IMG/VR virus record: IMGVR_UViG_3300000288_000150
From: a virus
Lineage: Duplodnaviria; Heunggongvirae; Uroviricota; Caudoviricetes
Length of the DNA: 34,474 nucleotides
Strand: one strand, 5' to 3'
In this document: one piece after another, positions 1 to 34,474 of the stretch
Layout of the letters: each line of letters starts with the position of its first letter
Position numbering within the stretch: the stretch's first letter is position 1
The notes under the pieces: model-generated
Told to the model about the DNA's origin: nothing
What the model saw: the letters and a program-made list of their open reading frames with translations, nothing else
The model's database searches: none
Made by a program: the position numbers and the translations under genes

Positions 1-981
1 TTATAACGTCACTCCGCCTTTTAGTGGATTCAGAGCGACGGCATTTTGCAGGTAGTCAGGCGCAAGGTGCGCATAGGCCATCGTCTGCTGAATGCTCGCA
101 TGTCCCAGAATCTGTTGCAGTGCGATTATATTGCCCCCGTTCATCATGAAATGGCTTGCGAATGTATGCCGCAGGATGTGGGTTGCCTGATTGGGTGGTA
201 TATCAGGTTTCACTCTGCGTAAAATCCCGCAAAATTTCTCATAATCAACTTTGAATAATTTGGCGCTTGCCTCCTCTTTAACTTTTTTCTCCAGTTCCTC
301 AGAAATCGGCACGGTTCGCTTTTTACCGTTTTTGGTTTTCAGGAAGGTAACCCTGCAATTTGTAATCTGTGCTGGTTTTAGCGTGGCAACTTCCGTCCAT
401 CTTCCTCCAGTGCTCAGACATAAAAGCGCGACAAGTAAGTCATCACCAGCCAAAACATTTAACAGTTTTTCGATTTCTGCTTTTTCCAGGAACGTCATTT
501 CAGGGTTGGCCTCCGCCAGTGGCGGCAGTCCGTGAATTGGGTGTTGCCCGGAAAATTCATCCAATTGAATTAATTTTGTGAACATGCCGGATAATCGGTA
601 CATGTCACGGTTTATCGTTGCGGCACTGATACCATCACGTAGTCGTATGGAACGATAATCCATCAAAGCCCTTTTGCTCATCCGGCTCACTGGTATATCA
701 CCTATGCCGCTGATGGTTTTGAGTAGATGATTAAACTCTTTTGTTCCATGCTCGTGGTTTTGCCCGTGATATTTCCACCAGATGTCCAGCAACTCACTCA
801 AAGTTCGGCGGTCTGCTCGCTGGCCTCCCCATTCTTTCTGACTGGCATTGGCGATTGTGTATCGCTCAAATGCTAGTGCTTCAGCTTTTCTTTCGAATTT
901 CCTGCGGATGCGTTTTCCGTCGCGACCGCGAGGTCTAATGTCCACTTCATAGCGACCATCATCGAGCTTCTTAATTGCCAT
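1..981 (-). CDS. int: Tyrosine recombinase / phage integrase (P2 Int-like)
   Basis: ORF 1..1011 minus; likely start at the internal Met (MAIKKLDDGRYEVDIRP...), 326 aa. C-terminal HxLRHT...Y-type catalytic region (ATHILRHTFASH...MAYAHL). First gene of the prophage next to C and cox. Confidence 0.9.
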   Translation of the reverse strand: MAIKKLDDGRYEVDIRPRGRDGKRIRRKFERKAEALAFERYTIANASQKEWGGQRADRRTLSELLDIWWKYHGQNHEHGTKEFNHLLKTISGIGDIPVSRMSKRALMDYRSIRLRDGISAATINRDMYRLSGMFTKLIQLDEFSGQHPIHGLPPLAEANPEMTFLEKAEIEKLLNVLAGDDLLVALLCLSTGGRWTEVATLKPAQITNCRVTFLKTKNGKKRTVPISEELEKKVKEEASAKLFKVDYEKFCGILRRVKPDIPPNQATHILRHTFASHFMMNGGNIIALQQILGHASIQQTMAYAHLAPDYLQNAVALNPLKGGVTL

Positions 982-1050
982 AAGAAAGCCCTCCGGCGCT
1001 GTATTCACCATCTTGGTAGCAAATGGTGAAAATGTAATCTTTATATAGAG

Positions 1051-1344
1051 TTAGCCAATCCTTTTCGCGGAGTGGTTGGACTCTGTTGACTCTGGCCCAA
1101 TGTGCGCGAGAGCCGGTGCGATTTGTCCTGCGTCCGGCGCGGTTTTATCTGTCATAAGCCATAGAGCATATTTTTGGAATGTGGGATGCATAGTGATTTT
1201 TAGCAAAGCTGTGCCACCGGGTTCAAAGTTTCCTCCTTCATATTTTTTAAGTGTGCTTAGCGGTAACTCTATGATTTCACAGAATTTTGATTGGCTTAGC
1301 CCTTCAGCCTCACGCAAGGCCTTAATCTTTTCGCTTAATTTCAT
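1051..1344 (-). CDS. C: Immunity repressor C (short HTH repressor, P2 C-like but divergent N-terminal half)
   Basis: 97-aa ORF divergent from cox; C-terminal ...QIAPALAH... resembles P2 C as I recall it; position between int and cox. Confidence 0.75.
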   Translation of the reverse strand: MKLSEKIKALREAEGLSQSKFCEIIELPLSTLKKYEGGNFEPGGTALLKITMHPTFQKYALWLMTDKTAPDAGQIAPALAHIGPESTESNHSAKRIG

Positions 1345-1465
1345 TTGACATGGTGCCTATATAGGGACTAAATTCCCTCAAAACTGGAACCTATATAGGT
1401 TCCATTGATTTGAGAATAAACCAGCGTCTAAACGGTTTTGAGTGGTTTAGAAAGGGCTGGATCCT
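1345..1465. promoter_or_regulatory. Lysis-lysogeny switch region with face-to-face Pc/Pe promoters and candidate operators
   Basis: Intergenic region between divergent C and cox. Two copies of CCTATATAGG (~1356-1365 and ~1390-1399); the second sits in a perfect 18-bp palindrome GGAACCTATATAGGTTCC. TATATA cores could double as -10 elements. Confidence 0.5.
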
Positions 1466-1753
1466 ATGAGGGTACCATATATGGACGCTGAAAATTATGT
1501 GATTCAGTATCCGCTTGATGCGGTTCATGTGGATAAATTTGCTGATTTATTAGGGAAGCCAAAGACAGCCGTCAGTGAAATGGTGAAGGCAAATAAATTA
1601 CCAATTATTGAATTGCGTGATCCTTGCAAACTGAAGGCTCGTGCCGGTGAAAAATGGGTTTTCATTCCTGAGTTTAATCGCGCTGTACGTGAGGCGTTTT
1701 ATAACCGACCGGTTGAACAGCGTGATGCATGGCTTTTGTGGATGGGGTTGTGA
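1466..1753 (+). CDS. cox: Cox-like excisionase / early transcriptional repressor
   Basis: ~91-95 aa ORF divergent from C; alternative start at 1481 has the better RBS (GAGGG). Position and size match P2 Cox. Confidence 0.7.
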   Translation: MRVPYMDAENYVIQYPLDAVHVDKFADLLGKPKTAVSEMVKANKLPIIELRDPCKLKARAGEKWVFIPEFNRAVREAFYNRPVEQRDAWLLWMGL

Positions 1754-1755
1754 TT

Positions 1756-1926
1756 ATGAATGAGCCGCGTTGTATTGCTCAGTTACTGCGTAACGAAAGC
1801 CCCAGGGCGATTGACTTCACCATCACCCACGGGAAGGGGCGCAAGGGAATCATTATCCGCACCAAAAAACAGAGTCCGTTAAAGAAGGCTCTGACCTTTC
1901 TGAAAAGCCGGAGGGTATGGAAATGA
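1756..1926 (+). CDS. Small early hypothetical protein (P2 orf78-like position)
   Basis: ATG at 1756 inside ORF 1729..1926; stop overlaps the B start region (ATGA). Confidence 0.4.
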   Translation: MNEPRCIAQLLRNESPRAIDFTITHGKGRKGIIIRTKKQSPLKKALTFLKSRRVWK

Positions 1927-2423
1927 CAGTGATGACGCTCAATCTCGTTGAAAAACAGCCAGCAGCTATGCGCCGGATAATTGGTAAGCATCTTGCCGTC
2001 CCTCGCTGGCAGGATACATGTGATTATTATAATCAGATGATGGAGCGCGAACGGTTAACGGTTTGCTTTCATGCGCAGTTAAAACAGCGTCACGCAACGA
2101 TGCGTTTTGAAGAAATGAACGACGTCGAACGTGAACGGCTGGTTTGTGCAATTGATGAATTGCGTGGGGCATTCTCAAAACGCCGTCAGGTTGGCGCAAG
2201 TGAGTATGCATATATTAGTTTTTTAACAGTCAGTCAGCGTCGTACTTTATTTATGCATGCCGGATTGACTGAAAAAGAATTCAACCAGCCATACTGGCGA
2301 ATTAATGAAGAATCATGTTACTGGCGTGATGCTTTATTCCGTGCATTACGTGAATTATTCAGCCTGTTTGAGTATGCACCGACAATTCTGACGTCGGTAA
2401 AACCAGAGCAATATCTGCATTAA
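1923..2423 (+). CDS. B: Replication protein B (helicase-loader-like, P2 gpB)
   Basis: 166 aa from the second ATG of ORF 1917..2423, with a GGAGGG RBS ~7 nt upstream; size and position match P2 B. Confidence 0.8.
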   Translation: MTVMTLNLVEKQPAAMRRIIGKHLAVPRWQDTCDYYNQMMERERLTVCFHAQLKQRHATMRFEEMNDVERERLVCAIDELRGAFSKRRQVGASEYAYISFLTVSQRRTLFMHAGLTEKEFNQPYWRINEESCYWRDALFRALRELFSLFEYAPTILTSVKPEQYLH

Positions 2424-2486
2424 ATAATTAACCAGAGTTTTTAACGCACTTAATCGTGCGGGGCTTCTTTTTGCCTGGAGAAAGTC

Positions 2487-2711
2487 ATGCATACAGTTTC
2501 TGAAAATCAGTGCGGTATATACGCATTACTGCTGCAACAGGCCAGAACCGAAGCACAGGCCGACGCTGCGACGCGCTTTTCTTCTCATCTTGACGCCATG
2601 ATTCGCCACATCACAAAGGCGGAGTTATCCCGCGTGGAGATAGTCGAGCTGCTCAGTCAGGTGTCGGAAAAATTTCACAATATCGGATTGTCTCGCGGGG
2701 AGGTACTTTGA
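2487..2711 (+). CDS. Small early protein (P2 orf80-like)
   Basis: 74-aa ORF with RBS GGAGAAAG; part of the B-to-A block of small overlapping ORFs. Confidence 0.5.
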
Positions 2712-3010
2712 TGTCCTGTTCTCATTCAGTTGTATTACTGAATAACGCCTTAAAAATCGCCGTTATGGAAAATGGTGATTTGTCTCTTATTCAACTTTGT
2801 CTTGATAAAGAAAAACGCGACATAACTGAATCTGTTATCGCGATTTATCAGAATGAATTAAACCTCCTGTCTGATGTGGTCAATTTACTTGTTAAACGCG
2901 CTGTGTTCCACAAGCAAATTTCCTCAGTGGATGAACTGACAAAATTAACGACAGAACTCGCCAGTTATTGCGCTGATGTATCCAGGAAACTTAACGATAA
3001 AAGGAGCTGA
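2708..3010 (+). CDS. Small early protein (P2 orf81-like)
   Basis: 100-aa ORF overlapping the upstream stop by 4 nt; RBS GGAGG. Confidence 0.5.
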
Positions 3011-3012
3011 TA

Positions 3013-3237
3013 ATGCCGGACAACGTAGATTTTATTCAGGAACAACAGGCTGAATTACTGGAGCGCCAGATTAACGCGGCAAGGGTAAAACATTGCTGTG
3101 CTTCTGCGCTGGTTTGCGAAGAGTGTGATACGCCAATACCTGCTGCCCGTCGTGCGGCTTATCCGTCAGCCACGCGTTGTGTTTCCTGCCAGTCAGTCTT
3201 TGAAGCAAAAAACAAGCATTACCGGAGAATGGCATGA
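3013..3237 (+). CDS. TraR/DksA-family C4 zinc-finger protein (P2 orf82-like)
   Basis: 74 aa with CxxC...CxxC (CEECDT...CVSCQ), typical of the TraR/DksA zinc-finger family; RBS AAGGAG. Confidence 0.6.
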   Translation: MPDNVDFIQEQQAELLERQINAARVKHCCASALVCEECDTPIPAARRAAYPSATRCVSCQSVFEAKNKHYRRMA

Positions 3238-3509
3238 GTATTCGTATTGAAATTGGCGAACGTTATGTCGTTACCAGTGACAGCTTTCAGTTTATTCTCC
3301 ACGAGAAAAAGAGAGCTGAAAGCGGTAAAAACGCCGGTCAGGAATGGCTGGCGGTGGTTGGTTATTACCCGAAATTAAGCCAGCTCGTTTCCGGCCTGAT
3401 GCATCACGATATTCTGACCGGAAGCGCAAAGTCTTTTGCTGATTTAAACGCGCAGGTTGAGCAACTCAGCAGGCGTTGTTCAGAGGCTTTTGGCTCATAT
3501 GGCCGTTAA
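3234..3509 (+). CDS. Small early protein (P2 orf83-like)
   Basis: 91-aa ORF, ATGA overlap with the upstream gene, overlaps the start of A. Confidence 0.5.
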   Translation: MSIRIEIGERYVVTSDSFQFILHEKKRAESGKNAGQEWLAVVGYYPKLSQLVSGLMHHDILTGSAKSFADLNAQVEQLSRRCSEAFGSYGR

Positions 3510-5784
3510 AGCCTCCGGGCGTTTTGTCCCTCCGTCAGCATTTGCCGCAGGCACCGGTAAGACGTTTACCGGTGCTTATGCATGGAACGCGCCACGCGAG
3601 GCCGTCGGGCGCGAAAGACCCCTTACACGTGACGAGATGCGTCAGGTGCAAGGTGTTTTATCCACGATTAACCGCCTGCCTTACTTTTTGCGCTCGCTGT
3701 TTACTTCACGCTATGACTACATCCGGCGCAATAAAAGCCCGGTGCACGGGTTTTATTTCCTCACATCCACTTTTCAGCGTCGTTTATGGCCGCGCATTGA
3801 GCGCGTTAATCAGCGCCATGAAATGAACACCGACGCGTCGTTGCTGTTTCTGGCAGAGCGTGACCACTATGCGCGCCTGCCTGGAATGAATGACAAGGAA
3901 CTGAAAAAGTTTGCCACCCGTATCTCATCGCAGCTTTTCATAATGTATGAGGAACTCTGCGATGCCTGGGTGGATGCGCATGGCGAGAAAGAATCACTGT
4001 TTACGGATGAGGCTCAGGATCACCTGTATGGTCATGTTGCTGGCGCTGCACGAGCTTTCAATATTTCCCCTCTCTACTGGAAAAAATACCGTAAAGGACA
4101 GATGACCACGAGGCAGGCTTATTCTGCCATTGCCCGTCTGTTTAACGATGAGTGGTGGACTCATCAGCTTAAAGGCCAGCGTATGCGCTGGCATGAGGCG
4201 TTACTGATTGCTGTCGGGGAGGTCAATAAAGACCGTTCTCCTTATGCCAGTAAACATGCCATTCGTGATGTGCGTGCGCGCCGCCAGGCAAATCTGGAGT
4301 TTCTTAAATCATGTGACCTTGAAAACAGGGAAACCGGCGAGCGCATCGACCTTATCAGTAAGGTGATGGGCAGTATTTCTAATCCTGAAATTCGCCGGAT
4401 GGAGCTGATGAACACCATTGCCGGTATTGAGCGTTACGCCGCCGCAGAGGGTGATGTGGGGATGTTTATCACGCTGACCACGCCGTCAAAGTATCACCCG
4501 ACACGTCAGGTCGGAAAAGGAGAAAGTAAAACCGTCCAGCTTAATCACGGCTGGAACGATGAGGCATTTAATCCGAAGGATGCGCAGCGTTATCTCTGCC
4601 GTATCTGGAGCCTGATGCGCACGGCATTCAAGGATAATGATTTACAGGTCTACGGTTTGCGTGTCGTCGAGCCACACCACGACGGAACGCCGCACTGGCA
4701 TATGATGCTTTTTTGTAATCCACGCCAGCGTAACCAGATTATTGAAATCATGCGTCGCTACGCGCTCAAAGAGGATGGAGACGAAAGAGGAGCCGCGCGA
4801 AACCGTTTTCAGGCAAAACATCTTAACCGGGGCGGTGCTGCGGGGTATATCGCGAAATACATCTCAAAAAACATCGACGGCTATGCACTGGATGGTCAGC
4901 TCGATAACGATACCGGCAGGCCGCTGAAAGATACTGCTGCGGCTGTTACCGCATGGGCGTCAACGTGGCGCATCCCGCAATTTAAAACGGTTGGCCTGCC
5001 GACAATGGGGGCTTACCGTGAACTACGCAAATTGCCTCGTGGCGTCAGCATTGCTGATGAGTTTGACGAACGCGTTGAGGCTGCACGTGCCGCCGCAGAC
5101 AGTGGTGATTTTGCGTTGTATATCAGCGCGCAGGGTGGGGCAAATGTTCCGCGTGATTGCCAGACTGTCAGAGTCGCCCGTAGCCCGTCGGATGACGTTA
5201 ACGAGTACGAGGAAGAAGTCGAGAGAGTGGTCGGCATTTACGCGCCGCATCTCGGCGCGCGTCATATTCATATCACCAGAACGACGGACTGGCGCATTGT
5301 GCCGAAAGTTCCGGTCGTTGAGCCTTTGACTTTAAAAAGCGGCATCGCCGCGCCTCGGAGTCCTGTCAATAACTGTGGAAAGCTCACCGGTGGTGATACT
5401 TCGTTACCGGCTCCCACACCTTCTGAGCACGCCGCAGCAGTGCTTAATCTGGTTGATGACGGTGTTATCGAATGGAATGACCCGGAGGTCGTGAGGGCGC
5501 TCAGGGGCGCATTAAAACACGGTCGGAGAACGCCAAACCGTCAGCAAAGAAACGGAAGCCCGTTAAAACCATATGAAATGGCACCATCGGCCAGACTGAC
5601 CCGGTCGGAACGAATGCAAATTACCCGTATCCGTGTTGACCTTGCTCAAAAGGGTATCAGGCCGCAGCGATGGGAACTTGAGGCGCTGGCGCGTGGAGCA
5701 ACCGTAAATTATGACGGGAAAAAATTCACGTATCCGGTTGCTGATGAGTGGCCGGGATTCTCAACAGTAATGGAGTGGAAATGA
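3499..5784 (+). CDS. A: Replication initiation protein A (rolling-circle nicking endonuclease, P2 gpA)
   Basis: 761 aa from the internal ATG (MAVKASGRF...) of ORF 3457..5784; contains the HxH-type motif (EPHHDGTPHWHMM) and tyrosine-rich region (GYIAKYISK) of rolling-circle initiators. Confidence 0.9.
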   Translation: MAVKASGRFVPPSAFAAGTGKTFTGAYAWNAPREAVGRERPLTRDEMRQVQGVLSTINRLPYFLRSLFTSRYDYIRRNKSPVHGFYFLTSTFQRRLWPRIERVNQRHEMNTDASLLFLAERDHYARLPGMNDKELKKFATRISSQLFIMYEELCDAWVDAHGEKESLFTDEAQDHLYGHVAGAARAFNISPLYWKKYRKGQMTTRQAYSAIARLFNDEWWTHQLKGQRMRWHEALLIAVGEVNKDRSPYASKHAIRDVRARRQANLEFLKSCDLENRETGERIDLISKVMGSISNPEIRRMELMNTIAGIERYAAAEGDVGMFITLTTPSKYHPTRQVGKGESKTVQLNHGWNDEAFNPKDAQRYLCRIWSLMRTAFKDNDLQVYGLRVVEPHHDGTPHWHMMLFCNPRQRNQIIEIMRRYALKEDGDERGAARNRFQAKHLNRGGAAGYIAKYISKNIDGYALDGQLDNDTGRPLKDTAAAVTAWASTWRIPQFKTVGLPTMGAYRELRKLPRGVSIADEFDERVEAARAAADSGDFALYISAQGGANVPRDCQTVRVARSPSDDVNEYEEEVERVVGIYAPHLGARHIHITRTTDWRIVPKVPVVEPLTLKSGIAAPRSPVNNCGKLTGGDTSLPAPTPSEHAAAVLNLVDDGVIEWNDPEVVRALRGALKHGRRTPNRQQRNGSPLKPYEMAPSARLTRSERMQITRIRVDLAQKGIRPQRWELEALARGATVNYDGKKFTYPVADEWPGFSTVMEWK

Positions 5785-6233
5785 TGGCAAAAATTCACGA
5801 GGTAAAGCTGCACGCAAAATATTTCGACCTTGTGCTGGAAGGAAAGAAACGTGCAGAGTTTCGGAAAAATGACCGTAATTATGAGCGCGGGGACACGCTG
5901 ATTTTGCATGAATGGGTACAGGGTGTGTTTACGGGGCGAAAGGTTGAAGCCCGGATAACAGATGTTACTGACCTGTCAGACTGGCTGGAAGATTATGTCT
6001 TGCTAAGTATTGAGCTGCTTAATACAGGCGCATATGAGATTGTGAACTGGAAAGAACTTAGTGAGCGTGGTCTGGTATTCAGAATTAATCATGAAATTAT
6101 GCATCAGCTCGGTCTTGCTGTTATGTATGAGTCAGTGACAGGCCTGTCTGGCGGAGCAGTGGTTGCTGCGGATGGGATGTGGAGCTATTCAGATGAACAG
6201 GTGGAGTGTGCAAAGCAAAAAGGGTGGTTTTGA
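5781..6233 (+). CDS. ASCH-domain (PUA-like fold) protein
   Basis: 150 aa from the ATG at 5781 (GGAG RBS; overlaps the A stop). N-terminal EVKLHAKYFDLVLEGKKRAEFRKNDRNYERGDTLIL resembles the ASCH beta-barrel motif. Domain call from memory, not searched. Confidence 0.5.
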   Translation: MMAKIHEVKLHAKYFDLVLEGKKRAEFRKNDRNYERGDTLILHEWVQGVFTGRKVEARITDVTDLSDWLEDYVLLSIELLNTGAYEIVNWKELSERGLVFRINHEIMHQLGLAVMYESVTGLSGGAVVAADGMWSYSDEQVECAKQKGWF

Positions 6234-6235
6234 AA

Positions 6236-6469
6236 ATGCACAGAATACCAGGCGAGATACCTCAGCATAAAACTAAAAATATCAAGCTGATGGCCATTGT
6301 TCACCGTCTACAGCAGATTATGGTCAACGAAAATCTGACGCCTGATGAGCTGGTCGGGTGTGCCGAAATGGTCCGGGATAATTACAGACGGTTTAACGAT
6401 ATCAGTAGACAGAAAATTGAGGTATTTCGACCAGCAAACATGCCTAAGAAACTACCGCATAGGATGTAG
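6236..6469 (+). CDS. Hypothetical small protein
   Basis: 77 aa from the ATG at 6236 inside ORF 6206..6469; no recognisable motif. Confidence 0.35.
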   Translation: MHRIPGEIPQHKTKNIKLMAIVHRLQQIMVNENLTPDELVGCAEMVRDNYRRFNDISRQKIEVFRPANMPKKLPHRM

Positions 6470-6475
6470 TATACT

Positions 6476-6508
6476 CGCCATTTCTGAAACTTGTTTTCAG
6501 AGATGGCG
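6476..6508 (+). terminator. Strong hairpin (14-bp stem, one mismatch) after the early/replication operon; possible terminator or regulatory structure
   Basis: CGCCATTTCTGAAA...TTTCAGAGATGGCG inverted repeat a few nt after the stop of the 6236..6469 ORF; no clear T-tract follows. Confidence 0.35.
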
Positions 6509-6684
6509 GGGTTGAACAATGAGCGTAGCGACGTGTTAGCTTTGATTCCTGCTGTGTTTACAATTAAACCTATTGAAAATTAATGAGAACTCAATTTCAT
6601 CTTTCTCTCGTTAAAGATGGCCACAACTACTAAAACATGAGAATATCAAAACTTGGCGAAATCTAGCTTTTCCCAAGGGGTGGT

Positions 6685-6720
6685 TTCGCTATAATACGCG
6701 GTCGGTTTTTAGGAGGGGCG
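6685..6720 (+). promoter_or_regulatory. Putative promoter -10 (TATAAT ~6690-6695) and strong Shine-Dalgarno (AGGAGG ~6708-6713) for the methyltransferase
   Basis: Consensus TATAAT hexamer and AGGAGG 7 nt before the ATG at 6721, in a ~250-bp AT-rich intergenic region; -35 not convincing. Confidence 0.35.
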
Positions 6721-7659
6721 ATGCCAACTGTAGTTTCACTTTTTTCTGGATGTGGTGGTTCTGATGCGGGAGTTTTGAGAGCAGGGTTCAATGTGCTGAT
6801 GGCAAACGATATTTTGCCTTATGCAAGGGACGTTTACTTAGAAAACCATCCTGAAACTGATTACATATTGGGCGATATTTCAGGACTCCAATCGTTCCCT
6901 TCTGCCGAATTGCTTATCGGATGCTATCCTTGCCAGGGATTTAGCCAGGGTGGAGCAAGGAAGGCAGATAGAAAGATTAATACTCTATATTTAGAGTTTG
7001 CTCGTGCTTTGAGAAAGATTAAGCCAAAAGCATTCATTGTAGAGAATGTTTCTGGAATGGTAAGGCGTAACTTTGAACATTTGTTAAAGGATCAATTCAA
7101 AGTTTTCGAAGAAGCAGGTTATACAGTAAGCTCGCAAATTCTGAATGCGTCCCACTATGGCGTATCACAAGATAGGAAGAGAATCTTTATCGTAGGAATA
7201 CGAAAAGACTATGGTATTACATACAAATTTCCAAAACCAACACATGGTGATGGCTTGAAACCATATTCAACAATTCGTGATGCTATTGGTCATATGCCTG
7301 TTTGGCCTATTGGTGAGTTTTATGATGCCGATTTTCATTGGTATTATCTATCGCGCAACCGTCGGCAAGATTGGGATCAGATATCTAAAACAATTGTTGC
7401 AAATCCTAGACATATGCCTCTACATCCAATAAGTCCAACATTAGAAAAATTGGGTCCAGATAAGTGGCAATTTACTTCGGATGCACCAGCTCGTAGGTTT
7501 AGTTATCGAGAGGCCGCTATTTTACAGGGTTTTGGAGACCTAATTTTTCCAGAAACTGAACGGGCTTCTATTAATATGAAGTATACAGTAGTTGGCAATG
7601 CTGTTCCGCCTCCTTTATTTGAGGCGGTTGCTAAATCTCTTCCAGATATTTGGGATTAG
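6721..7659 (+). CDS. DNA (cytosine-5)-methyltransferase, small M.HaeIII-like architecture
   Basis: Motif I FSGCGG, motif IV GCYPCQGFS, motif VI FIVENVSGM, motif VIII QDRKRIF, motif X TVVGNAVPPPL, with a variable target-recognition region between VIII and IX. 312 aa. Confidence 0.9.
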   Translation: MPTVVSLFSGCGGSDAGVLRAGFNVLMANDILPYARDVYLENHPETDYILGDISGLQSFPSAELLIGCYPCQGFSQGGARKADRKINTLYLEFARALRKIKPKAFIVENVSGMVRRNFEHLLKDQFKVFEEAGYTVSSQILNASHYGVSQDRKRIFIVGIRKDYGITYKFPKPTHGDGLKPYSTIRDAIGHMPVWPIGEFYDADFHWYYLSRNRRQDWDQISKTIVANPRHMPLHPISPTLEKLGPDKWQFTSDAPARRFSYREAAILQGFGDLIFPETERASINMKYTVVGNAVPPPLFEAVAKSLPDIWD

Positions 7660-8652
7660 TTATTCGACCTTAAGATCATTGATAATTTGTTCGAAATCAA
7701 GAAACCATTGTTCTGAAACTATTTTAGGGCAATGGTTTGTCTTTTTTAAAAGCTGTAATATCCTTGCTCTGTCAATGATCAATACTCCAGCGCAAGGGCT
7801 ATTGTCTACCCATTGACCATCTGAGTTTCGATAGAATACGGGGGTAAACATTAGAGTTGGTATGTCAAAATGCACTTGAAAATATGTTCGTAGTTTCAAT
7901 GAGTGGGCTTCAAGTGTTTTTTTGGGCCAATCTCTTTCTTGGGCTCCACATTGACCTAAAAAGGCAAAGTTACTACTTAATTTATCTTCAAATTCTATAG
8001 TTGCAACTATATCAAAACCACCATCACCTCTCGGATCAGCTCTTTCGCACTCTTGCTCATTAATATAAGGAACAGCTAAGTCTTTTCCTAGCCTTTTCAA
8101 GGCTTTTCTTAAATCAGTACCATAATATTTTCGCCTGTCATCTGAGTTTGCGTCAAATACTCGTACAGTTGAGTGTGCTGGGAGTAGTGCTGTTGCACAA
8201 AATTTACTTACGACAGCAAAATTTTTTGCCCAAAACTGTATTATTCCTTGCCTAGCCTTTGTGAAAGAACGTAACCTCGAGCATGCGAGTAAGAAAATAT
8301 ATATTCTTTGTATCTCAGTGAGGTTTTCTTTCAATGAAATAAAGTCACCATTAATAATAAATGGATAAATATCCTTGAGAAAATTTTGTCTAAAATCGAG
8401 TTGCGTCCAGACATCTTCAACTTGTCTTTCTAAACGGTCATTGCGTTCAGCATCGCAGCCTTCATTTTCATCTTCTTGATATTCTTGATCAATATCATCC
8501 ACACTTGTGTTACTTTGAGTTCTTATTGTTATGAGGTCATTTTTATGTAGATCATAACGACCAGAATAATTTATAACCGTAGCAAGTTCTGCAAGGTCTG
8601 CAAAAAGATGAGGAACACTAGGATGAATGTCTCCGATTTTAAAAATCTTCAT
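7660..8652 (-). CDS. Uncharacterised cargo protein; candidate restriction endonuclease or nuclease effector (possible PD-(D/E)xK-like motif)
   Basis: ORF 7660..8700 minus; preferred start is the ATG at 8652 (MKIFKIGD...), overlapping the upstream gene's stop by ~14 nt. Stop codon directly abuts the MTase stop (7657-7659 / 7660-7662). Segment ...GDGGFDIVATIEFEDK... could be a D...E-x-K catalytic motif. AT-rich. Confidence 0.55.
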   Translation of the reverse strand: MKIFKIGDIHPSVPHLFADLAELATVINYSGRYDLHKNDLITIRTQSNTSVDDIDQEYQEDENEGCDAERNDRLERQVEDVWTQLDFRQNFLKDIYPFIINGDFISLKENLTEIQRIYIFLLACSRLRSFTKARQGIIQFWAKNFAVVSKFCATALLPAHSTVRVFDANSDDRRKYYGTDLRKALKRLGKDLAVPYINEQECERADPRGDGGFDIVATIEFEDKLSSNFAFLGQCGAQERDWPKKTLEAHSLKLRTYFQVHFDIPTLMFTPVFYRNSDGQWVDNSPCAGVLIIDRARILQLLKKTNHCPKIVSEQWFLDFEQIINDLKVE

Positions 8653-9757
8653 CGTCAGAAACCTTTTTGGCTTTAATTGTATTACCAATAAGTTTGACAT
8701 TTTGACTTAGGCGTCTTGCAACTTCCAATGCTTCAGGATTGTAATCAATGGTTGCAACAATTCCAGCCGCTTCAATTAATGCAGATTCAGCTTTATAAAG
8801 TAACGTCATGAAATCTTGTTTTAAGTCTTCAGTTAACTGATACGCAACCTTAAGGTCAGCCCCGTTTCTAAAGGACGTTAAAGCCTTGGGGTTATCAATA
8901 ACAGAAGATAATAGGCGTAAATTTCGGGACTCTCCAACCTTTGTTTTCCCGGAATCATCCTTTTTATAAAGCCATACTGTAAGTTCTCTGGTATTTTCTC
9001 TATTTATATGATGTGGGTGAATTATTACATCATTGGATGTAATATCACCATATTCGTCTTTTTCTGAAACGCCAACAAACAATCCAATTTTCTCGTCAGC
9101 TAAGGCTGTAGATAAAATTGAAAACTTGATCGATTCTTCATCTAATCCATCAATATCATAAAAGTTATTGCTCTCCATTACTTTATAAACGGCTAAAGCA
9201 TCTAGATTTCTCTTGATATGATCTTTTCTGCTACCGATTGCACGAGCAACCTGATGATATCGATCATTAGTCGGTGAGTTTGGGGAGGTGAGACCAAAAA
9301 GTTGCTCGATATAACGAGCCTTCGATAGAGGTTCCCATTGTTTGACACCAGTGATATGTCTGAAACCCAAATAAGGTAAAATTTCAGCTCTGGTATCTCT
9401 AACGATCACTGGTAATTTTTCTAGTGTACCTAGTTTATCTTTAGCGCTTTCGGCGATTTCTATCATCCGGGAGCTGGGTCTGTCGCACTCATATGGGTTA
9501 TGAATAAGTTTAACTGCCGTTAAGCGACGGTTGCCTTCCACAACGGTGTACTTATCTCCCTCTTTAACCGCAATAAGAGGCTCGCCAGGAAAAAATCCAT
9601 TTTCTGCGATTGCATTCATCAAGTCTTCAATAGAGGTTGTTAGAGCTATATGATTTAGCATTGCTTCTGGGGTACGTTCAACACCTTCAGGAAGACGTGG
9701 ATTTTTTGTATCAAGCTCAAGTTTATTGAGGTCGATGTAATCAAGGCTTTCTGTCAT
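8639..9757 (-). CDS. ParB/Srx-fold (ParB N-terminal-domain-like) protein, first gene of the two-gene cargo operon
   Basis: ORF 8639..9790 minus; likely ATG start at 9757 (MTESLDYIDL...). N-terminal region ...IDLNKLELDTKNPR... + ...GFFPGEPLIAVKEGDKYTVVEGNRRLTAVKL... matches the ParB-box pattern. AT-rich. Confidence 0.65.
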   Translation of the reverse strand: MTESLDYIDLNKLELDTKNPRLPEGVERTPEAMLNHIALTTSIEDLMNAIAENGFFPGEPLIAVKEGDKYTVVEGNRRLTAVKLIHNPYECDRPSSRMIEIAESAKDKLGTLEKLPVIVRDTRAEILPYLGFRHITGVKQWEPLSKARYIEQLFGLTSPNSPTNDRYHQVARAIGSRKDHIKRNLDALAVYKVMESNNFYDIDGLDEESIKFSILSTALADEKIGLFVGVSEKDEYGDITSNDVIIHPHHINRENTRELTVWLYKKDDSGKTKVGESRNLRLLSSVIDNPKALTSFRNGADLKVAYQLTEDLKQDFMTLLYKAESALIEAAGIVATIDYNPEALEVARRLSQNVKLIGNTIKAKKVSDDEDF

Positions 9758-9944
9758 AACTCTAATCTCATTAGATATGGTGATATGCAAAGATTAACAC
9801 TGGAGTTAAACGTAGGCTAGAACTGCAATTATGTGCATTAAAATGCATGCGTAAGTAACTCGCTAAAATGAAGCCATAAACTCACAGTGGTGCTATGAAT
9901 AATATGTTATGCAACTGCATTAAAACCGACCCATGAAGCGGGCG

Positions 9945-9963
9945 GGCGAGGCGGGGAAAGCAC
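9945..9963. other. cos site: candidate 19-nt cohesive-end sequence GGCGAGGCGGGGAAAGCAC
   Basis: Sequence matches the P2 cohesive-end sequence as I recall it, and lies where cos is expected (between the old/tin-position cargo and Q), in a GC-rich non-coding stretch. Confidence 0.55.
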
Positions 9964-10102
9964 TGCGCGCTGGCGGTGGTGCGGATTTTATTTTTTCAGC
10001 GTCTGAGCGTGTCGTGACGGCGTTTAGATTGTGCGCCGGGGCATTGGTGTGTCTGCGGGGTGTTTTGTGCGGTGGTGAGCGTGTGAGGGCGTGATGACGG
10101 GA

Positions 10103-10127
10103 TATAAAAAAGCCGCCCGCAGGCGGC
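10103..10127 (-). terminator. Rho-independent terminator downstream of portal gene Q (minus strand)
   Basis: GCCGCC-CGCA-GGCGGC hairpin followed on the minus strand by a T6 tract, directly after the Q stop codon. Confidence 0.55.
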
Positions 10128-10132
10128 GATGT

Positions 10133-11167
10133 TCAGCCGTTGTCAGTGTCCAGTGAGTAGTTTTTAAAGCGGATGACCTCCTGACCGATCCAGCCGTTTA
10201 TCTCGCGGATCCTATCCTGTAACGGGATAAGCTCATTGCGGACAAAGACCTTTGCCACTTTCTCAATATCGCCCAGTGACCCGACGTTCTCCGGCTTGCC
10301 GCCCATCAACTGAAAGGGGATGCGGTGCGCGTCCAGCAGGTCAGCGGCGCTGGCTTTTTTGATATTAAAAAAATCGTCCTTCGTTGCCACTTCACTGAGC
10401 GGGATAATTTTGATGCCGTCGGCTTTCCCCTGTGGGGCATAGAGAAACAGATTTTTAAAGTTGTTGCGGCCTTTCGACTTCACCATGTTTTCGCGGAGCA
10501 TTTCGATATCGTTGCGATCCTGCACGGCATCAGTGACGTACATGATATATCCGGCATGAGCGCCGTTTTCGTAATACTTGCGGCGGAACAGCGTGGCCGA
10601 CTCATTCAGCCAGGCAGAGTTAAGGGCGCTGAGATATTCCGGCAGGCCGTACAGCTCCTGATTAATATCCGGCTCCAGCAGATGAAACACGGAGCCGGGC
10701 GCGAAGGCTGTCGGCTCGTTGAAGGACGGCACCCACCAGTAAACATCCTCTTCCACGCCACGACGGGTATATTTCGCCGGTGAGGTTTCCAGTCTGATGA
10801 CCTTACCGGTGGTGCTGTAGCGCTTTTCCAGAAACGCATTACCGAACACCAGAAAATCCAGCACAAAGCGGCTGAAATCCTGCTGGGAAAGCCACGGGTG
10901 CGGGATAAACGTTGAAGCCAGAATATTACGTTTGACGTAAATCGGTGAGCTGTGATGCACGGCAGCACGCAGACTTTTTGCCAGACCGGTAAAGCTGACC
11001 GGCGGCTCATACCATCTGCCGTTACTGATGCATTCGACGTAATCCAGAATGTCACGGCGGTCGAGTACCGGCACCGGCTCGCCAAAGGTGAATGCCTCCA
11101 TTTTCGGGGCGCTGGCGGTCATTGTTTTTGCCGCAGGTTGCGGTGTTTTCCCTTTTTTCTTGCTCAT
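10133..11167 (-). CDS. Q: Portal protein (P2 gpQ)
   Basis: 344 aa from the ATG at 11167 (MSKKKGKTP...), matching P2 Q length. The ORF-track extension to 11293 runs through an N-run and is an artefact. Confidence 0.9.
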   Translation of the reverse strand: MSKKKGKTPQPAAKTMTASAPKMEAFTFGEPVPVLDRRDILDYVECISNGRWYEPPVSFTGLAKSLRAAVHHSSPIYVKRNILASTFIPHPWLSQQDFSRFVLDFLVFGNAFLEKRYSTTGKVIRLETSPAKYTRRGVEEDVYWWVPSFNEPTAFAPGSVFHLLEPDINQELYGLPEYLSALNSAWLNESATLFRRKYYENGAHAGYIMYVTDAVQDRNDIEMLRENMVKSKGRNNFKNLFLYAPQGKADGIKIIPLSEVATKDDFFNIKKASAADLLDAHRIPFQLMGGKPENVGSLGDIEKVAKVFVRNELIPLQDRIREINGWIGQEVIRFKNYSLDTDNG

Positions 11168-11183
11168 CAGTAAAACTCCAGAA

Positions 11184-11262
11184 NNNNNNNNNNNNNNNNN
11201 NNNNNNNNNNNNNNNNNNNNNNNNNNNNNNNNNNNNNNNNNNNNNNNNNNNNNNNNNNNNNN
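11184..11262. other. Run of N (assembly gap or masked segment) at the P/Q junction
   Basis: 79 consecutive N. Confidence 1.
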
Positions 11263-13004
11263 GGGGTGCTGATACCGGCGGTGAGTGGCTCATTTAACAG
11301 GGCGTGCATGGTCGCCCAGGCGAGGTCGGCGTGGCTGGCTTCCTCGCTGCGGCTGGCCTCATAGGTGGCGCTGCGTCCGCTGCTGGTCATGGTCTTGCGG
11401 ATAGCCATAAACGAGCTGGTGATGTCGGTGGCGCTGACGTCATATTCCAGACAGCCACGGCGGATAACGTCTTTTGCCTTGAGCACCATTGCGGTTTTCA
11501 TTTCCGGTGTGTAGCGGATATCGCGCGCGGCAGGATAGAACGAGCGCACGAGCTGGAACACGCCGACACCGAGGCCGGTGGCATCAATACCGATGTATTC
11601 GACGTTATATTTTTCGGTGAGTTTGCGGATGGATTCAGCCTGGGTGGCAAAGTCCATGCCTTTCCACTGGTGACGCTCAAGTATTCTGAATTTGCCACCG
11701 GCCACCACCGGCGGTGCCAGTACCACGCATCCGGCACTGTCGCCACGGTGTGACGGGTCGTAACCAATCCATACCGGGCGGGAGCCGAACGGATTGGCGG
11801 CAAAGGGTGCATAGTCTTCCCATTCTTCCAGCGTGTCGACCATGCAGCGTTGCAGCTCCTCGAACGGGAACACCGATGCCTTGTCGTCAACAAATTCACA
11901 CATGAACAGGTTTTTAAAATCGTCGGCGCTGTTTTCGCGTTTGAGCTGCTCAATGTCGAACAGCGTGCAGCCGCCTTTCAGGGCGTCCTCAATGGTGACA
12001 ATCTGCCGCCACTGGCCGTCCGCACAGAGAAGACCTCCGGCAAGGGCGTTATGACTGACGTCGATTTCCACGCGTTCGGCGGCGCTGGCGCGTCCCCGGT
12101 TGAACAGTTCACCCGACCAGAACGGGTAGGCGTCGTGCGCCAGCGTGGACGGGGTGGAGAAATAGGTCGAGCGCAGGTGGCTCTGTGAGGCCATACCTGA
12201 TGCCACCTTACGCAGTACCTGAAAATTCGGGATCCAGAAAATCTCGTCGACGTACAGGTCGCCGTTATGGCTCTGTGCGGTGTTGGAGTTGGTGCCGAGA
12301 AAAATCAGTTTTGCGCCGTTATTGCCCAGGACAATCGGGTCACCGGTCAGGTCAACGTCAACCAGACGGGCAAAGGCGATGATGTATTCGCGGAACACAT
12401 ACGCCTGCGTTTTACTGGCCGACAGAAAAATCTGGTTATGACCGGTTTTCAGGGCACGCAGCAGCGCCTCGCGGGAAAAATAAAACGTCGCGCCAATCTG
12501 GCGGGATTTCAGGATATCTCGGATGCGGTGCTCAAGCCCGGCGCGATACCAGTGCAACTGATATTCGAAAGACTGCTCAAAGAAAATCTGCTCCAGCTTT
12601 TCGATGGCCTCGTCACTGAAAAAATTCTTTTTCGGTTTGCGACGCCCGCCTTTGTTGCGGTTAGCGACGTTCGGATTAAGGTCTGCCTCGTTGCCGGTCT
12701 GACTGTAGCGGTTGACCCGTGCCAGTCGTTCAATCTGGCGTCCCAGCAGGTCAATTTCCTTGAAGTCACCGCCGGTTTTCTGCGGTTTGATGATGAGCTG
12801 GGTCAGCCGCGCTTCCAGACTCATTTCGACACGGCTGATGGGGGCAACGCTGTCCCAGCCGTCGCGCTGTTTCCAGCTCTGCACCGTCGGGCGTTTCATC
12901 TGCAACATGGCGGCAATCTGCGGCACGGAAAACCCCTGCCAGTACAGCAGCGCCGCCTGACGACGCGGGTCGTGTAAAAGAGTGGTGTCTGTGGTGATGG
13001 TCAT
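11263..13004 (-). CDS. P: Terminase large subunit (ATPase, P2 gpP); 3' end lies inside the N-run
   Basis: Start at ATG 13004 (MTITTDTTLL..., RBS GAGGT). C-terminus falls in the N-run 11184-11262, so the true stop is not visible. Confidence 0.85.
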
Positions 13005-13177
13005 GAATACCTCGCCGTGATGAATACACGGCAAGGCTACTGAGTCGCGCCCCGCGATTCGCTAAGGTGCTGTTGTGTCAGTGATAAGCCATCCGGGACT
13101 GATGGCGGAGGATGCGCATCGTCGGGAAACTGATGCCGACATGTGACTCCTCTAATCACTATTCAGGACTCCTGACA

Positions 13178-14032
13178 ATGGCAAAAAAAGTCTCAAAATT
13201 CTTTCGTATCGGCGTTGAGGGTGACACCTGTGACGGGCGTGTCATCAGTGCGCAGGATATTCAGGAAATGGCCGAAACCTTTGACCCGCGTGTCTATGGT
13301 TGCCGCATTAACCTGGAACATCTGCGCGGCATCCTGCCTGACGGTATTTTTAAGCGTTATGGCGATGTGACCGAACTGAAGGCCGAAAAGATTGACGATG
13401 ATTCGGCGCTGAAAGGCAAATGGGCGCTGTTTGCGAAAATCACCCCGACCGATGACCTTATCGCGATGAACAAGGCCGCGCAGAAGGTCTACACCTCAAT
13501 GGAAATTCAGCCGAACTTTGCCAACACCGGCAAATGTTATCTGGTGGGGCTGGCCGTCACCGATGACCCGGCAAGCCTCGGCACGGAATACCTGGAATTC
13601 TGCCGCACGGCAAAACACAACCCCCTGAACCGCTTCAAATTAAGCCCTGAAAACCTGATTTCAGTGGCAACGCCCGTTGAGCTGGAATTTGAAGACCTGC
13701 CTGAAACCGTGTTCACCGCCCTGACCGAAAAGGTGAAATCCATTTTTGGCCGCAAACAGGCCAGCGATGACGCCCGTCTGAATGACGTGCATGAAGCGGT
13801 GACCGCTGTTGCTGAACATGTGCAGGAAAAACTGAGCGCCACTGAGCAGCGCCTCGCTGAGATGGAAACCGCCTTTTCCGCACTTAAGCAGGAGGTGACT
13901 GACAGGGCGGATGAAACCAGCCAGGCATTCACCCGCCTGAAAAACAGCCTCGACCACACCGAAAGTCTGACCCAGCAGCGCCGCAGCAAGGCCACCGGCG
14001 GTGGCGGTGACGCCCTGATGACGAACTGCTGA
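13178..14032 (+). CDS. O: Capsid scaffolding protein (P2 gpO)
   Basis: 284 aa from the internal ATG (MAKKVSKFF...); divergent from P; coiled-coil C-terminal half. Confidence 0.9.
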   Translation: MAKKVSKFFRIGVEGDTCDGRVISAQDIQEMAETFDPRVYGCRINLEHLRGILPDGIFKRYGDVTELKAEKIDDDSALKGKWALFAKITPTDDLIAMNKAAQKVYTSMEIQPNFANTGKCYLVGLAVTDDPASLGTEYLEFCRTAKHNPLNRFKLSPENLISVATPVELEFEDLPETVFTALTEKVKSIFGRKQASDDARLNDVHEAVTAVAEHVQEKLSATEQRLAEMETAFSALKQEVTDRADETSQAFTRLKNSLDHTESLTQQRRSKATGGGGDALMTNC

Positions 14033-14090
14033 CCGGCGTCAGTCAGTCCGGAAAAACCTTCACGATTAACCCTTAATTTCAGGAAAAACT

Positions 14091-15164
14091 ATGCGCCAGG
14101 AAACCCGCTTTAAATTTAATGCCTACCTGTCCCGTGTTGCCGAACTGAACGGCATCGACGCCGGTGATGTGTCGAAAAAATTCACCGTTGAACCGTCGGT
14201 CACCCAGACCCTGATGAACACCATGCAGGAGTCCTCTGATTTCCTGACCCGCATCAACATTGTGCCGGTCAGCGAAATGAAAGGGGAAAAAATTGGCATC
14301 GGTGTCACCGGCTCCATCGCCAGCACCACCGACACCGCCGGTGGCACCGAGCGTCAGCCGAAGGACTTCTCGAAGCTGGCGTCAAACAAGTACGAATGCG
14401 ACCAGATTAACTTCGATTTTTATATCCGCTACAAAACGCTTGACCTGTGGGCGCGTTATCAGGATTTCCAGCTCCGTGTCCGTAACGCCATTATCAAACG
14501 CCAGTCCCTTGATTTCATCATGGCCGGTTTTAACGGCGTGAAGCGTGCCGAAACCTCTGACCGCAGCAGCAATCCGATGCTGCAGGATGTGGCGGTCGGC
14601 TGGCTGCAGAAATACCGCAATGAAGCCCCGGCGCGCGTGATGAGCAAGGTCACTGACGAGGAAGGGCACACCACCTCTGAGGTCATCCGCGTGGGTAAGG
14701 GCGGTGATTATGCCAGCCTCGATGCACTGGTGATGGATGCGACCAACAACCTGATTGAGCCGTGGTATCAGGAAGACCCTGACCTTGTGGTGATTGTGGG
14801 GCGTCAGCTGCTGGCGGACAAATATTTCCCCATCGTCAACAAGGAGCAGGACAACAGCGAAATGCTGGCCGCTGACGTCATCATCAGCCAGAAACGCATC
14901 GGTAACCTGCCGGCGGTACGCGTCCCGTACTTCCCGGCGGATGCGATGCTCATCACGAAGCTGGAAAACCTGTCCATCTACTACATGGATGACAGCCATC
15001 GCCGCGTGATTGAGGAAAACCCGAAACTCGACCGCGTGGAGAACTACGAGTCAATGAACATTGATTACGTGGTGGAAGACTACGCCGCCGGTTGTCTGGT
15101 GGAAAAAATTAAGGTCGGTGATTTCTCCACACCGGCTAAGGCGACCGAAGAGCCGGGAGCGTAA
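14091..15164 (+). CDS. N: Major capsid protein (P2 gpN)
   Basis: 357 aa, same length as P2 N; follows O. Confidence 0.9.
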   Translation: MRQETRFKFNAYLSRVAELNGIDAGDVSKKFTVEPSVTQTLMNTMQESSDFLTRINIVPVSEMKGEKIGIGVTGSIASTTDTAGGTERQPKDFSKLASNKYECDQINFDFYIRYKTLDLWARYQDFQLRVRNAIIKRQSLDFIMAGFNGVKRAETSDRSSNPMLQDVAVGWLQKYRNEAPARVMSKVTDEEGHTTSEVIRVGKGGDYASLDALVMDATNNLIEPWYQEDPDLVVIVGRQLLADKYFPIVNKEQDNSEMLAADVIISQKRIGNLPAVRVPYFPADAMLITKLENLSIYYMDDSHRRVIEENPKLDRVENYESMNIDYVVEDYAAGCLVEKIKVGDFSTPAKATEEPGA

Positions 15165-15167
15165 CCG

Positions 15168-15911
15168 ATGACGAGTCCCGCACAGCGCCACATGATGCGG
15201 GTCTCGGCAGCGATGACCGCGCAGCGGGAAGCCGCCCCGCTGCGACATGCAACTGTCTATGAGCAGATGCTGGTTAAGCTCGCCGCAGACCAGCGCACAC
15301 TGAAAGCGATTTATTCAAAAGAGCTTAAGGCCGCGAAAAAACGCGAACTGCTGCCGTTCTGGTTGCCGTGGGTGAACGGCGTGCTGGAGCAGGGCAAAGG
15401 TGCACAGGATGACATTCTGATGACGGTCATGCTGTGGCGTCTGGATACCGGCGATATTGCCGGTGCGCTGGAGATTGCCCGTTATGCCCTGAAGTACGGT
15501 CTGACCATGCCGGGTAAACACCGCCGCACCCCGCCGTACATGTTCACCGAGGAGGTGGCGCTTGCGGCCATGCGCGCTCACGCTGCCGGTGAGTCTGTGA
15601 ATCCCCGCCTGCTGACGGACACCCTTGAACTGACCGCCACGGCTGACATGCCTGATGAAGTGCGCGCAAAGCTGCACAAAATCACCGGTCTGTTTCTGCG
15701 TGACGCTGGTGATGCCGCAGGGGCGCTGGCGCACCTGCAACGTGCGACACAGCTCGACTGTCAGGCAGGCGTCAAAAAAGAGATTGAACGACTGGAGCGG
15801 GAGCTGAAACCGAAGCCGGAGCCGCAGCCAAAAGCGGTCACCCGCGCCCCGCGTAAGACCCGGAGCGTGACACCGGCAAAACGTGGACGCCCGAAAAAGA
15901 AAGCCAGTTAA
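15168..15911 (+). CDS. M: Terminase small (endonuclease) subunit (P2 gpM)
   Basis: 247 aa, same as P2 M; basic Pro/Lys-rich C-terminal tail. Confidence 0.85.
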   Translation: MTSPAQRHMMRVSAAMTAQREAAPLRHATVYEQMLVKLAADQRTLKAIYSKELKAAKKRELLPFWLPWVNGVLEQGKGAQDDILMTVMLWRLDTGDIAGALEIARYALKYGLTMPGKHRRTPPYMFTEEVALAAMRAHAAGESVNPRLLTDTLELTATADMPDEVRAKLHKITGLFLRDAGDAAGALAHLQRATQLDCQAGVKKEIERLERELKPKPEPQPKAVTRAPRKTRSVTPAKRGRPKKKAS

Positions 15912-16010
15912 CAACCGAATGCGCCCCGCGCCAGGGCGGCACGCCGGTCAGTGAGGGTGAATCACCTGACACTGCACCGGCGTCCACCGCCCGACTTTTC
16001 AGAGGTAGTC

Positions 16011-16520
16011 ATGATGACGCTGATTATTCCGCGAAAGGAGGCTCCCGTGTCCGGTGAGGGGACGGTGGTCATCCCGCAACCGGCAGGCGACGAGCCGGTG
16101 ATTAAAAACACGTTCTTTTTTCCCGATATCGACCCGAAGCGCGTCCGGGAACGTATGCGCCTTGAGCAGACCGTCGCCCCCGCCCGTCTGCGTGAGGCCA
16201 TCAAGTCAGGCATGGCGGAGACGAATGCGGAGCTGTACGAATACCGCGAACAGAAAATTGCCGCCGGTTTTACGTGTCTGGCGGACGTTCCGGCGGACGA
16301 CATCGACGGTGAAAGCATCAAAGTTTTTTACTACGAGCGCGCCGTGTGTGCGATGGCGACCGCATCGCTTTATGAGCGTTATCGCGGCGTGGATGCCAGT
16401 GCGAAAGGCGACAAGAAGGCTGACAGCATTGACAGCACCATTGATGAGCTGTGGCGGGATATGCGCTGGGCGGTGGCGCGCATCCAGGACAAGCCGCGCT
16501 GCATCGTGAGTCAAATCTGA
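16011..16520 (+). CDS. L: Head completion/stabilisation protein (P2 gpL)
   Basis: 169 aa from the internal ATG (MMTLIIPRKE..., RBS AGAGG). Confidence 0.85.
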   Translation: MMTLIIPRKEAPVSGEGTVVIPQPAGDEPVIKNTFFFPDIDPKRVRERMRLEQTVAPARLREAIKSGMAETNAELYEYREQKIAAGFTCLADVPADDIDGESIKVFYYERAVCAMATASLYERYRGVDASAKGDKKADSIDSTIDELWRDMRWAVARIQDKPRCIVSQI

Positions 16521-16722
16521 TGAAGACCTTTGCGCTACGGGCGACACGCTCGACGCCATTTGTGTCCGGTATTACGGGCGCACTGAGGGCGTGGTTGAGA
16601 CCGTGCTCGCCGCAAATCCGGGACTGGCTGAACTGGGTGTGGTGCTGCCACACGGCACCGCCGTCGAACTGCCCGATGTTCAGACCGCGCCCGTGGCTGA
16701 AACTGTCAATCTGTGGGAGTAA
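16520..16722 (+). pseudogene. X: Tail protein X (LysM-like), apparently frameshifted after codon ~6
   Basis: The ATG at 16520 (TGATG coupling with L) opens MKTFAL, then the frame departs into an Arg/Trp/Cys-rich product. The adjacent frame reads ...GDTLDAICVRYYGRTEGVVETVLAANPGLAELGVVLPHGTAVELPDVQTAPVAETVNLWE-stop, which is the gpX-like sequence and has no start of its own. Confidence 0.45.
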
Positions 16723-16725
16723 CGC

Positions 16726-17007
16726 ATGACAGCAGAAGAAAAAAGCGTCCTGTCGCTTTTCATGATTGGGGTGCTGATTGTTGTCGGCAAGGTGCTTGCC
16801 GGTGGTGAACCCATCACCCCGCGTCTGTTTATCGGGCGCATGTTGCTCGGTGGTTTTGTCTCGATGGTTGCCGGTGTTGTTCTGGTGCAGTTTCCTGACC
16901 TGTCACTGCCTGCGGTGTGCGGCATCGGCTCCATGCTGGGTATCGCCGGTTATCAGGTGATTGAGATTGCCATTCAGCGCCGCTTTAAGGGCAGGGGGAA
17001 ACCGTAA
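16726..17007 (+). CDS. Y: Holin (P2 gpY)
   Basis: 93 aa, hydrophobic membrane-spanning segments, immediately before the endolysin. Confidence 0.8.
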   Translation: MTAEEKSVLSLFMIGVLIVVGKVLAGGEPITPRLFIGRMLLGGFVSMVAGVVLVQFPDLSLPAVCGIGSMLGIAGYQVIEIAIQRRFKGRGKP

Positions 17008-17504
17008 TGCCGGTAATTAACACGCATCAGAATATCGCCGCCTTTCTCGACATGCTGGCAGTGTCCGAAGGGACGGCGAATCATCCGCTGACGAAAAACC
17101 GGGGCTATGACGTGATAGTCACCGGACTGGACGGGAAGCCGGAAATTTTCACCGACTACAGTGACCACCCGTTCGCGCATGGCCGACCGGCGAAGGTGTT
17201 TAACCGTCGCGGTGAAAAATCCACGGCCTCCGGTCGCTATCAGCAGCTTTACCTGTTCTGGCCGCATTACCGCAAACAGCTTGCCCTGCCGGATTTCAGT
17301 CCGTTGTCACAGGACAGGCTCGCCATTCAGTTGATCCGCGAACGCGGTGCGCTGGATGACATCCGGGCGGGACGCATTGAGCGTGCCATTTCACGCTGTC
17401 GCAATATCTGGGCGTCCCTGCCGGGTGCCGGTTACGGTCAGCGTGAGCATTCACTGGAAAAACTGGTCACCGTCTGGCGTACCGCTGGCGGCGTACCGGC
17501 TTAA
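17007..17504 (+). CDS. K: Endolysin / lysozyme (P2 gpK)
   Basis: 165 aa, same as P2 K; ATGA-type overlap with Y. Confidence 0.85.
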   Translation: MPVINTHQNIAAFLDMLAVSEGTANHPLTKNRGYDVIVTGLDGKPEIFTDYSDHPFAHGRPAKVFNRRGEKSTASGRYQQLYLFWPHYRKQLALPDFSPLSQDRLAIQLIRERGALDDIRAGRIERAISRCRNIWASLPGAGYGQREHSLEKLVTVWRTAGGVPA

Positions 17505-17518
17505 ACGGAGTAAACACC

Positions 17519-17944
17519 ATGAAGAAATTATCCCTTTCACTGATGCTGAACGTGTCGCTGGCGCTGATGCCGGCACTGTCCCTGATTTACCCGCAGAGCG
17601 TGGCCGTCAGTTTTGTCGCCACCTGGGCGATTCTGGCGATGGTTATCTGTGTGGTTGCCGGTGGTGTCGGCGTGTATGCCACTGAGTATGTGCTGGAACG
17701 CTACGGGCGGGAGCTGCCGCCGGAATCGCTGGCCGTGAAGATTGTCACGTCGCTGTTTTTGCAGCCGGTGCCGTGGCGCAGACGGGCGGCGGCTCTGATG
17801 GTGATGGTGGCGACGTTTATCTCGCTGGTCGCTGCCGGGTGGATTTTTACCGCGCTGATTTATCTCGTGGCGTCGCTGTTCTTCCGGCTGATATGTACGG
17901 CCTGCCGTCAGCGTCTTGAGGAGCGGGAACCATGTCAAAGCTGA
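17519..17944 (+). CDS. lysA: Lysis accessory membrane protein LysA
   Basis: 141 aa, multiple hydrophobic helices; position after K. Confidence 0.7.
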   Translation: MKKLSLSLMLNVSLALMPALSLIYPQSVAVSFVATWAILAMVICVVAGGVGVYATEYVLERYGRELPPESLAVKIVTSLFLQPVPWRRRAAALMVMVATFISLVAAGWIFTALIYLVASLFFRLICTACRQRLEEREPCQS

Positions 17945-18423
17945 TGATTGTGCTGGTCGTGTTGTTATCGCTGGCGGTGTCCGGTCTGTTTCTGGTGAAA
18001 CACAAAAATGCCAGCCTGCGCGCCTCGCTGGACAGGGCGAATAACGTCGCCAGTGAACAGCAGACGACCATCACCATGCTGAAAAATCAGCTTCATGTTN
18101 NNNNNNNNNNNNNNNNNNNNNNNNNNNNNNNNNNNNNNNNNNNNNNNNNNNNNNNNNNNNNNNNNNNNNNCACCAGGGCAGACAAAAACGAGCTGGCGCA
18201 GGTGGCACTGCGTCAGGAACTGGAAAACGCCGCGAAGCGTGAAGCTCAGCGCGAGAAAACCATCACGAGATTACTCAATGAAAACGAAGATTTTCGCCGC
18301 TGGTACGGTGCTGACCTGCCTGATGCTGTGCGCCGGTTGCACCAGCGCCCGGCCTGCGCAGACGCCAGTGATTGTCCACAACGCCTGCCCGAAAGTGAGT
18401 CTTTGCCCGATGCCGGGCAGTGA
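17932..18423 (+). CDS. lysB: LysB (Rz-like inner-membrane spanin component); interrupted by an N-run
   Basis: N-terminal TM segment then charged periplasmic region; the ORF spans the N-run 18100-18170, so length and frame continuity are unverified. Confidence 0.6.
   Translation: MSKLMIVLVVLLSLAVSGLFLVKHKNASLRASLDRANNVASEQQTTITMLKNQLHVXXXXXXXXXXXXXXXXXXXXXXXXTRADKNELAQVALRQELENAAKREAQREKTITRLLNENEDFRRWYGADLPDAVRRLHQRPACADASDCPQRLPESESLPDAGQ
18100..18170. other. Run of N inside lysB
   Basis: 71 consecutive N. Confidence 1.
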
Positions 18424-18568
18424 CCCGCAGAAGAACGGCGATTTAAGTGCCGATATCCGGCTGCTTGAGAACGCGCTGGCACGCTGTGCCAGCCAGGTAA
18501 AAATGATTAAACACTGTCAGGACGAAAACGATGCTCAAACCCGACAGCCTGCGCAGGGCGCTGACTGA
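18278..18568 (+). CDS. lysC: LysC (Rz1-like outer-membrane lipoprotein spanin), embedded in the alternative frame of lysB
   Basis: 96 aa from the internal ATG (MKTKIFAAGTVLTCLMLCAGC...), signal peptide with lipobox L-C-A-G-C. Confidence 0.6.
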   Translation: MKTKIFAAGTVLTCLMLCAGCTSARPAQTPVIVHNACPKVSLCPMPGSDPQKNGDLSADIRLLENALARCASQVKMIKHCQDENDAQTRQPAQGAD

Positions 18569-18998
18569 TGCCGTCACGGTGCTGAAAACTAACCCCGATA
18601 TGCTGCGGATATTCGTGGATAACGGGAGTATTGCCTCCACACTGGCGACGTCGCTGTCATTCGAAAAGCGTTACACGCTCAATGTGATTGTGACCGACTT
18701 TACCGGTGATTTTGACCTGCTCATTGTGCCGGTGCTGGCGTGGCTGCGGGAAAATCAGCCCGACATCATGACCACCGACGCAGGCCAGAAAAAGGGCTTC
18801 ACGTTTTATGCGGACATCAACAATGACAGCAGCTTTGATATCAGCATCAGCCTGATGCTGACCGAGCGAACGCTGGTCAGTGAGGTGGACGGCGCACTGC
18901 ATGTGAAGAATATCCCGGAACCCCCGCCGCCGGAGCCGGTCACCCGCCCGATGGAGCTTTATATCAATGGCGAACTGGTGAGCAAGTGGGATGAATGA
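18531..18998 (+). CDS. R: Tail completion protein (P2 gpR)
   Basis: 155 aa, same as P2 R. Confidence 0.8.
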   Translation: MLKPDSLRRALTDAVTVLKTNPDMLRIFVDNGSIASTLATSLSFEKRYTLNVIVTDFTGDFDLLIVPVLAWLRENQPDIMTTDAGQKKGFTFYADINNDSSFDISISLMLTERTLVSEVDGALHVKNIPEPPPPEPVTRPMELYINGELVSKWDE

Positions 18999-19443
18999 GT
19001 TTAAGCGTTTTGAAGACCGGCTGACCGGACTGATTGAGTCGCTGTCACCGTCAGGGCGTCGGCGGCTGAGTGCAGAGCTGGCGAAGCGTCTGCGGCAGAG
19101 TCAGCAGCGTCGGGTGATGGCACAGAAAGCCCCGGACGGCACACCCTACGCGCCACGCCAGCAGCAGAGCGCCAGAAAAAAGACCGGTCGTGTTAAGCGA
19201 AAAATGTTTGCGAAACTTATCACCAGTCGTTTTTTGCATATCCGCGCCAGCCCGGAACAGGCATCAATGGAATTTTACGGCGGGAAGTCGCCGAAAATCG
19301 CCAGTGTGCATCAGTTCGGTCTGTCGGAAGAAACCCGGAAAGACGGTAAGAAAATTGATTATCCGGCGCGCCCTCTGCTCGGCTTCACCGGTGAGGATGT
19401 ACAGATGATTGAAGAGATTATCCTGGCTCACCTCGACCGTTAG
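18991..19443 (+). CDS. S: Tail completion protein (P2 gpS)
   Basis: 150 aa, same as P2 S. Confidence 0.8.
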   Translation: MNEFKRFEDRLTGLIESLSPSGRRRLSAELAKRLRQSQQRRVMAQKAPDGTPYAPRQQQSARKKTGRVKRKMFAKLITSRFLHIRASPEQASMEFYGGKSPKIASVHQFGLSEETRKDGKKIDYPARPLLGFTGEDVQMIEEIILAHLDR

Positions 19444-19509
19444 TTGTGCCATTCCCGACACCTCATCGTCACATTGCCGCCGGTATGACCCGGCGGCATC
19501 CTTCCCGTT

Positions 19510-20208
19510 ATGAACACTCTCGCAAATATCCAGGAACTCGCGCGCGCACTGCGCAACATGATACGCCCCGGCATTATCGTCGAAACCGACCTTAACGCCG
19601 GTCGCTGCCGAGTGCAGACCGGCGGCATGTGCACTGACTGGCTTCAGTGGCTGACCCATCGTGCCGGTCGTTCGCGCACATGGTGGGCACCTTCCGTGGG
19701 GGAGCAGGTGCTGATTCTGGCCGTGGGCGGTGAACTCGACACGGCGTTCGTTCTGCCGGGGATTTATTCCGGCGATAACCCCGCGCCGTCTGCGTCGGCG
19801 GATGCCCTGCATATCCGTTTCCCTGACGGGGCGGTGATTGAGTATGAACCCGAAACCAGTGCACTCACGGTAAGCGGAATTAAAACGGCCAGCGTGACGG
19901 CTTCTGATTCTGTTACTGCCACGGTGCCGGTGGTTATGGTGAAAGCATCAACCCGCGTCACCCTGGACACACCGGAGGTGGTCTGCACCAACAGGCTGAT
20001 TACCGGCACGCTGGAAGTGCAGAAGGGCGGGACGATGCGCGGCAACATTGAACACACCGGCGGTGAACTCTCATCAAACGGTAAGGTACTGCATACCCAC
20101 AAACACCCAGGCGACAGCGGCGGCACANNNNNNNNNNNNNNNNNNNNNNNNNNNNNNNNNNNNNNNNNNNNNNNNNNNNNNNNNNNNNNNNNCGGGAGTC
20201 CTCTATGA
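19510..20208 (+). CDS. V: Baseplate spike/assembly protein (P2 gpV); 3' region interrupted by an N-run
   Basis: MNTLANIQELARALRNM... N-terminus; the N-run 20128-20192 sits near the C-terminus, so apparent length is unreliable. Confidence 0.8.
   Translation: MNTLANIQELARALRNMIRPGIIVETDLNAGRCRVQTGGMCTDWLQWLTHRAGRSRTWWAPSVGEQVLILAVGGELDTAFVLPGIYSGDNPAPSASADALHIRFPDGAVIEYEPETSALTVSGIKTASVTASDSVTATVPVVMVKASTRVTLDTPEVVCTNRLITGTLEVQKGGTMRGNIEHTGGELSSNGKVLHTHKHPGDSGGTXXXXXXXXXXXXXXXXXXXXXXGSPL
20128..20192. other. Run of N near the 3' end of V
   Basis: 65 consecutive N. Confidence 1.
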
Positions 20209-20552
20209 CAGCGCGTTATCTCGGAATGAATCGCAGTGATGGCCTGACTGTCACTGACCTTGAGCATATCAGCCAGAGTATCGGCGATATCCTGCGCACA
20301 CCGGTCGGCTCACGGGTGATGCGTCGTGATTACGGCTCGTTGCTGGCGTCAATGATTGACCAGCCGCAGACCCCGGCGCTTGAGTTGCAGATTAAGGTCG
20401 CATGTTACATGGCGGTGCTGAAATGGGAACCCCGCGTCACGCTGTCATCTGTCACCACGGCGCGCAGTTTTGACGGGCGAATGACGGTCACGTTAACCGG
20501 CCAGCACAACGACACCGGCCAGCCACTTTCGTTAACCATCCCTGTGAGTTGA
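20205..20552 (+). CDS. W: Baseplate wedge protein (P2 gpW, gp25-like)
   Basis: 115 aa, same as P2 W; ATGA overlap with V. Confidence 0.85.
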   Translation: MTARYLGMNRSDGLTVTDLEHISQSIGDILRTPVGSRVMRRDYGSLLASMIDQPQTPALELQIKVACYMAVLKWEPRVTLSSVTTARSFDGRMTVTLTGQHNDTGQPLSLTIPVS

Positions 20553-20556
20553 AACC

Positions 20557-21465
20557 ATGCCGATTATCGACCTGAACCAGCTACCCGCACCGGATGTGGT
20601 CGAGGAGCTGGACTTTGAAACCATTCTCGCCGAACGCAAGGCGACACTGATTTCCCTTTACCCGGAAGACCAGCAGGAGGCGGTCGCCCGTACCCTGACG
20701 CTGGAATCTGAGCCTCTCGTCAAACTGCTGGAGGAAAATGCTTATCGTGAGCTTATCTGGCGTCAGCGTGTGAATGAGGCTGCACGGGCGGTGATGCTGG
20801 CCTGTGCAGCCGGTAATGACCTTGATGTGATTGGTGCCAATTACAACACCACGCGCCTGATTATCACCCCGGCAGATGATTCGACCATCCCGCCGACACC
20901 GGCAGTGATGGAATCTGACACCGATTATCGTCTGCGTATTCAGCAGGCGTTTGAAGGTTTAAGCGTCGCCGGGTCGGTGGGTGCCTATCAGTATCATGGC
21001 CGCAGTGCCGACGGGCGTGTCGCGGATATCTCTGTCACCAGTCCGTCTCCGGCCTGCGTCACCATCTCTGTGCTGTCACGTGAGAATAACGGTGTGGCAT
21101 CCGAAGACCTGCTGGCTGTGGTACGTAACGCCCTTAATGGCGAGGATGTCAGGCCGGTGGCCGACCGCGTGACCGTGCAGTCTGCCGCCATCGTTGAATA
21201 CCAGATAAACGCCACGCTTTACCTTTACCCTGGTCCCGAAAGCGAACCCATCCGCGCGGCCGCAGTAAAAAAACTGGAAGCGTATATCACGGCACAGCAC
21301 CGGCTGGGGCGCGACATCCGTCTGTCTGCCATTTATGCCGCTTTGCATGTGGAAGGCGTGCAGCGTGTCGAACTGACTGCACCACTGGCTGACATCGTGC
21401 TCAACAGTACGCAGGCGTCTTTCTGTACCGAATACCGCGTCGTGACCGGAGGCTCGGATGAGTGA
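20557..21465 (+). CDS. J: Baseplate wedge protein (P2 gpJ)
   Basis: 302 aa, same as P2 J. Confidence 0.85.
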   Translation: MPIIDLNQLPAPDVVEELDFETILAERKATLISLYPEDQQEAVARTLTLESEPLVKLLEENAYRELIWRQRVNEAARAVMLACAAGNDLDVIGANYNTTRLIITPADDSTIPPTPAVMESDTDYRLRIQQAFEGLSVAGSVGAYQYHGRSADGRVADISVTSPSPACVTISVLSRENNGVASEDLLAVVRNALNGEDVRPVADRVTVQSAAIVEYQINATLYLYPGPESEPIRAAAVKKLEAYITAQHRLGRDIRLSAIYAALHVEGVQRVELTAPLADIVLNSTQASFCTEYRVVTGGSDE

Positions 21466-21988
21466 TTCGCGACTGCTGCCGACCGGCTCATCACCGCTTG
21501 AAGTTGCTGCCGCAAAAGCCTGTGCGGAAATTGAAAAAACGCCGGTCAGTATTCGTGAGCTGTGGAACCCGGATACCTGTCCGGCAAATCTGCTGCCGTG
21601 GCTGGCGTGGGCGTTTTCGGTCGACAGGTGGGATGAAAAGTGGCCGGAAGCGACAAAACGCGCCGTTATCCGCGATGCGTATTTCATTCATTGTCATAAA
21701 GGCACTGTCGGCGCAATCCGGCGTGTGGTGGAGCCGCTCGGCTATCTCATTAACGTAAAGGAATGGTGGGAGACAAACGACCCGCCCGGAACCTTTCGCC
21801 TTGATATCGGTGTGCTGGAAAGCGGTATCACGGAGGAGATGTATCTGGAAATGGAACGGCTGATTGCCGATGCCAAACCCGCAAGTCGCCATCTTATCGG
21901 TCTGAACATTATCCAGGACATTCCCGGCTATCTGTATACAGGCGGTGTGGTCTGTGATGGTGATGTTATTACTGTTTATCCCGGATAA
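21458..21988 (+). CDS. I: Baseplate protein (P2 gpI)
   Basis: 176 aa, same as P2 I; overlaps the J stop. Confidence 0.85.
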   Translation: MSDSRLLPTGSSPLEVAAAKACAEIEKTPVSIRELWNPDTCPANLLPWLAWAFSVDRWDEKWPEATKRAVIRDAYFIHCHKGTVGAIRRVVEPLGYLINVKEWWETNDPPGTFRLDIGVLESGITEEMYLEMERLIADAKPASRHLIGLNIIQDIPGYLYTGGVVCDGDVITVYPG

Positions 21989-21998
21989 GTGAGAAACA

Positions 21999-24740
21999 AT
22001 GAGCACGAAATTTAAAACCGTTATCACTACTGCCGGAGCCGCAAAGCTGGCAGCCGCCACTGTCCCCGGCGGGAAAAAAGTAAACCTGTCTGCAATGGCC
22101 GTGGGTGACGGTAATGGCAAATTGCCGGTGCCGGATGCCGGTCAGACGAAACTGGTGCATGAGGTCTGGCGTCACGCTCTGAATAAAGTCAGCGTGGATA
22201 ACAAGAATAAAAACTATATCGTGGCTGAACTGGTTGTACCGCCCGAAGTGGGCGGCTTCTGGATGCGTGAGCTTGGTCTGTATGACGATGCCGGAACACT
22301 GATTGCGGTATCCAACATGGCAGAAAGCTATAAGCCAGAACTGGCTGAAGGCTCCGGACGTGCGCAGACCTGCCGCATGGTTATTATTCTCAGCAACGTG
22401 GCGTCCGTTGAGCTGAGTATTGATGCCAGCACGGTGATGGCGACGCAGGATTACGTCGATGACAAAATCGCAGAGCATGAGCAGTCCCGCCGCCATCCTG
22501 ACGCCACGCTGACAGAAAAAGGTTTTACTCAGTTAAGCAGTGCAACAAACAGCACCAGTGAAAAGCTGGCGGCAACGCCAAAAGCGGTCAAGGCAGCAAA
22601 TGACAACGCAAATTCACGTCTGGCGAAAAATCAGAACGGTGCAGATATCCAGGATAAATCAGCTTTTCTGGACAATATTGGCGTTACCAGCCTGACGTTT
22701 ATGAAACACAATGGAATGATTCCAACCACTGACAATCTTGACTCCTATGGCCCAGAAGAAAAATATCTTGGAACGTGGTCATGTCCGTCACAATCCACTG
22801 CAAAACCAGAGTCTGGTTACCCTGAAGATAAAGGCAATGGGGTTCTGGAAGTATTCAATGCTGGTCGCTTTCACTGCACACAACGCTACACCACCCGAAC
22901 CGGTAATATTTACATTCGGATGCTTGATGCAGAATGGAACCCAGCCAGTCCAACATGGAGTGCATGGAGAGTTATTACAAGCGGGACTCGACCATTAAGC
23001 ACGTCAATTGACCTGAATTCTTTAGGTGGCGCGGAACACCTGGGAATATGGCGCAATAGCAGTACATCAATAGCCTCATTTGAACGTCATTTCCCGGAGG
23101 ACGGGAGCTTTGGTCAGGGTATTCTGGAAGTCTTTGAAGGCGGTCTGTATGGGAGAATGCAACGTTACACCACCCGTAGTGGGACTATGTACATTCGCGG
23201 ACTGACTGCCTCATGGGATGCAGAGAATCCACAATGGGAGGACTGGATTGCTGTTGGGTATCAGTCCACGGGATGGACTTATTCAGGGGATCTTGATGAT
23301 CTTTTAAAGCCTGGTATTTATAGCGTCACGAAACAGGCCACAAATGCACCAGTCACCGACTCTAAAGATCTTGCTGTTGGCTCAATAGTTGAAGTGAAAA
23401 AACGTTGTGATATTGAATCGTATATCCAGACATATACGACAGTTTCTGCAACGGATGCCTATAAAAACCGGACATTTCAACGAACTCGTGCCAGCGGTGA
23501 AGCTGACTGGGGGGAATGGGCGGAAGTTTACAACTCAAAATCATTACTCACTAAATTAGGTGTCGGCGGTGTTACCGACAGGTTATCCAGTCTGGACTGG
23601 CAGACCTACGACTTTGTGCCGGGCAGCATGATAACTGTCAGACTCTCCGATATGACCAATATCCCCGATGGGATGGAATGGGGCGTCATTGATACTAACC
23701 TGATAAATATCACTGTTGGCCCCAGTGAAGGTGGAGGTGTCGCCCGTTCAATGCAGGTATGGCGCAGCACCTCAAACAAAACCAACTATCGTTTTTTTAC
23801 AGTCCGCTTATATGGCAATCCTGGGGAGCGTAGCTTCAATATTCGTCGGCTACCAATTATCGACGAAGCCCAGACATGGGAGGCAAAACAGACATTCAGT
23901 GCAGGCCTCTCTGGTGAACTGTCCGGCAATGCGGCGACAGCAACAAAGCTGAAAACAGCCCGTAAAATTAATAACGTTTCGTTTGATGGAACATCAGATA
24001 TTAACCTGACGCCGAAAAATATTGGTGCATTTGCTTCAGGAAAAACAGGAGACACCGTTGCGAATGATAAAGCCGTTGGATGGAACTGGAGTAGCGGAGC
24101 CTATAACGCAACTACTGGTGGGGCATCAACGTTAATTCTTCATTTTAATATCGGTGAAGGAAGTTGTCCCGCAGCCCAGTTCCGCGTTAATTATAAGAAC
24201 GGCGGTATTTTTTATCGTTCTGCTCGTGATGGTTACGGATTCGAGGCTGACTGGTCTGAGTTTTATACCACAACGCGAAAACCTACAGCGGGAGATGTCG
24301 GTGCACTGTCGTTATCTGGTGGTCAATTGAATGGTGCACTGGGCATCGGAACATCCAGTGCTCTTGGCGGTAATTCGATTGTTTTGGGTGATAATGACAC
24401 GGGCTTTAAACAAAATGGTGATGGTAATCTGGATGTTTATGCTAATAGCGTCCATGTTATGCGCTTTGTCTCCGGAAGCATTCAAAGTAATAAAACCATA
24501 AATATTACGGGGCGTGTTAATCCTTCGGATTACGGTAACTTTGATTCCCGCTATGTGAGAGATGTCAGACTTGGCACTCGTGTTGTTCAGACCATGCAGA
24601 AAGGCGTGATGTATGAAAAATCAGGCCATGTAATCACGGGGCTTGGTATTGTCGGTGAAGTCGATGGTGATGACCCCGCAGTATTCAGACCAATACAAAA
24701 ATACATCAATGGCACATGGTATAACGTTGCGCAGGTGTAA
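21999..24740 (+). CDS. H: Tail fibre protein (P2 gpH-like N-terminus; long divergent receptor-binding C-terminus)
   Basis: 913 aa versus ~669 in P2 as recalled. Conserved N-terminal attachment region (MSTKFKTVITTAGAAKLAAAT...), then a lower-GC distal part with tandem ~55-aa repeats. Confidence 0.85.
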   Translation: MSTKFKTVITTAGAAKLAAATVPGGKKVNLSAMAVGDGNGKLPVPDAGQTKLVHEVWRHALNKVSVDNKNKNYIVAELVVPPEVGGFWMRELGLYDDAGTLIAVSNMAESYKPELAEGSGRAQTCRMVIILSNVASVELSIDASTVMATQDYVDDKIAEHEQSRRHPDATLTEKGFTQLSSATNSTSEKLAATPKAVKAANDNANSRLAKNQNGADIQDKSAFLDNIGVTSLTFMKHNGMIPTTDNLDSYGPEEKYLGTWSCPSQSTAKPESGYPEDKGNGVLEVFNAGRFHCTQRYTTRTGNIYIRMLDAEWNPASPTWSAWRVITSGTRPLSTSIDLNSLGGAEHLGIWRNSSTSIASFERHFPEDGSFGQGILEVFEGGLYGRMQRYTTRSGTMYIRGLTASWDAENPQWEDWIAVGYQSTGWTYSGDLDDLLKPGIYSVTKQATNAPVTDSKDLAVGSIVEVKKRCDIESYIQTYTTVSATDAYKNRTFQRTRASGEADWGEWAEVYNSKSLLTKLGVGGVTDRLSSLDWQTYDFVPGSMITVRLSDMTNIPDGMEWGVIDTNLINITVGPSEGGGVARSMQVWRSTSNKTNYRFFTVRLYGNPGERSFNIRRLPIIDEAQTWEAKQTFSAGLSGELSGNAATATKLKTARKINNVSFDGTSDINLTPKNIGAFASGKTGDTVANDKAVGWNWSSGAYNATTGGASTLILHFNIGEGSCPAAQFRVNYKNGGIFYRSARDGYGFEADWSEFYTTTRKPTAGDVGALSLSGGQLNGALGIGTSSALGGNSIVLGDNDTGFKQNGDGNLDVYANSVHVMRFVSGSIQSNKTINITGRVNPSDYGNFDSRYVRDVRLGTRVVQTMQKGVMYEKSGHVITGLGIVGEVDGDDPAVFRPIQKYINGTWYNVAQV

Positions 24741-24743
24741 ATT

Positions 24744-25271
24744 ATGCAGCATTTAAAAAACATTAAGTCAGGTAATCCAAAAACAAAAGAACAATATCAG
24801 CTAACAAAGAATTTTGATGTTATCTGGTTATGGTCCGAAGACGGAAAAAACTGGTATGAGGAAGTAAGTAATTTTCAGGAAGACACGATAAAGATTGTTT
24901 ACGACGAGAATAATATAATTGTCGGCATCACCAGAGATGCTTCAACGTTCAACCCTGAAGGTTTTAGCGTTGTCGAGGTTCCTGATATTACCGCCAACCG
25001 ACGTGCTGATGACTCAGGTAAATGGATGTTTAAGGATGGTGCCGTGATTAAGCGGATTTATACGGCAGACGAACAGCAACAACAGGCAGAATCACAAAAG
25101 GCCGCGTTACTTTCCGAAGCGGAAAGCGTTATTCAGCCACTGGAGCGCGCTGTCAGGCTGAACATGGCAACAGATGAGGAGCGTAGCCGACTGGAAGCAT
25201 GGGAACGCTACAGTGTTCTGGTCAGCCGTGTGGATCCTGCAAATCCTGAATGGCCGGAAATGCCGCAATAA
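24744..25271 (+). CDS. G: Tail fibre assembly chaperone (P2 gpG)
   Basis: 175 aa, directly downstream of H. Confidence 0.8.
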
Positions 25272-25422
25272 GTTGTATGAGCTGACATATCTATAGCACA
25301 GAGTAAAGCCTAATCTGACAGTCCGCTCTGTGCAAGGAGCGGACATTACCTAACACATTGGTAACCTTCACAGATTTACGCGTTCTACATAGTTAGCATT
25401 GTATCTGATGAGTTATCATGTT

Positions 25423-26202
25423 TTAAAATATCCAACTGATAAATCCACCTGAATACTTTTCACTAATTTTGATTGCATAAAGATCATGAAGAGTTATAAA
25501 TAAATCATTATCTTCTTTGAAAATTAACTCCTCATACTCTGCCATTATCAAATTATGCTGTGTTGTTAGTTTAGATATGTTATCTATTTCACTGGCAAGC
25601 ATGGATTTGTTTACATTGGTGTGTGGATCCATGGCAATATATTTCCGCATCAATGGAATTAGTTGATCAGGGTCTATATTTTTTGCATTTTCCTTTGCTT
25701 TTTTTTGTCTTTCTGAATAGATGGAGTTAATTGTGTTAGTGTGTTTTTTCGCCAGTCTCTTAAACTCTGGATATGAACCAGTAACTAATGCAAGCTCTTC
25801 GTACTTAAGGAATAAATCGATATTGCATTTTTTTACCGTCATTTCAAGATCTTCAACTCTTTTTTTTAACTCTTCATTTGTTTTAATAAGAGACATCGGG
25901 AGAACTTCATAATGTTGTCCTAATTCTGAATCAGGGCTCATTGCCATATGTACTATTTCATTATACATGAGCTGATAAGAAGCAGATAACTCTCCATACT
26001 TTAGAAATAGTTCATTATGTGAAGATGAACAAGAACTTTGTAATTTCATCATTGGCCTAAAGTAATCCTTTATAAACTCCTCCTGAAGATCTTGGTCTTT
26101 TTTGTAGCTCTCTAGGATTCCAGCAAAAAGAAATGACCCTAAAGATATAGAGATTATGGATATTAGCAATTGACTAAGGAATGATTGTGTTTCATTACTC
26201 AT
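25423..26202 (-). CDS. Cargo gene in the Z/fun position: membrane-anchored protein of unknown function (N-terminal TM helix, Lys/Glu-rich helical body)
   Basis: 259 aa, strongly AT-rich against GC-rich tail genes, opposite strand to flanking late genes. Hydrophobic segment LLISIISISLGSFLFAGIL near the N-terminus. Start codon sits directly against the N-run at 26203, so the 5' end is not fully certain. Confidence 0.6.
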   Translation of the reverse strand: MSNETQSFLSQLLISIISISLGSFLFAGILESYKKDQDLQEEFIKDYFRPMMKLQSSCSSSHNELFLKYGELSASYQLMYNEIVHMAMSPDSELGQHYEVLPMSLIKTNEELKKRVEDLEMTVKKCNIDLFLKYEELALVTGSYPEFKRLAKKHTNTINSIYSERQKKAKENAKNIDPDQLIPLMRKYIAMDPHTNVNKSMLASEIDNISKLTTQHNLIMAEYEELIFKEDNDLFITLHDLYAIKISEKYSGGFISWIF

Positions 26203-26279
26203 NNNNNNNNNNNNNNNNNNNNNNNNNNNNNNNNNNNNNNNNNNNNNNNNNNNNNNNNNNNNNNNNNNNNNNNNNNNNN
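26203..26279. other. Run of N immediately upstream of the Z/fun-position cargo gene start
   Basis: 77 consecutive N. Confidence 1.
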
Positions 26280-26527
26280 AAAAAATAACACGAAAAGTGA
26301 CTCCTGACAGGGAAGAAACGACAGGTCGGAAACAAACTTAACTGATGAGTTAGCTGTAGTCCAGAACCTTGTTTTAACACTTAGTGTGACTGTTTGCATC
26401 TCAGGAATTTGTGCCAATAATATTTGAATCCTTATAATTTATTTAAATCAAATTTAGTTACTCGCTCAAAGCAGGCTGTCAGATTTGATAGCGTTTGGGC
26501 TATGTAAACTGTCAGTCGGAAAATGAG

Positions 26528-26545
26528 TGTGTACAAATCAGGACA
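26528..26545 (+). promoter_or_regulatory. Candidate Ogr-dependent late promoter element (TGT-N12-ACA) for the FI-FII-E-T-U-D operon
   Basis: TGTGTACAAATCAGGACA fits the TGT-N12-ACA partial dyad described for P2/P4 late promoters, ~125 bp upstream of the FI start. Confidence 0.4.
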
Positions 26546-26668
26546 GGCGAGCTGATTGCCCGCCTTTTCTTTATCTGTTGTTTCATCCACTGACCAGCCA
26601 GGTCAAATAGCGTCTCATGCTCTGCACAACAGAAAATAGTTGCACCCATTAACCACGGAGTTAAACGG

Positions 26669-27859
26669 ATGAGTGACTATCATCATGGCGTGCAGGTGCT
26701 GGAGATTAACGACGGCACCCGCGTCATTTCCACCGTATCCACTGCCATTGTCGGCATGGTCTGCACGGCCAGCGATGCGGATGCGGAAACCTTCCCTCTC
26801 AATAAACCGGTGCTGATTACCAATGTGCAGAGCGCAATTGCAAAGGCCGGTAAAAAAGGCACGCTGGCGGCGTCGTTACAGGCCATCGCTGACCAGTCAA
26901 AACCGGTCACCGTTGTTGTGCGCGTGGAAGACGGCACCGGCGACGACGAGGAAACGAAACTCGCGCAGACTGTTTCCAATATTATCGGCACCACCGACGA
27001 AAACGGTCAGTACACCGGACTGAAAGCCCTGATGGGGGCTGAGTCGGTTACCGGCGTTAAACCGCGCATTCTCGGCGTACCGGGACTGGACACCAAAGAG
27101 GTCGCCGTCGCACTGGCATCGGTATGCCAGGAACTGAATGCCTTCGGGTATATCAGCGCATGGGGTTGTAAAACCATTTCCGAGGTGAAAGCCTACCGCC
27201 AGAATTTCAGCCAGCGTGAGCTGATGGTTATCTGGCCGGATTTCCTCGCATGGGATACGGTTACCAGTACCACCGCCACCGCGTATGCCACCGCTCGTGC
27301 GCTGGGTCTGCGCGCTAAAATCGACCAGGAGCAGGGCTGGCATAAAACGCTGTCCAACGTCGGGGTGAACGGTGTTACCGGCATCAGTGCATCCGTCTTC
27401 TGGGATTTGCAGAAGCCAGGCACTGATGCTGACCTGCTGAACGAGGCAGGCGTCACAACGCTGGTTCGCCGCGACGGTTTTCGTTTCTGGGGTAACCGTA
27501 CCTGCTCTGATGACCCGCTGTTCCTCTTTGAAAGCTACACACGCACCGCGCAGGTACTGGCCGACACGATGGCTGAGGCGCACATGTGGGCTATTGATAA
27601 GCCCATCACCGCAACGCTGATTCGCGACATCATTGACGGCATCAATGCCAAATTCCGTGAACTGAAAAACAACGGTTATATCGTGGATGGCACATGCTGG
27701 TTCAGCGAAGAATCCAACGATGCGGAAACCCTCAAGGCCGGAAAACTGTATATCGACTACGACTATACCCCGGTGCCTCCTCTCGAAAACCTGACCCTGC
27801 GCCAGCGTATTACTTCCAGATACCTGGCAAGTCTGGTCACTTCGGTTAACAGCAATTAA
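26669..27859 (+). CDS. FI: Tail sheath protein (P2 gpFI)
   Basis: 396 aa, same as P2 FI. Confidence 0.9.
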   Translation: MSDYHHGVQVLEINDGTRVISTVSTAIVGMVCTASDADAETFPLNKPVLITNVQSAIAKAGKKGTLAASLQAIADQSKPVTVVVRVEDGTGDDEETKLAQTVSNIIGTTDENGQYTGLKALMGAESVTGVKPRILGVPGLDTKEVAVALASVCQELNAFGYISAWGCKTISEVKAYRQNFSQRELMVIWPDFLAWDTVTSTTATAYATARALGLRAKIDQEQGWHKTLSNVGVNGVTGISASVFWDLQKPGTDADLLNEAGVTTLVRRDGFRFWGNRTCSDDPLFLFESYTRTAQVLADTMAEAHMWAIDKPITATLIRDIIDGINAKFRELKNNGYIVDGTCWFSEESNDAETLKAGKLYIDYDYTPVPPLENLTLRQRITSRYLASLVTSVNSN

Positions 27860-27871
27860 GGAGCCTGACCG

Positions 27872-28390
27872 ATGGCAATGCCGCGCAAACTCAAGTTAAT
27901 GAACGTCTTTCTGAACGGCTACAGCTATCAGGGCGTTGCAAAGTCCGTCACGCTGCCAAAACTGACCCGTAAGCTCGAAAACTATCGCGGTGCGGGGATG
28001 AACGGCAGCGCACCGGTAGACCTCGGCCTTGATGATGATGCTCTGTCAATGGAGTGGTCGCTCGGTGGATTCCCGGATTCGGTTATCTGGGAGCTTTACG
28101 CTGCAACCAGTGCTGATGCCGTACCGATTCGTTTTGCTGGTTCTTACCAGCGCGACGATACCGGCGAAACGGTGGCCGTCGAAGTGGTCATGCGTGGGCG
28201 TCAGAAAGAAGTCGATACCGGAGAGGGTAAACAGGGAGAGGATACCGAATCGAAACTCCCGGTGATTTGTACTTATTTCAAGTTGACGATGGACGGTAAG
28301 GAGCTGGTCGAAATCGACACCATCAACATGATTGAGAAGGTGAACGGCGTCGACCGGCTGGAGCAACACCGCCGCAATATCGGCCTGTGA
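27872..28390 (+). CDS. FII: Tail tube protein (P2 gpFII)
   Basis: 172 aa, same as P2 FII. Confidence 0.9.
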   Translation: MAMPRKLKLMNVFLNGYSYQGVAKSVTLPKLTRKLENYRGAGMNGSAPVDLGLDDDALSMEWSLGGFPDSVIWELYAATSADAVPIRFAGSYQRDDTGETVAVEVVMRGRQKEVDTGEGKQGEDTESKLPVICTYFKLTMDGKELVEIDTINMIEKVNGVDRLEQHRRNIGL

Positions 28391-28447
28391 TTTTCATCCG
28401 GGTCAGCCTGGCTGACCGGTTAACCCCGATTCAGAAGTGAGAAAACC

Positions 28448-28723
28448 ATGAACAAAGAAAATGTGATTACCCTGGACAATCCGGTCAAGCGTGGTGAGCA
28501 GGTTATCGAACAGGTCACGCTGATGAAACCTAATGCCGGGACGCTGCGCGGTGTCAGTCTGGCTGCGGTCGCAAACTCCGAAGTCGATGCACTGATTAAG
28601 GTGCTGCCGCGCATGACGGCACCGATGCTGACCGAGCAGGAGGTCGCCGCGCTGGAACTGCCTGACCTTGTGGCGCTGGCCGGTAAGGTGGTCGGTTTTT
28701 TGTCTCCGAACTCGGTGCAGTGA
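28448..28723 (+). CDS. E: Tail assembly chaperone E
   Basis: 91 aa; ends just after a TTTTTTG slippery heptamer. Confidence 0.8.
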   Translation: MNKENVITLDNPVKRGEQVIEQVTLMKPNAGTLRGVSLAAVANSEVDALIKVLPRMTAPMLTEQEVAALELPDLVALAGKVVGFLSPNSVQ

Positions 28724-28875
28724 CGTTTCCGAAAAATCTGTCGGTCGATGACCTGATGGCAGATGTGGCAGTGATATTTCACTGGCCGCCATCAGAACTG
28801 TATCCCATGAGCCTGACCGAACTCATCACATGGCGCGAAAAGGCGCTCCGGCGAAGCGGAAGCACGAATGAGTAA
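28448..28875 (+). CDS. E': Tail assembly chaperone E+E' (programmed -1 frameshift product)
   Basis: Slippery site T6G at ~28696-28702; the -1 frame continues open (...VSELGAVTFPKNLSVDDLMADVAVIFHWPPSELYPMSLTELITWREKALRRSGSTNE) to a stop at ~28873-28875, overlapping the start of T. Confidence 0.6.
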
Positions 28876-31315
28876 CAATGTAAAATTACAGGTATTGCTC
28901 AGGGCTGTTGACCAGGCATCCCGCCCGTTTAAATCCATCCGTACAGCGAGTAAGTCGCTGTCGGGGGATATCCGGGAAACACAAAAATCACTGCGCGAGC
29001 TGAACGGTCACGCATCCCGTATTGAGGGATTTCGCAAGACCAGCGCACAGCTTGCCGTGACTGGTCATGCACTTGAAAAGGCACGGCAGGAAGCCGAAGC
29101 ACTTGCCACACAGTTTAAAAACACTGAACGTCCGACCCGTGCTCAGGCGAAAGTGCTGGAATCCGCAAAGCGTGCGGCGGAGGACTTACAGGCGAAATAT
29201 AACCGCCTGACGGATTCCGTTAAGCGCCAGCAGCGGGAACTGGCCGCTGTGGGAATTAATACCCGCAATCTTGCACATGATGAGCAGGGACTGAAAAACC
29301 GTATCAGTGAAACCACCGCACAGCTTAACCGGCAGCGTGACGCGCTGGCGCGTGTCAGTGCGCAACAGGCAAAACTTAATGCAGTAAAACAGCGTTATCA
29401 GGCCGGAAAGGAACTGGCCGGAAATATGGCCTCAGTGGGCGCTGCCGGTGTGGGGATTGCGGCGGCGGGAACGATGGCCGGAGTTAAGTTGCTGATGCCC
29501 GGTTATGAGTTTGCGCAGAAAAACTCAGAATTGCAGGCCGTGCTGGGTGTGGCAAAAGACTCCGCCGAAATGACCGCACTACGCAAACAGGCGCGCCAGC
29601 TCGGCGACAATACCGCCGCCTCGGCGGATGATGCGGCCGGTGCACAGATAATCATCGCGAAAGCGGGTGGGGATGTTGATGCCATTCAGGCGGCAACGCC
29701 GGTCACGCTGAATATGGCGCTGGCGAACCGCCGCACGATGGAAGAAAACGCCGCCCTGCTGATGGGGATGAAATCCGCCTTTCAGCTTTCAAACGATAAG
29801 GTCGCTCATATCGGGGATGTTCTCTCCATGACGATGAACAAAACCGCCGCCGATTTTGACGGCATGAGCGATGCGCTGACCTATGCCGCACCTGTGGCAA
29901 AAAATGCCGGTGTCAGCATTGAAGAAACCGCCGCAATGGTCGGGGCGCTGCATGATGCAAAAATCACAGGCTCAATGGCGGGGACGGGAAGCCGTGCCGT
30001 GTTAAGCCGCCTGCAGGCACCGACGGGAAAAGCATGGGATGCACTCAAAGAGCTTGGAGTGAAAACCTCAGACAGCAAGGGAAACACCCGGCCAATATTT
30101 ACCATTCTGAAAGAAATGCAGGCCAGTTTTGAGAAAAACCGGCTCGGTACTGCCCAGCAGGCTGAATACATGAAAACCATTTTCGGGGAGGAGGCCAGCT
30201 CAGCCGCTGCCGTGCTGATGACTGCCGCCTCAACCGGAAAGCTGGACAAACTGACCGCTGCGTTTAAAGCCTCGGACGGGAAGACCTCAGAGCTGGTAAA
30301 TATTATGCAGGACAATCTCGGCGGTGACTTTAAGGAGTTTCAGTCCGCTTATGAGGCGGTGGGGACTGACCTGTTTGACCAGCAGGAAGGCGCACTGCGT
30401 AAGCTCACGCAGACGGCCACAAAGTATGTGTTAAAACTCGACGGCTGGATACAGAAAAACAAATCACTGGCGTCAACCATCGGCATCATTGCCGGCGGTG
30501 CACTGGTGCTGACTGGCATCATCGGTGCCATTGGCCTTGTAGCTTGGCCGGTTATCACCGGCATCAATGCCATTATCGCGGCAGCAGGCGCAATGGGGGC
30601 AATCTTCACGACGGTTGGTAGTGCCGTTATGACGGCCATCGGTGCGATTAGCTGGCCGGTTGTGGCCGTGGTGGCCGCTATTGTCGCCGGGGCGTTACTT
30701 ATCCGTAAATACTGGGAGCCTGTCAGCGCATTCTTTGGCGGTGTGGTTGAAGGGCTGAAAGCGGCATTTGCGCCGGTGGGGGAACTGTTCACGCCACTTA
30801 AGCCGCTGTTTGACTGGCTGGGTGAAAAGTTACAGGCCGCGTGGCAGTGGTTTAAAAACCTGATTGCCCCGGTTAAAGCCACCCAGGACACACTGAACCG
30901 TTGCCGTGACACGGGCGTCATGTTCGGGCAGGCACTGGCTGACGCGCTGATGCTGCCGCTTAATGCGTTCAACAAACTGCGCAGCGGTATTGACTGGGTA
31001 CTGGAAAAACTCGGTGTTATCAACAAAGAGTCAGACACACTTGACCAGACCGCCGCAAGGACTCATGCCGCCACGTATGGCACCGGTGGTTATATTCCGG
31101 CGACCAGCTCTTATGCAGGCTATCAGGCTTATCAGCCAGTCACGGCACCGGCTGGCCGCTCTTATGTGGACCAGAGTAAAAACGAATATCACATCAGCCT
31201 GACGGGTGGTACTGCGCCGGGGACACAGCTTGACCGCCAGTTACAGGATGCGCTCGAAAAATACGAGCGGGATAAACGTGCGCGCGCCCGTGCCAGCATG
31301 ATGCATGACGGTTAA
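28868..31315 (+). CDS. T: Tail tape measure protein (P2 gpT)
   Basis: 815 aa, same as P2 T; helical N-terminal half, Gly/Ala-rich hydrophobic central region. Confidence 0.9.
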   Translation: MSNNVKLQVLLRAVDQASRPFKSIRTASKSLSGDIRETQKSLRELNGHASRIEGFRKTSAQLAVTGHALEKARQEAEALATQFKNTERPTRAQAKVLESAKRAAEDLQAKYNRLTDSVKRQQRELAAVGINTRNLAHDEQGLKNRISETTAQLNRQRDALARVSAQQAKLNAVKQRYQAGKELAGNMASVGAAGVGIAAAGTMAGVKLLMPGYEFAQKNSELQAVLGVAKDSAEMTALRKQARQLGDNTAASADDAAGAQIIIAKAGGDVDAIQAATPVTLNMALANRRTMEENAALLMGMKSAFQLSNDKVAHIGDVLSMTMNKTAADFDGMSDALTYAAPVAKNAGVSIEETAAMVGALHDAKITGSMAGTGSRAVLSRLQAPTGKAWDALKELGVKTSDSKGNTRPIFTILKEMQASFEKNRLGTAQQAEYMKTIFGEEASSAAAVLMTAASTGKLDKLTAAFKASDGKTSELVNIMQDNLGGDFKEFQSAYEAVGTDLFDQQEGALRKLTQTATKYVLKLDGWIQKNKSLASTIGIIAGGALVLTGIIGAIGLVAWPVITGINAIIAAAGAMGAIFTTVGSAVMTAIGAISWPVVAVVAAIVAGALLIRKYWEPVSAFFGGVVEGLKAAFAPVGELFTPLKPLFDWLGEKLQAAWQWFKNLIAPVKATQDTLNRCRDTGVMFGQALADALMLPLNAFNKLRSGIDWVLEKLGVINKESDTLDQTAARTHAATYGTGGYIPATSSYAGYQAYQPVTAPAGRSYVDQSKNEYHISLTGGTAPGTQLDRQLQDALEKYERDKRARARASMMHDG

Positions 31316-31329
31316 GGAGGTGACGAAAA

Positions 31330-31809
31330 ATGATGCTCGCGTTAGGTATGTTTGTTTTTATGCGCCAGACGCTGCCACACCAGACCATGCAGCGTGAATC
31401 GGATTATCGCTGGCCGTCAAATTCCCGTATCGGTAAACGGGATGCCTTTCAGTTTCTCGGTGTGGGTGAGGAAAACATCACGCTGGCCGGTGTGCTTTAT
31501 CCCGAACTGACCGGCGGAAAGCTGACGATGACCACGCTCAGACTGATGGCAGAGGAAGGTCGGGCGTGGCCGTTGCTGGATGGCACCGGCATGATTTACG
31601 GCATGTATGTCATCAGCAGGGTGAGTGAAACAGGGAGTATTTTCTTTGCAGACGGCACACCCCGGAAAATTGATTTTACGCTGTCGCTCACCCGCGTTGA
31701 TGAATCACTGGCCGCGCTTTATGGCGATATCGGTAAACAGGCGGAATCGCTCATCGGTAAGGCTGGCAGTATGGAGACCAGATTCACGGGTATGACGGGG
31801 GCGGGATAA
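31330..31809 (+). CDS. U: Tail protein U
   Basis: 159 aa, same as P2 U; TAATG overlap with D. Confidence 0.85.
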   Translation: MMLALGMFVFMRQTLPHQTMQRESDYRWPSNSRIGKRDAFQFLGVGEENITLAGVLYPELTGGKLTMTTLRLMAEEGRAWPLLDGTGMIYGMYVISRVSETGSIFFADGTPRKIDFTLSLTRVDESLAALYGDIGKQAESLIGKAGSMETRFTGMTGAG

Positions 31810-33037
31810 TGCTGGATACGCTGACATTTGATGCAGGCAGTACGCTGACGCCGGATTACATGCTGATGCTCGACAGCAGGGATATTACCGGCAATATCAG
31901 CGATCGACTGATGAGCATGACCCTGACGGATAACCGGGGCTTTGAGGCTGACCAGCTTGATATTGAACTGAACGATGCCGACGGGCAGGTCGGGCTGCCG
32001 GTTCGTGGCGCTGTCCTGACGGTGTATATCGGCTGGAAAGGTTTTGCCCTGGTATGCAAAGGGANNNNNNNNNNNNNNNNNNNNNNNNNNNNNNNNNNNN
32101 NNNNNNNNNNNNNNNNNNNNNNNNNNNNNNNNNNNNNNNNNNNNNNNNNNNNNNNCGGGGCGCACCGGATGTGGTCACCATCCGCGCCCGGAGTGCAGAT
32201 TTTCGCGGGACGCTCAATTCCCGCCGTGAAGGCTCCTGGCATGACACCACGCTCGGTGCGATTGTTGAGGCGATAGCCTCCCGTAACAGGCTGGAAGCCA
32301 GTGTCGCTCCGTCACTGGCCGGAATTAAAATCCCGCACATCGACCAGTCGCAGGAGTCTGATGCGAAATTCCTGACCCGTCTTGCAGAACGCAACGGCGG
32401 TGAGGTGTCGGTAAAAATGGGAAAACTGTTGTTTCTCAAAGCGGGGCAGGGGGTGACGGCCAGCGGTAAAAAAAACCCGCAGGTCACCATAACCCGCAGC
32501 GACGGCGACCGCCATCATTTTGCGATTGCTGACCGTGGAGCCTATACCGGCGTAACGGCAAAGTGGTTACACACCAAAGACCCGAAGCCACAAAAGCAGA
32601 AGGTAAAACTGAAACGCAAAAAGAAAGAGAAACACCTGCGCGCACTGGAGCACCCGAAAGCGAAACCAGTCACGCAGAAGAAAGCGCCAAAAGTACCGGA
32701 AGCGCGCGAAGGTGAATACATGGCTGGTGAGGCTGACAACGTTTTTGCCCTGACCACGGTATATGCCACGAAAGCGCAGGCCATGCGCGCCGCTCAGGCG
32801 AAGTGGGATAAACTGCAACGGGGCGTTGCGGAGTTCTCCATCAGCCTTGCCACTGGTCGTGCTGATATTTACACGGAAACACCGGTCAGAGTGTCAGGCT
32901 TTAAGCGCGTCATAGACGAGCAGGACTGGACAATCACTAAGGTGACACATTTTCTGAATAATAGTGGCTTCACGACGTCCTTAGAGCTTGAGGTCAGGCT
33001 TTCTGATGTGGAGTACGAAACAGAAGATGATGATTAA
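31809..33037 (+). CDS. D: Tail protein D (late gene D); interrupted by an N-run
   Basis: N-terminus MLDTLTFDAGSTLTPDYM... and C-terminus ending at 33037 are both D-like but are joined across the N-run 32065-32155 with an apparent frame change, so the gap length is artificial. Confidence 0.8.
32065..32155. other. Run of N inside D
   Basis: 91 consecutive N. Confidence 1.
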
Positions 33038-33117
33038 TGTTTTGTTTTATCTGTTTGTTTTATAAGGATAAATTAAATAAAATGGCACCATTAACAAAAC
33101 CGGAAGAGGTGCTCGCG

Positions 33118-33336
33118 ATGTTTCATTGTCCTTTATGCCAGCATGCCGCACATGCGCGTACAAGCCGCTATATCACTGACACGACAAAAGAGCGTTATCA
33201 CCAGTGCCAGAACGTGAATTGCAGCGCCACGTTCATCACTTATGAGTCGGTACAGAGATACATCGTGAAGCCGGGAGAAGTCCACGCCGTGGGGCCGCAC
33301 CCGTTGCCGTCAGGGCAGCAAATTATGTGGATGTGA
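33118..33336 (+). CDS. ogr: Late-gene transcriptional activator Ogr (C4 zinc-finger)
   Basis: 72 aa from the internal ATG (MFHCPLCQHAAHARTSRYITDTTKERYHQCQNVNCSATF...), with CxxC...CxxC zinc finger; last prophage gene before host DNA. Confidence 0.85.
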   Translation: MFHCPLCQHAAHARTSRYITDTTKERYHQCQNVNCSATFITYESVQRYIVKPGEVHAVGPHPLPSGQQIMWM

Positions 33337-33346
33337 TCACAAAAAT

Positions 33347-33372
33347 AGCCCCTCAGTCGAGGGGCTTATTTA
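33347..33372 (+). terminator. Rho-independent terminator after ogr
   Basis: Perfect 8-bp stem AGCCCCTC / GAGGGGCT with a 4-nt loop, followed by TATTTA. Confidence 0.55.
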
Positions 33373-33463
33373 TGGTCGATGTGGACGCTATGTGGACAGT
33401 GGTTGACATAAATCCATTTATATCATCAGGTTAGGTGCTTTTTTGTGACACCATCCCTGTCTT

Positions 33464-33490
33464 CCCCCACATGATGTGGGGGTTTTTTTT
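33464..33490 (+). terminator. Strong rho-independent terminator (likely host, upstream of fieF) near the prophage-host junction
   Basis: CCCCCACAT-G-ATGTGGGGG hairpin followed by T8. Confidence 0.6.
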
Positions 33491-33571
33491 ATCCTCAATT
33501 TGCCTGCTGCTTAATGCATTGCAGATGATTTGCTTCCGTTATACTACCGTCAGTTGATAGCGGGAGTATTT

Positions 33572-34474
33572 ATGAATCAATCTTATGGACGGCTGGTCAG
33601 TCGGGCGGCGATTGCTGCGACGGCGATGGCTTCGCTGCTATTGCTGATTAAAATTTTTGCATGGTGGTATACCGGGTCGGTGAGTATTCTCGCCGCGCTG
33701 GTGGATTCGCTGGTGGATATCGGCGCGTCGTTGACGAATTTACTGGTGGTGCGATATTCCCTGCAACCTGCCGACGATAATCACTCGTTTGGTCACGGTA
33801 AAGCTGAGTCCCTCGCGGCGCTGGCGCAAAGTATGTTTATCTCCGGTTCGGCACTATTCCTGTTTTTGACGGGTATTCAACATCTGGTATCTCCAACACC
33901 GATGACAGATCCAGGCGTCGGGGTTATCGTGACAATTGTGGCGCTAATTTGTACGATTATCCTTGTCTCGTTTCAGCGTTGGGTGGTGCGCCGGACGCAA
34001 AGCCAGGCGGTGCGGGCTGATATGCTACATTACCAGTCTGATGTTATGATGAACGGCGCAATTCTGCTGGCGCTGGGGTTGTCCTGGTACGGCTGGCATC
34101 GCGCCGATGCTCTGTTTGCGTTGGGAATCGGCATCTATATTTTATATAGCGCGTTACGCATGGGATATGAGGCGGTACAGTCATTACTGGATCGCGCATT
34201 ACCTGATGAGGAACGGCAAGAAATTATTGATATCGTGACTTCCTGGCCGGGTGTTAGCGGCGCTCACGATCTTCGCACGCGGCAGTCAGGGCCGACCCGC
34301 TTTATTCAGATTCATTTGGAAATGGAAGACTCTCTGCCTTTGGTTCAGGCACATATGGTGGCGGATCAGGTAGAGCAGGCTATTTTACGGCGTTTTCCGG
34401 GATCGGATGTGATTATCCATCAGGACCCCTGTTCCGTCGTACCCAGGGAGGGTAAACGGTCTATGCTTTCATAA
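33572..34474 (+). CDS. fieF: Cation-diffusion-facilitator family metal efflux transporter FieF (YiiP)
   Basis: 300 aa from the internal ATG ([51 protein letters not shown]...); six predicted TM helices plus C-terminal cytoplasmic domain; recognised as enterobacterial FieF. Confidence 0.85.

Follow-up and report, generated by a model that had tools for sequence, protein, structure and literature searches.

Three adjacent genes in the window (the whole stretch of 34,474 nucleotides that was analysed) form one conserved unit with near-obligate linkage, and it was confirmed that they are carried as cargo in the gpA–cos hotspot of a P2-like prophage. They encode a C5-cytosine DNA methyltransferase (MTase), a ParB-like protein and a partner with a predicted nuclease fold, here called ORF2 (Table 1). 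A restriction-modification-like defence unit, in which the MTase marks DNA and the ParB/ORF2 pair restricts, is the reading to which we lean, with some reservation, and such a restriction-modification system is probably dependent on a nucleoside triphosphate (NTP) switch. The three-gene set is conserved and uncharacterised, and its arrangement has already been catalogued by Rousset et al. (2022).

Gene Layout and Genomic Context

Table 1. Features of the three-gene module and its surroundings (positions in the window)
Feature	Position	Strand	Basis or remark
MTase cassette (gene and 163 nt upstream)	6558..7658	+	93% nucleotide identity to phage Wphi mth
C5-cytosine DNA methyltransferase (MTase), 312 aa, M.HaeIII-like	6721..7659	+	ORF call and profiles
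Convergent abutting stops (MTase TAG, ORF2 TAA), 0 nt apart	7657..7662	.	TAG ends at 7659, reverse-strand TAA begins at 7660
ORF2, 330 aa, predicted winged-helix and PD-(D/E)xK-fold nuclease	7660..8652	-	ORF call and predicted fold
Terminator-like hairpin, 17-bp stem and T-run	7702..7748	+	Seen by consensus scan only, which does not show function
14-nt overlap of ParB stop (8639-8641) and ORF2 ATG (8650-8652)	8639..8652	-	Predicted translational coupling
ParB-like protein of 372 aa with a ParB/Srx domain at the N-terminus, an HTH in the middle, and a helical C-terminus	8639..9757	-	
P2-type cos cohesive-end sequence GGCGAGGCGGGGAAAGCAC	9945..9963	+	1 exact match, 0 expected; right edge of hotspot

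The original prediction described an MTase gene whose stop codon abuts a convergent two-gene operon, with an overlap of about 14 nt between the operon genes and products of about 372 (ParB-like) and 330 (partner) amino acids. All of this was borne out, as there are no intergenic bases between the stops, the overlap is exactly 14 nt, and the sizes agree with the open reading frame calls and with the starts and lengths of the homologues. The longest ATG frame of ORF2 (7660-8700, minus strand) would give 346 aa, but the ATG at 8652, giving 330 aa, was preferred because phrog_3984 and all homologues begin there. The ParB-like frame (8639-9790, minus strand) encodes 383 aa from a TTG and 372 aa from the ATG at 9757, the latter matching the homologue length. 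In 31 viral loci, the MTase and ORF2 stops are separated by 3-60 nt, and overlap or tight abutment of the ParB and ORF2 genes recurs in homologous loci. The ParB-like gene lies directly upstream of ORF2 and overlaps it in nearly all loci with upstream DNA present, the exceptions being cases at contig ends (L018, L023, and L063). The terminator-like hairpin is located 3' of the MTase stop and inside the 3' coding end of ORF2. A simple scan of positions 9758-9930, upstream of the ParB gene, found no consensus sigma-70 promoter, which is uninformative.

The module is flanked by gpA (3457-5784; Phage_GPA match, 1e-122) on one side and by the portal gene, beginning at 10133, on the other. The 19-nt sequence at 9945-9963 corresponds to the cohesive end (cos) of P2, and between gpA and this site of the window no homologue of old or tin was found, just as anticipated. 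The GC content is 0.36-0.42 over positions 6500-10000 as compared with 0.52-0.60 in the flanking phage genes, so that variable, compositionally foreign genes occupy the interval between gpA and cos/gpQ, as in P2 hotspot #1 (the old/tin locus). The GC contrast and the position thus uphold the earlier view of horizontally acquired, AT-rich cargo. The flank with the 19-nt sequence is also found in a hotspot clone of Rousset et al. An upstream DUF3850/ASCH gene was considered as a further member of the module and rejected, since it has no counterpart in non-P2 loci. Its product closely resembles the DUF3850 protein in the old-tin clone that Rousset et al. obtained from phage P2, and the gene occurs in a Wphi-type prophage as well.

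The C5 Methyltransferase

Identification of the first gene product as a C5-cytosine methyltransferase was substantiated by scores above the curated cut-offs of both Pfam DNA_methylase (3.7e-62, 211 bits, cut-off 22) and NCBIfam TIGR00675 dcm (5.9e-55, 187 bits, cut-off 100.65). The catalytic PCQ and ENV motifs are both present (GCYPCQGFS and FIVENVSG). Its closest solved relative is M.HaeIII (1.3e-49), with an alignment running from end to end and including the target-recognition domain. There, the motif SRNRR..W..SKTIVAN.RHMPLHP is kept across the MTases of the module, and arginines equivalent to HaeIII R225, R227, and R243, which act in target recognition, are retained at an identity of just 28% over this domain. 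GGCC is the predicted, probable target.

The MTase protein is 98% identical to Mth of phage Wphi, whereas the neighbouring Wphi pair is only 25-32% identical to that of the window, and nucleotide homology to Wphi (query 6500-9900) ends at the MTase stop codon. This indicates that recombination moves the MTase cassette separately from the pair.

The ParB-Like Protein and Its Nuclease-Fold Partner

The proposed ParB/Srx fold of the second protein was supported by two lines of evidence. The N-domain profiles of PD-Lambda-5_A in PADLOC were matched at 7.7e-23, with residues 16-169 aligning to profile positions 4-166 of 466, and the predicted structure resembles KorB, sulfiredoxin, PadC, and Spo0J. 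The match to Pfam ParB_N is weak (E 0.015, 15.8 bits) and under the threshold of 26.3. The NTP-binding residues are conserved, with box I (NPR) and box II (GNRRL) invariant and followed by an HTH domain. A 2025 PNAS survey reports that the ParB fold can bind CTP, ATP or GTP.

With KorB, ParB, and Spo0J as its nearest folds, an HTH, and the name 'chromosome partitioning protein ParB' given by NCBI to some copies, the protein might be read as a KorB-like partition or silencing factor, with ORF2 as an accessory DNA-binding protein. We hold such a maintenance or regulatory role to be very improbable. No ParA partner was found around the cassette in the window or at the related loci that were examined, the site is a defence hotspot where the protein is obligately accompanied by an MTase and a nuclease-fold protein, and P2 integrates into the chromosome and hence needs no partition system. 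A ParABS partition system was accordingly rejected for want of ParA, though a GxRR box II and an HTH are there. Canonical CTP-switch clamps (ParB, KorB, and Noc) share the N-domain fold with NPR and GxRR followed by an HTH, but the module has no ParA or KorA partner and a different C-terminal region.

ORF2 is predicted to combine a winged helix with a PD-(D/E)xK restriction-nuclease core. It belongs to a large family (1148 cluster representatives) that has no Pfam model and in which D/D/Q/K/E residues, putatively catalytic, are invariant. That ORF2 is a nuclease, as guessed before, is thus supported at the level of the predicted fold only, and the supposed D...E-x-K signature had to be corrected to the variant, non-canonical motif GD210xGxD214...Q234-C-G...K245. 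Searches with ORF2 and 36 diverse family members gave no match in Pfam, NCBIfam, PADLOC or PDB sequences, and Foldseek of the ORF2 model against the PDB returned nothing at E <= 0.001. An NCBIfam MobA match (E 0.0022, with 17.7 bits where the cut-off is 179) was dismissed as chance.

Linkage and Evolution of the Three Genes

Out of 51 assessable loci, 48 have a C5 MTase next to the ParB/ORF2 pair, and they span gamma- and beta-proteobacteria, differing mobile elements, and differing gene orders. These comprise all 31 assessable viral (IMG/VR) loci, 11 of 14 in bacterial genomes (including Pseudomonas, Burkholderia, Methylophilaceae, Edwardsiella, and Halomonas, and non-P2 elements flanked by integrases), and all six distant family members with 25-31% identity. 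The distant members show the orders M-ParB-R, ParB-R-M (co-directional), ParB-R-glycosylase-M, and Vsr/HNH/M-ParB-R, and MTase divergence among linked loci reaches down to 31%. Three lineages of the pair that have diverged deeply, namely those of the window, of Wphi (gp98/gp96), and of Pseudomonas phage D14A, share one MTase family. Identities of ParB and ORF2 co-vary (r = 0.97, n = 12), whereas MTase identity does not follow (r = -0.27), a pattern that fits a protein complex with a partner acting in trans through DNA.

Further observations concern the MTase side. Vsr or HhH-GPD mismatch-repair genes adjoin the MTase in relatives, which fits real genomic m5C methylation. In E. coli JXZ9A32M, an ORF2-like gene is split by IS5 and the MTase is intact, as in the usual decay order of restriction-modification systems. 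Three loci (L010, L017, and L021) hold an apparently intact pair and no adjacent C5 MTase, so the pair may not be lethal without the MTase; alternatively, an MTase may be located elsewhere in the genome. In L017, an IS605-family insertion sits where the MTase would be. A Tn-seq paper on Pectobacteriaceae was set aside as evidence on MTase essentiality, as it covers only the MvaI and SmaI systems.

Between the alternatives offered earlier, this linkage strongly favours a restriction enzyme of two subunits with its cognate MTase over an orphan MTase beside an independent system. The latter would consist of a self-protective or orphan MTase (serving in anti-restriction or left over from an HNH-type type II system) next to a GmrS/GmrD-type pair that is blind to the methyl mark. 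It would account for the separate exchange of the MTase cassette seen with Wphi and for the three pair-only loci, and type IV systems without a methylase are known that pair a ParB-superfamily protein with a nuclease. In addition, an HNH_2 gene similar to those of type II restriction endonucleases adjoins the MTase in two lineages (L008 and L033) and could be its original partner. However, hitch-hiking is hard to credit over permuted gene orders, several elements, and such MTase divergence, a sensor of modified DNA would be suicidal next to an m5C MTase that is active, and the DUF262/DUF1524 signature was not found. We therefore regard two independent units as unlikely.

Proposed Function

In the favoured restriction-modification reading, the MTase would mark the DNA of the lysogen and the prophage, probably at GGCC, and the translationally coupled ParB/ORF2 pair would act as the restriction arm, presumably as a physical complex. 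The ParB-like protein, with its HTH and a domain that may switch with a nucleotide (CTP or ATP), would bind or clamp DNA without the methyl mark and recruit or license ORF2, which would then cut unmodified incoming DNA. We infer from this a methylation-sensitive cleavage that depends on the nucleotide and has an anti-phage outcome. If so, the combination of methylase, ParB-fold switch, and nuclease would add a widespread architecture to the known restriction-modification systems.

A more specific version is put forward only tentatively, in which the ParB-like subunit is a nucleotide-gated clamp that loads only at unmethylated target sites, slides along the DNA, and brings in the ORF2 nuclease or activates it. 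In mechanism, it would be an NTP-dependent restriction enzyme of a new class, relying on a ParB CTP switch where types I and III use ATP motors and McrBC a GTPase. Such a class would be widespread (>1000 sequence clusters), with the PD-lambda-5 family as a sister that has swapped its effector.

Comparison with Known Systems

Classical type II restriction-modification systems recognising GGCC (HaeIII, BspRI, and MthTI) resemble the module in the convergent, abutting MTase and nuclease genes, the HaeIII-like C5 MTase, the partner with its predicted PD-(D/E)xK fold, and the Vsr or mismatch-glycosylase companions found in relatives. MthTI is reportedly accompanied by the Mig glycosylase. The module differs from them in that a putative NTP-binding protein of the ParB type precedes the nuclease-fold protein in nearly all loci and is translationally coupled to it, and in that the putative active-site motif of ORF2 departs from the canonical one and places it in no restriction endonuclease family of Pfam.

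A ParB-superfamily NTPase or sensor domain together with a nuclease is also found in GmrS/GmrD, which are two separate proteins, and in GmrSD, BrxU, SspE, and TgvAB. GmrSD-type (type IV) systems lack an MTase, attack modified DNA, and carry a DUF262 DGQQR motif with an HNH DUF1524 nuclease, whereas the module has a ParB-like GNRR, a predicted PD-(D/E)xK-fold nuclease, and an MTase. With no Pfam match to DUF262 or DUF1524 in the module proteins and an MTase present, identity with GmrSD was rejected.

The closest validated system is PD-lambda-5, which consists of a ParB/HEPN protein (A) and a Dam-like methyltransferase (B), provides broad anti-phage defence, and was described as a compacted restriction-modification and abortive infection system (Vassallo et al. 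2022, PMC9519451). A later preprint lists it among systems from P2-like hotspots. Both have a protein with a ParB/Srx N-domain genetically coupled to a DNA methyltransferase, and this validated precedent of ParB-domain and methyltransferase defence favours the restriction-modification reading. Only the ParB N-domain (residues ~16-169) is common, though, and the C-terminal HEPN part is missing here, whereas genuine PD-lambda-5 A members (about 440-500 aa) align over their full length. The putative effector of the module is a separate protein with a predicted PD-(D/E)xK fold and without PADLOC match, its MTase is of the C5 type (HaeIII-like, with C5 families as top PADLOC matches) rather than a Dam-like PD-Lambda-5_B, and it has three genes instead of two. 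The window MTase and a PD-Lambda-5_B member showed no significant similarity to each other (best E 0.011 over 53 residues). A split form of PD-lambda-5 with separate ParB and effector genes occurs in Vibrio phage ValB1MD-2.

The description of PD-lambda-5 by Vassallo et al. and the homologous ParB N-domain also speak for restriction-modification combined with abortive infection or addiction, in which the pair would be a toxin that attacks the cell's own DNA unless checked by methylation. Once infection or prophage loss disturbs the methylation, the toxin would kill the host or arrest it, instead of destroying phage DNA selectively. Tight linkage of modification and restriction genes fits addiction equally well. 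On the other hand, the effector is predicted to have the fold of a DNA restriction endonuclease and not of a HEPN RNase, and the pair-only loci argue against strong self-toxicity, so that we consider such a toxin improbable.

The mth-orf96-orf98 genes of Wphi share the architecture, the hotspot, and a homologous pair with the window but belong, as to the pair, to a separate lineage. Rousset et al. (2022) list an entry 'DNA_methylase + hypothetical + ParBc' in their catalogue, which is the same arrangement, and it is not in their table of tested systems. A description of the module was not found in the literature on ParB and methyltransferase defence, PDC-M38, and CTPase defence. The claim that a ParB-fold partner makes a non-standard layout thus needs to be softened, given the precedents of PD-lambda-5, GmrS/GmrD, and SspE and the listed arrangement.

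Significance and Distribution

The module links the validated but mechanistically unexplained PD-lambda-5 to a wider class, in which effectors and methylases are interchangeable around a common ParB N-domain, and offers a simple genetic system for the role of ParB-CTPase folds outside chromosome segregation. In K-12 hosts, McrBC and Mrr act against m5C methylases, and this may explain why the module was not recovered in functional screens in MG1655. The cloning of PD-lambda-5 itself made use of a K-12 strain that lacked the mrr region (Vassallo et al. 2022, PMC9519451). Among 5426 complete E. coli genomes, 140 carry the family, which is represented there by two lineages, and each of the three exact proteins is found on at least 1000 contigs.

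Layout of the cassette

The window genome is P2-like (Peduovirus), and its cassette region matches phages vB_EcoM-12474II-V, as well as prophages of 36 complete E. coli genomes, at 99.9–100% identity. Five genes lie between gene A and the portal gene/cos. The stop codons of the methyltransferase (MTase) and ORF2 abut with a spacer of 0, the ParB-like stop and the ORF2 start have a 14-nt overlap, and cassette GC is 0.36–0.42 versus 0.52–0.60 in the backbone. All features given in the original prediction of a three-gene cargo module were borne out. Only the D...ExK motif proposed for ORF2 needed correction, to a variant form.

Features of the gene A–cos interval and of the second AT-rich island
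Feature	Position	Strand
Gene A (Phage_GPA, 1e-122)	3457-5784	
DUF3850/ASCH protein, resembles P2 orf91	5748-6233	
Small ORF	6206-6469	
C5-cytosine methyltransferase	6721-7659	+
ORF2, 330 aa	7660-8652	-
ParB-like protein, 372 aa	8639-9757	-
19-nt sequence, presumably the P2 cohesive end	9945-9963	
Portal gene	start 10133	
259-aa ORF in AT-rich island	25423-26202	-

A terminator-like hairpin on the plus strand (7702-7748, 17-bp stem and T-run) is located shortly 3' of the MTase stop, inside the 3' end of the convergent ORF2 coding sequence, and might end MTase transcripts and lessen transcriptional collision. The product encoded directly upstream of the cassette carries DUF3850/ASCH and DUF7415; at its N-terminus it is a close match to the DUF3850 protein of the old-tin clone from phage P2 (Rousset et al.), and the gene is therefore assigned to the backbone and not to the cargo. 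Its position beside a ParB-like module is curious, since DUF3850 is among the commonest ParB-fold fusion partners in phages (2025 ParB-CTPase survey).

Conservation of the three-gene unit

The main new result is that the three genes form a real, conserved and widespread unit. A profile search with ORF2 in 1.84 billion representatives gave 1148 relatives (697 at E <= 1e-10), with full-length proteins of ~300–365 aa among the 150 matches listed. Close homologues were found in Pseudomonas, Burkholderia and Methylophilaceae, within integrase-flanked non-P2 elements, in the same order as in the window (ParB, ORF2, convergent C5 MTase). A scan with one genome per species yielded 16 loci. The MTase was present in 11 of 14 bacterial genome and assembly loci with enough flank and in all 31 assessable IMG/VR loci, 3–60 nt past ORF2. 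All six distant family members (25–31% identity to ORF2) had a ParB-like gene directly upstream and an adjacent C5 MTase in differing orders (R, ORF2; M, MTase): M-ParB-R, co-directional ParB-R-M, ParB-R-(HhH-GPD glycosylase)-M, and Vsr / HNH_2 / M-ParB-R. Linkage kept through permuted orders and varied types of mobile element is a classical signature of a functional system and not of hitch-hiking.

Among close loci, conservation was highest for the MTase (63–98%), which retained its target-recognition motif, and lower for ParB (32–61%) and ORF2 (25–58%). ParB identity tracked ORF2 identity (r = 0.97), whereas MTase identity did not (r = -0.27), which we read as a sign that ParB and ORF2 may form a protein complex and that the MTase would communicate with it solely through DNA.

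Methyltransferase and predicted nuclease

By Pfam (3.7e-62), the MTase is an ordinary C5 enzyme. Among solved structures, M.HaeIII (GGCC) comes closest, with a full-length alignment (1.3e-49), and the equivalents of R225, R227 and R243, which we take to be the base-contacting arginines of HaeIII, are kept; GGCC specificity is therefore plausible. GGCC is rarer than expected in the whole window (114 observed versus 176, O/E 0.65, second-order Markov model), with no under-representation of CCGG or GCGC; this deficit may be a general E. coli bias and not selection by the module. Vsr or mismatch-glycosylase genes, typical companions for T:G mismatch repair after m5C deamination, accompany the MTase in relatives, which suggests that the module MTases do methylate the genome. 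In distant relatives, an HhH-GPD glycosylase (L032 2735-3454) and a Vsr endonuclease (L033 713-1129) lie within or adjoining the module.

None of 36 diverse ORF2 family members contained a Pfam domain. Invariant down to 23% identity are D19, E22, R88, Y96, D210, D214, Q234, W242, P271, R295 and R297, and K245 is nearly so; these positions would suit an E...D...QxK-type nuclease site with a moved lysine.

Lineages, exchange and decay

The long-known phage Wphi has the same layout, with Mth at 98% protein identity, gp96 at 25% to ORF2 and gp98 at 32% to ParB. Its lineage was found in 104 complete E. coli genomes and that of the window in 36, and a third lineage occurs in Pseudomonas phage D14A at a different genome position. 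At the nucleotide level, the homology of window and Wphi runs precisely up to the end of the MTase gene, at its stop codon, so that pair and MTase cassette are blocks that recombine independently of each other. This separate exchange, together with three pair-only loci and HNH_2 genes resembling restriction endonucleases in two lineages, would favour independent units, the MTase being either an orphan or HNH-associated, an explanation considered unlikely next to a linkage that outlasts permuted gene orders. The HNH_2 (PF13391) genes match PADLOC HNH / type II REase profiles and adjoin the MTase in a Methylophilaceae lineage and one distant lineage (L008 7165-7929, L009 3165-4097, L033 1126-2076); there, two nucleases may depend on a single MTase, or the ancestral partner in restriction may have been HNH_2.

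Decay was also seen. In a degraded prophage of E. coli JXZ9A32M (L030 2436-4664), the ORF2-like gene of a Wphi-type module is split by IS5, with MTase and ParB genes still intact. In Yersinia phage L-413C (L002 3920-4912), all that is left of the module is a truncated ParB-like gene next to orf91, with 98% identity over 309 aa; ORF2 and MTase are deleted. Yersinia phage HQ103 (MZ420230.2) has an intact C5 MTase ORF (L026 2338-3288, 76% identical to that of the window); its record displays the pair alone because this stretch is unannotated in the deposit.

Relation to known systems and proposed function

ParB-domain proteins with an MTase are already known in defence. PD-lambda-5, annotated as 'ParB/HEPN, methyltransferase' and cloned in a host that lacks the mrr region, is described by its authors as broadly protective and as a compacted form of RM+Abi (RM, restriction-modification) (Vassallo et al. 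2022, PMC9519451). Genuine loci occur in Marinobacter phage AS1 and Vibrio phage ValB1MD-2, matching most or all of PD-Lambda-5_A as well as the Dam-like MTase PD-Lambda-5_B. In ValB1MD-2 (L028 3132-5571), PD-Lambda-5_A is split into adjacent ParB (252 aa) and C-terminal HEPN (265 aa) genes, followed by PD-Lambda-5_B; fission of ParB and effector thus also occurs within this family. The window module is not a member, since the common part is limited to the ParB N-domain, the window MTase has no relationship to PD-Lambda-5_B, and a separate protein of predicted nuclease fold stands in place of HEPN; by analogy, it would follow the same logic. GmrSD, SspE, Dazbog, PD-T4-2 and Menshen likewise join a ParB-superfamily sensor to a nuclease but use DUF262, and GmrSD, the type IV example, lacks an MTase. 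The window-type module does not appear in the 2025 ParB-CTPase fold survey. Rousset et al. 2022 catalogued 'DNA_methylase + hypothetical + ParBc' as one of the gene sets in P2 hotspots, with methylase or ParB entries absent from their table of tested systems. Given this precedent and the catalogued arrangement, the module is probably an RM variant and not a new category.

The cassette is a probable, uncharacterised three-component RM variant with a ParB-fold subunit and merits experimental follow-up. Somewhat favoured is a mechanism in which the MTase would mark self DNA, and the ParB-like NTP switch with its HTH would recognise or clamp unmodified DNA and license the predicted ORF2 nuclease, so that the lysogen restricts incoming phage DNA. 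That the same parts act as an Abi or addiction version is improbable to a similar degree as independent units, and a maintenance or regulatory role is very improbable.

Other regions of the window

Five N runs of 65–91 bases mask parts of the window (11184-11262, 18100-18170, 20128-20192, 26203-26279 and 32065-32155), leaving X-runs in portal/terminase ORFs and in a second hotspot. The latter is another strongly AT-rich island (25423-26417, GC 0.29–0.33) between a Caudo_TAP tail-fibre assembly gene (24744-25271) and the tail sheath gene (26669-27859), and, judged by these flanking tail genes, seems to be the counterpart of the P2 Z/fun hotspot. It holds a 259-aa ORF with no match in Pfam or PADLOC and one of 72 aa that an N run hides in part, and is a possible site of an uncharacterised defence gene.

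Follow-up and report, generated by a model that had tools for sequence, protein, structure and literature searches.

A ParB-like protein and its restriction-endonuclease-fold partner: a probable restriction-modification-like module in the P2 defence hotspot

Introduction

Orphan ParB proteins are common on prophages and their function is unknown, as pointed out in a 2025 survey of the ParB-CTPase fold (PMC12704722). Some of their relatives have nevertheless been linked to defence. PD-lambda-5 is an experimentally validated two-gene prophage defence system, in which protein A is annotated as ParB/HEPN and protein B as a methyltransferase; it protects broadly and was called a compacted RM+Abi system by its authors (Vassallo et al. 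2022; PMC9519451). In DndI and SspE, an NTPase of the ParB superfamily is fused to a nuclease; both proteins work with phosphorothioation genes, and DNA modification tunes their NTPase and hence cleavage (PMC11662687). In addition, it has been argued from comparative genomics that the true restriction component of dndCDE operons is unknown, and endonucleases with a REase domain fused to a HARE-HTH have been described directly downstream of dnd modification genes (PMC10853773).

Here we analyse a ParB-like gene in the window (the whole 34,474-nt stretch of DNA that was studied), which is a P2-like E. coli prophage. This gene and an adjacent gene predicted to encode a restriction-endonuclease fold constitute a widespread and hitherto uncharacterised two-gene cassette, and no description of such a pair was found in the literature. 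The locus is most likely a variant form of restriction-modification (RM) phage defence.

The locus and its prophage setting

The P2-type genes checked in the window are those for the integrase (1-1011), gpA, the portal and tail-fibre assembly. Genes for the terminase, the capsid and the rest of the tail are assigned from the ORF layout and the known organisation of P2. The ParB-like gene lies between gpA/orf91 and the portal gene gpQ, which is the P2 defence hotspot as defined by Rousset 2022 (PMC9122126) and agrees with the defence-hotspot operon originally proposed. It belongs to a low-GC accessory island of three genes only (Table 1), the borders of which were set where other P2-like phages cease and resume matching.

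Table 1. Features of the ParB-like locus. Nucleotide positions refer to the window; aa, amino acid positions in the ParB-like protein.
Feature	Position	Strand	Details
Accessory island	6560..9900		low GC, 0.38 versus 0.51-0.54 in flanking P2 core genes; carries the three genes
C5-cytosine DNA methyltransferase gene	6721..7659	plus	312 aa; Pfam DNA_methylase (PF00145) 3.7e-62; TIGR00675
Partner gene	7660..8652	minus	330 aa from ATG at 8652; downstream of the ParB-like gene
Hairpin	7702..7738	plus	17-bp stem, then T-run; consensus scan and inverted repeat I2
ParB-like gene	8639..9757	minus	ATG at 9757, stop 8641-8639; 372 aa
ParB N-domain	aa ~1-135		NPR aa 19-21; EGNRR box aa 74-78
ParB-type HTH	aa ~143-196		Foldseek and hhalign
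Helical domain	aa ~197-372		~170 residues, without match
Upstream non-coding region of the ParB-like operon	9758..9944	minus	start codon to cos site

The ParB-like ORF is real and lies on the minus strand, translation of the same interval on the plus strand being riddled with stops. Both motifs quoted in the original prediction, LELDTKNPRLPEG and GFFPGEPLIAVKEGDKYTVVEGNRRLTAVKL, are found in its product, where GNRR corresponds to the codons at 9535-9524. A longer ORF of 383 aa, starting from a TTG at 9790, figures in the program-made ORF list; the shorter form is the RefSeq choice and that of most homologues. The first 14 nt of the partner gene overlap the end of the ParB-like gene. The methyltransferase gene is convergent with this two-gene operon, and its stop codon abuts that of the partner gene at 7659/7660. 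The hairpin in Table 1 lies 43 nt beyond the methyltransferase stop and falls inside the partner gene, at its 3' end; judged by pattern alone, it resembles a terminator of the methyltransferase transcript.

Since the consensus scan places a terminator of the portal gene at 10127-10112, the ParB-like operon needs its own promoter within the upstream region, in which the scan detected no consensus promoter. This region does contain a small palindrome at about 9834-9847, TGCATT-AA-AATGCA, and TGCATTAAAA occurs there in a second copy, at 9916. Comparison of the upstream regions of 15 loci (the window and 14 homologous ones) revealed no shared motif beyond A/T runs, the best one occurring in 12 of 15 loci against 8-11 in shuffles, and no common palindrome.

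The ParB-like protein

Standard sequence models alone give weak support for a ParB identity. The match to Pfam ParB_N (PF02195) has an E-value of 0.014 and 15.9 bits, under the cut-off of 26.3, and the match to TIGR00180 (E 2e-5) scores 24.4, below a cut-off of 58.45; a precomputed PF02195 match is present in some homologues. In contrast, the independent evidence is strong. The AF2 model of the protein (pLDDT 88.6) contains the ParB N-terminal alpha/beta fold, and its 20 best Foldseek matches in the PDB are all ParB, Noc or KorB proteins (E 1.5e-5 to 3e-4), with sulfiredoxin, SbnI and SerK next in rank. Alignment of the family with B. subtilis ParB by hhalign (E 9.5e-5, 136 columns; the sequence used is 100% identical to PDB 6sdk) superimposes the NPR segment, Box I, the GxRR box and the HTH. 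Structure and alignment thus both confirm the ParB/Srx fold that had been suggested from the N-terminal pattern. PDB sequence searches with the ParB-like and partner family profiles yielded only a weak match to H. pylori ParB.

The triphosphate-binding Box II, or P-motif GxRR, is present, and the EGNRR box aligns with GERRFRA of B. subtilis ParB. Across 82 family members, the residues of this box (E74-G75-N76-R77-R78) reach a conservation of 95% or more, as do D16, N19-P20-R21 and E59, and the HTH is nearly invariant. In B. subtilis ParB the Box III residues for CTP hydrolysis are E111 and N112 (E-N of ENLQR). These have no clear counterpart in the ParB-like family, so a ParB-like nucleotide cycle is unproven; hhalign introduces a 15-residue insertion at this position, and the family invariants there are R133-H134-x-T136-G137-x-K139-x-W141.

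The C-terminal ~250 residues had been considered unassignable. This holds for the last ~170 of them, while the preceding stretch could be recognized as the ParB-type HTH. A HEPN domain in the C-terminal half was also considered and rejected, the PD-lambda-5_A models ending at about residue 160 and no conserved Rx4-6H being visible on reading. The suggested affinity to DndB or DUF262 was discarded on motif and structure, as the protein has neither a DGQ(Q/H)R motif nor the fold variant typical of DUF262. When 1.84 billion representatives were searched with the N-domain, the top 150 matches were almost exclusively proteins of ~350-410 aa and included no Rosetta-stone fusion of the ParB-like protein to the restriction-endonuclease fold. 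The clade comprises ~1100 clusters (50% identity, E <= 1e-10).

The partner and the methyltransferase

The predicted model of the partner consists of an N-terminal winged helix and a C-terminal PD-(D/E)XK restriction-endonuclease-like fold. Invariant residues in the fold region (330-aa numbering) are G212, D214, D223, Q234-C235, K245, R295 and R297. The canonical (D/E)xK lysine is absent, Q234-C235-G236 standing in its place. Pfam searches with 11 partner sequences gave no match to HARE-HTH, Mrr_cat or other nuclease families.

The methyltransferase is M.HaeIII-like from end to end, target-recognition region included: PDB 1dct (M.HaeIII) aligns with residues 4-307 (E 1.3e-49), whereas the M.HhaI alignment reaches only residue 174. 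GGCC or a related site is probably the target. Depletion of GGCC as a footprint of the system was rejected as uninformative, because the observed/expected ratio in the window (0.65) comes without a background comparison and the prophage is protected by its own methylase. The top 25 PADLOC matches of the methyltransferase are DruM, MTase_II, DrmMII and oMTase m5C models. Druantia type II, raised by the DruM2 match (2.8e-111), was rejected as the DruE helicase and DruF/DruG are missing; the largest ORF within positions 1-20000 and 23000-27600 has 913 aa and occupies the tail-fibre position.

A cassette linked to DNA-modification genes

The survey of loci carrying the ParB-like gene covered 80 genomes of several phyla. 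Wherever enough sequence is available (76/80), this gene is accompanied by the nuclease-fold gene; the other four loci are cut by contig ends. In most homologous loci the two ORFs overlap or abut. Moreover, a modification module adjoins the pair in 57 of the 68 loci with adequate flanks. In 31 loci this is an m5C methyltransferase gene, which may be convergent, co-directional or upstream. In 26 others, mostly from Bacteroidota metagenome-assembled genomes, dndC-dndD-dndE are found beside the pair; these phosphorothioation genes and the pair form one overlapping operon of five genes, with the ParB-like gene at the distal end. The flanks of the dnd-linked loci contain no DndFGH-sized genes, and the sole nuclease candidate of these operons is the pair itself. 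The remaining 11 well-flanked loci have the pair with no modification gene nearby.

The three-gene layout of the window recurs in a Burkholderia prophage, on the chromosome of Methylomonas (flanked there by an IS element and pnp), in an Atlantibacter P2-like prophage, in Pseudomonas phage D14A and in phage Wphi. E. coli SF-088 and phage vB_EcoM-12474III carry a module identical to that of the window. The Wphi methylase, Mth, is 98% identical to that of the window, whereas the two genes of the pair are just 32% and 24-25% identical.

Comparison with known systems

PD-lambda-5 resembles the locus in being prophage-borne and in combining a homologous N-domain with an adjacent DNA methyltransferase. 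PADLOC links the N-domain of the ParB-like protein to PD-lambda-5_A through 24 models (best E 7.4e-23, aa 5-158) and also to the candidate PDC-M38A, in keeping with the defence association that had been proposed. However, these matches stop at about residue 160 of the protein, and at about position 90-175 of profiles of 430-590 positions that true members match over their full length. The HEPN half is missing here: the ParB-like protein ends in a different, helical tail of 170 aa, and the effector would be a separate PD-(D/E)XK-fold protein. The methyltransferases differ as well, PD-lambda-5_B being Dam-like and that of the window a C5-cytosine enzyme. Marinobacter phage AS1 and Vibrio phage ValB1MD-2 were found to carry true PD-lambda-5 loci, the second of them split, and their methylases match PD-lambda-5_B with scores of 4e-103 and 2e-118, respectively. 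In the latter phage, PD-lambda-5_A is encoded by two ORFs, a ParB-like one and one matching the rest of the A profile, which would be the HEPN half following the ParB/HEPN annotation of Vassallo (PMC9519451). PD-lambda-5_A is itself the sole split/fused pair that was found, and its split form indicates that a ParB module can either be joined to the effector that follows it or be a polypeptide of its own.

DndI, SspE, GmrSD and BrxU likewise couple a ParB-superfamily nucleotide-binding domain to a nuclease and are tied to DNA modification, and one clade of the ParB-like family shares with DndI and SspE the partnership with phosphorothioation genes. These proteins differ from the present pair in carrying DGQQR, the DUF262 fold variant and an HNH/DUF1524 nuclease in a single polypeptide, whereas the pair displays EGNRR, a canonical ParB-like fold with an HTH and a predicted PD-(D/E)XK-fold nuclease in two polypeptides. 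The CTP-dependent clamps ParB, Noc and KorB are the best structural matches over the N-domain and HTH, but the ParB-like protein has a different C-terminal domain and an obligate pairing with a nuclease fold. As to the endonucleases of Dnd neighbourhoods, the text describing them mentions neither a ParB-like gene between dndE and the REase gene nor P2 hotspots (PMC10853773), and the HARE-HTH of that family is the one for which Pfam returned no match in the 11 partner sequences.

Type II RM systems with an M.HaeIII-like methylase and a C-protein offer a further parallel. As in these systems, a DNA methyltransferase adjoins the pair, its gene running towards an operon of two genes, the second of which is predicted to encode a REase fold. 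Yet C-proteins have ~80-100 aa, far fewer than the ParB-like protein, and a conserved C-box-like operator was not found in the 15 upstream regions. In addition, unlike type II RM, the R-side cassette is also seen together with phosphorothioation genes, and the R-side genes have diverged (window versus Wphi) down to 24-32% identity beside a 98% identical methylase. This contrast fits a classical type II system poorly, since the enzyme must read the site of its methylase; hypothetically, it pushes towards a mark-sensing mechanism.

A restriction-modification-like reading of the locus

The reading that we favour, with a probability of about 55%, is that the three genes of the gpA-gpQ hotspot form an RM-like anti-phage module of which the ParB-like protein is one subunit. 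The m5C methyltransferase would mark host and prophage DNA as self. The restriction side would be made up of the ParB-like protein and the product of the overlapping downstream gene, presumably acting as a two-protein complex. To this complex the partner would bring the winged helix and a PD-(D/E)XK fold with nuclease activity, and the ParB-like subunit an HTH for DNA binding and, in its EGNRR box, a nucleotide-triphosphate-binding switch. In analogy to ParB/KorB clamps, DndI and SspE, this subunit may bind DNA and NTP and scan the DNA, thereby reading the mark. Modified self DNA would alter its nucleotide cycle such that the nuclease is released or kept off, and unmarked DNA would license the partner to cut. 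The sensor or nuclease module of the original prediction is likewise an inference. Counted against the subunit reading are the 11 well-flanked pairs with no modification gene in their vicinity, the lack of a clear Box III counterpart, and the contrast between nearly identical methylases and strongly diverged pairs in the window and Wphi.

A further-reaching version is tentative and has odds well short of even: the pair may represent a new class of nucleotide-gated restriction enzyme, agnostic as to the mark, in which a canonical-type ParB switch scans DNA and licenses a PD-(D/E)XK nuclease only where the mark is missing. On this version, the switch could be a CTP-dependent sliding clamp, and C5-cytosine methyltransferases differing in specificity would have recruited the cassette, as would the Dnd phosphorothioation machinery. 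It would then be the missing Dnd restriction component in many Bacteroidota.

Alternative roles

The main rival to an RM-like module with a ParB-like subunit is a transcriptional controller, a role that we regard as unlikely. The ParB-like protein would then be a large counterpart of the C-proteins of RM systems, of KorB or of DndB, timing or limiting expression of the nuclease and leaving restriction to the partner alone. It would act close to its own promoter, binding DNA there, perhaps in the form of an NTP-dependent clamp, and the delay would let methylation come first when the prophage enters a new host. In C-protein operons the C gene is typically upstream of R and convergent with M. The window reproduces this classic layout, an HTH-encoding gene lying upstream of, and overlapping, the R-like gene and facing M, which counts against the reading that we favour. 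The small palindrome 90 nt upstream of the ParB-like start also speaks for a controller, as does the fact that DndB, a member of the ParB superfamily, is a reported regulator of dnd genes (PMC10853773). A simple operator-binding regulator is nonetheless disfavoured, because the 15 upstream regions share no motif or palindrome despite a near-invariant HTH. With its conserved NTP-binding box and a conserved 170-aa domain, a protein of 372 aa also goes far beyond the needs of a controller. Furthermore, its gene is distal in the five-gene operons of dnd-linked loci, whereas dndB is promoter-proximal, and the fusion of a homologous N-domain to a HEPN effector in PD-lambda-5_A, split in one phage, argues for direct coupling to an effector.

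It is improbable that the roles within the pair are reversed, with the ParB-like protein as catalytic effector (a DNase or an NTP-degrading enzyme, as reported for some ParB/Srx members such as Osa) and the partner as a catalytically degenerate REase fold serving DNA or modification recognition through its winged helix. The missing canonical lysine of the partner would fit, and so would the unusual invariant R133-H134 at the position of the ParB hydrolysis residues. However, active PD-(D/E)XK enzymes include Q-x-K and relocated-lysine variants, and D214, D223, Q234, K245, R295 and R297 of the partner cluster on core strands and are invariant in more than 75 sequences, as one would expect of an active site. 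Precedents for catalytic ParB/Srx nucleases and NTPases exist in plasmid and phage conflicts (cited in PMC10853773), but a nuclease-type metal site is not evident in the ParB-like domain.

Very improbable, in our estimation, is a module that serves the phage, the methylase shielding P2-like DNA from host restriction and the pair being an anti-defence accessory or an addiction device. RM-like modules are known as selfish addiction elements, and addiction and defence roles can coexist. Fusions of a ParB fold to a methyltransferase are enriched in prophages, for which anti-defence has been suggested (PMC12704722). Against such a role stand the occurrence of the same three genes outside prophages, as on the Methylomonas chromosome, the dnd-linked operons with the pair as sole nuclease candidate, and the demonstrated defence activity of the relative PD-lambda-5.

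Finally, an ordinary role in partition or centromere binding for the prophage, which the architecture of ParB N-domain and HTH would suggest and which had already been deemed unlikely, is effectively refuted: the six frames of the window contain no ParA-type Walker A motif (KGGxGK[ST]), no parS-type repeats were found but only short two-copy repeats with no arrays in or near the locus, P2-like prophages integrate, the N-terminus (MTESLDYIDL) lacks the ParA-interaction motif LG(R/K)GL (PMC12704722), and the pairing with a nuclease fold is obligate and linked to modification genes.

Implications

The locus gives one large clade of orphan ParB proteins a concrete and testable role, that of nuclease partner in a modification-linked defence module. 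Through its place at the end of dndCDE operons without DndFGH, the cassette also connects the orphan-ParB and phosphorothioation literatures. Should the proposed mechanism be true, the pair would be the first restriction enzyme under a canonical ParB-type nucleotide switch. RefSeq annotates such loci as an orphan methylase and hypothetical proteins and PADLOC has no model of the partner, so that P2 hotspots carrying the module are probably scored as lacking known defence.

A three-gene module in a P2 hotspot

The best-supported reading of the ParB-like gene is that it belongs to a restriction-modification-like system, a module formed by this gene, a partner gene and a cytosine methyltransferase. 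An E. coli prophage of P2 type (Peduovirus) makes up the window, and the gene belongs to a 3.3-kb island whose GC content is 38%, against 51-54% in the core genes on either side. The ORF at 11052-13034 stands at what we take to be the P2 terminase position, and structural genes presumably follow, as read from the ORF layout. The original prediction had placed the gene in a defence hotspot, and the island indeed occupies the gpA-gpQ hotspot, which in P2 is the site of old and tin (Rousset 2022, PMC9122126; Vassallo 2022, PMC9519451). Eight complete E. coli genomes have an identical copy (100%), the copy in O145:H28 strains is 99.8% identical, and 36 of 5426 genomes contain at least 80% of the island. 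The phages vB_EcoM-12474II-V, four deposited genomes with E. coli DSM 12242 as host, have it too.

Features of the prophage discussed in the text
Feature	Coordinates	Strand	Details
Integrase	1-1011		Pfam-checked
gpA	3457-5784		Pfam-checked
orf91	5748-6233		DUF3850/ASCH plus DUF7415 protein (Pfam); immediately left of island
C5-cytosine methyltransferase	6721-7659	plus	Pfam DNA_methylase 3.7e-62
Partner gene	8652-7660	minus	330 aa
ParB-like gene	9757-8639	minus	372 aa; ATG at 9757, stop 8641-8639
GGCGAGGCGGGGAAAGCAC	9945-9963		exact match; 188 nt upstream of ParB-like start
Portal gpQ	10133-11293		Pfam-checked
ORF of second island	25423-26202	minus	259 aa; sole ORF of that island

Plus-strand translation of 8639-9757 meets many stops; the gene is on the minus strand, whose translation contains both ParB motifs quoted in the prediction (GNRR codons at 9535-9524). 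A longer form from a TTG at 9790 is a mechanical ORF call only; RefSeq and nearly all homologues have the 372-aa form. The ParB-like and partner genes overlap by 14 nt, and the partner stop abuts that of the methyltransferase.

The sequence GGCGAGGCGGGGAAAGCAC is the P2 cohesive-end (cos) sequence. The record of Yersinia phage L-413C ends exactly at window 9963 and those of 12474II/IV/V begin within about 25 nt, so the defence operon lies at the extreme end of virion DNA. All that remains in L-413C (3920-4912) is a ParB-like gene truncated at its C-terminal end (330 aa), directly after orf91; the partner and methylase are deleted, and this copy is a decayed form of the module.

Five N-masked runs (11184-11262, 18100-18170, 20128-20192, 26203-26279 and 32065-32155; 383 bases in total) interrupt the window, one of them putting X residues into the portal translation. 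Over the whole window GATC is strongly depleted (35 observed against 140 expected, O/E 0.25), followed among 4-bp palindromes by GGCC (O/E 0.65).

The ParB-like protein

Matches of the ParB-like protein to sequence models are borderline (E 0.014 to Pfam ParB_N, under the cut-off; 2e-5 to TIGR00180). RefSeq already names it 'ParB N-terminal domain-containing protein', so the domain assignment as such has a precedent. A structure predicted from 38 homologues (pLDDT 88.6) gave top 20 Foldseek matches in the PDB that are all ParB, Noc or KorB, over about 260 aligned columns covering the N-domain and helix-turn-helix (HTH), followed by sulfiredoxin, SbnI and a serine kinase. Alignment of the family profile to B. 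subtilis Spo0J, whose reference sequence was verified as 100% identical to PDB 6sdk, reached E 9.5e-5 over 136 columns (hhalign) and brought the NPR segment, Box I, GxRR box and HTH into correspondence. The predicted ParB/Srx fold is borne out by both comparisons. ParB proteins carry their hydrolysis residues in the Box III segment. This segment found no clean hhalign alignment with the family, which has at that place the invariant block R133-H134-x-T136-G137-x-K139-x-W141.

The C-terminal 250 or so residues had been described as motif-less. An HTH is recognised among them; the description holds for residues ~197-372, which are helical and yielded no informative match on structure comparison. 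The suggested kinship with DndB and DUF262 proteins found no such backing: none of the DUF262-type structures (DndB, SspE, DndI, BrxU) is among the structural matches listed, and the motif is EGNRR, not the DGQQR of these proteins. On these two grounds, and going by the model, the protein is assigned to the canonical ParB branch.

The partner and the methyltransferase

Structural matches to the N-terminal part of the partner, predicted to combine a winged helix with a PD-(D/E)XK restriction-endonuclease (REase) fold, are winged-helix proteins. Residues conserved without exception in 78 family members are D19, E22, R88, P97-F98, Y118, G212, D214, D223, Q234-C235, K245, P271 and R295-x-R297. D214 precedes a predicted strand and Q234-C235 ends the next, positions at which PD and (D/E)xK elements are usually found. 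G236, however, stands at the canonical lysine position, and K245, the candidate lysine, is in a loop modelled with low confidence. From this model, the partner is likely a nuclease.

M.HaeIII (GGCC) aligns with the methyltransferase end to end, target-recognition region included (E 1.3e-49), whereas the M.HhaI alignment is confined to the catalytic half, from which we infer a GGCC-type specificity. The enzyme is 98% identical to that of coliphage Wphi (4165-5103 of its locus), against 32% for the ParB-like proteins and 24-25% for the partners. More widely, HaeIII-like methylases of 66-98% identity go with two deeply divergent clades of the pair (ParB-like gene plus partner), and in other pair clades the m5C methylases are only 27-45% identical. 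The pair is therefore exchanged independently of the methylase, and comparison with Wphi indicates a swap by recombination at the convergent junction.

Distribution and linkage to modification genes

Homologues of both proteins are numerous and located on the same contigs. A search with the ParB-like N-domain at 50% clustering returned 2848 clusters (1108 at E <= 1e-10), the best 150 being nearly all 350-410 aa long. Scanning one genome per species gave 80 loci, mostly from Pseudomonadota and Bacteroidota, with single loci in Acidobacteria/Terriglobales and in Turneriella, Acidaminococcales and Riflebacteria MAGs. The partner follows the ParB-like gene in 76 of the 80, usually overlapping it; contig ends truncate the remaining four.

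A modification module adjoins the pair in 57 of 68 loci with adequate flanks. It is an m5C methyltransferase in 31, convergent as in the window, co-directional downstream, or upstream. The three-gene layout of the window recurs in a Burkholderia prophage (beside its integrase), a Methylomonas chromosome, an Atlantibacter P2-like prophage, Pseudomonas phage vB_PaeM-D14A and Wphi (mth-gp96-gp98). In 26 loci, mostly Bacteroidota MAGs and isolates, the modification module is dndC-dndD-dndE, in one overlapping operon ending in the pair; DndE is often an ATPase fusion, and a cysteine desulfurase is sometimes present. The five-gene operon dndC-dndD-dndE(ATPase fusion)-ParB-like-partner was recorded in L042, L053, L071 and 23 other loci. 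No DndFGH-sized genes occur in the ~5-kb flanks of the 26, where, judged from gene content, no restriction candidate other than the pair is present. A neighbour-joining tree places the dnd-linked proteins in one clade, which also includes L032, L038 and L060 (linkage absent or not determinable) and is nested among m5C-linked clades.

Eleven loci with good flanks have neither neighbour. In one of them, in a Methylococcaceae MAG (L010, 2514-8137) with no m5C methylase, a pair 57% identical to that of the window immediately follows genes for an AAA ATPase and a type I HsdS specificity protein, and is possibly coupled to a methylase of type I.

Comparison with known defence systems

In PADLOC, 24 PD-lambda-5_A models match ParB-like residues 5-158 (best 7.4e-23), and the candidate PDC-M38A matches residues 41-316. 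PD-lambda-5, obtained from E. coli ECOR7 by functional selection, carries the annotation 'ParB/HEPN, methyltransferase'. It protects against the majority of phages tested, and its authors called it a compacted RM+Abi system (PMC9519451). Two loci are true PD-lambda-5. That of Marinobacter phage AS1 has a 486-aa A protein and a B methylase (4e-103). In Vibrio phage ValB1MD-2 (L089, 3132-5571), A is split into two overlapping ORFs, a 252-aa ParB-like one and a 265-aa one matching the rest of the profile, followed by a Dam-like methylase; going by the ParB/HEPN annotation, the second is the HEPN half (PMC9519451). Given the intact and split forms of A, the ParB-like module can share a polypeptide with a downstream effector or be encoded apart from it. 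Each of these loci, like the window, sets it beside a methylase, but the window module lacks the HEPN half and has an m5C rather than a Dam-like methylase, which makes it a different variant.

DndI/SspE offers a functional precedent, in which an NTPase of the ParB superfamily regulates a nuclease according to DNA modification (PMC11662687). Comparative genomics of Dnd proposed REase proteins fused to HARE-HTH, encoded just downstream of dnd genes, as the real restriction components; its text does not mention a ParB-like companion (PMC10853773). The partner may belong to this family, although Pfam detected no HARE-HTH in partner sequences.

Proposed mechanism and novelty

In the restriction-modification-like reading, the methylase would mark self, and the ParB-like protein and REase-fold partner would together provide restriction, the former as an NTP-gated DNA-binding or scanning subunit. 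Since the cassette is coupled to marks that differ in chemistry and to methylases that differ in specificity, the mechanism is hypothesized to be one of mark sensing or scanning, as in DndI/DndFGH, in preference to a classical site-matched type II enzyme. The main rival casts the ParB-like protein as a controller (KorB-, DndB- or C-protein-like), which is supported by the gene order and the resemblance to KorB; yet no conserved operator was found among 15 loci, though the HTH is nearly invariant, the protein's size and conserved nucleotide box exceed a controller's needs, and in PD-lambda-5 the homologous domain and an effector form one polypeptide. The original observation is confirmed, and its interpretation as a component of a defence system is supported and extended. 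Within the literature searched, three points are apparently new: that the ParB-like and REase-fold genes form an obligate cassette, that this cassette is coupled across the family to m5C or phosphorothioate modification modules, and that it is found in P2 hotspots, where it is a defence candidate not recognised so far.

A second low-GC island (25272-26668, GC 0.33) lies between a tail-fibre assembly gene and ORF 26669-27859, which by position we take to be the tail sheath; the island presumably corresponds to the Z/fun locus of the P2 map. The fun gene marks a second P2 hotspot (Vassallo 2022, PMC9519451). The island's 259-aa ORF has no Pfam or PADLOC match and is a candidate for an undescribed defence gene.

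Follow-up and report, generated by a model that had tools for sequence, protein, structure and literature searches.

What is the AT-rich gene that lies between the tail-fibre assembly gene and the sheath gene of this P2-type prophage, and does its product act against other phages? In the window, by which we mean the whole 34,474-nucleotide stretch of DNA analyzed, the gene is placed as follows:

25423 to 26202, minus strand: cargo coding sequence of 259 amino acids plus stop, with an ATG start and its stop codon at 25423-25425.

The flanking genes, G (24744-25271) and FI (26669-27859), are both on the plus strand. E. coli SF-088, which has the identical locus, and phage L-413C both annotate them as the tail-fibre assembly and sheath genes, respectively. 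The open reading frame and these annotations agree with the preliminary description of the locus, which had reported a single minus-strand gene between 2 such neighbors. The striking AT-richness reported there was likewise borne out, the GC content being 0.318 (GC3 0.28) in the cargo gene, 0.511 in the window, and 0.558 (GC3 0.66) in FI. Lysine and glutamate each account for 9.3% of the encoded protein, and charged residues for 25.5%. The product is identical over the same 259 amino acids to WP_001540329.1, a RefSeq "hypothetical protein," and shares 100% identity with L-413Cp20 (NP_839869.1) of Yersinia phage L-413C, where it is annotated as "unknown."

The family is rare: among 1.84 billion representative sequences it made up 45 clusters when grouped at 90% identity and 91 when grouped at 50%, nearly all with a length of 255-265 amino acids. 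Because these clusters keep a near-constant length and dN/dS against 7 orthologues was 0.06-0.30, 25423-26202 is a real gene under purifying selection and not a chance open reading frame. Searches of Pfam, NCBIfam, and PDB sequences returned no match to the protein, and none of the PADLOC-DB v2.0 defense HMMs matched at E ≤ 1; the empty Pfam, NCBIfam, and PADLOC searches are in keeping with the earlier statement that no enzymatic motif is recognizable. The profile of PHROG 7729, a group with no assigned function, matched residues 79-259 (E 1.3e-126); it begins at an internal methionine, so the transmembrane (TM) helix and Cys58 described below are not covered by it. A tblastn search of 50,697 phage records detected a relative in L-413C alone. 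One UniRef entry of the family carries the name 'Lysogenic conversion protein,' which is a label only. No mention of the protein was found by an accession search of the literature or in the supplements of Vassallo 2022 and Rousset 2022.

The start codon abuts a run of N, and the region upstream of it was resolved into 2 parts:

26203 to 26279, no strand assigned: N-run, 77 N standing as a scaffolding placeholder for 11 real bases.
26280 to 26460, minus strand: AT-rich 5' non-coding part of the cassette, where the promoter is expected.

The preliminary description had proposed re-sequencing of the N-run, which it took to hide the promoter, the ribosome-binding site, and possibly the true N-terminus. 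Comparison with 13 complete E. coli genomes and L-413C settled the matter, as the run corresponds in all of them to 11 bases, 5'-AAGGATGTTTT-3' on the coding strand. The N-terminus of the protein is complete because a Shine-Dalgarno sequence, AAGGA, lies within these bases 6 nt ahead of the same ATG and, as read from homologous genome sequence, an in-frame TAA lies 12 nt upstream of it. All 5 N-runs of the window are placeholders of this kind, each exceeding by about 65 N the 2-26 bases that it stands for. The concern over the start region was thus an assembly artefact as far as the N-terminus and ribosome-binding site go, and it held for the promoter: a sigma-70 consensus scan of 26280-26460 gave no minus-strand match and no excess over shuffled sequences. 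Further, no Rfam match was obtained in the 5' region of the cassette, and neither the 5' leader of the gene (z +1.09) nor its 3' region folded better than shuffled controls.

We compared the locus with those of related phages to define the limits of the inserted segment. Flanks common to P2, Wphi, vB_EcoM-12474III, and pro147 stopped at about 25343-25348 and restarted at about 26461-26486 by blastn, delimiting the following features:

25348 to 26460, no strand assigned: variable cargo cassette of the P2 'Z-region,' 1113 window positions, or 1047 real bp after correction of the N-run.
25321 to 25344, no strand assigned: GC-rich hairpin of 8-9 bp (GTCCGCTC-loop-GAGCGGAC) between the convergent G and cargo genes.

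The hairpin can fold on both strands and lies inside the backbone flank common to P2-like phages; it has no U-tract, and an intrinsic-terminator scan gave no call. The slot match by blastn to the 4 phages agrees with the location in the Z/fun hotspot between G and FI given in the preliminary description. The same slot holds Z/fun in P2 and orf44 in Wphi (299 amino acids, plus strand), a minus-strand SMEK-domain gene in 12474III, and a minus-strand gene of 269 amino acids in pro147, and all of these cargos are GC-poor (0.35-0.38), as is the cassette described here (0.323). The Z-region of P2 is a documented site of horizontal transfer, with Z/Fun listed as phage exclusion (PMC3091744), and has also been described as a horizontal-transfer slot with defense cargo (bioRxiv 10.1101/2024.10.15.618418). 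The cargo was carried by 13 of the 1842 E. coli genomes matching the flanks (locus identity 99-100%) and by 1 of 146 related phage records (L-413C). In 7 IMG/VR contigs with the gene in the same slot, the cargo gene was 99-100% identical and the adjacent FI flank just 93-96% identical, and for this reason the cassette must have moved between diverged backbones. We explain it best as cargo of the Z-region hotspot in an E. coli P2-type prophage, consisting of an accessory ('moron') gene that was acquired independently.

This distribution also bears on whether the gene serves the phage itself, for example in lysis timing, in a spanin-like role, in tail or tail-fibre assembly, or in regulation, a reading that was already disfavored and that we consider very improbable. 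Its position among the tail genes would suit such a function, and i-spanins show a superficial likeness in having an N-terminal TM helix, a helical periplasmic domain, and conserved cysteines. Against it stand the presence of the gene in only 13 of the 1842 flank-bearing genomes and 1 of the 146 related phages, its low GC content and its orientation opposite to the late operons, the occurrence of most family members outside phages, and the holin, endolysin, and LysB/LysC that the prophage already has elsewhere. An i-spanin of the Rz/LysB type was rejected, given that lysB/lysC, the holin, and the endolysin are annotated about 8 kb away and the gene stands by itself, read from the other strand, with tail operons on both sides.

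P2 Z/fun is the natural standard of comparison, and the trait that defines it is the exclusion of phage T5 from the lysogen. Z/fun and Wphi orf44 share with the cargo gene the identical slot between G and FI, and Z/fun is likewise a single AT-rich accessory gene (GC 0.37 vs 0.32 here) that is dispensable for the phage. In contrast to the cargo gene, whose product is predicted to be membrane-anchored and which lies on the opposite strand, Z/fun is encoded on the tail-gene strand and specifies 299 amino acids with no TM segment (maximum hydropathy 1.23). Homology between the 2 was rejected, as the family profile reached an hhalign probability of 0.4%.

We then turned to the protein itself. The preliminary description had proposed 1 N-terminal TM helix and a long Lys/Glu-rich helical body. 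Hydropathy analysis detected a single hydrophobic segment (best 19-residue Kyte-Doolittle window 2.36, residues 12-30), and the AlphaFold2 model (mc0c0c3abdd0d) was all-helical with a mean pLDDT of 81.6 and a pTM of 0.71. Together with family alignments, these placed the following features:

26107 to 26181, minus strand: predicted single TM helix, residues 8-32 (AlphaFold helix 8-32 and hydropathy).
25459 to 26094, minus strand: predicted helical bundle, residues 37-248 (AlphaFold2 helices 37-88, 100-141, 144-172, 178-190, and 196-248).
26029 to 26031, minus strand: Cys58 codon, 92% conserved in 63 family members.
25825 to 25827, minus strand: Cys126 codon, 90% conserved in 63 family members, the putative partner of Cys58.
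25426 to 25446, minus strand: aromatic C-terminal tail G253-F-I-S-W-I-F259 (family motif GF..W.F), taken from the alignments and of low pLDDT.

The agreement between hydropathy and the AlphaFold helix supports the predicted TM segment, and the structure prediction that had been proposed yielded 1 TM helix followed by a compact helical bundle; the composition and helicity of the body thus stood, and it was modeled as compact instead of as an extended coiled coil. A cleavable signal peptide or lipoprotein was rejected, the hydrophobic core being 22 residues long with no basic n-region and no lipobox cysteine. Foldseek searches with the model returned generic helical-bundle matches, with de novo designs on top. 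A sensor of the 4HB_MCP type was considered for its likeness to Tar/4HB_MCP and TorS, where a long antiparallel helical bundle is tethered to the inner membrane with both bundle ends there, and was rejected because there was no Pfam match, the Foldseek E values for TorS and Tar were 0.8-1.0 (not significant), and the protein has 1 hydrophobic segment; in contrast to these sensors, the cargo protein has neither a second TM helix nor a cytoplasmic signaling module.

Conservation was read from 2 alignments, a close-family alignment used for the locus scan (A1) and an alignment of 63 diverse sequences reaching down to 15% identity (A2). The TM and juxtamembrane segment carries the conserved motif G22-S23-x-L-F-A27-G28-x-L-E31-x-Y33-K34-x-D36, of which E31 was kept in 87%, K34 in 83%, and G28 and Y33 in 81% of the A2 sequences. 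Only Met1, Cys58, and Cys126 reached at least 90% conservation in the 63 sequences. Both cysteines were present in 57 members, neither in 5, and 1 alone in a single member, with the double losses falling in at least 2 separate branches; P0006, a close homologue from Superficieibacter outside the 63-member set, keeps Cys58 and has a tyrosine at 126. Residues invariant in A1 include R49, P50, M51, C58, H62, E82, S104, Y134, E136, R165, K174, and R186, together with G253 and F254, which are conserved in 71-75% of A2. From the alignment and the AlphaFold model, we infer an antiparallel register between helices 37-88 and 100-141, pairing invariant residues, namely R49 with E136, M51 with Y134, C58 with C126, F66 with L119, and E82 with S104 (i+j = 184-186). 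This register would set Cys58 beside Cys126, where the 2 may form a disulfide. The body of the protein is thus not featureless, since its cysteines co-vary as a pair and its TM/juxtamembrane motif is strongly conserved.

The side of the membrane on which the bundle lies was addressed through a distant relative of 512 amino acids, P0120. This protein has an N-terminal caspase-like Peptidase_C14 domain (E 2.4e-17) in which SGHG and DAC dyad motifs and no signal peptide were read from the sequence, followed by a Lys-rich linker, a TM helix, and a bundle homologous to that of the family (hhalign 95.6%, E 1e-8), with the cysteines, E-x-[YF]-K, and GF motifs aligned. The fusion was assembled in 2 independent samples and forms a single cluster; by Pfam, the Peptidase_C14 domain was absent from the window protein and found only in P0120. 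A protease folded at the N-terminus has to remain cytoplasmic, and with a single TM helix the bundle of this relative would therefore lie outside. Several family members have basic N-tails of 35-50 residues (e.g., 13 K/R in 39); miscalled start codons could account for these tails. That the most conserved feature is a pair of co-varying cysteines is as expected for an exported, disulfide-bonded domain. The positive-inside rule was ambiguous family-wide, with K+R counts in the 63 members averaging 1.95 before and 2.75 after the TM helix, and it does not favor a periplasmic bundle for the enterobacterial subfamily, which has 0 K/R in the N-tail against 3-4 right after the TM helix. Because of this ambiguity, we base the topology on the fusion, the N-tails, and the cysteines, and on balance we favor an N-in/C-out arrangement with the bundle in the periplasm.

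Outside the clade of E. coli and L-413C, the family was not found in P2 prophages, and most members are chromosomal and outside prophages; the phage- or prophage-borne copies are those of the window, L-413C, and the 7 IMG/VR contigs. The gene was solitary throughout, with no conserved partner in 17 contexts. DUF4440 was rejected as a partner, as it follows the gene in 2 contexts in opposite orientations and is absent elsewhere. The GC content of the gene was below that of the host locus in 13 of 13 species loci (e.g., 0.33 vs 0.50 in Phytobacter, 0.53 vs 0.68 in Bordetella, and 0.48 vs 0.58 in Pseudomonas). Four distant members on contigs too short to be read were left out of the context analysis. 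A defense or defense-candidate gene lay within 2 genes of the family gene in 8 of the 16 non-P2 contexts, and the neighborhoods read included the following:

Vibrio sagamiensis: HsdM-HsdS-HsdR, the gene, DUF4440, and an HNH gene (HNH PADLOC 5e-16).
Caspase fusion (P0120): HsdR-HsdS-AAA_13-HsdM, then the gene.
Enterobacter ludwigii: Mrr_cat, then the gene.
Thiodiazotropha: the gene, a 91-amino-acid open reading frame, and AbiEi-AbiEii.
Kangiellaceae: the gene, a 209-amino-acid open reading frame, DUF4132/DUF7737, and a NACHT gene.
Phytobacter: the gene, then PDC-S06 (1086 bits).
Vibrio sp.: PDC-S31 (1e-34), then the gene.
Superficieibacter: a DrmC-like PLD gene (2e-20), then the gene.
Pectobacterium: an integrase-bounded island, about 2.5 kb from a T6SS Hcp-VgrG-DcrB-PAAR/Rhs cluster.
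Teredinibacter: a cassette-like array with IS110 and a HEPN gene.

No recognizable defense neighbor was present in the contexts from Bordetella, Pseudomonas, Pantoea, Marinomonas, and a Nitrospirota MAG. Repeated siting beside defense genes is the usual guilt-by-association signature of defense genes, and in this small sample of 16 non-P2 contexts the recurrent defense-gene neighborhood is suggestive.

The mixed surroundings leave room for an envelope accessory with no role in defense, either an orphan immunity protein against a toxin that targets the periplasm or membrane (a bacteriocin, a T6SS effector, or a CDI effector), or a lysogenic-conversion or host-fitness factor acting on the envelope. 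Immunity genes typically spread singly and encode small periplasmic proteins with a membrane anchor, the Pectobacterium copy lies near the Hcp-VgrG-DcrB-PAAR/Rhs cluster, about half of the contexts (Bordetella, Pseudomonas, Marinomonas, Pantoea, and Nitrospirota) have no defense neighbor, and the UniRef name mentioned above, for what a label is worth, points the same way. A cognate toxin gene was, however, never adjacent in the contexts examined, adjacency to restriction-modification, Mrr, AbiE, and PADLOC candidate genes recurs, and the caspase fusion is hard to square with an immunity protein; we regard this reading as quite unlikely. An anti-phage role for the cargo protein, by whatever mechanism, seems to us somewhat more probable than not.

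How such a role would be exerted can be approached through known systems. T4 Sp and Imm, P22 SieA, P1 Sim, HK97 gp15, and lactococcal Sie2009 are small products of single phage or prophage genes, membrane-anchored or periplasmic and with no enzymatic motif, and are thought to act during genome entry. No homology to a characterized exclusion protein emerged from the tblastn search, which returned L-413C alone. Unlike these exclusion proteins, the family is mostly chromosomal, in defense islands of many genera, and has a large bundle that is predicted to be well folded, a co-varying cysteine pair, and a caspase-fused relative. Zorya ZorAB and Kiwa KwaA are membrane 'sentinel' components of defense systems that sense envelope events. 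The concept is one that the cargo protein would share, in which phage penetration is detected by the extracytoplasmic part of a protein of the inner membrane, and the caspase-fused relative shows a comparable sensor-TM-effector layout. They differ in being multi-gene and multi-pass or motor-like, whereas the cargo is a single bitopic protein with no cytoplasmic domain, and it had no PADLOC match to Zorya or Kiwa components. As every homology test failed, the protein lies outside the known exclusion and defense families; it resembles P2 Z/fun and other single-gene exclusion or defense cargo of prophages in position and kind and belongs to none of them.

Against this background, the profile of a superinfection-exclusion or abortive-infection protein, to which the preliminary description had likened the gene, was upheld in part. 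Z-region cargo, a single gene, a membrane anchor, and the defense neighbors of relatives all fit it; the gene is unrelated to Z/fun and to the PADLOC v2 families, and the family occurs mostly outside prophages, which is atypical for exclusion genes.

Our main reading, to which we give a tentative probability of about 0.4, is that of a stand-alone envelope protein whose periplasmic bundle engages the phage penetration machinery and whose TM segment stops genome entry. The cargo would be a bitopic inner-membrane protein with an 8-residue N-tail, 1 TM helix, and about 215 residues folded into a bundle. The TM helix, with its conserved small-xxx-small/E-x-Y-K motif, would anchor this bundle on the periplasmic side, where a Cys58-Cys126 disulfide would staple it, and the aromatic C-terminal tail would return to the membrane surface. 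Contacts of the periplasmic bundle with the incoming tail tip, ejection proteins, or tape-measure proteins may then allow the conserved TM/juxtamembrane segment to block productive genome entry. Several observations count against such a block. There is no homology to any known exclusion or defense protein, and the fold is a generic helical bundle. Most of the family is chromosomal, whereas classical exclusion genes are phage-borne, and half of the contexts are without a defense neighbor. Further, a passive block accounts less well for the fused cytoplasmic protease than a sensor-effector (abortive) logic does.

That last point leads to an abortive-infection effector, in which the bundle would sense infection on either side of the membrane and oligomerization of the TM segment would permeabilize or depolarize the inner membrane, resulting in death or arrest; in the caspase-fused relative, the protease would be the output or the activating step. 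The chromosomal distribution in defense islands and the caspase fusion fit this mechanism better than a passive block. The protein has, however, a single TM helix with no further hydrophobic or amphipathic pore-forming element detected, no partner sensor or antitoxin gene was found in any context, and structural searches gave generic fold matches headed by de novo designs. A periplasmic bundle, for which the cysteine pair and the cytoplasmic caspase speak, would also be blind to cytoplasmic phage components. We consider an abortive effector unlikely.

The block to genome entry can also be set within a wider and speculative view of the family, to which we give little credence at present. The family may be a new and widely mobile single-protein envelope sentinel whose disulfide-stapled periplasmic bundle detects phage penetration and either blocks entry by itself by way of the conserved TM segment or, in relatives, passes a signal through the membrane to a fused cytoplasmic caspase-like protease. 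Anti-phage immunity would then have in it a modular sensor in the periplasm that is related to no described system.

P2-type prophages are well known to store anti-phage genes, and work on them has centered on the old/tin hotspot and on cargo resembling known systems. The gene described here has been in GenBank as "unknown" since L-413C was sequenced, had no match in the defense catalogues searched, and is a reasonable candidate for a new anti-phage gene. A Z-region gene as a defense candidate will not surprise a specialist, and it is the family-level features that make this one a well-defined and cheap experimental target. Should it prove to have no phage phenotype, it would be 1 more hotspot gene of unknown function. 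The question also concerns L-413C, the plague-diagnostic phage that carries the gene. At the level of the family, the defense-gene-like genomic behavior spans at least a dozen genera, and the cargo of this hotspot combines an unusual architecture with an informative fusion. If the protein is protective, the known defenses would gain a very compact system, encoded by a single gene and acting at the envelope, which could be among the few that sense from the periplasm, with the natural sensor-to-protease fusion opening a way to its mechanism.

The whole window was identified as a complete P2-type prophage, extending from the integrase to ogr and inserted between cpxP and fieF, with 99.9–100% identity to the prophage of the bloodstream isolate E. 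coli SF-088. The region running from the tail-fibre assembly gene G through the cargo gene into the sheath gene FI (window 24744–27200) is identical in the plague-diagnostic phage L-413C. Five N-runs of 65–91 N each interrupt the window, and comparison with E. coli SF-088 gave the number of real bases that each one stands for:

11184–11262, N-run, 14 real bases
18100–18170, N-run, 5 real bases
20128–20192, N-run, 2 real bases
26203–26279, N-run, 11 real bases
32065–32155, N-run, 26 real bases

Because every run exceeds the sequence it hides by approximately 63–66 N, these are scaffolding or gap-size artefacts and no true gaps.

The prophage also has an old/tin-type hotspot, a second cargo site distinct from the slot of the cargo gene, which lies between replication gene A and the portal gene (window 6721–9757) and holds 3 genes:

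gene 1, 372-aa ParB-N-like protein
gene 2, 330-aa protein, zero matches
gene 3, C5-cytosine DNA methyltransferase (Pfam, 3.7e-62; DruM-like in PADLOC)

The first ~160 residues of the ParB-N-like protein match PD-Lambda-5_A (7e-23) and also PDC-M38A, and, judged by these sequence matches, the hotspot may encode a variant PD-Lambda-5-type system together with a methylase.

We found relatives of the cargo gene in several other settings. A distant relative, a 512-aa fusion present in 2 samples (L035 8001–9539, JGI 3300046463, and L036), begins with a Peptidase_C14 (caspase-like) domain, which a Lys-rich linker connects to a transmembrane helix and the homologous bundle; its gene comes directly after a type I restriction-modification operon whose hsdS and hsdM genes are separated by an inserted AAA_13 ATPase. 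The Teredinibacter turnerae homologue (region L003 4000–16000) sits within an array of small unrelated accessory genes, all on the same strand (ABM, methyltransferase, acetyltransferases, CN-hydrolase, and HEPN_Cthe2314), that adjoins an IS110 transposase and recalls an integron-like array of cassettes. In two species the family member is followed by a small gene of the DUF4440 (SnoaL-like) type, at L005 9127–9513 in Vibrio sagamiensis and at L043 8041–8397 in Enterobacter ludwigii, but in opposite orientations; since neither the P2 cassette nor the remaining contexts of the family have such a gene, this adjacency is probably coincidental.

Across 7 IMG/VR contigs (L024–L030), the cargo gene is 99–100% conserved, compared with 93–96% for the adjoining sheath-gene flank, a difference indicating that the cargo cassette has recently been swapped between diverged P2-like backbones.
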